64,000 nt of DNA from Candidatus Caldarchaeales archaeon (GCA_039630085.1 JBCNVM010000007.1:1-64000), one strand, 5' to 3'. Shown: positions 1 to 64,000, counted from the stretch's first letter. The notes: a model not told the origin generated them from the sequence alone. Numbers and translations are program-made.

Positions 1-1
1 G

Positions 2-745
2 GTCCTCGCGGGAGGTAGGGGGGCGGTCGAGCTCTCGATGGGCGACCTGCTGGGGTCGAGCGTCGTGAACATAACCTTCGTGACGGGCATCGCGGTGCAC
101 CTCGCGGTAGGCGGAGTCCCGATCGGTGGCGCGCTCCGGGCCCACCTCGCACGGCTTCTCCTCCTCTCCTCCGCGATACCTGCCGTCCTGACAGTTGCGC
201 CGATCGTCCCTCCGCTCACGGGTTTCCCCCTGCTCCTCGTCTTCTTGGCCTACGGCCTATACTCCTTCAGGTTCGGGTCAGCCCACCCGGCCACACTGGT
301 TCCTTGGACCGGATGGAAGGTTGTCGCCTTCGCTGCGGTGGGCGTCGCGGGGCTAGTGACCTCGGCGACCGCGCTGGTCCAGAGCGCGAAGGCCCTCGCG
401 GAAGTCCTTAGCGTAGGACAGCTCGAGATCGGCGCCAAGCTGGTCTCCCTGACGACTTCTATGCCAGAGATCGTCACGGTAGCTGCCTCCATGAGGCGAG
501 GGGAGTACGAGATGGCATTCGGGAACGCGGTCGGGTCCAACCTCACCAACATGTCCCTGATACTCGGCTCGCTCCTGCTGATCGCGGGGGTCGACGTCCT
601 CCTCTCGCCCCACTACATGACGGTCCTCTTCGTGCTCTTGGTCTCCGGGACGCTCTGGGCCCTCTCCTCGAGGGGAAGGATCTCGAAGCCCCTGGCGCTG
701 GTCCTCCTCGTCGAGTACATCGCGTTCCTCCTCTTCGGCGACTGA
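2..745 (+). CDS. Sodium:calcium antiporter (CaCA/YrbG-like), 5'-truncated by window edge
   Basis: Hydrophobic protein with alpha-repeat motifs GDLLGSSVVNI, TTSMPE and GNAVGSNLTN; frame is open from position 2. Confidence 0.85.
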   Translation, partial: VLAGGRGAVELSMGDLLGSSVVNITFVTGIAVHLAVGGVPIGGALRAHLARLLLLSSAIPAVLTVAPIVPPLTGFPLLLVFLAYGLYSFRFGSAHPATLVPWTGWKVVAFAAVGVAGLVTSATALVQSAKALAEVLSVGQLEIGAKLVSLTTSMPEIVTVAASMRRGEYEMAFGNAVGSNLTNMSLILGSLLLIAGVDVLLSPHYMTVLFVLLVSGTLWALSSRGRISKPLALVLLVEYIAFLLFGD

Positions 746-751
746 ACGGGC

Positions 752-3154
752 TCAGACCGAGGCCCTGACGACCGAGTGTCCGCCCTCCTTGACCACCTCG
801 ACCAGCTGGTCCGCGACCTCCTCGACCTCCCTGTCGTGGGTGACGACGATGGCCTGCGGCACCGCTCCCCTCTCCCTCCTGAACCCCTCGAGGAGCCTCA
901 CGAGCTGCCTCCTCCTCTCCGCGTCGAGGTGGACCGTGGGCTCGTCCATGATCAGGCACTCCATCCTGTCTCCCGCGAGGGCGGCCGCGATCGCGAGCCT
1001 GAGCGAGAGCGCTACCGCCATCCTCTCGCCGCCGCTGAGGGACTCGAGGGGCTGCTCTCCCTCCGGCCCGTAGAGGTAGACTCCGTAGTCGTCGTCGAGC
1101 CTGACGTCGCCGTAGGCGAGGTTGAAGGCCTGGAGGAACCTCCTGGCGTGCTGCTCTATGGTCCTCTTGGCCTTGGACCTCAGCGCCCTCTGGGCTCCGT
1201 CCTTCCCGAAGCACTCCCTCAGCGCCCTCAGAACCTCGAGCTCCCTCCGGAGCTCCTCGGCCCTCGACCTCGAGCTCCGGGCCCGATTGAGCTCCCCAGC
1301 GATCCGAGCCTCCCACTCCCCCAGCGACCTGAGCCGCTCCTCGAGCCTCGCGGTCTCCCTGCTGACCTCGGAGATCCTCTCCTTCAGGTCCTCCAAGGAC
1401 CTCCTCGCCATCTCGAGCTCCGACTCGTCGTAGCCGAGCTCCGCCAGCCGGGCCTCGACCGACTTCAGCTCCTCCCGATGCTCCCTTAGCTCCGCCTCGA
1501 ACCTGTTCCTCCCCGTGAGCAGCTCGTCCCTCCTGCCGAGGCCCTTCAGGGTCCCCTCAACCCTGAGGTACTCGTCGTGGTCGCGCCTCGTCGCCTCCAG
1601 CTCCGACCTCTTCGCGGCGATCTCGCGCTCCAGCCCCTCGAGCTCCCGCCTGACGCCTTGAAGCCCCGAGAGCTCGGCCTCGATCTCGGAGGACCTCGAC
1701 CTTGCGGCGTTCAGCCTCTCGAGCGCGGACCTGAAGGCCTCCGCGGTCTTCAGCGCCTCCTCCCTCCTCTTCCGGGTCTCCCTTAGTCTCCTCTCCAGCG
1801 ACGACCTCCTGACCTTCAGTGACCTAAGATCGTCCTCAGCCCTCGCGATCGACCCGCGGAACCCCTCGACGAGCCGCAGCCGGTGGTCGGGCGTGAGCGG
1901 TTGGGAGCAGAGCGGGCAGACGTCCCCGGCCCTCTCCAGGTCCTCGAGGTAGCCCTCATAGGTCTTCACGAGCCCCTCGAGCTCCCCGGCCCTCGAGTCG
2001 ACCGACCTCAGCTCGCCCTCGAGCTCCGCCTCCGCCTCCTCGAGCCTCGAGAGGAGCATAGCGCGCTTCCCCTCGAAGCCCTCCACGTCGACCTCCTCGC
2101 CGATGATCGAGCCCAGCGCCTTCGCGCTCTTCAGGACATCCGACTCGGCCCTCGAGGCCTCGGACCTCCGCCTCTCCAGCTCGGCCTCCAGAGACGCCAG
2201 CCTCCCCAGCGCCTCTCTCAGCCTGCCCCTCCTCGCCTCGAGCTCCTTCACCTCCTCCGAGAGCCTGACGTGCCTTTCGTGTCCGGCCCTGTGCTCCGAG
2301 AGCCTCCTCTCCGCGTCGTCGAGCGTCGAGATCCTCTCGTCGAGGTCCCTCAGCCTCTGCCTCGCCAGCTCGATCTCGTCCTCGAGCCTCCGGCGCCTCT
2401 CCGACAGCGACTCGAAGAGCCTCCTCTTCGACTCGAGCTCCTCGAGCCTCCTCTCGGCCTCGGAGCGCCTCACCTCCAGCGAGCCCAGCTCCGACCTGAG
2501 CGCCTCCAGCCGGCCCCGGACCTCCTCCGACTCACTCCTGACCTTCCCGAGCTCCTCCTCGAGCTGCGGGACCCTCTCCGCCTCCTTCTCGTAGGCCTCG
2601 AGCTTCGCCTCCCACTTCCCGATCGGGTCCTTAAGGGTCTCCCAGATCCTCTCGAGGACTTCGGTCCCCAGGAGCTCCGCGATCATCCGCTTCCTGTCCG
2701 CCGGCGTCGCGTCGAGGAGCCTCGCGATCTCGCCCTGCCTGACGTAGACGGCGTTCACGAACGTCTCCGCGGTCATCCCAGTCAGCCTCTCGATCTCCGG
2801 GACCAAGGACCTCCTGCCGGCGTCGACGAGCAGCGTCGTCCCCGAGGTCAGGTCCCTCAGCGTCGCCCTCGCCTCCGCCGACTCACCCTTCCTCTCGATC
2901 GTCGTCTCGACCTCGTACTCCCTTCCCCCGGAGGAGAACCTCAGCTCGACTATCGCCCTCGAGCTCCTCCTGTTGATCAGGTTCCTCAGGTAGCCCCTGC
3001 TGTGGTCCATGAAGAGCGCGAAGGTGATCGCGTCGAGCAGCGACGTCTTCCCGGACCCGTTCTCGCCGACTATCGCGGTCAGGCCGTCGGAGAAGGCCAG
3101 CTCCGTCTCCCTGTGTGAGAGGAAGTCCTTGAGCCTTAGCCCGAGGACCCTCAC
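752..3154 (-). CDS. rad50: DNA double-strand break repair ATPase Rad50
   Basis: Walker A GENGSGKTS, long coiled coil, zinc hook CPLC, signature LSGGE, Walker B LIMDEPT, H-loop VTHD; GTG start at 3154 overlaps the mre11 stop (GTGA). Confidence 0.95.
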   Translation of the reverse strand: MRVLGLRLKDFLSHRETELAFSDGLTAIVGENGSGKTSLLDAITFALFMDHSRGYLRNLINRRSSRAIVELRFSSGGREYEVETTIERKGESAEARATLRDLTSGTTLLVDAGRRSLVPEIERLTGMTAETFVNAVYVRQGEIARLLDATPADRKRMIAELLGTEVLERIWETLKDPIGKWEAKLEAYEKEAERVPQLEEELGKVRSESEEVRGRLEALRSELGSLEVRRSEAERRLEELESKRRLFESLSERRRRLEDEIELARQRLRDLDERISTLDDAERRLSEHRAGHERHVRLSEEVKELEARRGRLREALGRLASLEAELERRRSEASRAESDVLKSAKALGSIIGEEVDVEGFEGKRAMLLSRLEEAEAELEGELRSVDSRAGELEGLVKTYEGYLEDLERAGDVCPLCSQPLTPDHRLRLVEGFRGSIARAEDDLRSLKVRRSSLERRLRETRKRREEALKTAEAFRSALERLNAARSRSSEIEAELSGLQGVRRELEGLEREIAAKRSELEATRRDHDEYLRVEGTLKGLGRRDELLTGRNRFEAELREHREELKSVEARLAELGYDESELEMARRSLEDLKERISEVSRETARLEERLRSLGEWEARIAGELNRARSSRSRAEELRRELEVLRALRECFGKDGAQRALRSKAKRTIEQHARRFLQAFNLAYGDVRLDDDYGVYLYGPEGEQPLESLSGGERMAVALSLRLAIAAALAGDRMECLIMDEPTVHLDAERRRQLVRLLEGFRRERGAVPQAIVVTHDREVEEVADQLVEVVKEGGHSVVRASV

Positions 3155-4278
3155 TCGCCCACGACCTCGGAGAGCCTCCTGTCGATGAGCTCCTCGACCG
3201 CGTCCTCGCCCCCGGACCTGTAGGCCTCGTAGACCCGGACCGCCAGCTCCGCTACCTCCGGGCTCAGCCCCCTGTCCCTCACGTAGTCCCTGAGGGTCGA
3301 GGGTATGTCCAGCGATTCGGGCTCGAAGGCCTCCTCGCCTCCCTCCTCGACGACCTCGTACCTGTACAGGAGTACCAGTCCCTTGAGCGCTCCCTCGAGT
3401 GCCCCCACCACCTTTCCCCGGTCGACGTCTCTGCCCCTGACCCTGATGTGGACGATCGGCTTCTTCGGGGACCCGGAAGCCCACTCCCTCAGCCCGTCAA
3501 GGGCCCTCGCGAGGTCCTGATAGGGGACTTCCGAGACGCGCTGCGGCCTCACCGAGCTCAGCCTCACGTCGTGGACCTGCGGCTCGTCGCCGGTGAGGTC
3601 CACCAGCACGAAGCCCTTCCCGAGCCTCTCCCAGTACTCCACCTCGTCCCTGGAGATTATCTCGAGCGATCCCGGGTAGACGGCCGGAGCCCCTCCGATC
3701 CAGACCGTCGACCGGACGTGTTCGTGTCCCAAGGCGTAGTAGTGATACCCTTCAGGGAGCAGCGGCGATCCCCTCCTCCTGAGCCACTCGAGGGGGAAAT
3801 GAGCGACCATCACCCGCCTGCCCTGAGACCTCATGGCCTCCTCGTGGACCGGCCTCAGCTTCTCGGCCGCGGTCTGCAGGAGGCTCGGAGGGACCTTGTC
3901 GAGCCCCGTCAGGACCAGCCTCGTCCCCTCCACCTCGAGCTGCACCGTCCTGTGGCCGATGTGTGTCAGCTCCTCGAAGAGCATCGTGGGCGGGACCTCG
4001 TCGGTCCGCTTCGGGAGGTCGTGATCTCCGAGGACGCAGAAGACCTTCACGCCCCCGGTGGCGAGCCTCCTGAACTGATCCCTCGCTCTGAGGAGCGCCC
4101 TGACCGGAGGCCTGGTGCCGTCGAAGAGGTCCCCCGCGATCACAAGGACCTTCGCCCCCTCCCTCAGGACCGCGTCCACCGCCTCCTCGAACGCCTCGTA
4201 GACGTCCTGCTCCCTCTCCGCGCTCCCGTACTGCCTGTGGCCCAGGTGGACGTCGGCCATGTGGGCTATCAGGGTCAC
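3151..4278 (-). CDS. mre11: DNA double-strand break repair nuclease Mre11
   Basis: Phosphoesterase motifs ADVHLG, AGDLFD, GDHD, ALGHEH, YPGS; adjacent to rad50. Confidence 0.95.
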   Translation of the reverse strand: MTLIAHMADVHLGHRQYGSAEREQDVYEAFEEAVDAVLREGAKVLVIAGDLFDGTRPPVRALLRARDQFRRLATGGVKVFCVLGDHDLPKRTDEVPPTMLFEELTHIGHRTVQLEVEGTRLVLTGLDKVPPSLLQTAAEKLRPVHEEAMRSQGRRVMVAHFPLEWLRRRGSPLLPEGYHYYALGHEHVRSTVWIGGAPAVYPGSLEIISRDEVEYWERLGKGFVLVDLTGDEPQVHDVRLSSVRPQRVSEVPYQDLARALDGLREWASGSPKKPIVHIRVRGRDVDRGKVVGALEGALKGLVLLYRYEVVEEGGEEAFEPESLDIPSTLRDYVRDRGLSPEVAELAVRVYEAYRSGGEDAVEELIDRRLSEVVGE

Positions 4279-5906
4279 CGCCCTCTCAACCCCCTCCTCA
4301 TCGAGTCCCAGTCCATCTCCCTCTTCGCGCGCTCCCCGCGCTCCCTCTCGGCCTCCCTCAGCGCCTCCTCGAGCAGGCCGTCGACGTCGATGTCAGCCCC
4401 TCCCTCGAGGCTCCGCCTCCTCCTCACCCTGATCACCGCCGGCAGGTTCACGATCTCTCCGACGACGATCGCCTCGCCCCTCTCGAGGCCCGGAAGGTCC
4501 TCCATCAGCTCCTCCCCGAGCCTCTCGGAGGCCTCCATCACCGCCCTCTGATCGACCGGGTTGGTGATCCTCATGATCGCCTGGCTGTTGCACTGGCTCA
4601 GGACGTCCGGGTGGACCTTCGAGGGCCTCTGGGTGATCAGCACCAGGAAGACCCCGAACTTCCTCCCCTCAGCCGCGATCCTCTTGATCACCTCCCCGGA
4701 GAAGGTGGTCCCCGCGCTCGGGTGAGGGATGAACCTGTGAGCCTCCTCCACGAAAACGAAGACCGGATACCTGTGGTCCTGCGACCCTCCCGACTTGAGC
4801 CTGAAGACCTCCGAGAGGACGAAGTACGCAAGGACGTCCGCCTCCCTGTCCTTCAGCCCCGAGAGGTCGATCACGGAGATCCTCTTCGGCCCCAGCATCT
4901 CCTCGACGTCGGTCGTATCGTCGCCGAGCGCCTTCAGGTCCCTGAGCCTCTCGAGGTACGTCAGCGCCCTCAGGTAGGGCTCCTTCTCCCTCACCTTCTC
5001 CTCTTCCTCTGCCCGCTCCTCGATCTTCCCGATCAGCCCCTCAACAGTGGCGTCCCCCTTCTTCCTGAGCTCCCTGTAGGCCTGCGAGATCGCGTGCCTT
5101 ATCCTCACGTACTGCTCCTCCACGCCCGCGATGTAGAAGAGCTTGTCGAGGCCCAAGTCCCTCAGCGCGACGCCGAGCCTCTGGACCCTAACGACGTCGG
5201 AGTGCCTTGAGGGCGCGCCCCCGACCCTGTAGACGAAGACCCTCTCCGCCAGCTCGGCCCTCCACCCTTCCTTCTCGTTCGGGACGGAGAGCTTGACGTA
5301 GTCCGCGTGCGGGTCGATCACGACGACTGTCCCGCCCTGGCTCAGGAGCTCCTCCATCATCACCCCCGCGAGGTAGCTCTTCCCGGCCCCGGTCTGGGCG
5401 ATTATCGCCATGTGCCTCCTCAGTCCGCTCACCGAGAGCCCGACCTCCACGTCCCCCCGGGTCGCGAGCGTCCCGACCGTCAGCTTCCTCCCGCGCCCCG
5501 AGTAGAGCCTGCTGAGGAGCTCGTCCGGCGCGACGTAGACCTTGGTCCCGGGAGCGATCGCGTGCCTCGGCCTCGAGTGCGAGCCCGCCTCCGGGCTGTT
5601 CAGGTCCCCGACGTGCGCGATCACCCTGGCCTCCCGCCAGTGCTTGCAGGTCTCTGCCATCCTCTCGACGAGCCTCGAGATCACCTCGAAGTCCCTCTCC
5701 CTCGTCAGCAGGGAGCTGAAGGACGCGACGCCCCTCACCTGGGCCACGACCCAGCCTCCCTCGACCGGGGCCACGACGTACTCCCACCTGGGTATCGCCG
5801 CGGAGGCCTCGGGGTTGACCGCGAAGACGAACCCCGTCGGGCTGCTCTCCTCGACGACTATCCCTACCTCCCGGAGGCTTCCGATGTCCATGGCGTCCCG
5901 CTCCAC
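4275..5906 (-). CDS. herA: HerA bipolar helicase/translocase
   Basis: N-terminal HAS-barrel-like region, RHMAIIAQTGAGKS, DPHADY, EEAHRF, EGRKFG, TQRPS. Confidence 0.93.
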   Translation of the reverse strand: MERDAMDIGSLREVGIVVEESSPTGFVFAVNPEASAAIPRWEYVVAPVEGGWVVAQVRGVASFSSLLTRERDFEVISRLVERMAETCKHWREARVIAHVGDLNSPEAGSHSRPRHAIAPGTKVYVAPDELLSRLYSGRGRKLTVGTLATRGDVEVGLSVSGLRRHMAIIAQTGAGKSYLAGVMMEELLSQGGTVVVIDPHADYVKLSVPNEKEGWRAELAERVFVYRVGGAPSRHSDVVRVQRLGVALRDLGLDKLFYIAGVEEQYVRIRHAISQAYRELRKKGDATVEGLIGKIEERAEEEEKVREKEPYLRALTYLERLRDLKALGDDTTDVEEMLGPKRISVIDLSGLKDREADVLAYFVLSEVFRLKSGGSQDHRYPVFVFVEEAHRFIPHPSAGTTFSGEVIKRIAAEGRKFGVFLVLITQRPSKVHPDVLSQCNSQAIMRITNPVDQRAVMEASERLGEELMEDLPGLERGEAIVVGEIVNLPAVIRVRRRRSLEGGADIDVDGLLEEALREAERERGERAKREMDWDSMRRGLRGR

Positions 5907-5936
5907 CGCCCCTCCGCCGGGTAAAAAGCGCTCGAG

Positions 5937-7292
5937 TCAGAAGAGGTCGGGAATCGGTCTCCTCGAGAGCTCCAGGGGCCCGACCTTCCTCTCGACGAGC
6001 TCTACGATCGCCCTCGCGTCCTCCCTCGTGATCCTGGCCCTCCTGTCAGCCTCGAAGAGGAGTGCGTTGTGGATCTCCCTGCTGACGTACATCGACCCCA
6101 GCGCGGAGAGCAGGTCCTCCAGCCTCTCCGTCACCTCTGGGTCCTTCAGCGGCTCGGGCGCTAGGACGTCGAAGAACCTCTCCGCAGCTCCTAGCAGGGC
6201 CGCGTTCACGTCCACCCTGATCGGGTAGTCCCTGTCCCCGAACTTCGCGTAGGTCACCGCGACCGCGCTCAGCGACTTCAGCCCCTCAGCGACCTCCCGG
6301 ACCCTGTCCCTCATCTCGACGGGCAGCTTGAGCCTTACCTCAGCGTAGCCGTAGGGGTCTTCGGAGGCCTTCTCTATCATCTCCTTGAACCTAGAGGAAG
6401 GTCCTAGGAGCAGGGGAACCGTGTAGCCCTTTCCCTCCGCGACTCCCCTGAGGAGGTGGAGGTCCGTCGAGTCGGTCAGTCTCTCCTCGACCAGCGCCCT
6501 CAGCCGCTCCACAACCCTACCGTACTTCGCCTCCAAGCTCCTTGCAGCCCTGACCGCGCGCTGCGGCTTGTCTTTCGCGAGGTAGAGGAGCTTCTCGGCC
6601 GTCCTGAGGTCCTCGGCCTCGAGCAGCCCCGACCTCCTGAGCCTCTCGACCTCCTCGGAGAAGAGCTCGGCGACGCACCAGTCCCTAACGATGGAGGCCG
6701 ACGTCGTCTTGCTCATAGATGCCAGCGCGACCGACCTCCTCTCGCACTCGCCGATCAGGCCCGTCAGCTCCGAGTAGAACTCCAGGAGCGCCTCGCCGTA
6801 GCCCCTTGGCGCCCTCGCGGGAGTGATCGGCAGCGCGGAGCAGAGGCCGTAGAGGGAGCCGTCGAGGAGGAGCAGCCCGCCCCCCGGAAGCCACCCCAGC
6901 GCCCTCCTGGCCACCCTGAGCTCGAGGACCTTCATCAGCAGCCCCGCGTAGTCGGCCCTGGGCGGATAGGCCACCTCGCACCTCACCTCCCTCTCCTCGA
7001 TGTTCCTCCCGACCGCGAACGCTGCCGCGACGATCAGCGCCCCTCCGTTCCCGAGCCTGAGCCTCATCAGCCCTCCGTCGACCGCGACCGCATCGACGCC
7101 GGTGCTCCGGCCCTCGAGATCCGCGGGAACCCAGAGCCTCCTGGCCCTCTCCCCGATCTCCTCCGAGAGCGGGCCCCTCCTGCCCCTCAGGTCCCTCTCC
7201 AGCGAGCCTGAGTTCTCTCTCAGCCACTCCGCCAGCAGGTCGGCGACGAGGGCCATCTCGAGGCTATCGTTCAGGGCGCGGAGATAAGGCAT
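5937..7292 (-). CDS. nurA: NurA 5'-3' nuclease
   Basis: VAVDGG, LLLDGSL and SK motifs, C-terminal LFEADRRARI; first gene of herA-mre11-rad50 operon; start may be 7313. Confidence 0.88.
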   Translation of the reverse strand: MPYLRALNDSLEMALVADLLAEWLRENSGSLERDLRGRRGPLSEEIGERARRLWVPADLEGRSTGVDAVAVDGGLMRLRLGNGGALIVAAAFAVGRNIEEREVRCEVAYPPRADYAGLLMKVLELRVARRALGWLPGGGLLLLDGSLYGLCSALPITPARAPRGYGEALLEFYSELTGLIGECERRSVALASMSKTTSASIVRDWCVAELFSEEVERLRRSGLLEAEDLRTAEKLLYLAKDKPQRAVRAARSLEAKYGRVVERLRALVEERLTDSTDLHLLRGVAEGKGYTVPLLLGPSSRFKEMIEKASEDPYGYAEVRLKLPVEMRDRVREVAEGLKSLSAVAVTYAKFGDRDYPIRVDVNAALLGAAERFFDVLAPEPLKDPEVTERLEDLLSALGSMYVSREIHNALLFEADRRARITREDARAIVELVERKVGPLELSRRPIPDLF

Positions 7293-7585
7293 CGCTCGGC
7301 GGTCACCTCGCATCGGTGTCGACCCCGCGGAGCGCGGCGTGAGAATTCCGGGCTCTAAAGACGCCCGTCGACTGAAGGTCGTCGTCCCGTCGTAACTCTG
7401 ACCGGTGCCTCATCGAGGGCTAGTTGCTGGGGATCGGGGTCGACGCTCCGTGATCGATGCTTGAGATACCCCCAGATACTCTGAATTAGACCAAGGCACT
7501 TCGCTCTGGAACGTCGGGTCGTAGGCCGCATCGATCTCGGAGAATATACATATATTTCGTATACTGGGCTACGTCTTGACCGAGG

Positions 7586-9136
7586 ATGAAGGAGAACAAC
7601 TCGGGGACAATTTTAGAGATTAGGGGTCTAGTAAAGAGGTACCCTAACGGCGTCGTGGCGCTCGACCACGTGGACATTGAGATGAGGAAGGGGGAGATCC
7701 ACGCGATCCTTGGTGAGAACGGAGCTGGTAAGACGACGCTCATGAACATACTTTTCGGGCTTATACAGCCCGACGAAGGGGAGATCTACTTGGACGGCAG
7801 GAGGGTCGTCTTCAGGTCGCCCCTCGATGCGATAAACATGGGCGTCGGGATGGTCCATCAGAACAGGAAGTTAATACCCGCGCACACCGTGCTCGACAAC
7901 GTAATAATCGGACACCCGAAGACAGGGTGGCTTCTGGACAGGAAGAGGAGCAGGGCCGAGGTGGAGGAGCTGTGCAGGAGGTTCGGGTTCGACCTTGACC
8001 TCGACGCGCGGGTCTGGCAGCTCTCGGCAGGGGAGAAGCAGCTGGTCGAGATCGTCCGTGCCCTTTACAGGGGGGCTAAGATACTGATCCTCGATGAGCC
8101 GACGTCCGTGCTCACGCCGCCCGAGATCGAAAGCTTCTTGGAGTCCCTCAAGGCCCTCTCGAGAGAGAAGATCACTCTGGTCCCGTTCGTGACCCACAAG
8201 CTTCCGGAAGTCTTTTCGACGTGTGACAGGGTTACCATCCTCAGGAGGGGGAAGGTGGTCAAGACGCTTAACGTCAAGGAGGCCACTGCCAAGCAACTCG
8301 CAGAGTACATGGTCGGCAAGGAGGTTTCTCTCTCGATAGAGAGGCAGGACTCCAGGTTAGGACAGGAGATCCTGAGGGTCGAGAACCTCTCCGCGATGAA
8401 CGACAAGGGTCTCGTGGCCTTCAGCGGCGTCACCTTCTCGCTGCGCGAGGGCGAGATCTTCGGCATAGCGGGCGTCAGCGGGAACGGACAGCATGAGCTG
8501 GCAGAGACCATCTTCGGCCTGAGGAGGCCGTTGTCCGGCAGGATCCTCTACAACGACCGCGACATCACCAAGTCCTCCGTCCTCCAGCGGTTGCGGATGG
8601 GGATCGCATACATCCCGCCGGAGAGGTTGGGAGTTGCGGCGGTCGGCGAACTGAGCTTAGTCGACAACGTGTTGCTCATGTATTACTACGACGGTGCCGC
8701 GTCGAGGAGCGGGTTCATCAATTACAAGCTCATTCGGGAGCTAACGGAACAGATCATCTCCGAATACGGCATTGTCGCTCCCGGGCCCACTGCCAAGGCA
8801 TCGCACTTGTCCGGCGGAAACCTGCAGAGGCTCATCCTCGGCCGGGTCCTCTCTAGGAACCCGAAGGTCGTCATAGCTAACCTCCCGACGCAGGGGCTCG
8901 ACGTGGCGGCCGCCCAGTACGTAAGGAGGAAGCTGCTGGAGTGCAAGCAGCGCGGTGCCGGCGTGATCCTGATCTCGGAGGACCTCGACGAGATACTGCA
9001 ACTTAGCGATAGGGTCGCCCCCGTCTACGAGGGGCGTTTCGTCGACGTTCTTGATAACACGGCCCTCCGGAAGGAGGAAGTAGGGGCGATGATAGCGGGC
9101 GCCCACGCGGGGAGGGAGAAGGGCCTTGCTCAGTGA
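7586..9136 (+). CDS. ABC transporter ATP-binding protein, two ABC domains (nucleoside/CUT2-like)
   Basis: GENGAGKTT, LSAGEKQ, LILDEPT, second domain LSGGNLQR, ISEDLDE. Confidence 0.93.
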   Translation: MKENNSGTILEIRGLVKRYPNGVVALDHVDIEMRKGEIHAILGENGAGKTTLMNILFGLIQPDEGEIYLDGRRVVFRSPLDAINMGVGMVHQNRKLIPAHTVLDNVIIGHPKTGWLLDRKRSRAEVEELCRRFGFDLDLDARVWQLSAGEKQLVEIVRALYRGAKILILDEPTSVLTPPEIESFLESLKALSREKITLVPFVTHKLPEVFSTCDRVTILRRGKVVKTLNVKEATAKQLAEYMVGKEVSLSIERQDSRLGQEILRVENLSAMNDKGLVAFSGVTFSLREGEIFGIAGVSGNGQHELAETIFGLRRPLSGRILYNDRDITKSSVLQRLRMGIAYIPPERLGVAAVGELSLVDNVLLMYYYDGAASRSGFINYKLIRELTEQIISEYGIVAPGPTAKASHLSGGNLQRLILGRVLSRNPKVVIANLPTQGLDVAAAQYVRRKLLECKQRGAGVILISEDLDEILQLSDRVAPVYEGRFVDVLDNTALRKEEVGAMIAGAHAGREKGLAQ

Positions 9137-10208
9137 TACCCATTTCAGGATCAAGCTGGAGAGGCTCCCCACCTTATCCGGTTGGAGGGCCGTCAGGATA
9201 TCGCTTTACTCGATAGTGCTGTCGTTCCTTCTGTTCAGCAGCGTGTTGATATACGAGGGCGCCGATCCGCTCGTGGCTTACCAGAACATGTTCTCGTTCG
9301 CTTTCGATCCCAAGCTGGGACTCCCGCTGACCCTTCACAGGTCCATGCTGATCCTTCTGTGTACCCTCGCGTTCATCATCCCGTTGAGAGCAGGGCTCTG
9401 GAACGTGGGGATGGAGGGGCAGTTCTATCTCGGCACCATCGGGGCCTTCTTCTTAGCCTACACCTTCTCGACTTACTCCTCAGAGGTCCTGATGCTTCTC
9501 ATGATAGTGGGGGCAATGGGCGGAGGGGCACTCTACGGCGCCATCGCTGGGTTCTTACGCGGTCGGTACAACGTCAACGAGGTGGTAGTGACGCTCATGC
9601 TCAACAACATAGCGTTCTGGATCGTATACATGCTCGTGGTCGGAGGGCCGTGGGCTGGGATCGCCGAGTCGTCGAGCAGGCCGCTACCTACGTCCGCTCA
9701 CGCTCCGTTCATCTCCATAACGCCCATCACGAGCTACATCATCGTCGCACTCGCAGTGCTCGTCTTCCTCTTCCTCACCAAGACGACCTTGGGATTCAAG
9801 CTCCGGGTCCTAGGATATAGCCCCGTAGCCGCGAGGATTGCCGGCATAGAGGAGTTCAGGGTCTCTGTCCTCGTGATGAGCATAGGAGGTGCCTTAGCTG
9901 GTCTGGCCGGCTATCACATGTGGGCGGGCGATCCGGCATACTACATGATTCCGCGTCCGGAGGCTTACAAAGCGATAGGCGATCTGACCTACTGGGGCAT
10001 CATAATCGGGCTGATCTGCCTGCTCAATCCCATTCCCGCCATACCGGCTTCCCTCTTCATGGGCTCCGTCATAGTCGGCTCGACCGTGTTGGTGAGGAGG
10101 CTGCGACTGCCTTTCGGGCTAGATTTCCTGCTGCTGGGGATCATCTCGATTACCTTTGCCGCCTTCCAACTGTTCTACAACTACAGGATGCGGGTGATCA
10201 GGAAATGA
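9126..10208 (+). CDS. ABC transporter permease (BPD_transp_2, nucleoside-type)
   Basis: GLWNVGMEGQ, NEVVVTLMLNNI, multiple TM helices. Confidence 0.9.
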   Translation: MLSDTHFRIKLERLPTLSGWRAVRISLYSIVLSFLLFSSVLIYEGADPLVAYQNMFSFAFDPKLGLPLTLHRSMLILLCTLAFIIPLRAGLWNVGMEGQFYLGTIGAFFLAYTFSTYSSEVLMLLMIVGAMGGGALYGAIAGFLRGRYNVNEVVVTLMLNNIAFWIVYMLVVGGPWAGIAESSSRPLPTSAHAPFISITPITSYIIVALAVLVFLFLTKTTLGFKLRVLGYSPVAARIAGIEEFRVSVLVMSIGGALAGLAGYHMWAGDPAYYMIPRPEAYKAIGDLTYWGIIIGLICLLNPIPAIPASLFMGSVIVGSTVLVRRLRLPFGLDFLLLGIISITFAAFQLFYNYRMRVIRK

Positions 10209-11098
10209 TCGAGTTACCTCCGGCGATCTGGCCCTTCACCACTAGGGTCTTAGAGGTCTCAACGATCCTGCTTCTCGCTGCCGCAGGCGAGCTCCTCGTC
10301 CAGCGGTCGGGCGTGATCAACGTCGGTATCGAGGGCCTCATGCTGTTCGGCGCGGCGACGTCGTTCATGACCGCTCAGCTCTTCGGTCCGCTTCCGGGCT
10401 TCATCGCAGGCTCGCTCGTGGGGACCCTTCTGGGACTCTTCCACGCCGTGATGTCGGTCTCTTTGAGGGTCAATCAGATAATCAGTGGAATGGGGGTTTG
10501 GTTGTTCGCGATGGGTTTCGTAACTTACTGGGCTGACAGGTATACTGGTCCTCTCCGGACTTCGGTCCCGCGCATAGCCGGTCTAACTCCTGCCCTATTC
10601 ATAGCGCTCGCCGTAGTTTTCGTGATCTGGTTCGTGCTGAACAAAACGCATTATGGCTTGAAGATACGGTCCGTGGGGGAGAATCCCGCGGCCGCTGAGG
10701 TTTCCGGCGTCAATGTCAGTAGGATAAGGTACGTTTGCACGATTATCGGCGGCACGCTGGGCAGCTTCGCGGGATCGGTCCTGCTCCTTTCGTACCTCGG
10801 GGCCTGGAGTCATCTCCCCACAAAAGGACTCGGATGGCTGTCGTTCGGATTGGTCATGTTCTCGCTCTGGAGACCAGGGATACTGCTCGCCGGGGCGCTC
10901 GCCTTCGGCTTCGTCTGGCAGTTCGCGATCTCGCCCGAGTCCATCGTCCCCGGCTTCCCAGTCCCTCTACCTGTTAGCAGAATGCTTCCGTTCTTGGTGA
11001 CGGTAGTGATACTCACGATAATCTCGACCGAGCGGTTCAGGAGGAAATGGGCTCTGCTGAAACCTGAAGCGCTCGGACAACCATACATAAAAGAATGA
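10205..11098 (+). CDS. ABC transporter permease (BPD_transp_2, nucleoside-type)
   Basis: ATGA overlap with previous gene; RSGVINVGIEG, RSVGENPAAA, PEALGQPY. Confidence 0.9.
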   Translation: MIELPPAIWPFTTRVLEVSTILLLAAAGELLVQRSGVINVGIEGLMLFGAATSFMTAQLFGPLPGFIAGSLVGTLLGLFHAVMSVSLRVNQIISGMGVWLFAMGFVTYWADRYTGPLRTSVPRIAGLTPALFIALAVVFVIWFVLNKTHYGLKIRSVGENPAAAEVSGVNVSRIRYVCTIIGGTLGSFAGSVLLLSYLGAWSHLPTKGLGWLSFGLVMFSLWRPGILLAGALAFGFVWQFAISPESIVPGFPVPLPVSRMLPFLVTVVILTIISTERFRRKWALLKPEALGQPYIKE

Positions 11099-11124
11099 TG
11101 ATCCTGAGCGTATGTGACTCTGTT

Positions 11125-12471
11125 TTACTTCAGCAGCACTATGCCGTCCAGCATGAAGTTGAGCCTCGCGAGTAGAAATTCGTCTGTCGGCATCTCTTTT
11201 GCGGGCTTCACCACGGTACCCTTCGGAGGTACCTTCAGGTTGAGCTGCGGTATTTCGATCCCCTCGCCACTGCTGACCAGCTCGTTCTCATAGAACGGGT
11301 CCCAAGCGCCGCTCATCATCTGAGCCCTCCTGAGCTCTATGAGTTTCAGTACCCTCTCGGGGATGAGCGGTCTCGCCTTCGGGCTGATCGCCTCGAGCCC
11401 CACCTTCATATCGTTCTGTAGGTCGACTGCCGGCAACTTGGTCTGGCCTGGCATGATCGGATTGTTCTCCGGCAGCGAGATGTGTGTGTTCATGCCCAAG
11501 AAGTAGATCCTGTCGGGGTTAGTAGTGCCCGCGAGGTACTCCTTCAGGATCCGGTCGAAGAGGACCTCCCATCTGGTGTCGAAGGATACGGCAACCGTGT
11601 CGGTGGTAGACCACTTGTAGAGTCCCACCACGTCCGTGTCCTTACCTACGAACCAGATCTTTTTCTCCTCCGCGACCCTGAGGGGCTCGACCGAGTCCGT
11701 GTAATGGGTCAGGACATCGACCCCGGCGTCCACTAACGCAAGCGATACCTCCTTCTCCTTGGGCGGATCGAACCACTCGCCGACGTATTTGATGTACAGC
11801 GTCGCGTTAGGGTTAGCGTCCTTGATCCCCAAGTAGAACGCGGCCATCCTCCTGAAGTTCTGCACGGCTGCCGGCCCCACTGCTATGCCGATCTTGTTCT
11901 TGCGCGTTATGGCGCCTGCGATCAGTCCCTCGAGGTACATCGCCTGATACTGTCTGATGAAAACCCTCATGAAGTTCCTTCTCGAAGAGACGTCGCTCCC
12001 GACGATGCCGAGGAAGTAGACGTTGGGGTTTTCGTCGGCTATCCTGTGGAACGCGGGGACTGCCGCGGGCTCCCAGCTCCCGAAGATCACGTTGGCCTTG
12101 TTGACGGTGATCAGGTCCCTGGCCGACGATATCGGGTCCTTGCCCTTCAGGATAACACCCTCGTCGCGGACGTAGTCGAACCAGTTGTAGATCTTCTTCA
12201 GCCTCTCCGCGGCCATCACCTGGCGCCCGTCCCACGTCGAGCCCTCGACGTATCCTCCTAGGACCATCCCCAGAACGACCTTATTGGTCGCTTGAACCTC
12301 ACGGGTCACGGTTGTCGTGAAGGCCCTCGTCTCGGTCACAGTCCGAGCTGGAGCTGCAGAGCCCCCAGCGAAGTATCCCCCAACAGCTCCCACGACTCCA
12401 GCGCCAACGGCGGCCGCCGCGACCTTTCCGGCAGTCGAGATGGCCTCCCTTCTCGTTACCCTTCTAGTCAC
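11125..12471 (-). CDS. BMP-family ABC substrate-binding protein with Tat-like signal
   Basis: TRREAI twin-arginine plus hydrophobic stretch; YLEGLIAG, WFDPPKEKE; convergent on the permeases. Confidence 0.85.
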   Translation of the reverse strand: MTRRVTRREAISTAGKVAAAAVGAGVVGAVGGYFAGGSAAPARTVTETRAFTTTVTREVQATNKVVLGMVLGGYVEGSTWDGRQVMAAERLKKIYNWFDYVRDEGVILKGKDPISSARDLITVNKANVIFGSWEPAAVPAFHRIADENPNVYFLGIVGSDVSSRRNFMRVFIRQYQAMYLEGLIAGAITRKNKIGIAVGPAAVQNFRRMAAFYLGIKDANPNATLYIKYVGEWFDPPKEKEVSLALVDAGVDVLTHYTDSVEPLRVAEEKKIWFVGKDTDVVGLYKWSTTDTVAVSFDTRWEVLFDRILKEYLAGTTNPDRIYFLGMNTHISLPENNPIMPGQTKLPAVDLQNDMKVGLEAISPKARPLIPERVLKLIELRRAQMMSGAWDPFYENELVSSGEGIEIPQLNLKVPPKGTVVKPAKEMPTDEFLLARLNFMLDGIVLLK

Positions 12472-12514
12472 GCGAAACGCGCTCCGATGGTTTTATTTAA
12501 CCTTTTTACACTAA

Positions 12515-14839
12515 CTAATATCTTCGCCGACGAATAAGTTCATAAAGCTTGTGGGGCTGCAGCGGGCTCTCGAACGGGATGACGGAGTTGTCGAGTGCGT
12601 CCTGCACTGTCGAGGCGATGACCGCGGCGACCGGTATAGCCCCTGCCTCTCCCACGCCCTTCACCCCCAGCGGGTTGAGAGGGGACGGTGTCTCGATGTG
12701 CCTTATGATTATCTCGTTCGGCGTCTCGACTGAGGTCGGAACGAGGTAATCGGCGAAGCTCGCTGTCAGAGGCTGACCGTTCTCGTCGTGCACGATCTCC
12801 TCGAGCAGAGAGAACCCTATCCCGTTTGAAAGGCCTCCGAGGATCTGGCCCTCTACGATCATCGGATTTATGACTTTTCCGCAGTCGTGGACCACGACCA
12901 TCCGCAGTATCGTGATTGCGCCCGTCTCCGGATCGACCTCTACCTCGGCCGCTGCTCCTCCCGACGAGAACACTGAGTGTACCGGGCTGAAGTACTTCGT
13001 GGCCTCGAGCCCCGGCTCTCGCTTTATCAGGCCCCGCAGGGGACGGGCGCGCTCGGCGAGCTCTCCGAGGCCCATCGACTTGTCCGGTACCCCCTTGACG
13101 TAGACCCGTCCGTCCCTGAACTCCAAGTCGTCGGGACTGGTCTCGAGGATCTGCGCCGCGAGCTCCGCGGCTTTCCTCCTGACCTCCATTGCTGCCAGGT
13201 AGACCGCGTTTCCGGCTATGGTGGCAGACCTGCTGGCGAATGTGCCCACCCCCCATGACATCTGCGCAGTGTCCCCGACGGCCACGTCCACATCGTGCAC
13301 GCTCACTCCCAACGCCTCGGAGACGATCTGTGCCAAGGTGGTGGACTGGCCCTGACCCTGGGTCCCGACGCCCGTTGCGACGCTCACCTTGCCGGACGGC
13401 GTCACGGTCACTCTGGCCATCTCGTAGGGGCCCACTCCGGCTCCCTCAACGTAGAGCGCGAGCCCAAGCCCGACGAACCTGCCCTCTCTCCTGTACCTCT
13501 CCCTGCGTTCGGGCCAGCCTCTGTAGTCTATCGCGTCCAAGAGCGTCTCGAGGAGGAGCGGGTAATTCCCGCTGTCGTACTTCACCGGCCCTCCGTCCTG
13601 ATAGATTATCCCGGTGTCGTACGGGAACTCGTTGGGCTGGATGATATTCCGCCTCCTTATCTCGGCCCTGTCAAGTCCCAACCTGTGCGCCGCCACGTCC
13701 ATCATCCTTTCCATCACGTAAACGGCTTCCGGTCTTCCGGCGCCTCTGACCGGGCTGACGATGGTCTTGTTGGTGTAGACCGACGCGAACTCCACGTCGA
13801 ACGCGGGTATTTTGTATGGTCCGGGCATCGTCCCTGTTGTGATGATCGGCACCATTATTCCATAGGGTGTGTAAGCTCCAGTGTCGACTAGGAAACTGTC
13901 GCTCAGTCCTAGTATCTTCCCGTCCCTGCTGAAGGCTGCCCTCACGTAGTGGACCTGTATCCTCTGCTGGTTGGCCGCCACCATATACTCCCGCCTCTCC
14001 TCTATCCACTTGACCGGACGGCCCAGCCTGATCGCCGCGAAGGGGACTAAGATCTCCTCGGGGTAGAACAGCATGATCTTCGGGCCGAACCCACCCCCCA
14101 CGTCTGGAGCTATCACCCTCACCCGATTCTCGGGAATGCCGAACAGCTTCGCGAGTCCGTTCCGGATCGGAATTGGGGCTTGGGTGGAGTCCCAGACCGT
14201 CAGATAACCCGACTTCTCGTCGTAGTGCGCCACCACACCCCTGGTCTCTATGGATGCCCCCGCGCCCCTGTTGAAGACGATTCGCTGCTCTATCACGAGG
14301 TCTGCGCGCCGGAAGGCCTCGGAGACGTCTCCGACCCTCACCCTATGTCGGGCTGCTATGTTGTTGGGCACGTCGTCGTGTACGAGCGGAGACCCGGGCT
14401 GAATCGCCCTCTCAACGTCAACGACTGGTTCCAGCGGATCGTATTCCACAGATATCAGCTCCAACGCGTCCCTTGCGACGTACTTGTCCTCGGCTACGAC
14501 CATCGCGATCGGTTCCCCCACGTAACGCACCTTGTCCTTCGCTAGCGCGTAGTGGGTCTTCATGTAGGGTATCGGATATTGAGGCAGCGGGGTGATCGAG
14601 GGTGGAAGCGGTCCGTTCAGGGGCCCTAAGTCCTCGGCCGTGTAGACCGCCGCTACCCCGTCCAGCCTCTCGGCCCCCGACTTGTCAATCGAGACTATCC
14701 TCGCGTGGGCGTGGGGACTTCTCAGGATTGCAGCGTAGAGCATTCGTGGGAGGACGATGTCGTCAACGAACAGGCCCTTGCCCGATAGAAGCCTCCCGTC
14801 CTCCAGTCTAGGTACGGAGGCTCCTATAATTTTCTTCAT
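12515..14839 (-). CDS. Xanthine dehydrogenase/CoxL-family molybdopterin-binding large subunit
   Basis: LRSPHAHARI, VGGGFGPK, VRGAGRPE, GQGQSTT, FASRS, GQILGG, KGVGEAG; ATG at 14839. Confidence 0.93.
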   Translation of the reverse strand: MKKIIGASVPRLEDGRLLSGKGLFVDDIVLPRMLYAAILRSPHAHARIVSIDKSGAERLDGVAAVYTAEDLGPLNGPLPPSITPLPQYPIPYMKTHYALAKDKVRYVGEPIAMVVAEDKYVARDALELISVEYDPLEPVVDVERAIQPGSPLVHDDVPNNIAARHRVRVGDVSEAFRRADLVIEQRIVFNRGAGASIETRGVVAHYDEKSGYLTVWDSTQAPIPIRNGLAKLFGIPENRVRVIAPDVGGGFGPKIMLFYPEEILVPFAAIRLGRPVKWIEERREYMVAANQQRIQVHYVRAAFSRDGKILGLSDSFLVDTGAYTPYGIMVPIITTGTMPGPYKIPAFDVEFASVYTNKTIVSPVRGAGRPEAVYVMERMMDVAAHRLGLDRAEIRRRNIIQPNEFPYDTGIIYQDGGPVKYDSGNYPLLLETLLDAIDYRGWPERRERYRREGRFVGLGLALYVEGAGVGPYEMARVTVTPSGKVSVATGVGTQGQGQSTTLAQIVSEALGVSVHDVDVAVGDTAQMSWGVGTFASRSATIAGNAVYLAAMEVRRKAAELAAQILETSPDDLEFRDGRVYVKGVPDKSMGLGELAERARPLRGLIKREPGLEATKYFSPVHSVFSSGGAAAEVEVDPETGAITILRMVVVHDCGKVINPMIVEGQILGGLSNGIGFSLLEEIVHDENGQPLTASFADYLVPTSVETPNEIIIRHIETPSPLNPLGVKGVGEAGAIPVAAVIASTVQDALDNSVIPFESPLQPHKLYELIRRRRY

Positions 14840-15046
14840 ATGACGCCGGTCATTGATTCTATTATTTATGTTTATTCTTTGATATAATAGTTTTGCAGTC
14901 GTATGCCACATCGGAGGCGGTTCGCGTCTTCCCGTTCCACTGCTGCAGCAGGGCTCGCCTCGAACGCCGTCATGATGCGATTCTTTGCGCGGTCTCCGGG
15001 CCGAACTCGCGAACCTTTTTCCCGGAGAGGGAACGCGTAGCGCGCG

Positions 15047-15898
15047 ATGAAGTCCGGCGCGCTGAGCTACGACGAGGGCTACAGGCTGCTGTCGGAAGGC
15101 GGCGGAACCGTCGAGGCTCTGGGGAGCAGGGCGGCATACGTGAGGACGCCCTCCGAGGATGTTGTGATACTGACCGATCGACCTCTGACGCGCTATTCGG
15201 TCTCCCTCTTCGACTCTTGGGAGGACTTGAGGAAGGTCATCGAAGTGGGCGACCGCGTCTCGATCGAGCGGTCGACGCTGACGATCGGAGCTGAGCTCCG
15301 CGTGCCGTTGAGGGTACGGGGTCTCTGTTCGAGGGTGACGGGCCGCTCTGATCTCAGCCCAGAGTCCCTGAGCTCGGCGATCAGTTATTTCCGGGCGCTC
15401 GCTTCAGTCGACGAGCGCGACCCGGTTGTGGAGCGAGGCGTAGAGATCCTCAGGAGCAGCGCGAGTGCCGACGCTCTCTGCGAGTCCCTTAAGGAGGTCG
15501 TCGGAAAGGGCAGGGGGTACACGCCGGTCGGCGACGACTTCGTTTCGGGGGTCATGGTGGCCTTCAAGTTACTTGGCCGCGAATCTGACTTCCGTCCGCT
15601 CGTAGAGTTCGCAAAGTCGCGTTCGAGGTGGCCCAGCTGGAAAATGATGGAGCACTCCCTTCACGGGTGCACATTCCTTTCGGTCATGTCGCTCTGTGCC
15701 TCGATCGCAAAGGGGTCTGACCCAACTCCACATGTGATGAGTTCACTTAGGATGGGCAGCTCAACGGGGCTTGCCGTTTTGACAGGGCTTTTTGAGACGT
15801 TGTTTTTGTATTACAGGAGTTTGTCTAATATGTTTTTGAGGTCGTCCTCGATTTCCGCAGGTGGGCTCCATTCGACGTCGACGACTTCCACACCCTGA
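15047..15898 (+). CDS. DUF2877 protein (YlbF/AllH-like oxamate carbamoyltransferase subunit)
   Basis: GKGRGYTPVGDDFVSG and MGSSTG motifs resemble DUF2877 (GxGxGLTPxGDD ... GHTSG); next to FdrA and DUF1116. Confidence 0.8.
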   Translation: MKSGALSYDEGYRLLSEGGGTVEALGSRAAYVRTPSEDVVILTDRPLTRYSVSLFDSWEDLRKVIEVGDRVSIERSTLTIGAELRVPLRVRGLCSRVTGRSDLSPESLSSAISYFRALASVDERDPVVERGVEILRSSASADALCESLKEVVGKGRGYTPVGDDFVSGVMVAFKLLGRESDFRPLVEFAKSRSRWPSWKMMEHSLHGCTFLSVMSLCASIAKGSDPTPHVMSSLRMGSSTGLAVLTGLFETLFLYYRSLSNMFLRSSSISAGGLHSTSTTSTP

Positions 15899-15962
15899 CT
15901 TCGGAGGCTCTCGGAGAATATTGACACGCCGATGCAGAGCACCTTTCCGATCCTCTCCGGCG

Positions 15963-17510
15963 TCATGTCACCTCACTCAGGACGAACCTCTCGATTAAGT
16001 GATGGAGCACCGATGCGTCCTCCTCCGCGCACGCCGCTGCGAACGCCGCGGTCACCGCGTTGGAGCCGGTGGTTATGAGCGGGTACTTCGAGAGCTCCCG
16101 TGTTTGATCCCATTGGGGGTCTTCGCCGGTTCCGACGACCCTCGCCGAGACCCTCTTGCGCTCTCCGGTCGCTAGCGCAGGCCCGACCTCCTCCAAGGTC
16201 CTCGAGACTGCGTCCACGGGAGCTCCGTACCCGATGATCAGGTCGAACGCGATCGATCCTGTCTCTGGTGATGCCAGCTCTTGAGTTATCCGCCTGTTCC
16301 TCAGCGACGGGTCTATTATCGGATGAACTCTTCCGGCGGTGAACTCCTCCGACCCGTAGTCAACCACGGTCGCCCCCCTAGAGCGCAGCGGATCGTCTAG
16401 CTTCTTCGTCCAAGGCAGCTCCAAATTCGAATAGACCTCGATCCCCGCCTCGCTCCACAGGAATGCCGTCTCGGTCGCAAGCGTTCCGCCGCAGTAGAAT
16501 CCGCGGGGATGACCTCCTCCGTCGACCTTCTCCTTGAGCGAGGTCACCTCTCTCTCCAGTGCCGAGAGGGCCTTGCTGTAAGCCTGAGGTGAGACGAGAG
16601 AGCAGGCCTTCAGCGCGGTCGCGTGGAGTGTGGGGAGTTGCGGGTGCTCGCTGATCTTCTCCTTGTGTCCGAGAAGGCAGAGCAGCAGGGGCTTGCCGAT
16701 CTTCGCGTCTTCGAGGACCCGTTTCACGAGTTCCGCATCTGACTGCTTGGCCAGCAGCACGATGACCTTCGTGCTCCGGTCTCCGTCGAGGAGCCTCAGC
16801 GACTCGCGCGTCATCAGCCCTCCCACGGCTCTGGTCATGTCGCGTCCTCCCACTCCGATCGCGTGAGAGATGCCCACTCCCATGTCGTGTAGTATGACCG
16901 ACAACTCTTGGATGCCTGAGCCGGATGAGGCCACTATCCCCACCGGGCCCCTGATGACCCTGTTCGCGAACCCGAAGCCCACGCCCCCAATTATCGAAGT
17001 CCCGGCCTCCGGCCCCATCACTAGGAGGTTCCTCGCGGCGGCCTCGCGCTTCATCGCTACCTCCACCTCTATCGGGACGTGATCGCTGAAGACGAAGAGG
17101 TTGACTCCCCTCTCGAGGAGCTTGAATGCGACGTCCTTCACGTGCTGTCCGGGTATCGATATCGATGCCATTCTTATGTCCGGGTTCTCGTGCAGAGCGT
17201 CGTCTATGCTCGCGTATCTGGCGGTCCGGGGCTTCATCTGGAACAGGACCTCTCTCGCCTTCCTCAGGACGCCTTCCGTCAGCCCGACTCCCTTAAGTGC
17301 GATCACGATATCGTTTGGTCCTGCACGGTCGCCCTCCGGCGTGAGGATCCCCTGCGACCTCAGGAGCTCCTTATTGGCTTCGGTGGCCATGACGACCGCG
17401 ACCTCGATCACCCCGGGCAGCCTCTTGATCGCCTCGGAGGCTTCCATCAGCTGCACCGAATCCCGATAAAGGCCTTGCACTACCAAGTTGATTACGTCAG
17501 TTGAACCCAC
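15963..17510 (-). CDS. fdrA: FdrA/AllF-like protein (succinyl-CoA synthetase alpha-like fold)
   Basis: YRDSVQLM, MATEANKELL, FSDHVP, LLVMGPEAGT, GVGGRDM, GFYCGGTLA, FTAGRVHPIIDP; start approximate. Confidence 0.88.
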   Translation of the reverse strand: MGSTDVINLVVQGLYRDSVQLMEASEAIKRLPGVIEVAVVMATEANKELLRSQGILTPEGDRAGPNDIVIALKGVGLTEGVLRKAREVLFQMKPRTARYASIDDALHENPDIRMASISIPGQHVKDVAFKLLERGVNLFVFSDHVPIEVEVAMKREAAARNLLVMGPEAGTSIIGGVGFGFANRVIRGPVGIVASSGSGIQELSVILHDMGVGISHAIGVGGRDMTRAVGGLMTRESLRLLDGDRSTKVIVLLAKQSDAELVKRVLEDAKIGKPLLLCLLGHKEKISEHPQLPTLHATALKACSLVSPQAYSKALSALEREVTSLKEKVDGGGHPRGFYCGGTLATETAFLWSEAGIEVYSNLELPWTKKLDDPLRSRGATVVDYGSEEFTAGRVHPIIDPSLRNRRITQELASPETGSIAFDLIIGYGAPVDAVSRTLEEVGPALATGERKRVSARVVGTGEDPQWDQTRELSKYPLITTGSNAVTAAFAAACAEEDASVLHHLIERFVLSEVT

Positions 17511-17572
17511 AATCGATGCGATCTGAAAGTGCAATATTTATATTAGTGTTCCGAGGCGTGATGATCGCGACC

Positions 17573-18370
17573 ATGTCTGCCGTTGTAGATCTGTCAAAGG
17601 TAAAAATATATGACTTATCCCAGCCGACCAGCGCGAGAGCTCCGCCCTTCATGTACTACCCTCCGTTCAAATGGACGTGGATCAAGAGGCTCGGAGAGCA
17701 CGGCGTCAACGCGCAGTACATCGAGGGACCGCTTCACACGGGTACGCACTTCGACGGCCAGCTGCACTTCATGACGGGAGGGAAGGACATGGCCAGCATC
17801 GACGTCAGCTACTTCATCGGGGAGGGGATCATAGTTGACATCAGCAAGCGCGTCGGCGACTACGACATCTACACAAGCGACATGATCGAGGAGGCGGCGA
17901 GGGAGGCAGGCCTCCGGATAAAGCCCGACGACATACTGCTCATCTACACGGGTTACAGCCGTTACGCGTGGTGCGGTCCCGAGCCCGACGAAGTGCGGTA
18001 CATGTGTAAGCACCCGGGCCCCGACATCAGGTTCGCGAGGTGGTGCATCGAGAAGAGGATCAGGTGGCTCGGCGTCGACGCGATGTCGCAGGACCACCCT
18101 CTGAACACCGTCGTCAGGAGGGCGAGGCCCGACCTGGTAGCGGAGGCCGAAAGGAAGTGGGGAAAGAAGATCGACGAGGTGCTGCCCTGGCCCGAGAACT
18201 ATCAGGTGATGCACACGATGCTTTTCCCGAGGATGATCCTTCATGTCGAGAACCTAGGAGGGGACATCGACAAGGTCGTCAACAAGAGGTGCCTGATCAT
18301 AGCGCTGCCGTTCAAGTTCGAGGGAGGAGAGAGCGCGTACTGCCGAGTGGTGGCCCTCACCTCGGAATGA
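17573..18370 (+). CDS. Cyclase-family metal-dependent amidohydrolase (KynB/isatin hydrolase-like)
   Basis: HTGTHFDG metal motif, DILLIYTG, LGVDAMSQD, HVENL, GGESAYCRVVA. Confidence 0.88.
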   Translation: MSAVVDLSKVKIYDLSQPTSARAPPFMYYPPFKWTWIKRLGEHGVNAQYIEGPLHTGTHFDGQLHFMTGGKDMASIDVSYFIGEGIIVDISKRVGDYDIYTSDMIEEAAREAGLRIKPDDILLIYTGYSRYAWCGPEPDEVRYMCKHPGPDIRFARWCIEKRIRWLGVDAMSQDHPLNTVVRRARPDLVAEAERKWGKKIDEVLPWPENYQVMHTMLFPRMILHVENLGGDIDKVVNKRCLIIALPFKFEGGESAYCRVVALTSE

Positions 18371-18376
18371 GCAGGC

Positions 18377-19639
18377 ATGGAGACGCTTAAGGAGGAGATC
18401 GAGAGGGCGAACGATAAGTGCCTCGATCTGATGATGGAGGCGAGGCCCCTCCTCGTGGACATCGTAGAGGCGCGGAAGGTCATACCCTTCCTCGCGAAGG
18501 ACAAATGCCTCACGCATGCGGGCCCGCCGATTAGCTGGGATAGGGCCAGCGGCCCCCTGAGGGGCGCGATAATCGGAGCCGCGATCTACGAGGGCTGGGC
18601 CGAGAACGAGAGAGAGGCGATCAGGCTGGCGGAGAGGGGTGAGATAGTCCTCGAGCCCAATCACCATCACTCGGCGGTCAGTCCCATGGCCGGCGTCATC
18701 TCGCCGTCGATGAAGGTCTTCGTGGTCAGGGACGGTGACCTGAGGACTTACAGCAACCTCAACGAGGGGCTCGGTAAGGTCATGAGGTACGGCGCCTACT
18801 CCCCCGACGTTTTGGACCGCCTCCGCTTCTTGAACGAGGTCGTCGGCCCCGTTCTCTCCGACGCGGTGAAGGAGTACGTCCGTGATAAGGGGGGAATGGA
18901 TCTGAAGAGCATAATGGCCCAGGCGGTCCATATGGGCGACGAGTGTCACAACCGGAACATTGCCTCGACTTCCCTGTTCTACAGAGAGATATCGTCCTAT
19001 GTTATCGACTCGACTGACAAAGAGACAGCAAAAATTGTGCTTAAGACGATCGACTCTAACATCTTATTCTTCCTTAACATGGCAATGGCGGCCTGCAAGC
19101 TGATGGCCGATAGGGCCCACGGCGTCAAGTACAGCACGATCGTGACCACGATCGCGAGGAACGGCACGGACGTCGGCATCAGGGTGAGCGGGCTCGGAGA
19201 CCAGTGGTTCACAGCTCCGGCGACCATACCTAGGGGTCTGTACTTCTCAGGGTTCAGCGAGTCCGACGCAAACCCCGACATAGGCGACAGCACGATAACC
19301 GAGACAGTCGGGCTCGGTGCGGCCGCTTTGGCGGCGAGCCCGGCGATCGTGAGGTTCATCGGCGGGGACGCGAAGACGGCGATCGAGATCACCAACAGGA
19401 TGGCGAAGATCTGTCACGGCAGGCACCGCTACTTCACGATCCCCTATCTAGAGTTCGAGGGTACCCCAGTTGGGATAGACATCAGGAGGGTTCTGCGACT
19501 CGGTCTTCCGCCTGTGGCCGACACGGGCATAGCGCATAGGGAGGCCGGAGTGGGGCAGATAGGCGCAGGGATCGTCGAGCTGCCGATCGAGCCCTTCAAG
19601 CAGGCCCTGAGGAAATACGCCGAGGCCTACGGGATCTGA
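18377..19639 (+). CDS. DUF1116 protein (YlbE/YahG/AllG-like)
   Basis: HAGPPI, PMAGVISPSM, NEGLGKVMRYGA, MGDECHNRN, ARNGTDVGIRVSG, DIGDSTITET, GQIGAG. Confidence 0.9.
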   Translation: METLKEEIERANDKCLDLMMEARPLLVDIVEARKVIPFLAKDKCLTHAGPPISWDRASGPLRGAIIGAAIYEGWAENEREAIRLAERGEIVLEPNHHHSAVSPMAGVISPSMKVFVVRDGDLRTYSNLNEGLGKVMRYGAYSPDVLDRLRFLNEVVGPVLSDAVKEYVRDKGGMDLKSIMAQAVHMGDECHNRNIASTSLFYREISSYVIDSTDKETAKIVLKTIDSNILFFLNMAMAACKLMADRAHGVKYSTIVTTIARNGTDVGIRVSGLGDQWFTAPATIPRGLYFSGFSESDANPDIGDSTITETVGLGAAALAASPAIVRFIGGDAKTAIEITNRMAKICHGRHRYFTIPYLEFEGTPVGIDIRRVLRLGLPPVADTGIAHREAGVGQIGAGIVELPIEPFKQALRKYAEAYGI

Positions 19640-19727
19640 ACACGACAGCCCTCTGTAGGGCCCTTCGCCAATCGATCAGCCGACCGGAGCCTTAGTCGGA
19701 CCTCTCGCCGACGAGCAGGGCTGTTCT

Positions 19728-19751
19728 GTGGACCGGGCGGGATTCGAGCCC
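19728..19751 (-). repeat. 24-bp copy of tRNA-Ala 3' end (att-like fragment), inverted relative to the tRNA at 21876
   Basis: Minus strand GGGCTCGAATCCCGCCCGGTCCAC versus tRNA 21926-21949 GGGTTCGAATCCCGCCCGGTCCAC (23/24 identical). Confidence 0.9.
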
Positions 19752-19844
19752 AGATTTACTCACCGGCTTTCCTTATTACTCCGAAAAAAGGTAGGTAAGT
19801 TCACAGAAAAAGTTATAAATTTCTACGTGCAAGGGTTTATAATA

Positions 19845-20714
19845 ATGAGCAGAGTATTCCATAATACAATCGCCCTCATAATGGATTGTGACGATACGCT
19901 GTGTGAGGACACCACTGACGCGTGTCTAAAGCAGATCGGAATAGAAGATCCTCTGGAGGACTTCTGGAAAAAGAGAGTAAAACCCAAGGTCAAAGATGGC
20001 TGGGACCCGCCACTAGCGTATATGACCGAATTCATAAATGTGGCCAAGGAAAAAGGTACAAAACTCACAAAGGATTTTTTGAGAAAGTAGGACGAAATCT
20101 GAAATTTTATCCCGGAGTTCCAAACTTTTTCGATGAGTTAAGGAATGAGGTCAAAGCTATTAGCAACGAGTACGAAATCGACATAAGGATTGAGTTTTAT
20201 GTTATTAGCTCAGGTTTTGAAGAGGTCATAACGGCGAGTCCTCTAAACTCCTATGTAACCGAAATTATGGATGTACATTTTACATTGATGAAAACGGTCG
20301 TGTAATATGCCCGAAATCGATAGTAACGTTTACGGAAAAAAAAACAAATTTGTGTTCGCGATAAACAAGGGCATTAACAAGATGATTTTACGAAGTGACC
20401 CTGGTAGAGTTAATGACACGATAAGTGAGGAGAATAGAAGGATTCCCTTCAAGAACATGATCTACATAGGAGACGGACCAACAGACATACCCTGCTTCTC
20501 GCTTATCACAAGGAACGGGGGGCGAGGATTAGGAATTATACAGCCCGAAAAGCCAGAAAGGGGGGCTCCATTATGGAAAGGACGAAGAATAACTGTGGGA
20601 CCGTACCGCCCTAATTATGAGCAAGGATCAGACCTCCGACTTATGATAAAGGCTTTGATAAGAGACATCTCAGCGAGTATTTATGAGGAGTCGAAAATGT
20701 CATATCGCCCGTGA
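19845..20714 (+). pseudogene. HAD-superfamily hydrolase, frameshifted
   Basis: IALIMDCDDTL (motif I), FYPGV, YVISSG and YIGDGPTDIPC lie in different frames; apparent single-base frameshifts near 20085, 20266 and 20340. Confidence 0.8.
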
Positions 20715-20766
20715 CATTCATTAACAAATAGATGTCGTCGCGATCTCGATCGAATAAACCATCATT

Positions 20767-20879
20767 ATTTTATAAAATTCTCGTAGAGCGGAGCACGTTG
20801 ACCTATCCTGTTAAATACGTAGACGAAACATCGCATACTCGACGCATTCGGAAAAATCATTTACACTATTTTATAAAAT
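20767..20879. repeat. Two copies of perfect 12-bp palindrome ATTTTATAAAAT
   Basis: Copies at 20767-20778 and 20868-20879, each preceded by T. Confidence 0.85.
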
Positions 20880-21875
20880 GTTGAATACAGTATAGAGAGC
20901 TAATTTTATTTTAGCATTAGTGACTGATTTTAAGTGTTGTTTTGTTGATCGCTCTTCCTTTCAGTATACTGGTCGCAGCATTTGGTTAAACCTGTCCGGA
21001 GGAAAAGGCAAGTCGTTTCGGTGGCTTCTGGGTTTGGATTAGCCATGGGGTTGATAGGTGGAATTTTCGGACGCGGGTTGGGCTGCTTACATAGTTTACA
21101 ATAAGGTCATCTGGGATTATTTCGTTGTTGGCTGTTCATAGTTTGTGACATTATAATAATTTAGAGAACTACAAGAAAGATCTCACGTCGTCTCAAGCTT
21201 GTGGAACGGGAGGTTCGAGGGTAACTGTTCGAGTTTTGACGGCTCGGTGGGAAATGGTCTGCCGAAGCTGTGGAAACATCCCGACACTAAGCTTTAGAGC
21301 GTATAACATCTGTGGTTCAAGGCTCTACATGGAGAGATAGGTGTAAAATACCCTGTCTGCAAAGGTTCCCTATCCTGCACCACAGAAACCGTTTGAAAGG
21401 AAGGACAGAACAGGCTCTTAGAAGAATAGCAGATTGTGTGAGGAGATTTGGGACACCCGGATAACCCTAAATCGTGTTTCAGTCTCGCTCAAAAAGCTCA
21501 TCAGAAAGTTCTTGAAATTGATTTTTCTGATTTACGGTAACAACCAGCTTTTTCGTTGAGAAAACCTAAACGCTATAGTTGTGAAGATGTCTGTGAATAC
21601 TGAGAGATGAGGAGGTTGGAGAGGAAAACGCAGTCTCAGAGGTGCCGAAAAGTGTCTCTGAAGAGCGTTGATCGGGAAGTTGCGTTCGCCTTGCTTCCTG
21701 ACAGCGACAGTATTATCACTTCGGCGTTGATACTCCTGAGAAATCTGGCTCGAAATAGTCAACCCGTCACAAAAGGATGTGAGACGAAAAAAGCAGGAGT
21801 CATAGGAACGAATTAAGGCGGAGAAAGCCCGATTACATTAAAACTAAAATTCTCCGAGTGAGAGATGCGATAAGG

Positions 21876-21951
21876 GGGCCGGTAGATCAGCGGTATGATC
21901 GCCCGGTTGGCGTCCGGGAGGTCGCGGGTTCGAATCCCGCCCGGTCCACCA
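21876..21951 (+). tRNA. tRNA-Ala(GGC), CCA encoded
   Basis: Acceptor GGGCCGG/CCGGTCC with G3:U70, anticodon arm CCCGG-TTGGCGT-CCGGG, T arm GCGGG-TTCGAAT-CCCGC, ends ACCA. Confidence 0.97.
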
Positions 21952-22052
21952 ATCCTGTGATGCAATAAGGGTAACCATGAAGAGGGAAAAATAGAGGAGG
22001 AACGCTTCGTCGGATTCTCCTCAGAGTTCTTCGGAAGCATCTGCACCGAAAT

Positions 22053-23132
22053 TTACTCCTCCTCGTCGGGAAGTATCACGAGTGCGACATCCCCGTCGGA
22101 GTTCACTAGAGGTACACTCGGAGCCTTTTCCTCAGCGACTTCCTCTTCAACGATCTCCTCATCGTCTCTCGGTTTTCGCCAACGTCTTCTCAGCCGGAGC
22201 ATTCTCTCCCTTACTATCTCTTCGAGCCTGCGCAGCTTCCTCTCAATAGAAAACCCGACCTTTTCCAGAAACAGCGGCAGGCAGGCATTACGTATTCGGA
22301 TCCTATAACAGTCCTTACTAGACACGCCCCCTCCGATCTCCATTGATGTGCCGGCTGGTATGTGTAGGTACGGACCTGTGGACATTATTCCTAGGTCCTC
22401 CAACAACTCCTGTGCCCACCTCAGCACATCGACGTTTGTATTGTACAGTATTACGCCGCTCTTACCGACACTTCCCTCCGAGTCGAAGAAACCCCGGAGG
22501 AAAGCGACCTTTGTCTGTTCATCGTGCTCGACGAACTTCCGTATTCGTTCGATGTCTCTATCAATAAGAAGCTGGGTCAATATTATGTCCCGCACTCTAA
22601 CGACATAAAACGTCTTCCCGTCTCTAACCATTTCTAGAATCGGCGGAGGATCCCTGTTCAGGACTTTCGCCAGCGCCTGTGCGAAGGACATGGCGAAGTC
22701 CAGATCCCGGACAATTAGTTGGATCACACATGCCCATTTACGTCTATAATGGAGCAGATAGACTGACCCGTCCCCGAAGACCACGCCTATGACATAGGCT
22801 AGTTCCGGAGACGGCTCCAGCTCGTCGAGTGACCGGAACCTCCGACGCTGGGATAATCCCATCCGATAGGGCGACCTCTCCCCTCTCATCCATCTTACTA
22901 CGGTTGACTGATATATTGTCACCCCGAAGGTTTCATAAATAATTTCCACGATCTGTTTGACGCTGTATCCTTGTTCTATCAGCTGTAGGGCTACATGATA
23001 AATCTGGATCATGAGGGCTTTGGGTCTCCTTCGGCGCTTTTTCGTGGTCCCTCCTTTCTTAGATCGTCGGGTCTCGCCTCTCGGGCCAAGAGACGAGACT
23101 GCTAAGTCCGGATCCACCAAGCCATCCGACAT
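22053..23132 (-). CDS. Free-standing double-motif LAGLIDADG endonuclease with N-terminal HTH-like region
   Basis: LAYVIGVVFGDG and FLRGFFDSEG motifs, VGFSIERK; HTH-like GYSVKQIV...QSTVVRW; SD GGAGGTGA upstream. Confidence 0.88.
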   Translation of the reverse strand: MSDGLVDPDLAVSSLGPRGETRRSKKGGTTKKRRRRPKALMIQIYHVALQLIEQGYSVKQIVEIIYETFGVTIYQSTVVRWMRGERSPYRMGLSQRRRFRSLDELEPSPELAYVIGVVFGDGSVYLLHYRRKWACVIQLIVRDLDFAMSFAQALAKVLNRDPPPILEMVRDGKTFYVVRVRDIILTQLLIDRDIERIRKFVEHDEQTKVAFLRGFFDSEGSVGKSGVILYNTNVDVLRWAQELLEDLGIMSTGPYLHIPAGTSMEIGGGVSSKDCYRIRIRNACLPLFLEKVGFSIERKLRRLEEIVRERMLRLRRRWRKPRDDEEIVEEEVAEEKAPSVPLVNSDGDVALVILPDEEE

Positions 23133-23244
23133 TTCCTTTCACCTCCGGGGGTCGAACTCCCTTCCCCGAGCAGGAAGAAACCCTCCCGCATGGGCAGGAG
23201 GGTCCCCCTGTCGAGGGCCAGACCACCTGAGGGGTGAATTTAAG
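23133..23244 (-). promoter_or_regulatory. Putative promoter and structured 5' leader of the LAGLIDADG gene
   Basis: TATA-like CTTAAATT at 23244-23237, four near-contiguous hairpins at 23217-23147, SD at 23146-23139. Confidence 0.55.
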
Positions 23245-23317
23245 CCTCGCTAGCGGCGTCGGTCCGAGACCTAGGGAACGGGATGGGCTTTATCCGGCAG
23301 GAGCTCGGCGACCGGTC

Positions 23318-24028
23318 GTGAAAGATTGGACCCTTCCCGTGGTGGTTCTGAACTTCAAGGCGTACAGGGAGGCGGTGGGAAGCGGCGCAGAGAGGCTCGG
23401 TTACGTCGCGGAGACCGTCTCGAGGGAGCTGGGCGTCACGGTCGCGGTCGCGGTCCAGCCGACCGACGTCTACAGGCTCTCCGGCAGGCTCGGGATTCCC
23501 GTCCTGGGACAGCACGTCGATCCCTACGAGGAGGGGAGCTGGACGGGGCACGTGACCGCGTTCGCGCTGAGGGAGGCTGGGGCAGCGGGGAGCCTCCTGA
23601 ACCACTCCGAGAGGAGGATAGGGCTCTCCGAGATCGCGGCCGCGGTCGAGCTCCTCAGGAAGGAGGGCCTGAAGTCGATCGTCTGCGCCGACACGCCGCT
23701 GACCAGCAGGGCCGCCGGAGCCCTGAGGCCGGACATGGTCGCGGTCGAGCCCCCGGAGCTGATAGGGACCGGGATATCGGTCTCGAGGGCGAGGCCGGAG
23801 GTCGTCACCGACGCGGTGAAGATGCTGGCCTCCGTCGAGCCGAGCGTCTCGCTCCTCTGCGGCGCGGGCATCTCGACCCCGGAGGACGTCTACAGGGCGA
23901 TAGAGCTGGGAACGGTGGGAGTGCTGGTCTCGTCGGCGTTCGTGAAGTCCAAGGACCCCCAGCAGACCCTAACGGGCTTCTGCGAGGCGGCGCTGAAGGC
24001 CTACGAGCGGAGGGTCAGTAGATCCTGA
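23318..24028 (+). CDS. tpiA: Triosephosphate isomerase, archaeal type
   Basis: VLNFKAY, LLNHSERR, AVEPPELIGTG, LCGAGIS, GVLVSSAFVK. Confidence 0.96.
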   Translation: MKDWTLPVVVLNFKAYREAVGSGAERLGYVAETVSRELGVTVAVAVQPTDVYRLSGRLGIPVLGQHVDPYEEGSWTGHVTAFALREAGAAGSLLNHSERRIGLSEIAAAVELLRKEGLKSIVCADTPLTSRAAGALRPDMVAVEPPELIGTGISVSRARPEVVTDAVKMLASVEPSVSLLCGAGISTPEDVYRAIELGTVGVLVSSAFVKSKDPQQTLTGFCEAALKAYERRVSRS

Positions 24029-24659
24029 TCTCGACCAGCTGGACCGGGACGTAGGAGCTGCTTGGGACCACCGCGGCCACCCTCTCCTCCACCTCGACCT
24101 CCACCTCCTGAATCGCGCCCGGGACCAGCGACTGTCCGAAGTAGCCGAACTCCTCCCTGTAGGGAGCCAGCCTGACGGCCGAACCGTCGGAGAGGTACGC
24201 GGCGATCACCGGCGAGGAGGCGAAGGCGCGGGACGCCTCGGGGACCGCGATGAGGGCCTCGATCTTGGTGCCGTCGTCGCCCACTGTCAGCCTCACCTCC
24301 TCGAGCCTGATTCTCCTTACCTCGAACGTCAGCTCGACGGTCAGGTCCCTCTCGGCGCGGACCTCCAGCACCACGACCGCGAACCTCGAGTCCGGGAGCT
24401 TCACGTAGGAGCTGTACCTCCCGGGGGCCGCGCTGAACCTGAAGGTCCCGTCCTCCCCGGTCACCCCCCTCTCGAGCCCCAGGACCACCAGAGCGCCCTC
24501 GACGGGCCTCGGTCGGCCGTCCTCCACCATCCGGACCCTGAACGTCACCTCCCTTGCCAGCGAGAGGCCGAAGCCCTCGCCGATGCTCCCCGACGAGTTG
24601 AAGACGGTCAGGAGGAGCATCAGGGCCGCGCCGATCGCGGCCGCCCCGGCCCACCTCAT
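24015..24659 (-). CDS. Secreted/membrane-anchored hypothetical protein with carboxypeptidase-regulatory-like beta domain
   Basis: N-terminal hydrophobic helix; PVEGALVV...TGEDGTFRF...PGRY pattern. Confidence 0.6.
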   Translation of the reverse strand: MRWAGAAAIGAALMLLLTVFNSSGSIGEGFGLSLAREVTFRVRMVEDGRPRPVEGALVVLGLERGVTGEDGTFRFSAAPGRYSSYVKLPDSRFAVVVLEVRAERDLTVELTFEVRRIRLEEVRLTVGDDGTKIEALIAVPEASRAFASSPVIAAYLSDGSAVRLAPYREEFGYFGQSLVPGAIQEVEVEVEERVAAVVPSSSYVPVQLVEIRIY

Positions 24660-24759
24660 ACCCCGCTCGGGGTCGGGGCTCAGCCTTTAACGTGTCGCCG
24701 CGGCCCCCGGCGATCCTAGCGGCGCGGAAACTCAAATCTCCGGGCATCGAGGTGGATCC

Positions 24760-25473
24760 GTGATGACGAAGGCCGTCATCCTCGCGGGAGGGTTCGGGAA
24801 GAGGCTGAGGCCGCTGACGGACACGCTCCCCAAGCCGCTGCTGAGGGTCGCGGAGAGGCCGATCATCGAGTGGCAGATCAGGTGGCTCGCCTCCCACGGC
24901 ATCAAGAGCGTCGTCGTCTGCGCCGGCTACCTCAAGGAGAAGATGGTCGAGGAGCTGGGGAGCGGCGCTAGGCTCGGGGTGAGGCTGGGCTTCGTCTTCG
25001 AGGACGAGCCTCTGGGGACCGCAGGAGCCCTCAAGAACGCCGAGCACTTCCTCGCCGGAGAGAGGTCCTTCCTGGTCCTGAACGGCGACGTCCTGACCGA
25101 CCTCGACCCGACGTACGTCCTCTCGGCAGCCGAGCGCTACCTCGCCTCGATGGCGGTCGTGCCGCTGCCCTCACCGTACGGGATCGTCGACCTCGAGGAG
25201 TCGACCGGACGGGTGAAGGGTTTCAGGGAGAAGCCGATGCTCGGGGAGTACTGGATCAACGCGGGCGTCTATGCGCTCAGGGGCGAGCTGCTGGCGGAGC
25301 TTCCGGAGAGCGGCGACCTCGAGAGGGAGGTCTTCCCGAGGCTAGCAGCGAGGGGACAGCTGGTGGCGATCAGGTACGAGCACTGCTACTGGAAGTCCAT
25401 AGACTCCCACAAGGACCTGGAGGAGGCCTCGGCTCACTTCAGGGAGCCTGAGAGGTCCAGGGCCATCACGTAG
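24760..25473 (+). CDS. Sugar-phosphate nucleotidyltransferase
   Basis: AVILAGGFGKRLRPLTDTLPKPL, PLGTAGAL, VLNGDVL, FREKP, INAGVY. Confidence 0.92.
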   Translation: MMTKAVILAGGFGKRLRPLTDTLPKPLLRVAERPIIEWQIRWLASHGIKSVVVCAGYLKEKMVEELGSGARLGVRLGFVFEDEPLGTAGALKNAEHFLAGERSFLVLNGDVLTDLDPTYVLSAAERYLASMAVVPLPSPYGIVDLEESTGRVKGFREKPMLGEYWINAGVYALRGELLAELPESGDLEREVFPRLAARGQLVAIRYEHCYWKSIDSHKDLEEASAHFREPERSRAIT

Positions 25474-25967
25474 GCGTCCTCGCCGTCGAGGTAGTAGTGC
25501 TTGATCGTGTCGACGACGGAGAAGCCCAGCGACTCGTACATCCTGATCGCGGGGTTGTTGGTGACCCGGACCTCCAGAAAGACCTCGTCGCAGCGGTAGA
25601 CGTCCCTCATCGCCCTGATCGCCTCCAGCATCAGCGCCCTACCTATCCCCCTCCTCCTGTGCTCGGGGAGAACCGCTATCGAGATCACGTGTCCCAGCTT
25701 CCTGAACCGGAGCCCTCCGAACTTCGAGAACCCCCTCTCCACCCTGCACATGACGTACCCGACTATCCTGCCCTCGAGCTCCGCGACGACGAAGCTCTCG
25801 GGATGGGACTTCGCGACGCTGAGGAAGAACGAGTAGGTGTAGTTCTCGGGCAGGGTCAGCCTGTTGACGTTCATCACGTCCAGCAGGTCCTCCTCCCTGA
25901 CCGGCCTCAGGACGTACTGCGCGTCCTCGCGCCTAAGCACCTCCAAGAACGCCAGCCTCCCGACCAC
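25434..25967 (-). CDS. N-terminal acetyltransferase, RimI/Ard1 family
   Basis: LPENY, GHVISIAVLPEHRRRGIG, LEVRVTNNPAI, YYLDGEDAY; start approximate. Confidence 0.92.
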   Translation of the reverse strand: MVGRLAFLEVLRREDAQYVLRPVREEDLLDVMNVNRLTLPENYTYSFFLSVAKSHPESFVVAELEGRIVGYVMCRVERGFSKFGGLRFRKLGHVISIAVLPEHRRRGIGRALMLEAIRAMRDVYRCDEVFLEVRVTNNPAIRMYESLGFSVVDTIKHYYLDGEDAYVMALDLSGSLK

Positions 25968-26050
25968 GTGAGCCCCCGGACACTTAAGACTTTCCCGGAG
26001 ACCAATAACTTGATAAGACGGCCATCGGTTCAATCCTCTTAGGTTCTGCG

Positions 26051-26398
26051 GTGGTGATCTTGTCGTCCTCGGGGGGAGTCTCTCGTCCTAGGAGGTCAAC
26101 CAAGCAGCCCAAGCCCCAGCCCGCGGCGAAGCGGGAGCCCGCGAAGGCCCCCGAGGCCGAGCGGGTGGTCGTCGTGGAACTGATGGGGTGGAGGATCGAG
26201 CACGAGCTCCTCGACAGCGCAGAGGCCGAGCAGGTCCTCAACCGCTACAAGGCTACCCGCAACCAGCTGCCGAAGATCCTGGTCACGGACCCGGTCGTCA
26301 GGAAAATGGGCGCTAAGCCCGGCGATATCATAAAAATCACGAGGACCTCACCTACCGCAGGGTTGACCGTCTACTATAGGGTGGTGGAGGAGGCTTGA
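26051..26398 (+). CDS. rpoH: RNA polymerase subunit H (Rpo5)
   Basis: QLPKILVTDPVV, GAKPGDIIKITRTSPTAG..YYRVV; precedes rpoB; start uncertain. Confidence 0.92.
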   Translation: MVILSSSGGVSRPRRSTKQPKPQPAAKREPAKAPEAERVVVVELMGWRIEHELLDSAEAEQVLNRYKATRNQLPKILVTDPVVRKMGAKPGDIIKITRTSPTAGLTVYYRVVEEA

Positions 26399-29300
26399 AG
26401 GCCAGGCCATCTCCTGAGTCCCTCACCCACGACGATCTCTGGGCCGTCGCGAAGGCCATCGTCGAGGAGGAAGGCCTGATCGCGCACCACTTCAGGTCCT
26501 ACGAGTACTTCGTCAGGGAGGGGCTCGAGAGGCTCCTCAGGAGCATGAGCCCCCAGGAGATCAAGACGAAGCAGGGCGTCGCGTACCTCTACTTCAGGGA
26601 ACCCGAGATAGGCCTGCCGACGATAAGGGAGGTCGACGGGTCGGAGAGGCACTACGTCACGCCCAACGAGTGCAGGCTGAGGAACATCAGCTACACCGCT
26701 CCGATCTACGTCAGGGTCACGCTCAAGCTCGACGACCAAGAGATCGTCAGGAGCGAGAGGGTTCAGATCGGGGTCCTGCCGATCATGGTGAAGTCCTCCG
26801 TCTGTCCCCTCAGCAGGATGTCCGAAGAGGAGCTCATCGCGATCGGAGAGGACCCCACCGACCCGGGGGGATACTTCATCATCAACGGCTCCGAGAGGGT
26901 CATAGTCGCGATCGAGGACCTAGCTCCCAACAAGGTCCTGATCACCTCGAAGGAGCAGGACGGAGGAGTCCAGTACTCGGCCGCGGTGATCTCGATCTCC
27001 TACGGGAGGCAGAGCAAGGTCGAGGTCACCTACAAGCCCGGCGGGCCGGTGAGGGTCTTCTTCGCGAAGATCCACAAGGGCATACCGCTGATCGTCATGC
27101 TGAGGGCCCTGGGGATGGAGAACGACAGGCAGATCGCGGAGTTCGTCTCGCCGCTCCCGGAGGTCCAGGAGATGCTTATCGAGAGCTTCAAGGAGGCGGA
27201 GGGGATCGAGGACAAGAAGGAGGCCCTGAGGTTCCTGGGGAACAGGGTCGCCTTCGGGTACGCGGAGGAGTACAGGATCGAGAGGGCGGAGCAGATGCTC
27301 GACAGCAACTTCCTCATCCACCTCGGCACGAACAAGGAGGCCAGGTTCAAGAAGGCCGTGATGCTCTGCGACGTGGTAGGGAAGCTCCTCGAGACGGCCG
27401 CGGGGATCAGGAAGCCGGACGACAAGGACCACTACGCCAACAAGAGGCTCAAGCTCGAGTCGCAGCTCCTGACGGAGCTCTACAGGTCCGCCCTCAACAA
27501 GCTCATCAGGGACATCAGGTACCAGCTCGAGAGGATACTCGTAACTAGGCAGCCCATCTCGCTCTCCACGTTCATCAGGCCCGGGATAGTGAACGACGTG
27601 GTCCTGACGGCCTTCTCCACGGGCAACTGGCCCGGGGGGAGGGTGGGAGTCACGCAGATACTCAACAGGACCAACTACCTCGCGACCGTCAGCCACCTGA
27701 GGAGGGTCCAGAGCCCTCTGAGCAGGAGCCAGCCCCACTTCGAGGCCAGGGACCTCCACGGGACCCACTGGGGGAGGATATGTCCAGCCGAGACGCCCGA
27801 GGGCGCGAACGCGGGACTGGTCAAGAACTTGGCCCTCGGTGCAGAGGTCACGGTGCCGCTCCTGAAGGACGAAGAGGAGGGCCTCAGGGAGAGGCTCTGG
27901 AAGCTCGGGCTGGTCAGCCTGATGGCGGTCATCGAGAAGAGGACGGCGGCGAGGAGGAAGGAGCTCAGGACCAAGGTCTACATCAACGACGAGCTGATCG
28001 GGTACCACCCTGACGGGAGGAAGCTCGTGAGGGAGCTGAAGAGGATGAGGAGGAGCGGCGAGGTCAGCCAGTCCGTCAACGTCCTCTTCAGGGAGTACGA
28101 ACACCTCTCGGAGGTCTACATCTACTCCGACGAGGGAAGGGTCAGGAGGCCCCTGGTGGTCGTTGAGGACGGCGAGGTCAAGCTCAAGCGGCACATGGCC
28201 GAGTCCGTCGCGCAGGGGACGCTGAAGTCGAGGGACCTGACAGCGATGGGGGTGATCGAGTACCTCGACGCCAGCGAGGAGGACAACGCCTACACGGCCC
28301 TCAGGCCGGAGGACGTCACCAAGTCCCACGACTACCTCGAGATAAGCCCGCTGATGATGATGGGCGTCGTGGCCGGGATCATCCCCTTCAGCAACCACAA
28401 CCAGTCGCCTAGGAACGTCTACGAGGCCTCGATGGCGAAGCAGGCCCTCGGCCTCCCCGCGATCTCGTATCCGGTCAGGACCGACAGCAGGCTCCACGTG
28501 ATGATCTACCCGCAGAAGGCCCTCGTCAAGACGAAGGTGATGGACCTCCTCGGGCTCGACAGGAGGCCGATAGGTCAGAACTTCGTCGTCGCGGTGCTGA
28601 CGGGATACGGCTACAACATCGAGGACGCGGTCGTGCTGAACAGGTCCGCGATCGAGAGGGGACTCGCGGTCACGATGAGCTACAGGACCTACGAGGTCGA
28701 GGCCAGGCAGTACCTCGGCGGCGAGAAGGACAGGGTCGCGGTGCCGGACCCGAACGTCAGGGGCTACAGGGGCGAGCAGTACTACAGGGTCCTCGACAGG
28801 GACGGCCTCGCGGTCCCCGAGTCCGAGGTCACCGACGGCATGGTCCTCGTCGGGGTCGTCAGCCCGCCCAGGTTCATGGAGGAGTACGTCAGGACGCCGG
28901 CCAGGGAGATGGTCTGGAGGGACGCCTCGGAGGCGGTGAGGCCCTCAGAGGTCGGGATCGTCGACGAGATATTCGCCTCGAGGACCGTCGAGGGCAACGC
29001 GCTCATCAAGCCCAGGGTCAGGGCCCTCTGCTTCCCCGAGATCGGCGACAAGTTCGCTTCCAGGCACGGCCAGAAGGGCGTGATCGGGATGGTCTTCCAG
29101 CAGGCCGACCTCCCCTACACCGAGAGCGGGATCGTCCCGGACCTCATCATCAACCCGCACGCCTTCCCGTCCAGGATGACGGTCGGCCAGCTGATCGAGA
29201 GCCTCGCGGGGAAGCTCGCAGCGCTGAGGGGCGAGCCGGTGGACGGCTCTCCGTTCGTCGGGAAGGGCCTCGAGGAGATCAAGAGGGAGCTGGAGGAGCT

Positions 29301-29781
29301 GGGGTTCAGGAGCACCGGGACCGAGGTGATGTACGACGGCCTCACCGGGAGGCGGTACGAGGTCGAGGTCTTCATAGGCGTCACTTTCTACCAGAGGCTC
29401 CACCACCTCGTCAGGGACAAGATCCACGCGAGGTCCAGGGGCCAGGTCCAGATGCTCACCCGCCAGCCGACCGAGGGCAGGGCGAGGGGAGGGGGCCTGA
29501 AGTTCGGGGAGATGGAGAGGGACTGCCTCCTCGCCTACGGCGCGAGCTACCTGCTCCTCGACAGGCTCCTCGAGCAGTCCGACAAGTACACCGTCTACTT
29601 CTGCGAGAAGTGCGGGCTCGCGGCCTACTACGACCTGAAGCAGGAGAGGCTCGTCTGCCCGATCCACGGGAAGAACCCGCCCGCGAAGCCGGTCACGCTC
29701 TCCTACGCCTTCTACCTGCTGCTGAACGAGCTGCTCTCGATGGGCATCTACCCGAAGGTCGTCCTGGAGGAGGTGGCCTGA
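26395..29781 (+). CDS. rpoB: RNA polymerase subunit B (Rpo2), unsplit
   Basis: GGYFIINGSERV, ETPEG, GDKFASRHGQKG, PSRMTVGQ, GGLKFGEMERD, C-terminal Zn finger. Confidence 0.98.
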   Translation: MKARPSPESLTHDDLWAVAKAIVEEEGLIAHHFRSYEYFVREGLERLLRSMSPQEIKTKQGVAYLYFREPEIGLPTIREVDGSERHYVTPNECRLRNISYTAPIYVRVTLKLDDQEIVRSERVQIGVLPIMVKSSVCPLSRMSEEELIAIGEDPTDPGGYFIINGSERVIVAIEDLAPNKVLITSKEQDGGVQYSAAVISISYGRQSKVEVTYKPGGPVRVFFAKIHKGIPLIVMLRALGMENDRQIAEFVSPLPEVQEMLIESFKEAEGIEDKKEALRFLGNRVAFGYAEEYRIERAEQMLDSNFLIHLGTNKEARFKKAVMLCDVVGKLLETAAGIRKPDDKDHYANKRLKLESQLLTELYRSALNKLIRDIRYQLERILVTRQPISLSTFIRPGIVNDVVLTAFSTGNWPGGRVGVTQILNRTNYLATVSHLRRVQSPLSRSQPHFEARDLHGTHWGRICPAETPEGANAGLVKNLALGAEVTVPLLKDEEEGLRERLWKLGLVSLMAVIEKRTAARRKELRTKVYINDELIGYHPDGRKLVRELKRMRRSGEVSQSVNVLFREYEHLSEVYIYSDEGRVRRPLVVVEDGEVKLKRHMAESVAQGTLKSRDLTAMGVIEYLDASEEDNAYTALRPEDVTKSHDYLEISPLMMMGVVAGIIPFSNHNQSPRNVYEASMAKQALGLPAISYPVRTDSRLHVMIYPQKALVKTKVMDLLGLDRRPIGQNFVVAVLTGYGYNIEDAVVLNRSAIERGLAVTMSYRTYEVEARQYLGGEKDRVAVPDPNVRGYRGEQYYRVLDRDGLAVPESEVTDGMVLVGVVSPPRFMEEYVRTPAREMVWRDASEAVRPSEVGIVDEIFASRTVEGNALIKPRVRALCFPEIGDKFASRHGQKGVIGMVFQQADLPYTESGIVPDLIINPHAFPSRMTVGQLIESLAGKLAALRGEPVDGSPFVGKGLEEIKRELEELGFRSTGTEVMYDGLTGRRYEVEVFIGVTFYQRLHHLVRDKIHARSRGQVQMLTRQPTEGRARGGGLKFGEMERDCLLAYGASYLLLDRLLEQSDKYTVYFCEKCGLAAYYDLKQERLVCPIHGKNPPAKPVTLSYAFYLLLNELLSMGIYPKVVLEEVA

Positions 29782-29782
29782 G

Positions 29783-32700
29783 ATGGTGAAGGGCTCGATA
29801 GCAGCGATCAAGTTCGGGCTCCTCTCGCCGGAGATGATCCGGAGCATGGCCGTCGCTGAGATCTCCAACCCCGAGACCTACGACGAGGACGGTGCCCCGA
29901 TCGCGACCGGCGTGATGGACCCGAGGCTAGGGACCCTCGAGCCCGGACAGAGGTGCAAGACCTGCGGGAACACCTACCTTAACTGCCCCGGGCACTTCGG
30001 GTACATCGAGCTGGCAGTCCCGGTGATCCACATAGGCTACGTCAAGGTCATCCACGAGCTCCTCAGGTCGACGTGCAGGTCCTGCGGGAGGCTCCTGCTC
30101 TCCGAAGAGCAGATCTCCAAGCTCAAGGCCGAGGTCGAGAGGCTCAGGGCCGAGAACAGGCAGTACAGGCACGTCTTCTACAGGGCGAAGCAGACCGCGA
30201 TGTCGGCCAACGTCTGCCCGCACTGCGGCGAGAAGCAGGTCAAGGTCGAGCTGGAGAAGCCGATGACCTTCTACGAGGCGACAGCGCAGGGGATGGTGAG
30301 GCTGACCGCGAACGTCGTCAGGCAGAGGCTCGAGAAGATACCAGACGGGGACCTGGAGCTCCTCGACCTGGACCCGAAGAGCGCCCGACCCGAGTGGATG
30401 GTCCTGACGGTCCTTCCGGTGCCGCCGGTCTACGTGAGGCCCTCGATCACCCTCGAGACCGGTTACAGGTCCGAGGACGACCTCACCCACAAGCTCGTCG
30501 ACATCCTGAGGGTCAACCAGAGGCTGAGGGACGCGATAGCCTCGGGGGCGCCGTCCCCGGTGATAATCGAGCTGGCCGACCTGCTCCAGTACCACGTCAC
30601 GACCTACATCAACAACGAGGTCCCGAACCTGGCCCCTGCGCAGCACAGGTCCGGCAGGATCCTCAAGACGCTGGCCCAGAGGCTCAAGGGGAAGGAGGGG
30701 AGGTTCAGGCTCAACCTCTCCGGGAAGAGGGTCGACTTCTCCGCGAGGACCGTCATCTCGCCGGACCCGAACATCGACATCGACGAGGTCGGAGTCCCGA
30801 TAGAGGTCGCGATGCAGCTCACGGTCCCCGAGTCCGTGACGCCCTGGAACAGGGAGAAGCTCAAGCAGCTGGTCAGGAACGGCCCCTACAGTTACCCCGG
30901 GGCGAGGTACGTCGTGAGGCCCGACAAGAGGATCATCAGGCTGAAGTTCGTCCAGGACCTGAACGAGCTCGCGGAGCAGCTAGACGTCGGTTGGGTCGTC
31001 GAGAGGCACCTGATGGACGGGGACATAGTGCTCTTCAACAGGCAGCCCAGCCTCCACAGGATCTCGATCATGGCCCACAGGGTCAAGGTCCTCCCCTTCA
31101 AGACCTTCAGGCTGAACCTGATGGTCTGCACGCCCTACAACGCCGACTTCGACGGCGACGAGATGAACCTCCACGTCCCGCAGAGCGAGGAGGCCCAAGC
31201 CGAGGCCAGACTGCTGCTGCAGGTCCAGAGGAACGTGATCTCGCCGAGGTACGGAGCACCTATCATCGGCGCCATCAGGGACTTCCTCACCTCCTCCTAC
31301 CTGCTGACCGCGAAGGCTGAGCTCGACAAGCAGTTCGTCGGCTCCCTGCTCGCGGCCGCGGGCTACTCCGGACCTCTGCCCCCGCCGAAGGGGTCTGAAG
31401 GGAGGTGGAAGGGGTCCCAGGTCTTCAGCCTCCTGCTCCCGAGGGGCCTCAGCTACGAGGGTCAGGCCGCCTTCAGCCCGGACGACAGGGTTGTCGTTAG
31501 GAACGGTGAGCTGGTCGAGGGTTACGCCGACAAGGCGCTGATCGGCGTGGAGCGGCCCAACAGCCTCCTCCACAGGATCGCGAGGGACTACGGGCCCGAC
31601 GAGGTCGCGAGGTTCCTCAACTCCCTGATCAGGCTCGCGAACACCTACATCAACCTCAGGGGCTTCACGCTGGGCATCGAGGACCTCACGGTCCCGCCGA
31701 GGCTCTACGAGGAGAAGGCCAGGGTGATCGAGCTGATGGAGCGGGAGTACCAGAACCTCTGGAAGAGCTACGTCGATGGCACGATCGAGGTGGGACCCGG
31801 TCAGACGCCGGAGAGGGCCTTCGAGGGCCACCTCCTCGAGCTTCTCTCCAGGGTCAGGGACAGGATAGGCTCGACGATAAGGAAGCACTTCCCGCCGACC
31901 AACCCGATCGTCGTGATGGCCAGGGTGGGTGCGAGGGGGAGCAGCCTCAACATCGACCAGATGACCGCGATCGTCGGGCAGCAGGCCGTCAGGAGGGAGA
32001 GGCCGAGCAGGGGCTTCACCGACAGGGTCCTGTCCCACTTCAAGCCCGGCGACCTCTCGCCCCCGGCCAGGGGCTTCGTCTACGACGCGTTCATCACGGG
32101 CCTCGACCCGATCGAGTTCTTCTTCCACATGATGGGAGGGAGGGACGGGCTCGTCGACACCGCGGTGAGGACCCAGCAGAGCGGTTACATGCAGCGGAGG
32201 CTGATCAACGCGCTCGAGTCGCTCTACGTCGAGTTCGACGGCTCGGTCAGGACCTCCGACACCAAGCGGATCGTCCAGTTCGTCTACGGCGAGGACGGCG
32301 TCGACCCCGCGAAGAGCGACCACGGCATGCCCTTCACCCCGAGTGTGATAGTCGCGAAGGTCCTCGGCGAGGCCAAACCCTCCGGTCATCCGGCGATCGA
32401 GGAGGAGGTTGATAGGGTCGCCTCGGGCTACAGGGACCTCATCCCGCCGAGGTGGCTCGAAGAGCTAGTCAGGGCGGTGAAGGCCAAGAGGGTTCCCTCC
32501 GACGTCCTCGAGCAGGTCTTCAGGCTGGCCTACCAGGCCTACCTCCAGAGCCTCGTCGAGGTCGGCGACCCCGTCGGGATAGTCGCGGCCCAGTCGATAG
32601 GCGAGCCCGGGACCCAGCTGACGCTCAGGACCTTCCACTTCGCGGGGGTGAGGGAGCAGAGCATCCTCCTGGGACTTCCGAGGCTGATCGAGATCGTCGA

Positions 32701-33574
32701 CGCGAGGAGGGAGCCCTCGACCCCGATAATGAGGATCCACCTGAGGCCGCCGCACAGTTCAGACCCGAAGCTCGCGAAGCAGGTCGCGAGGAACATCCAG
32801 TCCACCTACCTCAGGGACGTCGTCACGTCCTTCAGCGTCGACCTGAGGAAGGGCCAGCTGGTGATGAAGCTGGACCCGGAGGCGATGAGGGAGCTCGGGG
32901 TCACCAGGAAGCACCTCGAGTCGGCCCTCAAGCAGTACTCCCCGCAGGTCCTGGAGAGGGAGCTCAGGGTCACGGTGCCGAAGGAGCACCTCACCGACGT
33001 GACATCGTTCAGGGAGAGCGTCCTCTCGGCGAAGGTGAAGGGCCTGAGGAAGATCACGAAGGCCATCGTGAAGCGGGAGGGCGACGAGTACTACATCGAG
33101 ACCGAGGGCTCCAACCTGAAGGATGTCCTGAGCGTCCCGGAGGTGGACCCGAGGAGGGTCAAGACCAACGACATCCACGAGGTCGCGGAGGTCCTGGGGA
33201 TAGAGGCCGCGAGGGCCCTCATCATCGACGAGATAGTCAACGTCCTGAAGGAGCAGGGGCTCGACGTGGACGTGAGGCACATCATGCTGGTGGCGGACAT
33301 GATGACCGTCGACGGCTCCGTCAAGCAGATCGGGAGGCACGGCGTCGTGAGGCTGAAGAGCAGCGTCCTCGCGAGGGCCGCGTTCGAGATAAGCGTCCAG
33401 ACCCTCCTCGAGGCGGCGATGAGGGGCGAGACGGACTACCTCAAGAGCAACGTGGAGAGGATACTGATGGGGAAGGAGGTGCCCGTCGGGACCGGGATGG
33501 TCCAGCTCCTGATGAGGTACGTCCCCCCGATGGGGTCTCAGCCCTCGGGAGAGCAGCAGAACAACGGGTCCTGA
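29783..33574 (+). CDS. rpoA: RNA polymerase largest subunit (Rpo1), A' and A'' in one ORF
   Basis: CPGHFG, GKRVDFSAR, YNADFDGDEMN, GLVDTAVRT, then A''-type AAQSIGEPGTQLTLRTFH and RAAFE in the same frame. Confidence 0.98.
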   Translation: MVKGSIAAIKFGLLSPEMIRSMAVAEISNPETYDEDGAPIATGVMDPRLGTLEPGQRCKTCGNTYLNCPGHFGYIELAVPVIHIGYVKVIHELLRSTCRSCGRLLLSEEQISKLKAEVERLRAENRQYRHVFYRAKQTAMSANVCPHCGEKQVKVELEKPMTFYEATAQGMVRLTANVVRQRLEKIPDGDLELLDLDPKSARPEWMVLTVLPVPPVYVRPSITLETGYRSEDDLTHKLVDILRVNQRLRDAIASGAPSPVIIELADLLQYHVTTYINNEVPNLAPAQHRSGRILKTLAQRLKGKEGRFRLNLSGKRVDFSARTVISPDPNIDIDEVGVPIEVAMQLTVPESVTPWNREKLKQLVRNGPYSYPGARYVVRPDKRIIRLKFVQDLNELAEQLDVGWVVERHLMDGDIVLFNRQPSLHRISIMAHRVKVLPFKTFRLNLMVCTPYNADFDGDEMNLHVPQSEEAQAEARLLLQVQRNVISPRYGAPIIGAIRDFLTSSYLLTAKAELDKQFVGSLLAAAGYSGPLPPPKGSEGRWKGSQVFSLLLPRGLSYEGQAAFSPDDRVVVRNGELVEGYADKALIGVERPNSLLHRIARDYGPDEVARFLNSLIRLANTYINLRGFTLGIEDLTVPPRLYEEKARVIELMEREYQNLWKSYVDGTIEVGPGQTPERAFEGHLLELLSRVRDRIGSTIRKHFPPTNPIVVMARVGARGSSLNIDQMTAIVGQQAVRRERPSRGFTDRVLSHFKPGDLSPPARGFVYDAFITGLDPIEFFFHMMGGRDGLVDTAVRTQQSGYMQRRLINALESLYVEFDGSVRTSDTKRIVQFVYGEDGVDPAKSDHGMPFTPSVIVAKVLGEAKPSGHPAIEEEVDRVASGYRDLIPPRWLEELVRAVKAKRVPSDVLEQVFRLAYQAYLQSLVEVGDPVGIVAAQSIGEPGTQLTLRTFHFAGVREQSILLGLPRLIEIVDARREPSTPIMRIHLRPPHSSDPKLAKQVARNIQSTYLRDVVTSFSVDLRKGQLVMKLDPEAMRELGVTRKHLESALKQYSPQVLERELRVTVPKEHLTDVTSFRESVLSAKVKGLRKITKAIVKREGDEYYIETEGSNLKDVLSVPEVDPRRVKTNDIHEVAEVLGIEAARALIIDEIVNVLKEQGLDVDVRHIMLVADMMTVDGSVKQIGRHGVVRLKSSVLARAAFEISVQTLLEAAMRGETDYLKSNVERILMGKEVPVGTGMVQLLMRYVPPMGSQPSGEQQNNGS

Positions 33575-33587
33575 ACTCCCCCGGCCC

Positions 33588-36206
33588 TTATTCGGTCCTC
33601 TCCGGGTCCTTCCTTCCTCTCTTCGCTCTGGGGACGCCGGAGGCCAGATAGGACGCGGCCCAGGCTCCCGCAGCGACCGTCGACCAGCCGTAGAGCCCCA
33701 GCGGGACCCTCAGGACCTCCTCCTCGGAGCCGGTGAGCTCCATCGGCGATCCGAGGCCCTCGACCCTGACCGCCCTCGGCGACGTCCCCACGACCTCGAG
33801 CTCGACCCTTCCGTCCCAGCCGGCGGTCGCCCTCCGCTCGACGACACCGAGCCCGTTGAGGAGCTCCACGCCGACTCCCGGCGCGGGCAGTCCGAAGACG
33901 TCCACCGCCTTCACCGAGACCGACCTCCTCAGGGGCCTCACCTCGTAGACCCCCTCGGAGGACTCGTGGACCTCGAGCCCTCCCGACTGGAGGACCGCTC
34001 CCCTCCAAGCGACCGCCTCGACGGACCACCCTCCGGACGGCAGAAGCGCCGGGACGTTCAGGGGCACTGCAACCGAGGGCCCTCCGAGGTCAACGAGGAC
34101 CGACCCTCCCTCGAGGCCACGGGTCGTGAAGGACACCGGCCTCAGCTCGACGTAGACCGCCTCCAGCTCGACCGCCGACTCCACGACCAGGGACCTCTGC
34201 GGGTTAAGGGTGCCGTCGGACCAGCCCGCGAACGCCCAGACGGAGCCCCCGGACTCGAGGAACGGAGGAGCCGAGACCGCGAGGACCGATCCCTTCCTCT
34301 CCCAGCCCTCATACCCGACGAGGCCGCCGAGCCTCACCCTGACCAGCGCCTCCTCGACCCAGTTCGCGACCAGTACGACCGGGCCTTCCACTATGACCTC
34401 CACCTCCCTCGAGTCGGGAGCGAACCGCCCTGTCCACCCGAGGAACCTGTAGCGGACGCCGGCGGGCAGGACGACCTGCTCCGGGACCGAGATCCTCAGC
34501 CTCGAGCCCTCGTCGAGCCAGGAGCTCATCGCGTGCTCCGGGACATCGGACCTCACGACCAGCAGGTACTGCCTCGCGTAGTTCGCGGTGACCGACGTCG
34601 GCCCCTTCACGACCAGCTGGGTCCTCGGGGAGCTCGGCGAGACGACGTCTCCCGTCCAGCCCCTGAAGCTGAGCCTCGTGCCGTTCCCGAACTCGACGGA
34701 CTCCTCGGCGACGACCTCTGCCCGATCACCCTCCCTCCGCCAGAGCTCCCTGACATCTCCGGTCCAGCCGTTGACCACCCTCACGAGGTGCTGCCTCTCC
34801 AGCATCGCGGCCGCGTCGACCGGCGCCCTCACGACCAGCTCCGTGACGGTGCCGTTGCTGATCGGGTCGAAGATTCCGATGCCCACGAGCCTCGTGCCGT
34901 TCCCGAAGTCGAGGACAGAGAAGCCCGTGAGCTCCTCGAGCCTCAGGGCCCTTCCCTCCTCCACCCAGCCCTCCCAGCTCCCCAGCGCCGAGAGGTCGAC
35001 CCTAACGTGGTAGAGCCTGACGTACGCCGCCCTCAGGCTTACAGGCCGCTGGACCGTCAACTCGAGCCGCGGGCCCTCGACCACCACGTCTCCCTCCCAG
35101 CCGAGGAACCTCAGACGCGTCCTGTTCCCGAAGTCGATCAGCTCGGGCGTCTCCACGACGACCCTCGAGCCCCTGTCGTGCCACTCCTCCCGCGCGGCGA
35201 CGGGAGTCTCGATTCTGACGAGGAACTGCGTGACGTACTTCGCTACCACGGTCATGTGGTCCCGCGGCCTTAAGACCAGAGTCGAGCTCCCGGAGACCTC
35301 CCTGCCGTTCGAGTACCACCCGACGAACCTGTAGCGCGTCCTCGGGTCACCGGAGCTCATGAACTCGCTCGAGGTCAGGCTGACCTGCTCTCCGGGCTCG
35401 ACCAGTATCTCATGCCTGAGCGTTGGAGGGCCGTCGTCTATCTGCGTCATCACCTTCACTCTGATCTTGATGGGGAACCCGTCGGGGCCGAGGAGGTACC
35501 TGTACGGGAGCGTCGAGGGGAGCGTGACCGAGCTCGGGACGCTGAAGCTCCCCGTCTGGAGCCAGGAGTAGGCGACCGCGAGGGCGTAGAGGTTCAGCGT
35601 CGAGGGCTTCGAGTCGCGGACGACGTACTGGTACATTAGGTCCTCGGAGCTGTCGGAGTGGTCGAGGCCCAGAGCGTGCCCGAGCTCGTGCGCGGTCACG
35701 ACCTTGATTAGGTTCGCGTCGGTCCCTACGCACCTCAGGGAGACCTCGACCCTCGAGTAGGTGATCTCCCTCGCCCGGCCGTACAGGTATGCCCTCCCGC
35801 AGACCCTGGGTCCCAAGTCGCCGACGAAGTGGACCGTGATGTCGCCCGAGGAGCCGTTGACGCCGCTCACGTAGGTCACCAGCCGCAGCGAGTTCAGGTG
35901 CTCGTGGCCGTAGAGGGCCGTGAAGACCCTGATCGACCTCGACCACCACCTCACCGCCTCGACCGCGAGCTCGGCGTAGATCGGGTTCTGGTCCGGGTGT
36001 ATCAGGACCGAGATCTCGCTCTTCCTCCAGGCCCCTATCAGCCCGATGGAGGGCGCGGGCGTGACGTCGAGGGCCTCCTCTACCTCGCTGAGGAGCGCGT
36101 ACCTGTATGCCTCCCACCAGTACTCGTTTGACGGGCCCGGATCCGGGACGATGACCAACAGGACGAGCGCCAGCGCTATCGCTGATCCCTTCCGCACCTC
36201 CCGCAC
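33588..36206 (-). CDS. Surface-anchored matrixin-like (M10) zinc metalloprotease with repeated beta domains
   Basis: Signal peptide, HELGHALGLDH plus Met-turn DLMY, repeated (D/E)FGNxTRxxFxGW units, C-terminal hydrophobic segment and basic tail. Confidence 0.85.
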   Translation of the reverse strand: MREVRKGSAIALALVLLVIVPDPGPSNEYWWEAYRYALLSEVEEALDVTPAPSIGLIGAWRKSEISVLIHPDQNPIYAELAVEAVRWWSRSIRVFTALYGHEHLNSLRLVTYVSGVNGSSGDITVHFVGDLGPRVCGRAYLYGRAREITYSRVEVSLRCVGTDANLIKVVTAHELGHALGLDHSDSSEDLMYQYVVRDSKPSTLNLYALAVAYSWLQTGSFSVPSSVTLPSTLPYRYLLGPDGFPIKIRVKVMTQIDDGPPTLRHEILVEPGEQVSLTSSEFMSSGDPRTRYRFVGWYSNGREVSGSSTLVLRPRDHMTVVAKYVTQFLVRIETPVAAREEWHDRGSRVVVETPELIDFGNRTRLRFLGWEGDVVVEGPRLELTVQRPVSLRAAYVRLYHVRVDLSALGSWEGWVEEGRALRLEELTGFSVLDFGNGTRLVGIGIFDPISNGTVTELVVRAPVDAAAMLERQHLVRVVNGWTGDVRELWRREGDRAEVVAEESVEFGNGTRLSFRGWTGDVVSPSSPRTQLVVKGPTSVTANYARQYLLVVRSDVPEHAMSSWLDEGSRLRISVPEQVVLPAGVRYRFLGWTGRFAPDSREVEVIVEGPVVLVANWVEEALVRVRLGGLVGYEGWERKGSVLAVSAPPFLESGGSVWAFAGWSDGTLNPQRSLVVESAVELEAVYVELRPVSFTTRGLEGGSVLVDLGGPSVAVPLNVPALLPSGGWSVEAVAWRGAVLQSGGLEVHESSEGVYEVRPLRRSVSVKAVDVFGLPAPGVGVELLNGLGVVERRATAGWDGRVELEVVGTSPRAVRVEGLGSPMELTGSEEEVLRVPLGLYGWSTVAAGAWAASYLASGVPRAKRGRKDPERTE

Positions 36207-36301
36207 CGGCCCTTCTCAGCCTGAGCCCTCCCGCTATCAAGCCTTTCCCCGCCGCTTCGGAGAGGAAGACGTTTTACCGGGGCCGAGCTCGAAGTCGGGG
36301 C

Positions 36302-37168
36302 TTGAGGGCCTACAACCCGTTCGTCGGGTGGGTCGAGTTCCGGGACAGGCCGGAGAGGATCGTCAGCCTGAACCCCTCGATCACCGAGACGCTCTTCGAG
36401 CTCGGCGCCGGCGAGAGGGTCGTCGGGGTCTCGTCGTGGTGCCACAGGCCGAAGGAGGCGCTGAGCAGGCCGAAGGTCGGGAGCTACACGGTGGTCCTCG
36501 AGGAGAGGCTGCGTCAGCTCAGCCCGGACTTGATCTTCACCACCACCGGCGCCCAGAGGGAGGCCCTCCTGAAGCTCCTGGAGCTCGGCTACCCCACCTA
36601 TCCGATACCCTACCCCAAGGACCTCTACGGAATCCTCTCGATGTTCTCGGAGGTCGGAGGCCTGATCGGCGAGAACTCGAGGGCGCTGGAGCTCTGCAGG
36701 TCCGGCGTCGAGCAGATCGGCCGGCTCGCGACCATGAGGGAGAGGGGCGCGGGCGTGAGACCGCCTAGGGTCTACGTCGAGATCGACCTCGGAGGCCCGA
36801 CCGTCCCGGCCTACTTCAACCACATCACCCACGCCCTTTACGTCGCGGGGATCGAGAACGTCCTTCTCGGCAGGTCGGTCGACTACCTCTACGGCATGAA
36901 GGTCGGAGAGCACGAGGTCTTCGATGTCGCCTCTGAGCTGAGGAGGCTCGACCCGGACGTGATCGTCTTCGAGTCGAAGAGCTTCCACCCGAACCCCAGA
37001 GAGGGCCTCGAGGTCATGGAGGGGAGGGGTCTGGGAGACCTGAGGTCCGTCAGAGAGGAGAAGGTCGTCACTCTTCCCGCGGACACCCTGGCGCACTACG
37101 GCCCTTCGTTCCTGAGGGAGGTCGGAGGCGTCTGCGAGGGGATCTGGTCCCTTTACCTCAGGGGTTAG
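36302..37168 (+). CDS. Helical-backbone metal/cobalamin-binding protein (BtuF/TroA-like)
   Basis: PERIVSLNPSITETLFELGAGERVVGVS, LSPDLI, DPDVIV, HYGPS. Confidence 0.85.
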   Translation: MRAYNPFVGWVEFRDRPERIVSLNPSITETLFELGAGERVVGVSSWCHRPKEALSRPKVGSYTVVLEERLRQLSPDLIFTTTGAQREALLKLLELGYPTYPIPYPKDLYGILSMFSEVGGLIGENSRALELCRSGVEQIGRLATMRERGAGVRPPRVYVEIDLGGPTVPAYFNHITHALYVAGIENVLLGRSVDYLYGMKVGEHEVFDVASELRRLDPDVIVFESKSFHPNPREGLEVMEGRGLGDLRSVREEKVVTLPADTLAHYGPSFLREVGGVCEGIWSLYLRG

Positions 37169-37185
37169 TCCTGGCAGCCGTGAGC

Positions 37186-37204
37186 GGGTCCACAGTAGGA
37201 CCCG
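37186..37204 (+). terminator. GC hairpin just downstream of the btuF-like gene
   Basis: CGGGTCC-ACAGTA-GGACCCG shortly after the stop codon; no U-tract; coordinates approximate to 1-2 nt. Confidence 0.35.
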
Positions 37205-37339
37205 AACGTCGTTAGGACTTCACCGCTTCACCGGAGGTCGGTGGAGGGTTCGACTCGTCGTCGCGTCGGCTGTGAACCGTGAAGCATGACGGAAGTGGAT
37301 CCTCAGCAGCTCCTGCCCGAGTTAGGCCGGCCTCTCGAC

Positions 37340-37360
37340 ACCCCTTCACTTCCGGTGGAG
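37340..37360 (-). promoter_or_regulatory. ORB element 1
   Basis: CTCCACCGGAAGTGAAGGGGT matches the ORB pattern TCCAnnGGAA...G-string. Confidence 0.85.
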
Positions 37361-37379
37361 CCTGTGGAGCCCGCACTTC

Positions 37380-37400
37380 CTCCAAGGGAAACTCAGGGGT
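37380..37400 (+). promoter_or_regulatory. ORB element 2
   Basis: CTCCAAGGGAAACTCAGGGGT. Confidence 0.88.
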
Positions 37401-37445
37401 CTCCGAGCGCGCCCTCGACGCTGTGAAAGGCTGTGAAGGCTCCCC

Positions 37446-37466
37446 TCCCCTTTGCTTCCCGTGGAT
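37446..37466 (-). promoter_or_regulatory. ORB element 3
   Basis: ATCCACGGGAAGCAAAGGGGA. Confidence 0.85.
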
Positions 37467-37579
37467 GACGTGGTGTTTAGGGGATCTTCGAGGGGATCCG
37501 TGGAATATACTGTTATATTGTGTATGTGATGCATTCACTACACGTTATAATCCGACGCGCCCGGACTTCTCCACCGGTC

Positions 37580-38836
37580 ATGGAGCGGTTTCAGTTGAAA
37601 GTCAGGGGTCGGGAGGACCCCTTGGAAGACCTCATAAGGAGGACGCTCGACGGGAGGTCGCCCTTCAGGAACAGGGAAGTCCTCAGGTCCGACTACATCC
37701 CCGAGAACCTTCCACACAGGTGGGAGCACGTCAGGAGGCTGGGGGAGATCCTCTCGCCGAGCCTTAAGACGGTCAGGCCGAGCAACGTCTTCGTCTACGG
37801 GAAGACAGGGACGGGAAAGACCGCGGTCGCGAAGCACGTCCTGAAGAGATTCTCGCGGGAGGCGGAGCGGCAGGGCCTCGACCTGAGGTTCGTCTACGTG
37901 AACTGCAGGCTCTCCGGGACCGAGTACAGGGTGATCTCGGAGCTCTGCGGGGCCCTGGGCGTAAGGGTCCCCTTCACCGGCCTCTCGAAGGCCGAGGTCC
38001 TCTCCAGGTTCAGGAACGCCCTCTACAGGTCCAACTCCCTCGTCATAGCGTGCCTCGACGAGATCGACCACTTGGTCAAGACCAGCGGCGACGAGTTCCT
38101 CTACGCCCTCACGAGGATCAACGAGGGCTCCGAGGGCGGGCAGCTCTCCCTGATAGGGATCTCCAACGACCTCACTTTCAAGGAGATGCTGGACCCGAGG
38201 GTCCTCTCGTCCCTCAGCGAGGAGGAGATCGTCTTCCACCCCTACACCGCGGTCGAGCTGGTCGACATCCTCAGCGAGAGGGCCTCGATGGCGCTTCACG
38301 AGGGCGCGATCTCCGAGGGCGTGATCCAGCTCTGCGCGGCCCTCGCGGCGGCCGAGCACGGTGACGCGAGGAGGGCGATCGACCTTTTGAGGGTCGCAGC
38401 GGAGCTCGCGGAGAGGGAGGGCTCGGCGGTCGTCGAGGAGAGGCACGTCAGGGAGGCCTACGGCGTGATCGAGCAGGGCAGGGTCTACGAGGCCCTCTCA
38501 ACCCTCCCCCTCCACGGCAGGGCGATCCTCCTCTCGGTCTACCAGTGCGTCAGGGCCGGCGTCCAGAGGATAACCACCGGCATGGTCTACGCGCAGTACA
38601 GGAGGATCTGCGAGCACCTGGGGATCGAGCCCCTCACCGACAGGAGGGTCAGCTCGATACTCTCGGAGCTCGGGATGCTGGGCGTGATAACGAGCGACGT
38701 CGTGAGCTACGGCCGCTACGGCAGGACCAGGAGGATCTCGCTGAACATCCCGGTCCACGAGCTCGAGGATGTCCTCCTGCACGACGAGGCCCTCGCGGGG
38801 GCCTTGGACGTCCCCCTGAGCCAGAAGGAGGGCTGA
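37580..38836 (+). CDS. cdc6: Orc1/Cdc6 replication initiator
   Basis: YIPENLPHR, YGKTGTGKT, LDEID, GISND, HGDARRAIDLLR, C-terminal wHTH with GRYGRTR. Confidence 0.97.
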   Translation: MERFQLKVRGREDPLEDLIRRTLDGRSPFRNREVLRSDYIPENLPHRWEHVRRLGEILSPSLKTVRPSNVFVYGKTGTGKTAVAKHVLKRFSREAERQGLDLRFVYVNCRLSGTEYRVISELCGALGVRVPFTGLSKAEVLSRFRNALYRSNSLVIACLDEIDHLVKTSGDEFLYALTRINEGSEGGQLSLIGISNDLTFKEMLDPRVLSSLSEEEIVFHPYTAVELVDILSERASMALHEGAISEGVIQLCAALAAAEHGDARRAIDLLRVAAELAEREGSAVVEERHVREAYGVIEQGRVYEALSTLPLHGRAILLSVYQCVRAGVQRITTGMVYAQYRRICEHLGIEPLTDRRVSSILSELGMLGVITSDVVSYGRYGRTRRISLNIPVHELEDVLLHDEALAGALDVPLSQKEG

Positions 38837-38848
38837 AGGGCGCGAAGG

Positions 38849-40312
38849 ATGGCCGCGGCCGGAAGGCGGAGGCTCTCGCCCGAGAGGGTCGTCAGGTCCT
38901 TCTCCAGGTCCGGTTACGGCATAACCGCGGACGCCTTGGCGAGGGTCGTGGAGCTCTTCGCGACCGAGTCCGAGCTCGAGGAGCTCCTCTCGAGGATCAG
39001 GTCCAAGCTGCCGCGGGGCTCGGTCCTCGACGAGCGAACGATCTCCGAGCTCGTTCCCTCCGGGAGGCCGGAAACCCCGACGAGCGTCGAGCCGAAGGAG
39101 GTCAGGCCCGAGGCGGAGCTGAGGGTCATCTCCCCGACCTACGAGGACCTCAGGATCGAGGGGACCTACGAGGAGTTCCAGGCCCACAGGGCATCGAGGT
39201 ACGCGGGGCTCAGGTCGCTCCTCGAGGCGAGGGGGCTCGCGCTGAGGTCTGTCAGGGAGCTCCTGGAGTCGGGCCAGGAGGGCTACGCCGCGTGCGCGGT
39301 GAACGACGTCAGGTCCTCCGACGGGAGGTTCGTCCTGAGGCTCGAGGACCCGAGCGGCGTCTGGACCGCGTTCGCGCCGGCCAAGGACAGGAGGCTCACG
39401 GAGAGGCTCGAGCTCCTCGCCAGGGACATGGTCGTCGCGGTGAGGGCGGTGGGGAAGGGAGGGAGGATCGTCGTCAGGGATGTCGTCTTCCCGGAGGTCT
39501 CGACGTCGAGGAACGCGTTCAGGGGCCCCGACGTCAGGGTCTGCGTGGTCTCGGACGTCCACGTCGGGAGCTCGAAGTTCGAGAGGGAGGCGTTCGAGGA
39601 GTTCCTCAACTGGCTCTCGGACGAGTGGGAGGCCCTCAACGTCAGGTACCTCGTCGTCAACGGCGACCTCGTCGACGGCGTCTTCGTCTATCCGGGCCAG
39701 AGGGAGGAGCTGGAGCTGAAGTCGCTGAGGGAGCAGTTCGCGGAGGCTGGGAGGCTCCTCTCCAGGGTCCCGAGGGAGGTAAAGGTCGTCTACATCCCGG
39801 GGAACCACGAGCCCGTCAGGAAGGCCCTTCCCCAGCCCCCAATCCCGAGGGAGTACAGGACGGTCCTCGACCCGGAGGGGAGGTTCGAGTACGCGGGGAA
39901 CCCGGCCCTGATGGAGCTCGGGGGCGCGAGGCTCCTCTTCTCGCACGGCCAGACGATGGACGACGTCATCCAGCTCAGCTCCAGGTTCTCCTACAGCGGC
40001 CTGAGGGAGGACATCGGGGACCTGATGGAGGTCTTCCTGAGGTGCAGGCACCTGGCTCCGGCGGTCGAGGTTACGCCGGTCCTCCCCCTTCCGCGCGATC
40101 CCCTCCTCATCGAGGAGGTCCCCGACGTCCTTGCGATGGGACACGTCCACGTCGCGGCCGTGAGGAGCTACAGGGGCGTGAGGCTGGTTAACTCGGGGAC
40201 CTGGCAGGGCCAGACGAGGCTCCAGAGGAGCGTCGGCCTCGAGCCGACAGTGGGGACCGCGGCCCTGATCGACGCGAGGGACCTCTCCGCGAGGGTCCTG
40301 AAGTTCGGGTGA
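38849..40312 (+). CDS. DNA polymerase D small subunit DP1
   Basis: SDVHVGS, GDLVDG.FVYPGQ, PGNHE, HLAP, MGHVH, NSGTWQGQT. Confidence 0.95.
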   Translation: MAAAGRRRLSPERVVRSFSRSGYGITADALARVVELFATESELEELLSRIRSKLPRGSVLDERTISELVPSGRPETPTSVEPKEVRPEAELRVISPTYEDLRIEGTYEEFQAHRASRYAGLRSLLEARGLALRSVRELLESGQEGYAACAVNDVRSSDGRFVLRLEDPSGVWTAFAPAKDRRLTERLELLARDMVVAVRAVGKGGRIVVRDVVFPEVSTSRNAFRGPDVRVCVVSDVHVGSSKFEREAFEEFLNWLSDEWEALNVRYLVVNGDLVDGVFVYPGQREELELKSLREQFAEAGRLLSRVPREVKVVYIPGNHEPVRKALPQPPIPREYRTVLDPEGRFEYAGNPALMELGGARLLFSHGQTMDDVIQLSSRFSYSGLREDIGDLMEVFLRCRHLAPAVEVTPVLPLPRDPLLIEEVPDVLAMGHVHVAAVRSYRGVRLVNSGTWQGQTRLQRSVGLEPTVGTAALIDARDLSARVLKFG

Positions 40313-40314
40313 GC

Positions 40315-43300
40315 TCAGAGGAAGCTCCTCAGGCTGGTCTGCCTGCCCCTCTCGGGAGGGCGCGAACCGGACCCGAAGAGCTGCGAGAGGGCGCCCAGCG
40401 ACTCGAGCGTCGCCTCCCTTATCGCTTGGTCCCTGACGTACCGCTCCATCAGCCTCAGCACCAGGTCCACGTTCTTCTCGACCATCCCCCTGTAGACCGT
40501 GAGGCCGAGGGGTTCCCCGCAGACGAGGCACGCGCCCCTGAGGGGAGGCCTAGCGTACTTCGCGTTGCACCTCCTGCAGATGAACCGCTGCATGAAGAAG
40601 GCCCTGAGGTTCCCGATGACGTCCGGGAGGACGTGGACCTCCATGACCCTCTCCGCGACCAGCGACGGGTCCACGGCCGCGACCCTCTCCGCCAGCCTCA
40701 TCTGGGCCTCGATCTTGTCGACGAGCCTCTCGAGCCTCTTGTAGGAGGACGACGTGACCGGGTGGGAGAGGAGGAACGAAGGGACCGAGAAGCCGTTGCC
40801 CTGGAGGCACTCGGGCGCTCCGACCCTCTGGCCCACCAGGGGAATCTGCCCCGCGAGGTCCGGGGCCTTCGCGGACGAGAGCGCGGCCTCGTAGAACTCG
40901 AGCGGGTATCTGGTCGCGACGTCGACGTTGTGGGACTGCTCGTCGACCTCGGCAGGGTCCACGACGACCGTGACCAGAAGGGGCGCGTCCATCGAGCCAC
41001 CGACCCTGTCGGGGAGGTAGAGCCTGCTGAAGTTGATGAGGAAGTCCGCAAGGAGCGAGACGCTGTCCTCGTCGCCGTCGCAGTCCCTCCTCTTCGCGGC
41101 GTGGACGAACGGGTGGGCGTAGACGACCTCGGCGTCCGTGAACCCGATCACCCTGCAGACGACCGCCCCGTAGGTGTGAGGGGAGATGGTCGCGACCAGG
41201 GCCCCCACGCAGTCATCGGGACTCGACCAGCCGTAGAGGGGCTCGAGGCCGTTGGCCTGGAGGTACCTGTCGACGAACTTGGAGACCCTGAAGAGGTGCT
41301 CGGCCATCCTCCTCGGGACGACGACGTCCTGCGGGAGGAGCTCGCAGACCTGTTCCTCCGAGACGAGCGGGTCGCCCCTGAAGTCCCTCTCGTAACCGAG
41401 CTCCTTGAGGACCTCGACCGGGACCGAGACTTCCTTCGGCCTGAAGTGGGTGAGGGGGGCGTTGGTCGCGTCGAACCTGACCGTCCCGTCCCTGTAGACG
41501 TAGAGCCCGAGGGAGGCCCTCAGCACGCCCTTCAGGAGGTCCTCGGGGACCGCGAACCTGCTGATCAGCTCCCTCACGCCCTTCACCTCCTCCACAAGCT
41601 CCCCCGCGGCCCTCATCGCTGCCTCGAGCTCCGACCTCAGTTCGACCTGATGGGTAACGCTGGTCACGAGCGGAGACCCGCACCTCTCGCACTTCCCGAC
41701 CTCGGGCTCGACGTATTCGTCGCCGCAGCCGGCACACCTCGAGAAGACGACGGTCGGCGAGCCGCAGGACTCGCACCTAGGTCTCCAAGTGACCCTCCCG
41801 CAGGACTGGCAGGACCTCGAGTTGAGCCTGAGGGGAACCCTGCTGAGCCTCGAGGCCTCGACCAGAGACCTCTTGGGGCCTCTGGAGAGCCCCACCGGGA
41901 AGAGGACGTGGGCCGGGGGCTTCATCCTCCTCTGGGCGGCCTTCTCCGGCCTTCCCATCCTCGCCCCGACCACGGAACCCATCCTCGGCCTGTACGGGTG
42001 GCCCGAGAGGGCCGAGAGCGCCTGACGGACGTCCATCCCCGAAACGTCGACGGGCTTGAAGGGCCTGAAGAGGAAGACGAGCGCCTTCAGCCACTGGACC
42101 TCGAGGAGGATCCTCCCGTCCCTGACCCGGTGCGGGACGAGCATCGACTCGAGGGCGGCCTTCGCGGAGGCGTCGAAGGGGAGGGACCTGTAGCGCCTGA
42201 CGTTCGAGGAGATCCACCTCCTGATCGCCTCGATCTGCTGGCCGGTCGAGTTGTCCCAGAAGGGCATGTACCTCGGGTGGATCGGGACGCCGAGCCTCGC
42301 GGAGATCCTGCAGGCGACCTCGACGGGAGGCACGTTCCTAAAGGGGTCAGCGTCGGCGAGCCTCACCCACTCCGCGTCATCGCGCAGGTCGACGCGCCGC
42401 TCGGCGACGGCCCTCTTGACCTCCTCTACCCACCACTCCTCGCAGTAGCCGGGAGGCCGGAGCCTGACGTTGCCCTCGACGCAGTCGCCGAAGCTCACCA
42501 GCAGGTCCCCCACGAAGAGCACCTTCTCCCCGAACCTGAGGGCCTCCTCGAGCCTCTCCTGCGAGTCGACCCTAACGACCGAGCCGTCCGAGAGCCTCAC
42601 GACCGGAGGCTCGATCGCGTCGACCGGCATCGCGACCCCCGCCTTCCCCGGGAAGTCGACCCTGAGCTGCGTCCCCGGGACGACGAAGTCGTCGAGGACC
42701 CTCATCGAGTAGGGGTGGACTCCGAGGGCCGACATCGAGGTGTTCGGGGCCCTTCCGTACCTGACCCTGAAGCCCCCGAACCTCCCCGAGAGCGAGAGGA
42801 CAGGCCTCCCGGCTATGACCTCGTCGACCGCGGAGGCGTTGGTCTTCGCGCCCTTCGCCGCCTCCGAGACCTCCTCGAGCCAGTCCCAGCCGTCGAGCCC
42901 GACGGCCCTCACGAGCTTCAGGACCTTCTTCGCCCTCCCGACGATGCCGTCGTGGACGACCCTGAGGGCCCCTCCGCGCAGGTAGGGGGTCTCGACCCTG
43001 TAGACCTCCCTGAAGGACGGGACGGGTATCGGGTCGGTGGGAACGCCGGTGATCTCGATGGGAAGCCTCCTCAGCACGAACTCCAGGACCTCGTCGGGGA
43101 CGTTGAACTGGAACCTCCCGACCTTCCTCCTGTAGGTCCGTACCTCCTCAAGGAACCTCATCACCTCCTCGTCGGTCGGCCTGTAGGGCGCGAGGCCCAT
43201 CAGCCTCCTGACGTGGTCCGCGAGGACTACCGAGCCCGCGACCTCCGTCCCTCCGGCAGACCTGATCGGGTTCGCGTAGTAGACCGAGAGGTGTTCGGAC

Positions 43301-43701
43301 CCGTCGGGGTTGGACTTCACCCTCACCGCCGAGATCCCCTCGGTCGGCGCGGCTGTGGTCCCCGGAGGCGTCATCACGGCCATGCAGACCCTGAAGACCC
43401 TCGTGAGCGTCGGCTCGTCGGGTTCGCCGTGCTCCTCGAGGAGCCTCTCCGCGAGCCTGAAGGGCAGGAGCTCCTTCCCGGCCCCGGACCTCAGCGCCCT
43501 CACGAGCCCCGCGACTCCCTTCAGCCCCGTCAGCAGCTCGACCCTCTCGGCCATGTCGTCGGCGACCATCACCTCGACCGAGGCCGTCGGCGAGCAGGTC
43601 CTCCTCCTTACCTCCGTCGCGACCGCGTGCTGCATCCGGAACTCCGACCTGATCGACTCGTAGTACCTCTTCAGCCGCTCCGGGAGCGAGTCCAGCTCCA
43701 C
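40315..43701 (-). CDS. DNA polymerase D large subunit DP2
   Basis: PIRSAGGT, RMGRPEK, HVLFPVG, DGTVRFD, HAAKRRDCDGDED, GNLRAF, C-terminal PIP-like QTSLRSFL; no intein evident. Confidence 0.97.
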   Translation of the reverse strand: MELDSLPERLKRYYESIRSEFRMQHAVATEVRRRTCSPTASVEVMVADDMAERVELLTGLKGVAGLVRALRSGAGKELLPFRLAERLLEEHGEPDEPTLTRVFRVCMAVMTPPGTTAAPTEGISAVRVKSNPDGSEHLSVYYANPIRSAGGTEVAGSVVLADHVRRLMGLAPYRPTDEEVMRFLEEVRTYRRKVGRFQFNVPDEVLEFVLRRLPIEITGVPTDPIPVPSFREVYRVETPYLRGGALRVVHDGIVGRAKKVLKLVRAVGLDGWDWLEEVSEAAKGAKTNASAVDEVIAGRPVLSLSGRFGGFRVRYGRAPNTSMSALGVHPYSMRVLDDFVVPGTQLRVDFPGKAGVAMPVDAIEPPVVRLSDGSVVRVDSQERLEEALRFGEKVLFVGDLLVSFGDCVEGNVRLRPPGYCEEWWVEEVKRAVAERRVDLRDDAEWVRLADADPFRNVPPVEVACRISARLGVPIHPRYMPFWDNSTGQQIEAIRRWISSNVRRYRSLPFDASAKAALESMLVPHRVRDGRILLEVQWLKALVFLFRPFKPVDVSGMDVRQALSALSGHPYRPRMGSVVGARMGRPEKAAQRRMKPPAHVLFPVGLSRGPKRSLVEASRLSRVPLRLNSRSCQSCGRVTWRPRCESCGSPTVVFSRCAGCGDEYVEPEVGKCERCGSPLVTSVTHQVELRSELEAAMRAAGELVEEVKGVRELISRFAVPEDLLKGVLRASLGLYVYRDGTVRFDATNAPLTHFRPKEVSVPVEVLKELGYERDFRGDPLVSEEQVCELLPQDVVVPRRMAEHLFRVSKFVDRYLQANGLEPLYGWSSPDDCVGALVATISPHTYGAVVCRVIGFTDAEVVYAHPFVHAAKRRDCDGDEDSVSLLADFLINFSRLYLPDRVGGSMDAPLLVTVVVDPAEVDEQSHNVDVATRYPLEFYEAALSSAKAPDLAGQIPLVGQRVGAPECLQGNGFSVPSFLLSHPVTSSSYKRLERLVDKIEAQMRLAERVAAVDPSLVAERVMEVHVLPDVIGNLRAFFMQRFICRRCNAKYARPPLRGACLVCGEPLGLTVYRGMVEKNVDLVLRLMERYVRDQAIREATLESLGALSQLFGSGSRPPERGRQTSLRSFL

Positions 43702-43780
43702 GTCCAGCCCTCTCGGTCTCGGGCCCGAGATTAACGCGACGCGGTCCGCGAACGGCGGCGATCCTCCGGGATCTCCGGGG

Positions 43781-44722
43781 TCAGACCGTCCTCACCGAGA
43801 GGTCCGAGAAGCACTGCGCGCAGACGAGGTGTCCCTCGCCGACCTTCCTCGCGATCGAGAGGGGCGCGGAGCAGACCGGACACCTGAGGCCGTAGGCGAC
43901 CTTCCTGAACTGCCTTCCACACGAGGGGCACGAGACGGCGTCTAGGGGGCTCTCGGCCCCGCACCCGGAGCATACCATCGACCTGCTCGCGCTGACGGCC
44001 TCTACCTTCACCCTCCCTCCGGCGGGGGAAGGGACCGAGGGCGCTGACGGCCTCTGCGGCGCCGCTGGGACCGGAGCGGTCGCAGGACTTACCGGCGGCG
44101 CGGCGCCTTCCGTCGGTCTGAGGGGAGCGCGGGCCCTGAGACGGGGCTCAGTGAACAGCGCCCGACCCCTCGCCGCGGTCCCGAGCCTGAGGAAGGAGAC
44201 GCCCGCGGAGACCCCGGAGACCATCATCGCGACCCCGGCCGCGACCACGAAGGCGACGGTCGCGTCGGAGGGCGCCTGGAGGGCCTGTATCCTCAGGAGG
44301 CCCGAGAACGCGACGTAGTCCAGGTAGGCGACGCTGTAGAGGCTCACGAGGGCGAGGTAGAACGTCCTCACGCGGTAGGAGGACCCGAGCCTGACGTACC
44401 AGTAGGCGTCCATGACGGAGTAAACCGTCCACGGTATCGCGGCCAGCGGCAGCGTCTGCTCCCCGTCACCGGAAGATCCGGCGACCACCGAGACGTAGGT
44501 GAGGGCGCCGAGCGCGGCCAGCGCGGGGAACATGAACCCTCCCCCTCCGATCGACCTGCCGAGCCTCCTCCATCCGACCGACCTGAGCCCGATCGAGACC
44601 GGGTATGAGACGAGCGCCACGGGGTAGAGCGGGAAGAGGACGAAGGGCATAGCGTTGAGGGCGCAGAGGAAGTACCCCGCAGCGATCAGCCTCAAGCCCC
44701 TCGATCCGCTCGCCGCCCTCAC
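43781..44722 (-). CDS. Membrane protein with C-terminal double zinc ribbon
   Basis: Several TM helices, Pro/Ala-rich linker, CSGC/CPSC/CPVC/CAQC; start approximate. Confidence 0.7.
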   Translation of the reverse strand: MRAASGSRGLRLIAAGYFLCALNAMPFVLFPLYPVALVSYPVSIGLRSVGWRRLGRSIGGGGFMFPALAALGALTYVSVVAGSSGDGEQTLPLAAIPWTVYSVMDAYWYVRLGSSYRVRTFYLALVSLYSVAYLDYVAFSGLLRIQALQAPSDATVAFVVAAGVAMMVSGVSAGVSFLRLGTAARGRALFTEPRLRARAPLRPTEGAAPPVSPATAPVPAAPQRPSAPSVPSPAGGRVKVEAVSASRSMVCSGCGAESPLDAVSCPSCGRQFRKVAYGLRCPVCSAPLSIARKVGEGHLVCAQCFSDLSVRTV

Positions 44723-44786
44723 ATATCCTTTCCGCGATGACGTGACGACGGGAATACCTTTGAATTGGCTCCCGCGGCCCGGAAGC

Positions 44787-45614
44787 TCAGCGCGAGGCCC
44801 TGCCCCGAGCTCCTTGGACCTGAGCCCTGAGCGAGGCACCCTCCCTGACGCCCTCGACGACCCTGCCCAGAGCGTTGACGTCCCTCTCCGCGAGCGTCCC
44901 GGTCACGACGACGTCCGCGCCGGCCCTCACCGCCTCCCTCGCCTGCTCTCCGCTCCTGATACCTCCGCCGACGATCACCGGAAGGTCGACGGCCCTCTTC
45001 ACGGTCCCGATCACCTCGGAGGGGAGGGGCTCGGGGACGCCGGAGCCGGCCTCGAGGTATACGAACCTCATCCCTAGGTACTGGGCGGCCAGCGCGTACG
45101 CCGCCGCGATGTTCGGCTTGTGGATCGGTATCGGGTAGACCCTTCCGACGACCGCGACCGAGGACTCGGACCCGAAGACGATGTAGCCCATCGGTATCGC
45201 CTCGAGGCCGTACTCCTTAACCAGGAACGCGCCGTGGACCTGGGCCCCGAGGATGAACCACCACTCGAGGGAGTTGAGGAGGCTCATGAAGAAGATCGCG
45301 TCGGCGTACCTGCTGACCGCATTGACGTTGTTGGGGAAGATGATGACCGGCTTCTCCGTCGAGGACTTGATCGCCCTTATCGCCTCGTCGTAGGCCTCCC
45401 TCGAGTAGATCGTGGAGCCCCCGACCATGAAGGCGTCCGTGCCCTGCGAGTCCGCCTCCTCGACCAGCCTCCGGAGGTCCTCGGGCCTGACGTTCTCAGG
45501 GTCCAGGAGCGTGAGGTGGGCTGCGCCCCGCTCCTCGATGACGTGATGAAGGTAGCCCTCGACCTTACCGATCCTCGGGAGCATCAACGCCCTCAGCGCC
45601 TCCGTGCCGCTCAT
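44787..45614 (-). CDS. Geranylgeranylglyceryl phosphate synthase
   Basis: HLTLLDP, MVGGST, PVIIFP, FMSLLNS, YLEAGSG, VGGGIR, ADVVVTGT. Confidence 0.93.
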   Translation of the reverse strand: MSGTEALRALMLPRIGKVEGYLHHVIEERGAAHLTLLDPENVRPEDLRRLVEEADSQGTDAFMVGGSTIYSREAYDEAIRAIKSSTEKPVIIFPNNVNAVSRYADAIFFMSLLNSLEWWFILGAQVHGAFLVKEYGLEAIPMGYIVFGSESSVAVVGRVYPIPIHKPNIAAAYALAAQYLGMRFVYLEAGSGVPEPLPSEVIGTVKRAVDLPVIVGGGIRSGEQAREAVRAGADVVVTGTLAERDVNALGRVVEGVREGASLRAQVQGARGRASR

Positions 45615-45710
45615 AAGTATTCCCGGACAGCCAGCCACGTGCCGCTCGGCGGGACCCTTACGCGGGAGCGCCGTGCTGGCTTTATTACGGATGCGGGAGG
45701 CCTGTCGACG

Positions 45711-47033
45711 GTGCTGGACTTCGAGGCGCTGCTCGATAGGATCCGGGCGCGACACGGAGAGGAAGCTGTCAGGAGGGTGCTCGAGCGGGTCGAGGCCGAG
45801 GTCTCGAGGGACCCGAAGCTCACGAGGCTCGGAGCGCTGCTGCTGGTCGCGGGCGAGATGGGCTACCTGAGCAGGGAGGGGGAGGACAGGGACTCGTTGA
45901 GGCTCGCGGACCTCGTCGGAGGCCTGAGGGGGATGACGGTCACCTGCAGGGTCCTGGGGATCAAGGGCCCGGTACAGGTCTCCGGGAGGAAGGTCTCTTA
46001 CGCGAGGGTCGGCGACGGCTCGGCCAAGTTGGACCTCGTCGCCTGGGGGGAGGCCGCGGAGTCGCTCTCGAGGGCCCAGGTGGGGTTCGGGGACGCGGTC
46101 AGGCTCACGAACGTCAGGGTCTCCGAGAGGGCCGGAGGGCTGCTGGAGCTGCACGTCGACGAGCGGTCGACCGTCGCGAAGGTCGAGGCCCCTTGGATTC
46201 CGCCCGCCGGGTCGATGTTCGAGAGGTCCCTCTCCGCGGGGAGCAGAGGGCCCCTCGACGTCGAGGCGACGGTCCTGGGCGTGGGTGCTCCGAGGAGCTT
46301 CGCGGGACCGAAGGGCCCTTCGAGCGTGAGGAGCGCGCTCCTGCTGGTCGGGGGCTTCCCGGCGCTGCTGTCCGCGAGAGATGAGCATCTGGCCGGAGAA
46401 CAGCTCGAGCCCTGGACGGCCTACAGGTTCGCTTCGCTGAGGCTGAAGGAGGGGAGGCTCGTCACGACGTCGAGGACCTGCGCGTCGAGGTCCGGCCCCG
46501 TCAGCCCCGAGGAGGCGCTGGGCGCGGTGAGGGTCCTGGGCCCCTCGGGCAGGGGTTACGCTCCCGCGACCAACGGCAGGTTCTGGTTGAGGCTCGGGGG
46601 CGAAGTTCCCCCGCAGGGCGAGGCCGTCGTCATCAGGTCAGCCCGCTTCGAGGAGAGGGGGAGGGCCTGGTTCCTGGTCGTGGGCGAGCGCGAGCCTGTC
46701 GGGGCCGAGGTCGGGGGCCCGCTGGACGTTCCTCTGGACTCGCTGGCGGAGGGCATGAGGGAGGTCTCGGTCAGGGGGAGGCTGGTCGGGAAGTCGGCGG
46801 TCTCAGAGGTCAGGACCGCGGCCGGGAGGGTGAAGGCGATGGCCTTCTGGCTGACCGACGGAGGCAGGTCGATCGTCTGCAGGGCGTGGAGGGAGGCTTG
46901 CGACGCGGTGAGCGGAATCCCGGAGGGGGCCGAGGTGAGGCTGAGGTTCGTGAGGGTCTCGAGGAGCAGGTGGGGAGAGCTGGAGGTCCACGTCGACCCC
47001 GAGTCCGAGGTCGAGGAGATCAGGGAGGCCTGA
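45711..47033 (+). CDS. Multi-OB-fold ssDNA-binding protein (RPA-like)
   Basis: VGDGSAKLDLVAWGE, ELHVDERSTV, LTDGGRSIVCRAW, EVHVDPESEV OB-fold patterns. Confidence 0.75.
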   Translation: MLDFEALLDRIRARHGEEAVRRVLERVEAEVSRDPKLTRLGALLLVAGEMGYLSREGEDRDSLRLADLVGGLRGMTVTCRVLGIKGPVQVSGRKVSYARVGDGSAKLDLVAWGEAAESLSRAQVGFGDAVRLTNVRVSERAGGLLELHVDERSTVAKVEAPWIPPAGSMFERSLSAGSRGPLDVEATVLGVGAPRSFAGPKGPSSVRSALLLVGGFPALLSARDEHLAGEQLEPWTAYRFASLRLKEGRLVTTSRTCASRSGPVSPEEALGAVRVLGPSGRGYAPATNGRFWLRLGGEVPPQGEAVVIRSARFEERGRAWFLVVGEREPVGAEVGGPLDVPLDSLAEGMREVSVRGRLVGKSAVSEVRTAAGRVKAMAFWLTDGGRSIVCRAWREACDAVSGIPEGAEVRLRFVRVSRSRWGELEVHVDPESEVEEIREA

Positions 47034-47871
47034 CGTCTACGTCCCCGAAGGAGTCGAAGTAACCCTCCCCCGCGTCCTCCGCGCCCTGAAGCCCTTCGGA
47101 GGGCTCGCTGGGCTGGAAGGACCTCTGGAACTGCGGCGCCCCTTGGAGCGCGGCCTCTATCGTCCTTAGGGGAGGCCCGATCACGACGCCCCGCCCGCGC
47201 ATGATCTCGAAGGTGTAGACCGACATGTCAGCGGGAGACCAGCGCATCTTCCTCACCATCAAAGTCCTGACGAGCCTCCCGCCGACGTTCCTCAGCCCGA
47301 CCACTATCACACCGGAGGAGAGGAACTCCTCGTACCCGAACCTGCTAAGCCTGTTGGAGCCCGAGGGTATGTCGCAGGTGAGGACCGTCGTGGCCCCGAT
47401 CTTCTCCTCCAGGAAGAGGATGATCTCCCTGATGTACTCCCTGACCGCGAACTCTTCGAGCGCCCCGAAGGCCATCGCCGATATCGGGTCCAGCACGATC
47501 CTCGAGACCCTGCCGCCGTTCGTCATCCTGATGATCGTGTCGATGTAGGCCTTGCTGCTCTTCCCGTACTTCCTGAGGTCCTCGGAGAAGATCCTGATCT
47601 CGAAGGGGTAGAGGAGGCCCATCTTGTAATAGGACCAGAGGTCCCACCCGAGGGTCGTCGCTCCGTCCATCACGCCCTGGACCCGCTCGTCGAGGGAGAC
47701 GTACGCGACGTGCTCACCGTTCTTCAGGCCCTCGAGGAGGAAATGGAGGCTGAGGATCGTCTTCCCGACACCCGTCTCTCCGGTTATCAGGTACGTTTTG
47801 CCGCGGATCAACCCTCCGCCAAGTATCCTATCGAGCTTGCCTATTCCGGTGGACACCCTCTCTAGGACCAA
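47020..47871 (-). CDS. KaiC/RAD55-like RecA-superfamily ATPase
   Basis: RVSTGIGKLDRILGGG, GETGVGKT, RIVLDPIS, VRKMRWS. Confidence 0.9.
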   Translation of the reverse strand: MVLERVSTGIGKLDRILGGGLIRGKTYLITGETGVGKTILSLHFLLEGLKNGEHVAYVSLDERVQGVMDGATTLGWDLWSYYKMGLLYPFEIRIFSEDLRKYGKSSKAYIDTIIRMTNGGRVSRIVLDPISAMAFGALEEFAVREYIREIILFLEEKIGATTVLTCDIPSGSNRLSRFGYEEFLSSGVIVVGLRNVGGRLVRTLMVRKMRWSPADMSVYTFEIMRGRGVVIGPPLRTIEAALQGAPQFQRSFQPSEPSEGLQGAEDAGEGYFDSFGDVDVRPP

Positions 47872-47907
47872 TCCTGAGACGGGTCCCCCTCCGTGCTTAA
47901 AAGAGTA

Positions 47908-48513
47908 TCAGCGGTCCCGGGACGCCTGCGGGTCCGAGGAGCCGCCCCCGGTCCCCGCGTCGCCGCCTCCCCTCTCCCGGGAGCCGCGCCCGCCCTCCGA
48001 CCTGACGAACCCGACCAGCAGGTACGCCGCGTTGACCAGCACCAGGACGATGAGGACGATCGGGCCCAGCGGGTAGAAGAGCTCGCCCCTCAGTATCAGC
48101 GAAAGGTATCCTATTCCGGTCCAATAAGGAATCTTGAACCCGGTCCAGCGGCCCACCAGCATCTCCTTGGTCACCGGCATCGGGTCCGGAGAGAGGTTCG
48201 CGTCGCCCTTCGTGACGATCCCGATCCCCTCCCTCGCGATCGCCCTGTGGACGATCAGCCTGCCGTCGTAGGGCCTGCGGTAGACGATGACGTCGCCGTC
48301 GACCGGCGAGGCCTTCACCTCCTCGAACCTCACGCCCTCGATCAGGAGGACATCGCCCTCGTGGAGGACGGGCCTCATGCTGCCCGACGCTACCACCACC
48401 AACGGGTACTGGCTATTGAGGGCCAGGCCGACGGCCGCGAACGCTGCGAACGCCAGCACCACTATCCCCACGAGCAACAGGACCGACTTGACGAGCTCCC
48501 TTACCCTGCTCAT
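47908..48513 (-). CDS. Signal peptidase I, archaeal Sec11/S26B type
   Basis: VVASGSMRPVL..GD, IVHRA, TKGDAN..PD. Confidence 0.92.
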   Translation of the reverse strand: MSRVRELVKSVLLLVGIVVLAFAAFAAVGLALNSQYPLVVVASGSMRPVLHEGDVLLIEGVRFEEVKASPVDGDVIVYRRPYDGRLIVHRAIAREGIGIVTKGDANLSPDPMPVTKEMLVGRWTGFKIPYWTGIGYLSLILRGELFYPLGPIVLIVLVLVNAAYLLVGFVRSEGGRGSRERGGGDAGTGGGSSDPQASRDR

Positions 48514-51395
48514 ATGTTCCGCCTCACCACCCTTCTGGTCCCGGGGCTCCTGCTCGCCGCGACCTGAGGGGCTGAGTTCCGGCGCGACTCGGCCCGCTGC
48601 GCCCCGCCGCGCGGCCTTCCGACCCTGAAGGCCCTGAAGAGGCCGAACGCCGCGACCGCGCCGAGGAGCGGCGAGACGACGTACGGCATGCTGCCCTCGA
48701 GGGCTCTGGGCTGGACGACCGTGAAGACCCTCTCGCGCGGACCGCCCTTCACCTCCAAGCCCGCCTCCTGCTGGCCGAAGGTCGTGTTGAACCTGACCCT
48801 GTACCTGCCCTCCGGGAGCACCACGGAGCCCTCGCCCTCCACCTGGCCGCTCAGGACCGGCCTGCCCCTCCGGCCCGCGGCCTCCGACGCGATGTGGTAG
48901 AACGAGTAGTTGGCCTTCCCCACGCTCCTTCCGTCGAGGCTCAGGAGCTTGAAGCGGACCTCGTGGACCGGCAGGTCGATCGTCCTCCTCGAGGTGGAGC
49001 CGTGGTCGATCGTCTCCGAGTGGACCGGTATGCCGAGGTAGTCCACGCGTATGTCGTACCGGGTCGCGGGGAGGAGGACGGAGATCGAGCCGTCCTCGCC
49101 GGAGGAGCCGGAGAAGAGCTCAGCGTTGTTCTCCTTCGCGACGACGCTGACCGATGCGCCCTTCAGGGGCAGCCTCTCGCCGTCGATCGACCCGAAGGTG
49201 AACTTGAGTTGGAGCGTGAAGACCCGAGCCCTGACCTGGATGACCTCTCCGTCCTCGTCGACCCTGAAGTCGGTCCCCGTGAACACGCCGATGCCTTTGT
49301 AGTAGACCGAGACCCCGACCTTTCCTCCCGGAACCAGGTCCACTTCGGCCGTGCCGTTGCCGCGGAGCTCTCCCTCCGCCCTGAACTCCGCGATCGAGAC
49401 GGTGTAGCTTCCCTCGCCGAGCGGCCTCCCCTCGCCGTCCGAGACCCGCAGGACGACCCTGAAGACACGGGTGCCCGCGACCTCGATCACCGGGTTCTCG
49501 AGCTGGAACGCGAAGGACCTCTCGCCCTCGGAGAGCACCTCGACGCCCCTGTATACCACCCTCACCGAGACGCTCGCGTGCGGCACGTCGAGGAAGGTGG
49601 CCCTGCCTTCGGCGTCGGTGACCCTGCCCTCCCTGTAATCTCCAACCGAGACGTGGACCAGCGCGCCGTCGAGCGGCCTCAGGCCCCTGTTGTCGAGCAC
49701 CCTCACAATCAGGTCCACGACCCTCGCGGATATCCTGAGGCTACCGGACCGGAGCGCCGCCGAGTCGACCCAGCCCTCCGCGACCGTCACGCCCTTGTAG
49801 ATTAACCTGTAATCGTAGTTCAGGTCGACCAGCTTCCCGAACGACGTGCCCGCCTTGGTCACCTCGACCCTCCCGACCTCGCTGCCCCCGAGGAGGAGGA
49901 CCAGCGTCCCGTCGATCGGCCTCCTGGCGGTGGAGTTGGCCGAGACCCTCAGCTCGTAAACGACGGGAGAGAGGGAGATCTGGCCTCCGTGCTGCGGCCT
50001 AATCGGCCCTTCACCGATGACCCGTCCCTGATAGAGGAGCTGGTACCTGTAGCTCACGAGCGGGTGGTTCTCGACGAGCGCGTAGGCCCTCTCGAGCGTC
50101 CACTCCCTAGAGTATGTCCCTCCCTCGACCGAGAGCCTCAGCACCACGGTGTCCCTGAGGAGCTGCGGCAGCTTACCGAAGAGCCCCTCGAGGTTCAGCG
50201 AGACCCCGAAGTTCCCGATGTTGACCGTCACCCTGAGGTCGGTCCTTATGCTGTCGGACCTGAGCGCGCCCCTGTAGACCTCCTGGCCCTCGAAGAGGAC
50301 CCTGAGCTCGTAGTCCCTGTCCGCCCTGACGTACCCGAAGTCGAACCTGCCGTCGCTGGACGTGACTGACTTGTACTCCGTCGCGCCGACCAGCAGCCGA
50401 GCCGTCAGGCCGATGCCCGAGACCTGCCTTCCCAGCAGCGTGTTGGCGATCAGGGAGAACTTCGCGACCGGGAGCGTGATGTCACCCAGGTTCGTGTCGT
50501 CGCCGACGTAGCGGTCGTCCATCCGGAGGACCTCCTCGTTTCCCAATACGAACCGGAGCGAGTAGGTCTGTTCGGGGATCAGCCTGAACACCACGCTGCC
50601 GTCGCTCTCGGAGGTCGCGGTCCTGAGGGGCGCGTTGGCCCCCTTCACGATAAGCTCCACCTTTACACCCGCGACCGGCGAGCCTTCCCTGTCCTTCACC
50701 GCCATCCGGACCCTGAAGAGGGGCAGGCTGACCGTCAGGCTCTCGCTTCCGACTTGAAGGGTGTGGGAGACCTCTTGGGAGTAACGCCGCGTCCCCAGCC
50801 CGGGCCCCGACACATCATAGCGGACGCTCACCGAGTAGACCGTGCCGGCCGGGAGGTTCGGGACCACGACCTCGCCGTTGCTGCCGGTAGCGGCGTTAGA
50901 GACGAGCGTCCGCGGCTCGGTCTCGGTCGAGGTGACGTTGACCCTCGCGTCCTGAACCGGGTCGCCGGACCTGCTCCTGACGACCACCCTCAGGTGGAGG
51001 ACAGGCAACTTGACGTCGATTGACCTTTGCCTGCACCCGTTCTCGTCACACTTCAGGCTCATCTCGTAAAGCTCCTTCCCCTTGAAGAAGACCCTGAGGG
51101 TGTAGTTGTTGTAGAGGGGAGAAGTTCCGTTCTTGAGCCGGAGAGTCACCTTCCCGTCGGAGCCCGTAATCGCCGACCCCCTCACGGTCTCGTTGTTGGC
51201 GACCTTTGTGCCGTTGGAGAAATAGGCGGTGACGTTGGCGTTCTGCAGGGGCTCCATGTAATGGTTCCTGACGGCCACCGTGACGTCGTTGGTAGAGGGG
51301 CCCGCGTAAGCCTCCTCCACGTGAAGCGAGAGGACGAGGGCAAGCGCGAGCAGGGCCGTCAGCAGGAAGGCCGGCGCCCCCGACGATAGCCTCAT
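48510..51395 (-). CDS. Large surface protein with tandem carboxypeptidase-regulatory-like beta-sandwich repeats
   Basis: Signal peptide, repeated D..G.P..GA.V...T..DG...F..LP...Y units, N-x-T/S sequons, C-terminal TM and basic tail. Confidence 0.8.
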   Translation of the reverse strand: MRLSSGAPAFLLTALLALALVLSLHVEEAYAGPSTNDVTVAVRNHYMEPLQNANVTAYFSNGTKVANNETVRGSAITGSDGKVTLRLKNGTSPLYNNYTLRVFFKGKELYEMSLKCDENGCRQRSIDVKLPVLHLRVVVRSRSGDPVQDARVNVTSTETEPRTLVSNAATGSNGEVVVPNLPAGTVYSVSVRYDVSGPGLGTRRYSQEVSHTLQVGSESLTVSLPLFRVRMAVKDREGSPVAGVKVELIVKGANAPLRTATSESDGSVVFRLIPEQTYSLRFVLGNEEVLRMDDRYVGDDTNLGDITLPVAKFSLIANTLLGRQVSGIGLTARLLVGATEYKSVTSSDGRFDFGYVRADRDYELRVLFEGQEVYRGALRSDSIRTDLRVTVNIGNFGVSLNLEGLFGKLPQLLRDTVVLRLSVEGGTYSREWTLERAYALVENHPLVSYRYQLLYQGRVIGEGPIRPQHGGQISLSPVVYELRVSANSTARRPIDGTLVLLLGGSEVGRVEVTKAGTSFGKLVDLNYDYRLIYKGVTVAEGWVDSAALRSGSLRISARVVDLIVRVLDNRGLRPLDGALVHVSVGDYREGRVTDAEGRATFLDVPHASVSVRVVYRGVEVLSEGERSFAFQLENPVIEVAGTRVFRVVLRVSDGEGRPLGEGSYTVSIAEFRAEGELRGNGTAEVDLVPGGKVGVSVYYKGIGVFTGTDFRVDEDGEVIQVRARVFTLQLKFTFGSIDGERLPLKGASVSVVAKENNAELFSGSSGEDGSISVLLPATRYDIRVDYLGIPVHSETIDHGSTSRRTIDLPVHEVRFKLLSLDGRSVGKANYSFYHIASEAAGRRGRPVLSGQVEGEGSVVLPEGRYRVRFNTTFGQQEAGLEVKGGPRERVFTVVQPRALEGSMPYVVSPLLGAVAAFGLFRAFRVGRPRGGAQRAESRRNSAPQVAASRSPGTRRVVRRNI

Positions 51396-51467
51396 GACTG
51401 CTTGAGACCCGCTCGACCAAATTTAAATGAATTTAGCCGTTCAACCGCGCGCATCGTCGGCACGTCG

Positions 51468-51755
51468 TCACCCGCCGGCGATCGCGGGCAAGAGGAAGAT
51501 CTTGTCGTTCTCCTTGACCTCGGTCTCGAGGCCCCTCAGCTCGTTGACGTTCCGGTCGTTCAGGAAGACGTTGACGTACCTCCTGAGGTTGCCGGACTCG
51601 TCGAAGAGCTGCTGCCGTAGCCTCGGGAATCTTTCCACGAGGGCCGCGATCGCGCCCCCGACGGTCTCGGCCTCGACCGTGACCCGGTCCGAGTTCCCGG
51701 CGAATCCCCTCAGCGGAGCGGGGATGTAGACCTCGACCCTCCTCGTCAACCCCAA
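51468..51755 (-). CDS. MoaD/ThiS/SAMP ubiquitin-like protein
   Basis: IPAPLR, YVNVFLN, C-terminal PAIAGG. Confidence 0.92.
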   Translation of the reverse strand: MGLTRRVEVYIPAPLRGFAGNSDRVTVEAETVGGAIAALVERFPRLRQQLFDESGNLRRYVNVFLNDRNVNELRGLETEVKENDKIFLLPAIAGG

Positions 51756-51921
51756 TCACCGCCCGGAAGCCCGGACATTAACGTGATCCGGGGTGCCGCA
51801 CGCCGCGATCGACCACTCGCCGGCGGATCGACCGGTATTACCGAGGACCGGTGGACCGGGCCGCGCGAGGTAACCTTACTAGATCCCGGTTGACAAAAAT
51901 GTCTGACGCGGAGGCGTCGGG

Positions 51922-52482
51922 ATGCTGACGGGTTCCGCCGGAAGTCCGTCGGAAGAAGGGGCTCAGGTCCTTCACAGGAGGCCGAGGATTGACCCGCTCC
52001 TCGCATACCTGTTCAGGCAGAGCGCGCTGACCGAGAGGCAGTTGGAGGTGCTCCTGATCGAGCTCGACCCGGCTACGAAGGGGATGAAGGTCTCCGAGAA
52101 GGCGAGACTGCTCGGCGTCACGAAGGGGACCTACGCCAAGGTGCTCCAGCAGGCGCTCAGGAACCTCTCCCAGAGCGTCTTCACGGTCCTCCTGATGAGC
52201 TACTTGGGGCTCCAAGGAGGGGAAGAGGGGCCCGGCTGGATAGCGGAGGTCGGCGAGCACCTGAGGGCCGGGAGGTTCGACGAGGCGCTGGAGGTCCTCT
52301 CCGACGTCGAGAAGGTCCTAAGGAGGTCGCTGAGGGAGTCCTGCTCCGCGCCTCCTGAAGGAGTCGAGGGCCGCGGCGAGCGCGAAGAGGGCCGCGAGGG
52401 CGATCATCCCCGCGTGGGAGAGCCTGAAGGGGAGGTCCCAGCCCGGGTTCAGGACCGCGTCGGACATCCTGTAGGCGACTAG
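51922..52482 (+). CDS. Hypothetical protein with HTH-like segment
   Basis: SALTERQLEVL...KARLLGVTKGTYAKVLQQA; host-like codon usage; 3' end overlaps the opposite gene. Confidence 0.7.
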   Translation: MLTGSAGSPSEEGAQVLHRRPRIDPLLAYLFRQSALTERQLEVLLIELDPATKGMKVSEKARLLGVTKGTYAKVLQQALRNLSQSVFTVLLMSYLGLQGGEEGPGWIAEVGEHLRAGRFDEALEVLSDVEKVLRRSLRESCSAPPEGVEGRGEREEGREGDHPRVGEPEGEVPARVQDRVGHPVGD

Positions 52483-52749
52483 TCCGGCGAGCGAGAGGGA
52501 GAATATCGCACCGACAAGCGAGATTCTAGTCAGTAGAACAATCGCCGCCAAGAACCCCGAGAGGAGGAGGAAGCTCGAGGTCGCGAGCCACAGCTGTCCG
52601 TCAAAGCCCGTTCTAATCCCCTGTATCGCATAAGGGACGACGTTCGCAAGCCATAGAATCGCAGTTAGTTTTGAGACGCGGGAGTTCAGCAACGGGCACC
52701 TCACGGCTAAAGTGGCCAGGGCTTGACGTGATAAACGTGATTCGTTCAT
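52318..52749 (-). CDS. Hypothetical membrane protein
   Basis: About four hydrophobic helices; locally lower GC. Confidence 0.55.
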   Translation of the reverse strand: MNESRLSRQALATLAVRCPLLNSRVSKLTAILWLANVVPYAIQGIRTGFDGQLWLATSSFLLLSGFLAAIVLLTRISLVGAIFSLSLAGLVAYRMSDAVLNPGWDLPFRLSHAGMIALAALFALAAALDSFRRRGAGLPQRPP

Positions 52750-52866
52750 CAGGGCCAAACCGCCGACGGTCCGATCGCTCGTAATCCCTCGGAGATCCGC
52801 GGGTATGACCTTCCGTTCTTCTGGAACATCGACGTATTTCTAGCTGGTGGGCCCGGTGACCGCAGG

Positions 52867-53250
52867 ATGCCGAAGAGGAGACTGAGGCTCGAGATGGTCG
52901 ACGAGGACGGCGACCGGATCACGCTGATCATCGAGGGGAACCTGACCAGGGAGAAGGTACTCCAGGTCGCGGACCTGATCGAGCTCTACGGAGGGCATCA
53001 GGAGCGGACGGGTCCCCTCGAGAACAAGCTGGTAAGGCTGGCGAGGGCGGTGGAGAGGAGGCTGGCCTTGGGCCCCTTCACGTCGAGGGACGCGGTTGAG
53101 GCCTACAGGGAGGAGTACGGCGAGGAGATCACGCTCAGCACCGCCTCCACCTACTTGGCCCGCCTGACCGAGAGGGGCTTCCTCGAGAGGGAGCCGAGCC
53201 CCGGCGGCGCGGTGAGGTACAGGCTCGCGAGGCAGCAGGTCGAGGACTGA
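52867..53250 (+). CDS. Hypothetical protein with C-terminal winged HTH
   Basis: FTSRDAVEAYREEYGEEITLSTASTYLARLTERGFLER...VRYRL. Confidence 0.78.
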   Translation: MPKRRLRLEMVDEDGDRITLIIEGNLTREKVLQVADLIELYGGHQERTGPLENKLVRLARAVERRLALGPFTSRDAVEAYREEYGEEITLSTASTYLARLTERGFLEREPSPGGAVRYRLARQQVED

Positions 53251-53500
53251 GCATTCCGGAACCGAAGCCCCTCAAGCCGAGTCTCTCTTAACGGTGGAGA
53301 CCAACAGGGCTTCAGGACCGTTCTCCGCCCGCGGACCGCTCCTCGTCGACCTCGATGGATCAGCCCGTTGTTCCGAGGGACCTTTGCGCGTCCAGCTTGG
53401 AGCCGAAGCCTGACCGTCGGGGGCATCGGACCGGACTCGCGGGTCGCGGTTGTGCGAGATGCCGACGGGGCACGGGTCAGCCCGCTGGCCCACGTTACCT

Positions 53501-53506
53501 TTTATA
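53501..53506 (+). promoter_or_regulatory. TATA box of tRNA-Pro
   Basis: TTTATA about 25-30 bp upstream of the tRNA. Confidence 0.7.
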
Positions 53507-53530
53507 GAGCGCGAGGAAGCCGTAGGAAGA

Positions 53531-53605
53531 GGGGCCGTAGTCTAGCATGGAGTGGACGCCCGGCTCGGGCCCGGGAGGTCGCCGGTTCAAATCCGGCCGG
53601 CCCCA
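53531..53605 (+). tRNA. tRNA-Pro(CGG), CCA not encoded
   Basis: Acceptor GGGGCCG/CGGCCCC-A, anticodon arm CCCGG-CTCGGGC-CCGGG, T arm GCCGG-TTCAAAT-CCGGC. Confidence 0.96.
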
Positions 53606-53656
53606 CGCGGCTGGGCGGTTTCCAAGCTTTTTACTCGGGAGGAGGTCGGACGGTCG

Positions 53657-54901
53657 GTGGACGCGGAGCACCTGAAGGGGATCAGGGGGACTTGGGGCGA
53701 CTGGCTCTCGGGGAAGAGGGTGGCCCTCGCGGTGACCGCGAGCGTCTCGGCCTACAGGTCCCCTGACGTCGCGAGGCTGCTGATGAGGCACGGCGCCGAG
53801 GTCGTCCCGGTGATGACTAGGGAGGCCGCGTCGATGCTGAGCCCCGAGGTGATGAGGTGGGCGACGGGGAACGACCCGATCGTCGAGCCCACGGGCCGGA
53901 TCGAGTACGTCGAGCTGACCGAGGGGAGCGGGAGGGTGGACGCGGTCGTGGTGGCCCCCGCGACGCAGAACGTGTTGGCGAAGCTCTGCGCGGGGATCTC
54001 GGACGACGCGGTGACGCTTCTGCTCTCGTGCGCCCTCGGGAACGGGATACCGGTCGTCGCGGCGCCGGCGATGCACGAGTCGATGTTCAGGTCGCCCGTC
54101 GTGAGGGAGCTGACGGAGAGGCTGAGGTCGCTGGGCGTGACCGTCGTGGGGCCTAGGGCAGAGGAGGGGAAGGCGAAGCTGGCGGAGCCCGAGGACGTCC
54201 TCGACGCGACGATATACGCGACGTCTCCGAAGCCCCTGAGGGGGACCAAGTACGTCGTGACCGCGGGCCCTACTAGGGAGCACATAGACTCGGTCAGGTT
54301 CATCACCAACGCCTCGAGCGGGAAGATGGGCGTCGAGGTGGCGAGGGCGCTGAGGAGGCTCGGGGCCGACGTGACGCTGGTCCACGGTCCGATGCAGGCG
54401 AGGCCGCCCTTCGACGTCGGGACGGTCCGGGTCACCTCCGCGAGGGAGATGCTCGACGCCTGCCTGAGGGAGGCCGGGGGCGCGAGGGGGCTCTTCGCGG
54501 CGGCCGCGGTCTCCGACTACGAACCTGTCGGGCGCTTCGGCGGCAAGGTCGACAGCAGGGCTCGCGGAGAGCTGGAGCTCAGGCTGAGGGCCACGCCGAA
54601 GGTCGTCGCGGAGGTGAGGAGGGCCTACCCGGAGATCGACCTAGTGGTCTTCAGGGCGGTCCACGGGATGACCGGCGAACCCAAGGAGCTGGCCTCGCCC
54701 TACGCGGAGCTGAGCCCGGTGATGGTGGCGATCAACGACGTCTCGAGGGAGGACATCGGGTTCGGGAGGGATCTGAACGAGCTGGTCGTGGTCGCGAGGA
54801 GCGGCCTCATCGAGAGGATAGGTCCCGCGAGGAAGTCGAGCGTCGCGAGGGCCCTAGTCGGGCTCTACCTGAGGGAGGTGGGGATAGGTGAAGCTGGGTG
54901 A
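53657..54901 (+). CDS. coaBC: Phosphopantothenoylcysteine decarboxylase/ligase CoaBC
   Basis: AVTASVSAY, APATQN, APAMHESM, VTAGPTREHIDSVRFITNASSGKMG, AAAVSDY. Confidence 0.95.
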   Translation: MDAEHLKGIRGTWGDWLSGKRVALAVTASVSAYRSPDVARLLMRHGAEVVPVMTREAASMLSPEVMRWATGNDPIVEPTGRIEYVELTEGSGRVDAVVVAPATQNVLAKLCAGISDDAVTLLLSCALGNGIPVVAAPAMHESMFRSPVVRELTERLRSLGVTVVGPRAEEGKAKLAEPEDVLDATIYATSPKPLRGTKYVVTAGPTREHIDSVRFITNASSGKMGVEVARALRRLGADVTLVHGPMQARPPFDVGTVRVTSAREMLDACLREAGGARGLFAAAAVSDYEPVGRFGGKVDSRARGELELRLRATPKVVAEVRRAYPEIDLVVFRAVHGMTGEPKELASPYAELSPVMVAINDVSREDIGFGRDLNELVVVARSGLIERIGPARKSSVARALVGLYLREVGIGEAG

Positions 54902-56228
54902 GGCGCTGAGGGCCGCGGTCTCGAGGTTCGTCGGGAGGCCGCTGGCCGACAGGGAGGCGGTCGAGGAGCTCGTGAGGGGGATACAGAGGGCGCTCCTGAT
55001 GGCCGACGTGAGGGTCGAGCTGGTCAAGGAGCTCTCCGACAGGATCAGGGAGAGGTCCGAGAGGGAGAGGCCCCCGCCAGGGATATCGAGGAAGGACGTC
55101 GTCCTCAAGGTGGTCTACGAGGAGCTCGTGAACCTGCTGGGCGGGAAGTCCTCCGGGTGGAAGAGGCCGCAGGAGAGGCCGCACGTCGCGATGGTCGTGG
55201 GCATACAGGGGAGCGGGAAGACGACGACCGTCGCGAAGGTCGCCAACTACCTGAGGAGCAACGGCGTCAGGGTCGGAGTGGTAGGCGCGGACACCTACAG
55301 GCCCGCGGCGCTGGAGCAGCTCAGGCAGCTCCTCTCCCCCAAGGGCATACCGGTCTACGGCGAGGAGGACGGGAGGGACGCGGTCGGGATCGCGGTGAGG
55401 GGCGTCGAGAGGCTGAAGGGGACGGGCTGCGAGTTCATCCTGATCGACACGGCCGGGAGGCACAGGGACCAGGAGTCGCTGATGAGGGAGATGGAGGAGA
55501 TGGCGAGGGCCGTCAGGCCGAACTCGGTCGCGCTGGTCATCGATGGCACGATAGGCCAGGCAGCCGGGCCGCAGGCAGAGGCCTTCCACAGGGCGACCCC
55601 GATCGGCTGGATCGTCGTGACGAAGCTCGACACCTCCGCGAGGGGAGGAGGAGCGCTCTCCGCGGTCGCGGCGACCGGCGCCCCGATCAGGTTCATCGGG
55701 ACAGGCGAGAGGATCGAGGACATCGAGCCCTTCGACCCGGAGTCCTTCGTCGCGAGGCTCCTCGGGATGCCGGACCTCAAGTCGGTCGTCGAGAGGGTGA
55801 GGATGGCCGAGCTCTCGGTGAGCGAGGAGGAGGCGAAGAGGATCCTGAGGGGGACGTTCACCCTCGAGGACATGATCAGGCAGCTGAGGGAGGTGAGAAA
55901 GGCCGGCCCGCTGGGCAAGTTCCTCTCCTCGCTTCCGATACCGGGCCTCCCGAAGGTCCCCGAGGAGGAGCTCGCGAAGCTCGAGGAGCAGGTGAGGAAG
56001 TTCGAGGCGATCTACAACTCCATGACCCCCGAGGAGAGGAGGGATCCGACGGTCATCGACTCCTCCAGGGCGAGGAGGATCGCGAGGGGCGCAGGCGTGA
56101 GGGAGGGGGACGTGAAGAGGCTCGTGAAGCAGTACCTCGAGGCCAGGAGGCTGATGAGGGCCGCGAAGAGGACGAGGCTCCCGGCAGGGGTCGCGGAGGC
56201 CCTCAGGAGGGCCGGTGGCGGGGCTTGA
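54888..56228 (+). CDS. srp54: Signal recognition particle protein Srp54
   Basis: GIQGSGKTTT, DTYRPAA, DTAGR, TKLD, M-domain YNSMTPEER, SRARRIARGAG. Confidence 0.97.
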   Translation: MKLGEALRAAVSRFVGRPLADREAVEELVRGIQRALLMADVRVELVKELSDRIRERSERERPPPGISRKDVVLKVVYEELVNLLGGKSSGWKRPQERPHVAMVVGIQGSGKTTTVAKVANYLRSNGVRVGVVGADTYRPAALEQLRQLLSPKGIPVYGEEDGRDAVGIAVRGVERLKGTGCEFILIDTAGRHRDQESLMREMEEMARAVRPNSVALVIDGTIGQAAGPQAEAFHRATPIGWIVVTKLDTSARGGGALSAVAATGAPIRFIGTGERIEDIEPFDPESFVARLLGMPDLKSVVERVRMAELSVSEEEAKRILRGTFTLEDMIRQLREVRKAGPLGKFLSSLPIPGLPKVPEEELAKLEEQVRKFEAIYNSMTPEERRDPTVIDSSRARRIARGAGVREGDVKRLVKQYLEARRLMRAAKRTRLPAGVAEALRRAGGGA

Positions 56229-57547
56229 GGCTCGAGGCCGCCGAGAGGGTCCTGAGGAGGTTCCCGCTCTGCGACTGGTGTCTCGGGAGGCTCTTCGCCC
56301 TGAGCTCGCCCGGGAGGGAGAGGTCAGAGCTCGGGAGGGAGCTGAAGGACGCGCTATTCGGGGAGGCGGCGAGGCGCGGCGACGTGAGCCTGCTGGAGGC
56401 CCTCGCGAGGAGCGGGCACGAGGGGGCGGCCGCGGAGCTCGGGCTGAGGGGGCTGAGGGCGGAGAGGCGGAGGTGCGCGCTCTGCGGCGACAGGGTGAGG
56501 GAGGAGGTCCTGAATGCCCTGGCCGGAAGGGCCGCGGAGCTGGCGTCGGGCTACGAGTACGGGACGTTCCTCGTCGGTACCTACGTTCCTCCCCACGTCA
56601 GGAGAATCGAGGAGCACCTGATCGCGGAGTTCGGGCTGAACGAGGCCGAGTCGCTGAGGAGGGACGTGACGAGGAGGCTGAGGAGGGCCCTCGCGGACCT
56701 GACGGGGAAGAGGCCGGTCTTCGCGAACCCTGAGCTCTCTGTGCTCGTGGACCCGTTCACAGGGACCGTCGACGTCAGGCCGATGCCGGTCTTCGTGAGG
56801 GGAAGGTACCTGAAGAGGTCGAGGACCACGCCTCAGGCTCCTTGGCTCTGCGACTCTTGCTGGGGAGAGGGGTGCGAGAGGTGCGAGAACACGGGGAGGA
56901 GGCGCGGGACCGAGACCTCGGTCGCCGAGTACGTCGGGCTGCCCGCCCTGGAGGTGTGGGGAGCTGTGGACTACAAGTTCCACGCGGCCGGGAGGGAGGA
57001 CGTCGACGCAACGGTGGAGGGCACGGGAAGGCCCTTCGTGCTCGAGCTGATCGAGCCCCGGAGGAGGAACGGAGACCTCCAGCTCTTCGCGGAGAGGGTC
57101 AGGGCCTTCTCGGAGGGCAGGGTTGAGGTGATGGACCTCGGGTACGCCTCTAGGGCCGACGTCAGGTTCCTCAAGACCGAGGTGGAGAGGAAGGTGAAGT
57201 CCTACAGGGCCAGGGTGACCTTCCGGGAGCCCGTCCCGCCCGAGGCCGTCGAGCGGGCCTGCGCGGCGCTGAGGGACTCGGTGATCAGCCAGAGGACCCC
57301 GACGAGGGTCCTGAGGCGGAAGGGCGACAGGGTCAGGAACAAGAGGGTCTACGACGCGAGCGCCGTGATGGTCGACGAGCGGACCTACGAGTTCACGTTC
57401 GTCGTCGACGGAGGGACCTACGTCAAGGAGCTGATCCACGGGGACGGAGGGAGGACAACCCCCTCGGTCTTCGAGCTGGTTGGCGTGGAGCCAGCTTCGA
57501 TCGAGCTCGCGGTCACCGGCGTCCAGCACCCGGTGAGGAGGGAGTAG
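56225..57547 (+). CDS. pus10: tRNA pseudouridine(54/55) synthase Pus10
   Basis: LCDWCLGR, GRYLK, FHAAGREDVD, GRPFVLE, QRTPTRV, GGTYVKELIHGDGGRT. Confidence 0.93.
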   Translation: MRLEAAERVLRRFPLCDWCLGRLFALSSPGRERSELGRELKDALFGEAARRGDVSLLEALARSGHEGAAAELGLRGLRAERRRCALCGDRVREEVLNALAGRAAELASGYEYGTFLVGTYVPPHVRRIEEHLIAEFGLNEAESLRRDVTRRLRRALADLTGKRPVFANPELSVLVDPFTGTVDVRPMPVFVRGRYLKRSRTTPQAPWLCDSCWGEGCERCENTGRRRGTETSVAEYVGLPALEVWGAVDYKFHAAGREDVDATVEGTGRPFVLELIEPRRRNGDLQLFAERVRAFSEGRVEVMDLGYASRADVRFLKTEVERKVKSYRARVTFREPVPPEAVERACAALRDSVISQRTPTRVLRRKGDRVRNKRVYDASAVMVDERTYEFTFVVDGGTYVKELIHGDGGRTTPSVFELVGVEPASIELAVTGVQHPVRRE

Positions 57548-57574
57548 ACGGTCTGGCCGGCGGCCTCCGCGGGT

Positions 57575-60500
57575 TCAGGCCGCCTTCTTCGAGATCGCCA
57601 GTATGGTCCGGTGGAGCTCCCTGAGCAGGTCCGAGTAGTTCAGCTTCCCCTCCTCGATCGCGTCCATCTTCGCCTCCAGCTCCCTCGTCAGCTCCTCCGA
57701 GACCAGGTCGCCGTAGTTGCTCTCGAGGTACCGGTAGACCTCGTTCCCGAGCTTGGTGGCGATCACCCGGCCGACGTTCTGGACCACGTACTTCCTCCTG
57801 TAAAGGGTCTCGACGATCTTGGCGTAGGTGCTCGGCCTCCCGATCCCCGTGCTCTTCATGGTCGCGATCAGGTCTCCCTCGGTGAAGAGCCTCGCGGCCG
57901 GGACCCTCCTCAGCTCCAGCTCCCTCACCCGCTGTGACCCGGGGGCGACGCGCGGCTGGACCCTCACCGCCGGGTTGACCCTGAGGAACCCCTCCTCGAC
58001 CAGCTCCACCGGCCTCTCCACCCTCAGCTCGTTCCCGCCGACCTTCACGACAACGGTCTGGTACCTGACCCTGGCTGCGACCATCTGGCTCGCGATGAAC
58101 CTCCTGAAGACCAGGCCGTAGAGCTGGATCTCCCTCCTGGTGAGCCTCGCGGCGGTCCTGAGGGCCCCTGACTGGACGTAGTAGCTGAGCTCCCGCTCGT
58201 CCATGGGCTTGGTCGGCCTGATGCACTCGTGGGCTCCCTCCTTCTGGTAGGTCCTCGGCCTGAAGAGGCCCGGATGCCTCTCCTCGAGGTAACTCCTCGA
58301 GACGCTGAGCCCTGCCGTCGAGACGGTCGTCGAGTCTGTTCTATGATAAGTGATGAGACCCGACTCGAAGAGAGACTGAGCGGACTGCATCGCCTCGACC
58401 GACCCCATCCTGAGGTAGAACCAGGCGTCCCTGAGCATCGAGTCGGTGGTGTACGGGGGCGGCGGGAGGACCTCCCTCACCTCCGAGGAGACCTCCTCGA
58501 CCTCTGCGAAGAGCCTCCCCTCTTCGAGGAGGGCCCTGAGCTCCTCGTAGCCCACCGGCTTCGCGAACTCGAGCCTAGTCCCGTCGTCGAGGACCGCGAC
58601 CATCACCGGGACCTTCCTCCTCGCCTCCGCGGTCCTGTTGACGACCCACCCGAGCACCGGCGTCTGGACCCTGCCGGCCGAGAGCGTCCTCCTCCCGAAC
58701 CGCTCCCAGAGCCTCCTGCTCAGCTCGAACCCGACCCACCTGTCCTCGATCCTCCTCAGGAGCTGGGCCTCGACGAGCCCGTCCCTGATGCCCCTGGGAG
58801 AAGAGAGCGCTGCGCTCAGGGCCCTCCTTGTGACCTCGTGGAACTCTAGGCGCTCGACGCTGTCGTTGAACGGCTTGAGGTTGCAGTAGAGGTCGTAGCC
58901 TATCTTCTCGCCCTCCGAGTCTGGGTCGGTCGCGACGTAGACCCTGCTGGCCTCCAGCGCCAGCTCCCTTAGGGCCCCGATGACGTCGGCCTTGCTCCTG
59001 ACGTTCGACGACCCGCAGTTGGGGCACGCCTTCTGGTCGACGAACTGGGCTCCGCACTCCCCGCACCTCAGTATGGGCGTGTAGACCGGGACGAAGGAGG
59101 TGTCGTGCTGGAGGACTCCGTGGTACCCGCCCTCCGTCGTGAGGTCGAGGACGTGCCCTCCCGAGGCAGCGACCGTGAGTACGTACTCGCCGCCGATCGA
59201 CTCGTAGACGGTCAGGTCCCCTATCTGCCTCCTCGCGGGCCTCCCGAAGAACGACGCGATGGTCCTGGCCTTCGTCGGCGACTCCACGACGACCAGAGCC
59301 GACTTGATCACGTCGAACCTCTCCGGCGGGAGCTCGCCCTTCCTCGCCATGACGACCCTGCGCCTGTCCCCGTCGACCCTCTCGAAGTCCCCGCGGACCC
59401 TCTCCTCCTCGTAGGGCTCGAGCGTCTCCTCGTAGAGCGTCTCGAGCATCCTTCTGAGCCCGTGGAAGGCCTTCCGGTCGTCGACGACCGTTATCGTGAC
59501 GCCCCTGGTTATCCCCGCGACGTAGAGCCTCGAGCACCTCCCGGAGGCCTGCACGAAGCCGTCCGCGTCGGGCACGATCAGGCTGAATCCTCCGTCCGTG
59601 ACCTTCAGCTGGATGTCTGCGCGCTCGGAGAGCCTCGCGACCCACTCGGGCGTCATGACCCTCCTGAGGAGCGACCTTGCCTGGAGGACCAGCTCCTGGA
59701 CGTGCCCCTCGAAGCCCTCCAGCTTGGTCCCGGACTCGATCGCTGACCTGACCCTCTCGACGACCTCGGCGGTTGTCGGCACGACCCTCGAGAGCGAGCC
59801 CGTGACCCTGAGGGCCTCAGCGGCCTCTGGCCCCTCGAGGAGGGGAGCGACGTGCTTGAGGACCGCGAGCAACATCTGCGGCCTGTACTCGTCCTCCTCG
59901 ACCTTGATCTCCCTTCGGGGGACTCCTGCGAAGACGACGTACCTGATCGTCTCGGGGAGGTCGAGGCCCCTCGCGAGTGGGCTGCGGCTGCTGGCCACGC
60001 CGACCAGCGCCCGGTAGGTCCCGTCGACGAACCTGCTCAACAGCCTCGGGCTGGCCCTCTTGTAGGCCTGGGCCGGTATCCCGGAGTCGCTCAGGAGCCC
60101 GGCGACCCTCTCCGCTCCCTCAAGTCCGGCCGTCTGCGGCACGAAGACCAGGACCCCTCCGCCGTGCCTCCTGACCAGCTCGACGACCGCTCCATCGACG
60201 TCACCAGCGCCCTCGAGGTAGTAGTTGCCGATGTTCCTAACGAGCTCCAGCGTGTGGCCGGGCTCGAAGCCGAAGAGGTGCCTGAAGACCCTGACCCTGA
60301 GCGTCCTCCTGGCCCTGAGGGTCGCGCCCGAGACGACCAAGACCTTGTTCCTCGATGACCTCCTGAGTCTGGCGATCTCCCTGTCGAGGGCCTCGTACTC
60401 CTCGAGCTCCTCCTCGGTTGCCCTCCTCTTCCCGCTGATCCGGACCATCCTCATGACCGCGTCGACCGCCGCCGGGTCGTAGCCCATCAGCTCGATCGTC

Positions 60501-61162
60501 TTGTCGATGTTCCTGGGGCTCCTGAGGAAGGCGTCGACGTCGTCGACGAAGACGAAGTCGAACTCCTTCCCCTTAAGCAGCTCGTACCGGTTGTAGAGGA
60601 ACTTGTCGGTGGTGATGAGAACGTCGAAGTCTCCAGAGGATATCGCCAACTGGCTCCTCTCCATCTTGGAGGGCGTCATGCCGGAGGCGTAGCTCACTAC
60701 CCTCACCTCCTTCCCGAGGGCCTCGACGTAGCCGGAGGCCTTCTCGGCGACGTGCTGGACCAGCAGGGAGCTCGGGACCAAGAGGTAGCTCCTGAGCCCC
60801 GACGCGACGCTGAGGTAGAGGGCCATCAGGAGGCCGAAGGTGGTCTTCCCGAGGCCGGTCGGCGCGACTATCGAGAAGCTCCTCCCCAGGAAGACCCTCC
60901 TCGCCCATGTCTCCTGGAGGGACCAGGGATAGGCGCCCACGAGCCTCCTGAAGAACTCCCTGAACTCCCCCACCTTCACCGAGAGCTCGAGCGGCTCCCT
61001 GTAGAGCCTCAGCTTCTTCGCCCTCGAGAGGTAGCTGAGGACCTCCTCCCTGCCCGAGGCCTCGAAGGGCACGCAGGACCTGCAGACGCCGTTGGTCAGG
61101 AGCTCCTCGTCCGAGACGTCGCCCCCGCAGTTCGGGCAGAGCCCCCTGAAGAGCATCTTCAT
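57575..61162 (-). CDS. rgy: Reverse gyrase
   Basis: CPNCGG Zn finger, APTGLGKTTFG, DDVD, VESPTKA TOPRIM, SAGRVQTP, catalytic ITYHRTDS, GIGRPSTY. Confidence 0.98.
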   Translation of the reverse strand: MKMLFRGLCPNCGGDVSDEELLTNGVCRSCVPFEASGREEVLSYLSRAKKLRLYREPLELSVKVGEFREFFRRLVGAYPWSLQETWARRVFLGRSFSIVAPTGLGKTTFGLLMALYLSVASGLRSYLLVPSSLLVQHVAEKASGYVEALGKEVRVVSYASGMTPSKMERSQLAISSGDFDVLITTDKFLYNRYELLKGKEFDFVFVDDVDAFLRSPRNIDKTIELMGYDPAAVDAVMRMVRISGKRRATEEELEEYEALDREIARLRRSSRNKVLVVSGATLRARRTLRVRVFRHLFGFEPGHTLELVRNIGNYYLEGAGDVDGAVVELVRRHGGGVLVFVPQTAGLEGAERVAGLLSDSGIPAQAYKRASPRLLSRFVDGTYRALVGVASSRSPLARGLDLPETIRYVVFAGVPRREIKVEEDEYRPQMLLAVLKHVAPLLEGPEAAEALRVTGSLSRVVPTTAEVVERVRSAIESGTKLEGFEGHVQELVLQARSLLRRVMTPEWVARLSERADIQLKVTDGGFSLIVPDADGFVQASGRCSRLYVAGITRGVTITVVDDRKAFHGLRRMLETLYEETLEPYEEERVRGDFERVDGDRRRVVMARKGELPPERFDVIKSALVVVESPTKARTIASFFGRPARRQIGDLTVYESIGGEYVLTVAASGGHVLDLTTEGGYHGVLQHDTSFVPVYTPILRCGECGAQFVDQKACPNCGSSNVRSKADVIGALRELALEASRVYVATDPDSEGEKIGYDLYCNLKPFNDSVERLEFHEVTRRALSAALSSPRGIRDGLVEAQLLRRIEDRWVGFELSRRLWERFGRRTLSAGRVQTPVLGWVVNRTAEARRKVPVMVAVLDDGTRLEFAKPVGYEELRALLEEGRLFAEVEEVSSEVREVLPPPPYTTDSMLRDAWFYLRMGSVEAMQSAQSLFESGLITYHRTDSTTVSTAGLSVSRSYLEERHPGLFRPRTYQKEGAHECIRPTKPMDERELSYYVQSGALRTAARLTRREIQLYGLVFRRFIASQMVAARVRYQTVVVKVGGNELRVERPVELVEEGFLRVNPAVRVQPRVAPGSQRVRELELRRVPAARLFTEGDLIATMKSTGIGRPSTYAKIVETLYRRKYVVQNVGRVIATKLGNEVYRYLESNYGDLVSEELTRELEAKMDAIEEGKLNYSDLLRELHRTILAISKKAA

Positions 61163-61268
61163 GCTTCGCGCCGGGGAGCAGGTCCCGGGCCCGTCATTTA
61201 AGGGCTCGCGGCAACTCCGCGGGGGGAGAGCTTCGCACGTATATTACGGGCCGAGCGACAATTACGTC

Positions 61269-62342
61269 GTGGGACTCAGGTTCCCCTCCCTGAAGGTGGA
61301 GAGGAGGCTGGAGGTCCCGGCCCACGTCTCCGCGGCCGTGACCGTCGCATTCCTCTCGCTCTCGTTCGTGGTCTCGGCGTCGGTCCTTCAGGTCCTCGGC
61401 GTCGACGCCGCTGCGGCCGTCTCGCAGGTCGCCTCGGTCTACGCCTCGCCCGAGCTCCTGACCGCCGCGGTCCTCAGGGGGGTGCCGATAGGGCTCGCGG
61501 CCGTGGGCCTCACGATCTCCTTCAGGGCAGGGTTCTGGAACATAGGCGCGGAGGGCCAGATGTACATGGGGATGTTCGCGTCGACGGGCGTCGTCCTGCT
61601 CCACGTCTACCACGGCCTCGTTCCGGAGTGGGCGCTCCTCCCGGCGATGGCGCTGGCGGCGTTCGTCGCGGGCGGGCTCTACTGCAGCGTCGCGGCCGTC
61701 CTGAAGGCGAAGCTCGGCGTCAACGAGGTCCTCACCACCCTGATGATGAACTTCATCGCGATACTCTTCGTCGACTACCTGGTCTACGGCCCCTGGAGGG
61801 ATCCGAGGGGCTTCGGTTTCCCGTTGACCGTCCCGTTCCCCGAGGTGGCGAGGTTCGGGGGGACGCTCGGACACGCGGCGTGGGAGGGGCTCGCGCTGCT
61901 GGCGGTCGCGGCCGCGCTGGCGTACCTCCTGATGACCAGGACGACCGTCGGGCTGGACCTGAAGCTGATCGGCGACAACCCGCAGATCGCCGGCATAGCG
62001 GGGGTGAGGATGGTCAGGACCCACTTCGTCCTCTCGATGATAACGGGAGGGCTCGCGGGCCTGGCCGGGTTCTTCCTGCTGACGGGGATCGTGGGGAGGC
62101 TGAGGCCGAGGATATCTCCCGGATACGGCTACACGGCGATCGTCATCTCCTTCCTCGCGGGGCTCCACCCGGTCCTCGCGGTGCCCGCGGCGGTCTTCAT
62201 GGGAGGGCTGATCGTGGGCGGCGACGTCCTCCAGTCGACCCTCAACCTCCCCTTCGCGGCCGTCCAGCTCTTCCAGTCGACGATCCTAGTCATGATAGTG
62301 ATAGGCGAGTTCGTGAAGAGGTACAGGGTGGTTGTCAGATGA
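61269..62342 (+). CDS. ABC transporter permease (nucleoside-type)
   Basis: GFWNIGAEGQ, NEVLTTLMMNFI, GYGYTAIV. Confidence 0.9.
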   Translation: MGLRFPSLKVERRLEVPAHVSAAVTVAFLSLSFVVSASVLQVLGVDAAAAVSQVASVYASPELLTAAVLRGVPIGLAAVGLTISFRAGFWNIGAEGQMYMGMFASTGVVLLHVYHGLVPEWALLPAMALAAFVAGGLYCSVAAVLKAKLGVNEVLTTLMMNFIAILFVDYLVYGPWRDPRGFGFPLTVPFPEVARFGGTLGHAAWEGLALLAVAAALAYLLMTRTTVGLDLKLIGDNPQIAGIAGVRMVRTHFVLSMITGGLAGLAGFFLLTGIVGRLRPRISPGYGYTAIVISFLAGLHPVLAVPAAVFMGGLIVGGDVLQSTLNLPFAAVQLFQSTILVMIVIGEFVKRYRVVVR

Positions 62343-63319
62343 TGGACGTGGGCTGGCTGGAGGGCCTCCTCGCGCTCACGGTTCAGGTCGGCGTCCTATA
62401 CCTCCTCGCGTCGCTCGGCGAGATCTACGCGGAGAGGAGCGGCGTCCTGAACCTCGGCCTCGAGGGCATAATGATCATGGGCGCCGTCGCGTCCTTCGTG
62501 TTCACGAACGCGCTGGGACACGGCCACGCGCTCCTCGCGGCCGCGGCCTTCGGGTGCGGAATGGGCCTGCTGCTCGCGGTCCTCACGGTCACGATGAAGC
62601 TCAACCAGATCGTCGTGGGGCTCGCGATGACGATCATGGGCTACGGGATAAGCGGGCTGATGGGTCACCCCTCCACGAGGGAGCACGTGATGAGGGCCCT
62701 GAACCCCGGCATCGCCCAGGAGGTCGTGATGCTCCAGAGGGCGCCCCCTCTCGGCGCGGTGCCGGTGCCCTTCCTCTCGGACCTGCCCTTGGTCGGGAGG
62801 GCCCTCTTCGAACACAACGTCCTCGTCTACGCCGCCCTCGTCCTGGCCTTCGCGATGTGGTTCGTGCTCTTCAGGACCTCCTTCGGGCTCGCGGTGAGGT
62901 CGGTCGGCGAGAACCCCTCGATGGCCGACGCCCTGGGGATCAACGTCTTCAGGCTCAGGTACGTCACCTGCGCGATCTCGGGCACGCTCGGCGGCCTCGC
63001 CGGCGCCTACCTCTTCATCGGCTACCAGCCCTTCTGGCTCGAGATGATGACCAACGGCAGGGGGTTCATCGCGCTGGCCTTGGTCATCCTCGCTTCTTGG
63101 AACCCGCTGAGGGCCGTGCTCGGCTCGCTGCTCTTCGGGGGCGTGGAGGTGATCCAGTACAGGCTCCAGCTCTACGGCGTCGGCGCCCAGACTCCGCAGT
63201 TCGTCCTGATGCTTCCTTACGTCGTCGCGATAGTCACGCTCTCCCTCCTCTCCGTCGAGAGCGTCAGGAAGAGAATAGGGGTGCCGGAGGCGCTGGGGAA
63301 GCCGTATTCTAGGGAATGA
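62339..63319 (+). CDS. ABC transporter permease (nucleoside-type)
   Basis: ERSGVLNLGLEG, RSVGENP, GRGFIALA, PEALGKPY; ATGA overlap. Confidence 0.9.
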   Translation: MMDVGWLEGLLALTVQVGVLYLLASLGEIYAERSGVLNLGLEGIMIMGAVASFVFTNALGHGHALLAAAAFGCGMGLLLAVLTVTMKLNQIVVGLAMTIMGYGISGLMGHPSTREHVMRALNPGIAQEVVMLQRAPPLGAVPVPFLSDLPLVGRALFEHNVLVYAALVLAFAMWFVLFRTSFGLAVRSVGENPSMADALGINVFRLRYVTCAISGTLGGLAGAYLFIGYQPFWLEMMTNGRGFIALALVILASWNPLRAVLGSLLFGGVEVIQYRLQLYGVGAQTPQFVLMLPYVVAIVTLSLLSVESVRKRIGVPEALGKPYSRE

Positions 63320-63326
63320 GGATACA

Positions 63327-63333
63327 ATAAAAA
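63327..63333 (-). terminator. U-tract terminator of the BMP gene
   Basis: T-run on the minus strand shortly after the stop at 63349. Confidence 0.45.
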
Positions 63334-63348
63334 AGGGAGTGAGGCAGT

Positions 63349-64000
63349 TCAGCGGGGCAGCTCGCTCTCGATGTACTCCACGAACCAGTCCATCTCCCAG
63401 AGGGCGTCGCGGTCGACCCTGCTCCCGGCCCTCCTCTCGCCTGTCCTCTTGCTCACGACGTAGTCCTTGTCGCTGATCATCACCTCGCCGGCCTGGTCCT
63501 TGATCGGCTGTCCGAGGTTGCCCTCCGTCGAGAAGGGCTCGAAGACCATCTCCTTCATCTGCTCGTACCTGAGCTTGATCTCGTTCTGCCACTCGGCCGG
63601 TATCGCGGGGTTCAGAGGGGAGAGGTAGACCGTGCCCTCGGCCTTGCCGGCGGTGCTCTTCTCGACGGGGAGCCTCCACCTCCAGGGCATGTAGTCGCCG
63701 ATCCTGGTCCAGATGTCGACCGACTCCCAGCTGTTCGTCGCCACCATCTTGTAGAACTCCAAGTATATTGGGCCCCAGTTGACGATCTGGCCGGTCAGGT
63801 GGGAGTTGGGCCCGTACTGCCTCATGTCGCTGTAATGGCTGAAGCTCCAGACCCTCCTCCCCTTCTGGGTCGTGTACTCCTCGGCGACCTGCAGCGTGGC
63901 CGGCGTGTCCTCCGTGAAGGCCAGCACGTCCGCGTTCTTCTCCTCTATCAGCGAGATCGACGCCGTCCTGGCCTTGGCAGGGTCGAACCAGCTGAATAGC
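63349..64000 (-). CDS. BMP-family ABC substrate-binding protein, 5'-truncated by window edge
   Basis: SWFDPAKAR, ADVLAFTEDTP, NWGPIY, EMDWFVEYI; same convergent layout as 11125-12471. Confidence 0.82.
   Translation of the reverse strand, partial: LFSWFDPAKARTASISLIEEKNADVLAFTEDTPATLQVAEEYTTQKGRRVWSFSHYSDMRQYGPNSHLTGQIVNWGPIYLEFYKMVATNSWESVDIWTRIGDYMPWRWRLPVEKSTAGKAEGTVYLSPLNPAIPAEWQNEIKLRYEQMKEMVFEPFSTEGNLGQPIKDQAGEVMISDKDYVVSKRTGERRAGSRVDRDALWEMDWFVEYIESELPR

Follow-up and report, generated by a model that had tools for sequence, protein, structure and literature searches.

The classical oxidative breakdown of pyrimidines runs through uracil/thymine dehydrogenase, barbiturase and ureidomalonase. 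Uracil dehydrogenase of this pathway is a Mo/FAD/FeS enzyme, and barbiturate and ureidomalonate are its established intermediates. In Escherichia coli, AllF, AllG and AllH (FdrA, YlbE and YlbF) turn oxalurate into oxamate and carbamoyl phosphate, and all three genes are reported to encode this oxamic transcarbamylase (PMC11326118). The E. coli genes come after allD, allC and allE, with a kinase downstream. Here we describe a locus in a 64,000-nucleotide stretch of DNA from a Candidatus Caldarchaeales archaeon (hereafter the window), in which homologues of AllFGH lie in an island where a cyclase-family hydrolase and a Mo hydroxylase stand in for the allantoin genes. If the pyrimidine reading that we tentatively favour is true, the locus would belong to an undescribed route of nucleobase breakdown that recovers energy as carbamoyl phosphate.

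Positions 7586–19639 of the window hold the genes for an ABC importer of the BMP type and a solitary CoxL-family Mo subunit, together with those for AllH, AllF, a PF04199 cyclase and AllG; they are arranged in four transcription units on both strands. Profile searches recovered every gene named in the original prediction, each at its predicted position. The lower GC content that it had noted was also evident, at 0.56–0.63 inside versus 0.66–0.68 outside; in 1-kb windows the values are 0.559–0.626 across 7001–20000, 0.662–0.681 for 1–7000 and 0.661–0.683 for 23001–25000. The block forms an accessory island of roughly 14.5 kb between nurA and a tRNA-Ala(GGC) gene (21876..21951, + strand; ARAGORN and Rfam), which bounds the variable region on its right. 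The island varies in presence or absence between species of one genus, an indel polymorphism: genome G003 has it, with 86% identity across 14.1 kb, and it is absent from G004, of the same genus, where nurA, a tRNA-like match and a TIM gene all fall inside some 1.8 kb. The ORFs scanned contained no integrase domain, and no convincing direct repeats flank the island. Among named genomes, Candidatus Caldarchaeum / Nitrososphaerota MAGs are the nearest relatives, and the DNA was matched in metagenome runs from hot springs. The island most likely represents the archaeal version of a nucleobase-catabolic module that is conserved widely, and of which we found no description in the literature searched.

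Homologues of all three E. coli subunits, FdrA, YlbE (DUF1116) and YlbF (DUF2877), are present. AllG (18377..19639, + strand; PF06545, 295 bits) shares 46% identity with E. coli K-12 YlbE over 418 residues (BLASTP) and matches PDB 3clq with an E-value of 2e-102; in the AllG tree, the E. coli protein sits on a long separate branch. AllF (15963..17534, − strand; PF00549, PF02629) is 32% identical to E. coli K-12 FdrA over 476 residues (BLASTP), matches the FdrA structure 3dmy (E 7e-54) and scores 320 bits against the FdrA model NF004760, whose cut-off is 433. AllH (15047..15898, + strand) was recognised via its Pfam domain (PF11392, 62.3 bits against a cut-off of 25), its BLASTP match to E. coli YlbF being confined to a 35-residue motif (E 2e-4). 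By analogy with E. coli AllFGH and AllK, the expected chemistry would be phosphorolysis of an N-acyl-urea to carbamoyl phosphate, from which carbamate kinase would then form ATP. Unlike the E. coli system, many related operons are without a detected AllH, which was seen in only a minority of the bacterial ones, and the kinase of the archaeon lies on a separate contig.

The cyclase gene (17501..18370, + strand) ends 6 bp before the AllG start, the spacing originally noted. Its product, the proposed ring opener, is placed among the PF04199 metal-dependent amidohydrolases by its Pfam domain (122.9 bits; profile match from 17582), its metal motif and the family fold. The HxGTHxDxxxH motif aligns with those of isatin hydrolase and KynB and is invariant in the cyclase subfamily. 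The AF2 model (pLDDT 87.4) has isatin hydrolase A (5nmp, TMq 0.69) as its best predicted fold match, with KynB (4co9) at TMq 0.61, and Foldseek assigned a probability of 1.00 to 5nmp, 8f9x and 4co9. Despite the common fold and motif, the window cyclase is only 18–24% identical to isatin hydrolase and kynurenine formamidase, and it belongs to a distinct subfamily with invariant residues of its own, such as D198-H199-P200 (window-protein numbering). In Chloroflexota, its members are tandem two-domain proteins of about 557 residues. A plain kynurenine formamidase (KynB), which would have spoken against the original prediction, was rejected: the TIGR03035 score of 43.8 bits falls far under the cut-off of 223.05 and the nearest fold is that of isatin hydrolase. 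Isatin hydrolase itself is a lactam ring opener that acts on a cyclic alpha-keto-amide.

The third component is the large (molybdopterin) subunit of an XDH/CoxL-family hydroxylase (12515..14911, − strand; PF01315, PF02738, PF20256), which likely starts at the Met at residue 25. It resembles form II-like CoxL proteins and N-heterocycle hydroxylases in its three-domain architecture, its RGAGR motif and its scores of 498–524 bits to its best solved relatives, namely CoxL 8uem, 6-hydroxypseudooxynicotine dehydrogenase 7dqx and quinoline oxidoreductase 1t3q, although no characterised member is close to it. Form I aerobic CO dehydrogenase has the active-site loop AYxCSFR with a copper-binding cysteine. 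The corresponding loop of the window protein is PVRGAGR, unlike that of form I, and its TIGR02416 score is 568 bits against a cut-off of 991. In an XDH/CoxL holoenzyme, L is expected to have genes for M (FAD) and S (2Fe-2S) at its side; in the island L stands alone, with neither CoxM nor CoxS beside it, whereas the bacterial orthologues have CoxM, CoxS and CoxG adjoining. The host genome holds five L paralogues, three S genes and an orphan M–S pair on contig C8.

The key check of the original prediction was whether this neighbourhood is conserved, and in most related loci the cyclase and the Mo hydroxylase indeed adjoin AllF/AllG. Our two locus samples, AllG-seeded from species genomes and cyclase-seeded from metagenome contigs, each comprise the top 80 matches out of some 600 or more, are biased to relatives of the window proteins and include related genomes that are not independent: among the AllG-seeded loci, the 37 with 5 kb or more to either side of AllG hold AllF in 37, the cyclase in 33, a CoxL-family gene in 28 and both of the latter in 27, and the 50 cyclase-seeded loci from metagenomes that span 8 kb or more hold AllG in 36, AllF in 35, a CoxL-family gene in 33 and CoxS in 28. 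In 59 loci, the genes for AllG and the cyclase directly adjoin each other on one strand. Among nine loci of relatives, the cyclase lies beside AllG/AllF in seven and an orthologous CoxL is found in three. The module loci span several bacterial and archaeal phyla, with typical single-strand operons reading CoAT3-AllF-CNhydrolase-AllG-(double)cyclase-NmrA-CoxM-CoxS-CoxL-CoxG-permease or CoxM-CoxS-amidase-AllF-AllG-cyclase-CoxL. They carry two unrelated CoxL lineages, 37 instances of window-type orthologues (45–62% identity) and 32 of another type that scores best as XdhA or 4-hydroxybenzoyl-CoA reductase; therefore, substrates may differ between the lineages.

These data bear on whether the genes form a common pathway at all. 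The CoxL-like protein might instead be an unrelated dehydrogenase (of CO or aldehyde) and the cyclase a formamidase, with AllFGH acting on oxalurate from elsewhere and the genes brought together only as a side effect of island assembly. The spread of the window genes over four transcription units and both strands, a Mo subunit devoid of partners in the window and the top NCBIfam name of the window CoxL, 'aerobic CO dehydrogenase large subunit group 5' (913 bits), would fit such a case. Yet operons with this same set of genes, all read in one direction, are found in several phyla, and in a phylum sample of 401 genomes co-occurrence is near-perfect, with AllG in 28, the cyclase subfamily (threshold of at least 369 bits) in 25 and both in 24. 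Moreover, RGAGR takes the place of the CSFR copper loop in all 40 type-A (window-type) CoxL orthologues examined, the cyclase scores far too low for an arylformamidase equivalog, and searches of the genome yielded no AllC, AllD or AllE. We regard the lack of any common pathway as very improbable.

The importer comprises a CUT2/BMP-type ATPase with two ABC domains (7586..9136, + strand; PF00005 twice), two BPD_transp_2 permeases (9126..10208, + strand, PF02653, 113 bits; 9920..11098, + strand, PF02653, 110 bits, domain from residue 109) and a Bmp/PnrA-family substrate-binding protein (11125..12471, − strand; PF02608, 88.8 bits), which together make up a Bmp/PnrA-type importer. The second permease probably begins downstream of 9920, as its listed ORF would otherwise share 289 bp with the preceding gene. 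The top NCBIfam name of the ATPase is 'putative B6 ABC transporter ATP-binding protein', at 451 bits under a cut-off of 670. Homologues of the ATPase (57–59% identity) occur in bacterial module loci L032, L035 and L063, the first permease is 43–46% identical to permeases of L035 and L063, and the binding protein is 45–48% identical to those within bacterial module operons. The best solved relatives of the binding protein are 6pi5, an 'atrazine periplasmic binding protein' (E 5e-20), and 3s99.

Accessory genes of the related operons give hints of the substrate. The best specific NCBIfam model is uracil permease for eight of the 11 NCS2 permeases tested and xanthine permease for the other three, and NCS1 permeases occur in seven loci. 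An Amidohydro_3 gene is present in 12 loci, including L125 and L126, which are closely related to the window's island; cytosine deaminase is the best score in two of three scanned members (246–265 bits), and the L125 member scores slightly higher with a generic amidohydrolase model (231.6 vs 230.6 bits), all cytosine deaminase scores lying under the 438-bit cut-off. In L105, a uridine phosphorylase directly follows the cyclase and, at 284 bits over a cut-off of 280, is the lone pass, the transporter and deaminase scores all being under their family equivalog cut-offs. Beside AllF/AllG lies an amidase in 24 loci or a CN-hydrolase in 24 loci. A family-III CoA-transferase, found in 31 loci, is best matched by succinate-glutarate and mesaconate CoA-transferases in NCBIfam and also resembles oxalate CoA-transferases (286 bits). 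An MmdA-like carboxyltransferase occurs in 17 loci, OAD_beta in five, PrpD and ICL-family genes in a few, and PucR-type 'purine catabolism' regulators in four. Judged by these sequence assignments, the accessory genes point to pyrimidines and a (methyl)malonate end product over parabanate.

The original prediction had proposed import of a heterocycle, Mo-dependent hydroxylation, opening by the cyclase and phosphorolysis by AllFGH, an order of events that the conservation of the module supports well, and had offered parabanate to oxalurate as its example, which is not favoured. In that scheme a five-membered ureide, parabanate-like (e.g. from oxidised urate or guanine) or a Mo-oxidised hydantoin, either imported or damage-derived, would be opened by the cyclase to oxalurate, and AllFGH would release oxamate and carbamoyl phosphate. 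The homology of AllF, AllG and AllH to the E. coli enzyme (46% identity for AllG), the reported activity of that enzyme on oxalurate (PMC11326118) and the predicted fold similarity of the cyclase to an opener of a cyclic alpha-keto-amide all agree with it, and the amidase and the oxalate-CoA-transferase-like protein could process oxamate and oxalate. However, parabanic acid is described as turning into oxaluric acid spontaneously at neutral pH with no enzyme (PMC5703782), no oxalyl-CoA decarboxylase was identified in the loci, which have MmdA/OAD_beta-type and methylcitrate-cycle genes instead, the transporters and side enzymes look pyrimidine-directed, and E. coli AllG is set apart by its long branch. 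Oxalurate as the natural intermediate consequently appears improbable to us.

The same three-step logic could also serve another N-heterocycle, be it a purine (xanthine or urate, for instance) or some other natural compound, possibly a different one for each CoxL lineage. Hydrolytic opening of xanthine or urate yields alkyl- or vinyl-ureas rather than acyl-ureas, which speaks against purines; furthermore, the amidase, the dicarboxylate CoA-transferase and the (methyl)malonyl-CoA-type decarboxylase would have no obvious role, and uracil-type permeases are in the majority. On the other side stand the PucR-family regulators in four loci, the xanthine-permease-like NCS2 proteins (3/11), the XdhA- or 4-hydroxybenzoyl-CoA-reductase-like 'other' CoxL type, the atrazine-binding protein as nearest solved relative of the binding protein, and nitrifier MAGs in which allFGH and allK lie beside triuret/biuret genes and bmpA-nupABC (PMC12625717). 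This alternative is unlikely, though a serious one.

Our tentative preference therefore goes to an energy-conserving oxidative pyrimidine route from uracil/thymine to carbamoyl phosphate, of which we infer every substrate and reaction. First, the BMP-type ABC system would import the nucleobase. The CoxL-type Mo hydroxylase would then oxidise uracil or thymine at C6 to (5-methyl)barbiturate, with FAD and FeS subunits provided by genes elsewhere, such as the orphan coxM-coxS pair on contig C8. Afterwards, the cyclase-family metallo-amidohydrolase would open the ring to ureidomalonate, which AllFGH may phosphorolyse to malonamate and carbamoyl phosphate. Finally, carbamate kinase (contig C2) would convert carbamoyl phosphate into ATP, NH3 and CO2, and an amidase and a family-III CoA-transferase (contig C65) would take malonamate to malonyl-CoA. 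Ureidomalonate is an N-acyl-urea, a functional group that it shares with oxalurate. The proposed route has the Mo-dependent step from uracil to barbiturate and both intermediates in common with the classical pathway, but its ring opener would be of the PF04199 cyclase family instead of the AtzD/barbiturase family, and ureidomalonate would undergo phosphorolysis, whereas the classical pathway hydrolyses it to urea and malonate. As a result, the route would yield ATP and need no urease. Several observations sit less easily with pyrimidines: three of the 11 NCS2 permeases are xanthine-like, PucR regulators occur, the binding protein has an atrazine-binding relative, the Mo subunit of the island has no adjacent FAD/FeS partner, and AllH is seen in a minority of bacterial operons.

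Since the island is without an amidase, a CoA-transferase and a carbamate kinase, several steps rely on unlinked genes. As first proposed, neither allB, allC, allD, allE nor carbamate kinase has a place in the island; however, a carbamate kinase (413 bits, cut-off 358) is encoded on contig C2, directly after a coxMSL operon, and the enzyme is present in 11 of 11 AllG-positive relatives (41 relatives searched). On contig C65, a CoAT3 gene (48% identity) adjoins an amidase gene (58% identity to the amidase beside AllF in locus L020). Profile searches of the approximately 90% complete genome gave no match to AllC, AllD or AllE, so the expectation that no canonical allantoin pathway exists elsewhere held in this assembly; the one 'allantoinase' match is a dihydroorotase adjoining pyrE. 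The AtzD/TrzD barbiturase family (PF09663) had no match in the genome, nor in the control genomes. The host genome also encodes a dihydropyrimidinase, and therefore another pyrimidine route may exist.

The original prediction described a gene island at 7586–19639, and its gene list and coordinates were reproduced by our ORF list and by Pfam and NCBIfam scans. The island comprises genes for a two-domain ABC ATPase (7586–9136) together with two BPD_transp_2 permeases, a Bmp/PnrA-family binding protein (11125–12471, minus strand), a three-domain XDH/CoxL-family large subunit (12515–14911, minus strand), AllH/DUF2877 (15047–15898), FdrA/AllF (15963–17534, minus strand), a PF04199 cyclase (17501–18370) and AllG/DUF1116 (18377–19639), which starts 6 bp past the cyclase stop. 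The predicted lower-GC block is also evident, with a GC content of 0.56–0.63 over 7–20 kb against 0.66–0.68 on either side; contig averages in this genome (1.41 Mb in 66 contigs, about 90% complete) are about 0.64–0.66. Immediately to the left lies an archaeal rad50-mre11-herA-nurA DNA-end-resection operon (752–7313, minus strand), and the right flank harbors a tRNA-Ala(GGC) (21876–21951), a LAGLIDADG_3 ORF of 359 residues (22053–23132, minus strand) and a triosephosphate isomerase gene. An AT-rich stretch in this flank (19640–23200; GC 0.40–0.51 versus 66% for the genome), containing two small ORFs with no Pfam match (19728–20090 and 20307–20714), may be a mobile-element remnant at the island border. 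None of the ORFs scanned had an integrase domain, and we found no flanking direct repeats and no RNA family besides the tRNA-Ala. In one genome of the same genus (G003), the island is present whole, with 86% identity across 14.1 kb; in another (G004), the island is absent, and about 1.8 kb, containing a tRNA-like match, separates the nurA and triosephosphate isomerase regions. Thus, the block is an accessory island, for which insertion and deletion fit alike. Among the sequencing runs listed, the window DNA was matched in three DNA runs of one hot-springs metagenome study and in no RNA run.

The original prediction had staked itself on conservation of this neighborhood, and cyclase and CoxL-family genes indeed recur beside AllG and AllF. 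The closest named AllG proteins are from Candidatus Caldarchaeum subterraneum and Nitrososphaerota/Aigarchaeota MAGs; of 41 relatives searched, 11 have AllG. At nine loci from relatives, the cyclase adjoins AllG/AllF in seven, and an orthologous CoxL (63%–90% identity) occurs in three. Two seeded scans, both biased to relatives of the window proteins and including non-independent related genomes, extended this pattern. An AllG alignment was matched by at least 583 stretches in a set with each prokaryotic species represented by a single genome; among the top 80, 37 loci extended 5 kb or more to either side of AllG, and these contained AllF in all cases, cyclase in 33, a CoxL-family gene in 28 and both cyclase and CoxL in 27. 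A cyclase alignment gave at least 599 matches in metagenome contigs, of which the top 80 included 50 loci of at least 8 kb; among these, AllG was present in 36, AllF in 35, a CoxL-family gene in 33 and CoxS in 28. Across 401 sampled genomes of the phylum, AllG was found in 28 and the cyclase subfamily (at least 369 bits) in 25, with both in 24; four genomes had AllG only (one with a fragmented AllG, another with a partial cyclase match) and one had the cyclase only. In a same-order relative (G021:C3:50164–50644; loci L016 and L017), AllG is split into two short fragments and the cyclase subfamily was not found in the genome, a pattern resembling module decay.

In 59 loci, AllG and the cyclase lie directly next to each other on one strand; eight of these loci have the cyclase-then-AllG order of the window, with a median gap of 6 bp. 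ORF clustering revealed co-directional single operons in Chloroflexota, Acidobacteriota, Gemmatimonadota, Thermotogota, a Nitrosomonadaceae MAG and several archaeal lineages, typically ordered either CoAT3-AllF-CNhydrolase-AllG-(two-domain cyclase)-NmrA-CoxM-CoxS-CoxL-CoxG-permease or CoxM-CoxS-amidase-AllF-AllG-cyclase-CoxL, where CoAT3 is a family-III CoA-transferase. In Chloroflexota, the cyclase carries two PF04199 domains in tandem and is about 557 residues long (23 loci, such as L035, L040, L042, L043, L046 and L048), and AllH is usually not detected in these operons. A trio encoding a GNAT-fold protein of about 245 residues, a thiolase-like protein and a DUF35/ChsH2 OB-fold protein also recurs beside the module (L145, L157, L178, L186 and others; cluster c16 in 18 loci). 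The GNAT-fold protein has no Pfam match above threshold, and its Atlas neighbors are named N-acetyltransferase; in C. subterraneum, a GNAT-like gene sits between AllH and CoxL.

Compared with the E. coli subunits of oxamic transcarbamylase, AllG is 46% identical to YlbE over 418 residues and AllF is 32% identical to FdrA; AllH has the Pfam domain and a short motif in common with YlbF, and no more. In a tree of 117 AllG rows, E. coli stands alone on a long branch and the remainder are cyclase-linked genes. No GHAGA-like loop corresponding to the SCS-alpha-type phosphohistidine loop is evident in AllF, the alignment of which to SCS-alpha ends before that region. AllFGH has been characterized in E. 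coli only (PMC11326118), and one MAG study describes nitrifiers in which allFGH-allK adjoins triuret/biuret genes and bmpA-nupABC (PMC12625717).

The cyclase retains the HxGTHxDxxxH metal motif. Its AF2 model (pLDDT 87.4) best matches isatin hydrolase A (TMq 0.69), with kynurenine formamidases at about 0.61, and the protein scored 43.8 bits on the arylformamidase equivalog, far short of the cut-off of 223. The cyclase is thus not a plain kynurenine formamidase, in line with the original prediction.

The island CoxL is equidistant from CoxL, quinoline oxidoreductase and 6-hydroxypseudooxynicotine dehydrogenase. Given that its active-site loop reads PVRGAGR, versus the CSFR copper loop, and that RGAGR is common to all 40 orthologs, it is not a form I CO dehydrogenase; we rejected on the same loop the NCBIfam name "CO dehydrogenase", which it approached near threshold (913 bits versus 950). 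Of the CoxL genes that occur with AllFG and the cyclase in the module loci listed, 37 are of the window type and 32 belong to another, unrelated lineage. The recruitment of either lineage argues that the putative pathway requires a Mo-hydroxylation step, whichever CoxL provides the enzyme. The proposal that this other type is the ortholog of the CoxL on contig C2 was discarded, as identity is about 28%–35% to both. The genome encodes five CoxL paralogs and three CoxS proteins, and contig C8 carries coxM-coxS with no L gene alongside, a pair that could partner the lone L subunit of the island.

A likely substrate was proposed solely from accessory genes of the conserved operons. Among the module loci listed, NCS2 permeases occur in 18, NCS1 permeases in seven and a Bmp ABC system in 18; the best specific NCBIfam model was uracil permease for eight of the 11 NCS2 permeases tested. 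An Amidohydro_3 gene is found in 12 listed loci, including two close relatives of the island (L125 and L126). Cytosine deaminase scored best in two of the three members scanned (246–265 bits), none of which reached the cut-off of 438, and in L125 a generic amidohydrolase model was slightly ahead (231.6 versus 230.6 bits). In L105, a uridine phosphorylase gene scoring above cut-off immediately follows the cyclase. The listed loci further contain an amidase (24), a CN-hydrolase (24), a CoA-transferase nearest to dicarboxylate-specific enzymes (31), an MmdA-like carboxyltransferase (17), a Na+-decarboxylase beta subunit (5) and, occasionally, PrpD and ICL-family genes. In five loci (L021, L023, L028, L129 and L130), OAD_beta and MmdA-like carboxyltransferase genes adjoin AllG, which suggests that energy may be conserved at decarboxylation too.

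These genes enable us to propose a putative scheme, into which every conserved operon gene could be fitted with a role. Initially, uracil or thymine would be oxidized to (methyl)barbiturate, the ring of which would be opened to ureido(methyl)malonate, an oxalurate-like N-acyl-urea. Phosphorolysis would then yield carbamoyl phosphate and (methyl)malonamate. Afterwards, deamidation and CoA transfer would be followed by decarboxylation to acetyl- or propionyl-CoA. The initial oxidation, and barbiturate and ureidomalonate as intermediates, are shared with the classical oxidative pyrimidine pathway, whereas the proposed ring opener and ureide-cleaving enzyme would be non-homologous, energy-conserving replacements.

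Taken together, the island genes very probably encode one heterocycle-catabolic pathway of this design, under any of three readings of its substrate. The chance that the substrate is a pyrimidine lies just below even. A different heterocycle passing through the same Mo hydroxylation-cyclase-AllFG sequence is unlikely, despite several features pointing away from pyrimidines: PucR-type regulators in four module loci listed, xanthine permease as the best model for three of the 11 NCS2 permeases tested, similarity scores that all but once fall under the equivalog cut-offs, and a binding protein whose best solved relatives are 3s99 and, nearest, an atrazine periplasmic binding protein (6pi5). The general mechanism of the original prediction, namely heterocycle import, Mo hydroxylation, opening by the cyclase and AllFGH cleavage, is well backed by the strong conservation; its parabanate-type ureide fared worse. 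We consider this substrate improbable, because parabanic acid opens spontaneously at neutral pH according to PMC5703782, and because it would leave the decarboxylase and methylcitrate genes without a role. A pyrimidine thus appears the more likely of these two.

On the pyrimidine reading, we tentatively put forward, with the balance somewhat against it, a fifth, ATP-yielding pyrimidine route, in which the cyclase-family protein is a barbiturase analog and AllFG(H) a ureidomalonate (acyl-urea) phosphorylase, and which would be widespread in Chloroflexota, Acidobacteriota, Gemmatimonadota, Thermotogota and thermophilic archaea. If the linked AllFG(H) acts in this way rather than as oxamic transcarbamylase, uracil and thymine would yield carbamoyl phosphate, and hence ATP, plus malonyl- or methylmalonyl-CoA. 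In the literature searched, mostly outside subscription journals and supplements, we found neither a cyclase, AllFG and Mo-hydroxylase cluster nor a barbiturate-to-carbamoyl-phosphate route; we rate the module as probably joining two known themes, nucleobase catabolism and oxamic-transcarbamylase-type chemistry. If correct, the scheme would assign functions to DUF1116, FdrA and DUF2877 outside enterobacteria, to a large PF04199 subfamily, and to a large "CoxL-like" group routinely annotated as CO dehydrogenase in thermophile and Chloroflexota MAGs. The pathway would salvage nitrogen and carbon from nucleobases with a substrate-level ATP gain and no need for urease, and annotating these genes as CO dehydrogenase would exaggerate the extent of CO oxidation in Aigarchaeota/Caldarchaeales and many Chloroflexota.

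A canonical allantoin pathway was not found elsewhere in the genome, as the original prediction had anticipated: AllC, AllD and AllE had no match in the approximately 90% complete assembly. The sole "allantoinase", on contig C34 (389 bits; cut-off 358), is not one, since it scores higher with dihydroorotase models and lies next to pyrE. On contig C2, an entire coxM-coxS-coxL operon is followed immediately by a carbamate kinase gene scoring above cut-off and then by one for 6-phosphogluconate dehydrogenase (C2:10203–14857; L006). The C2 CoxL is about 33% identical to that of the island, and this locus is a second link in the genome between a Mo hydroxylase and carbamoyl-phosphate metabolism. 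Carbamate kinase is present in all 11 AllG-positive relatives, compared with 10 of the 30 others. On contig C65 (63486–73070; L122), a CoAT3 gene (48% identical to operon-encoded ones) adjoins an amidase gene (58% to the amidase beside AllF in L020), next to a carboxyltransferase, a LIV-type ABC system with a Peripla_BP_6 binding protein, and a family-I CoA-transferase subunit; the pair is similar to one within bacterial module operons. A second Bmp-type ABC importer spans 61290–64000 of the window and runs on to about 64368 of contig C64, its permeases and binding protein sharing 33%–34% and 26% identity, respectively, with their island counterparts. Finally, at C45:19900–25700 (L108–L110), an adenine-deaminase-like gene adjoins a dihydropyrimidinase/D-hydantoinase (445 versus a cut-off of 393 bits), with further amidohydrolase-like matches nearby, which may represent a separate nucleobase or hydantoin locus.
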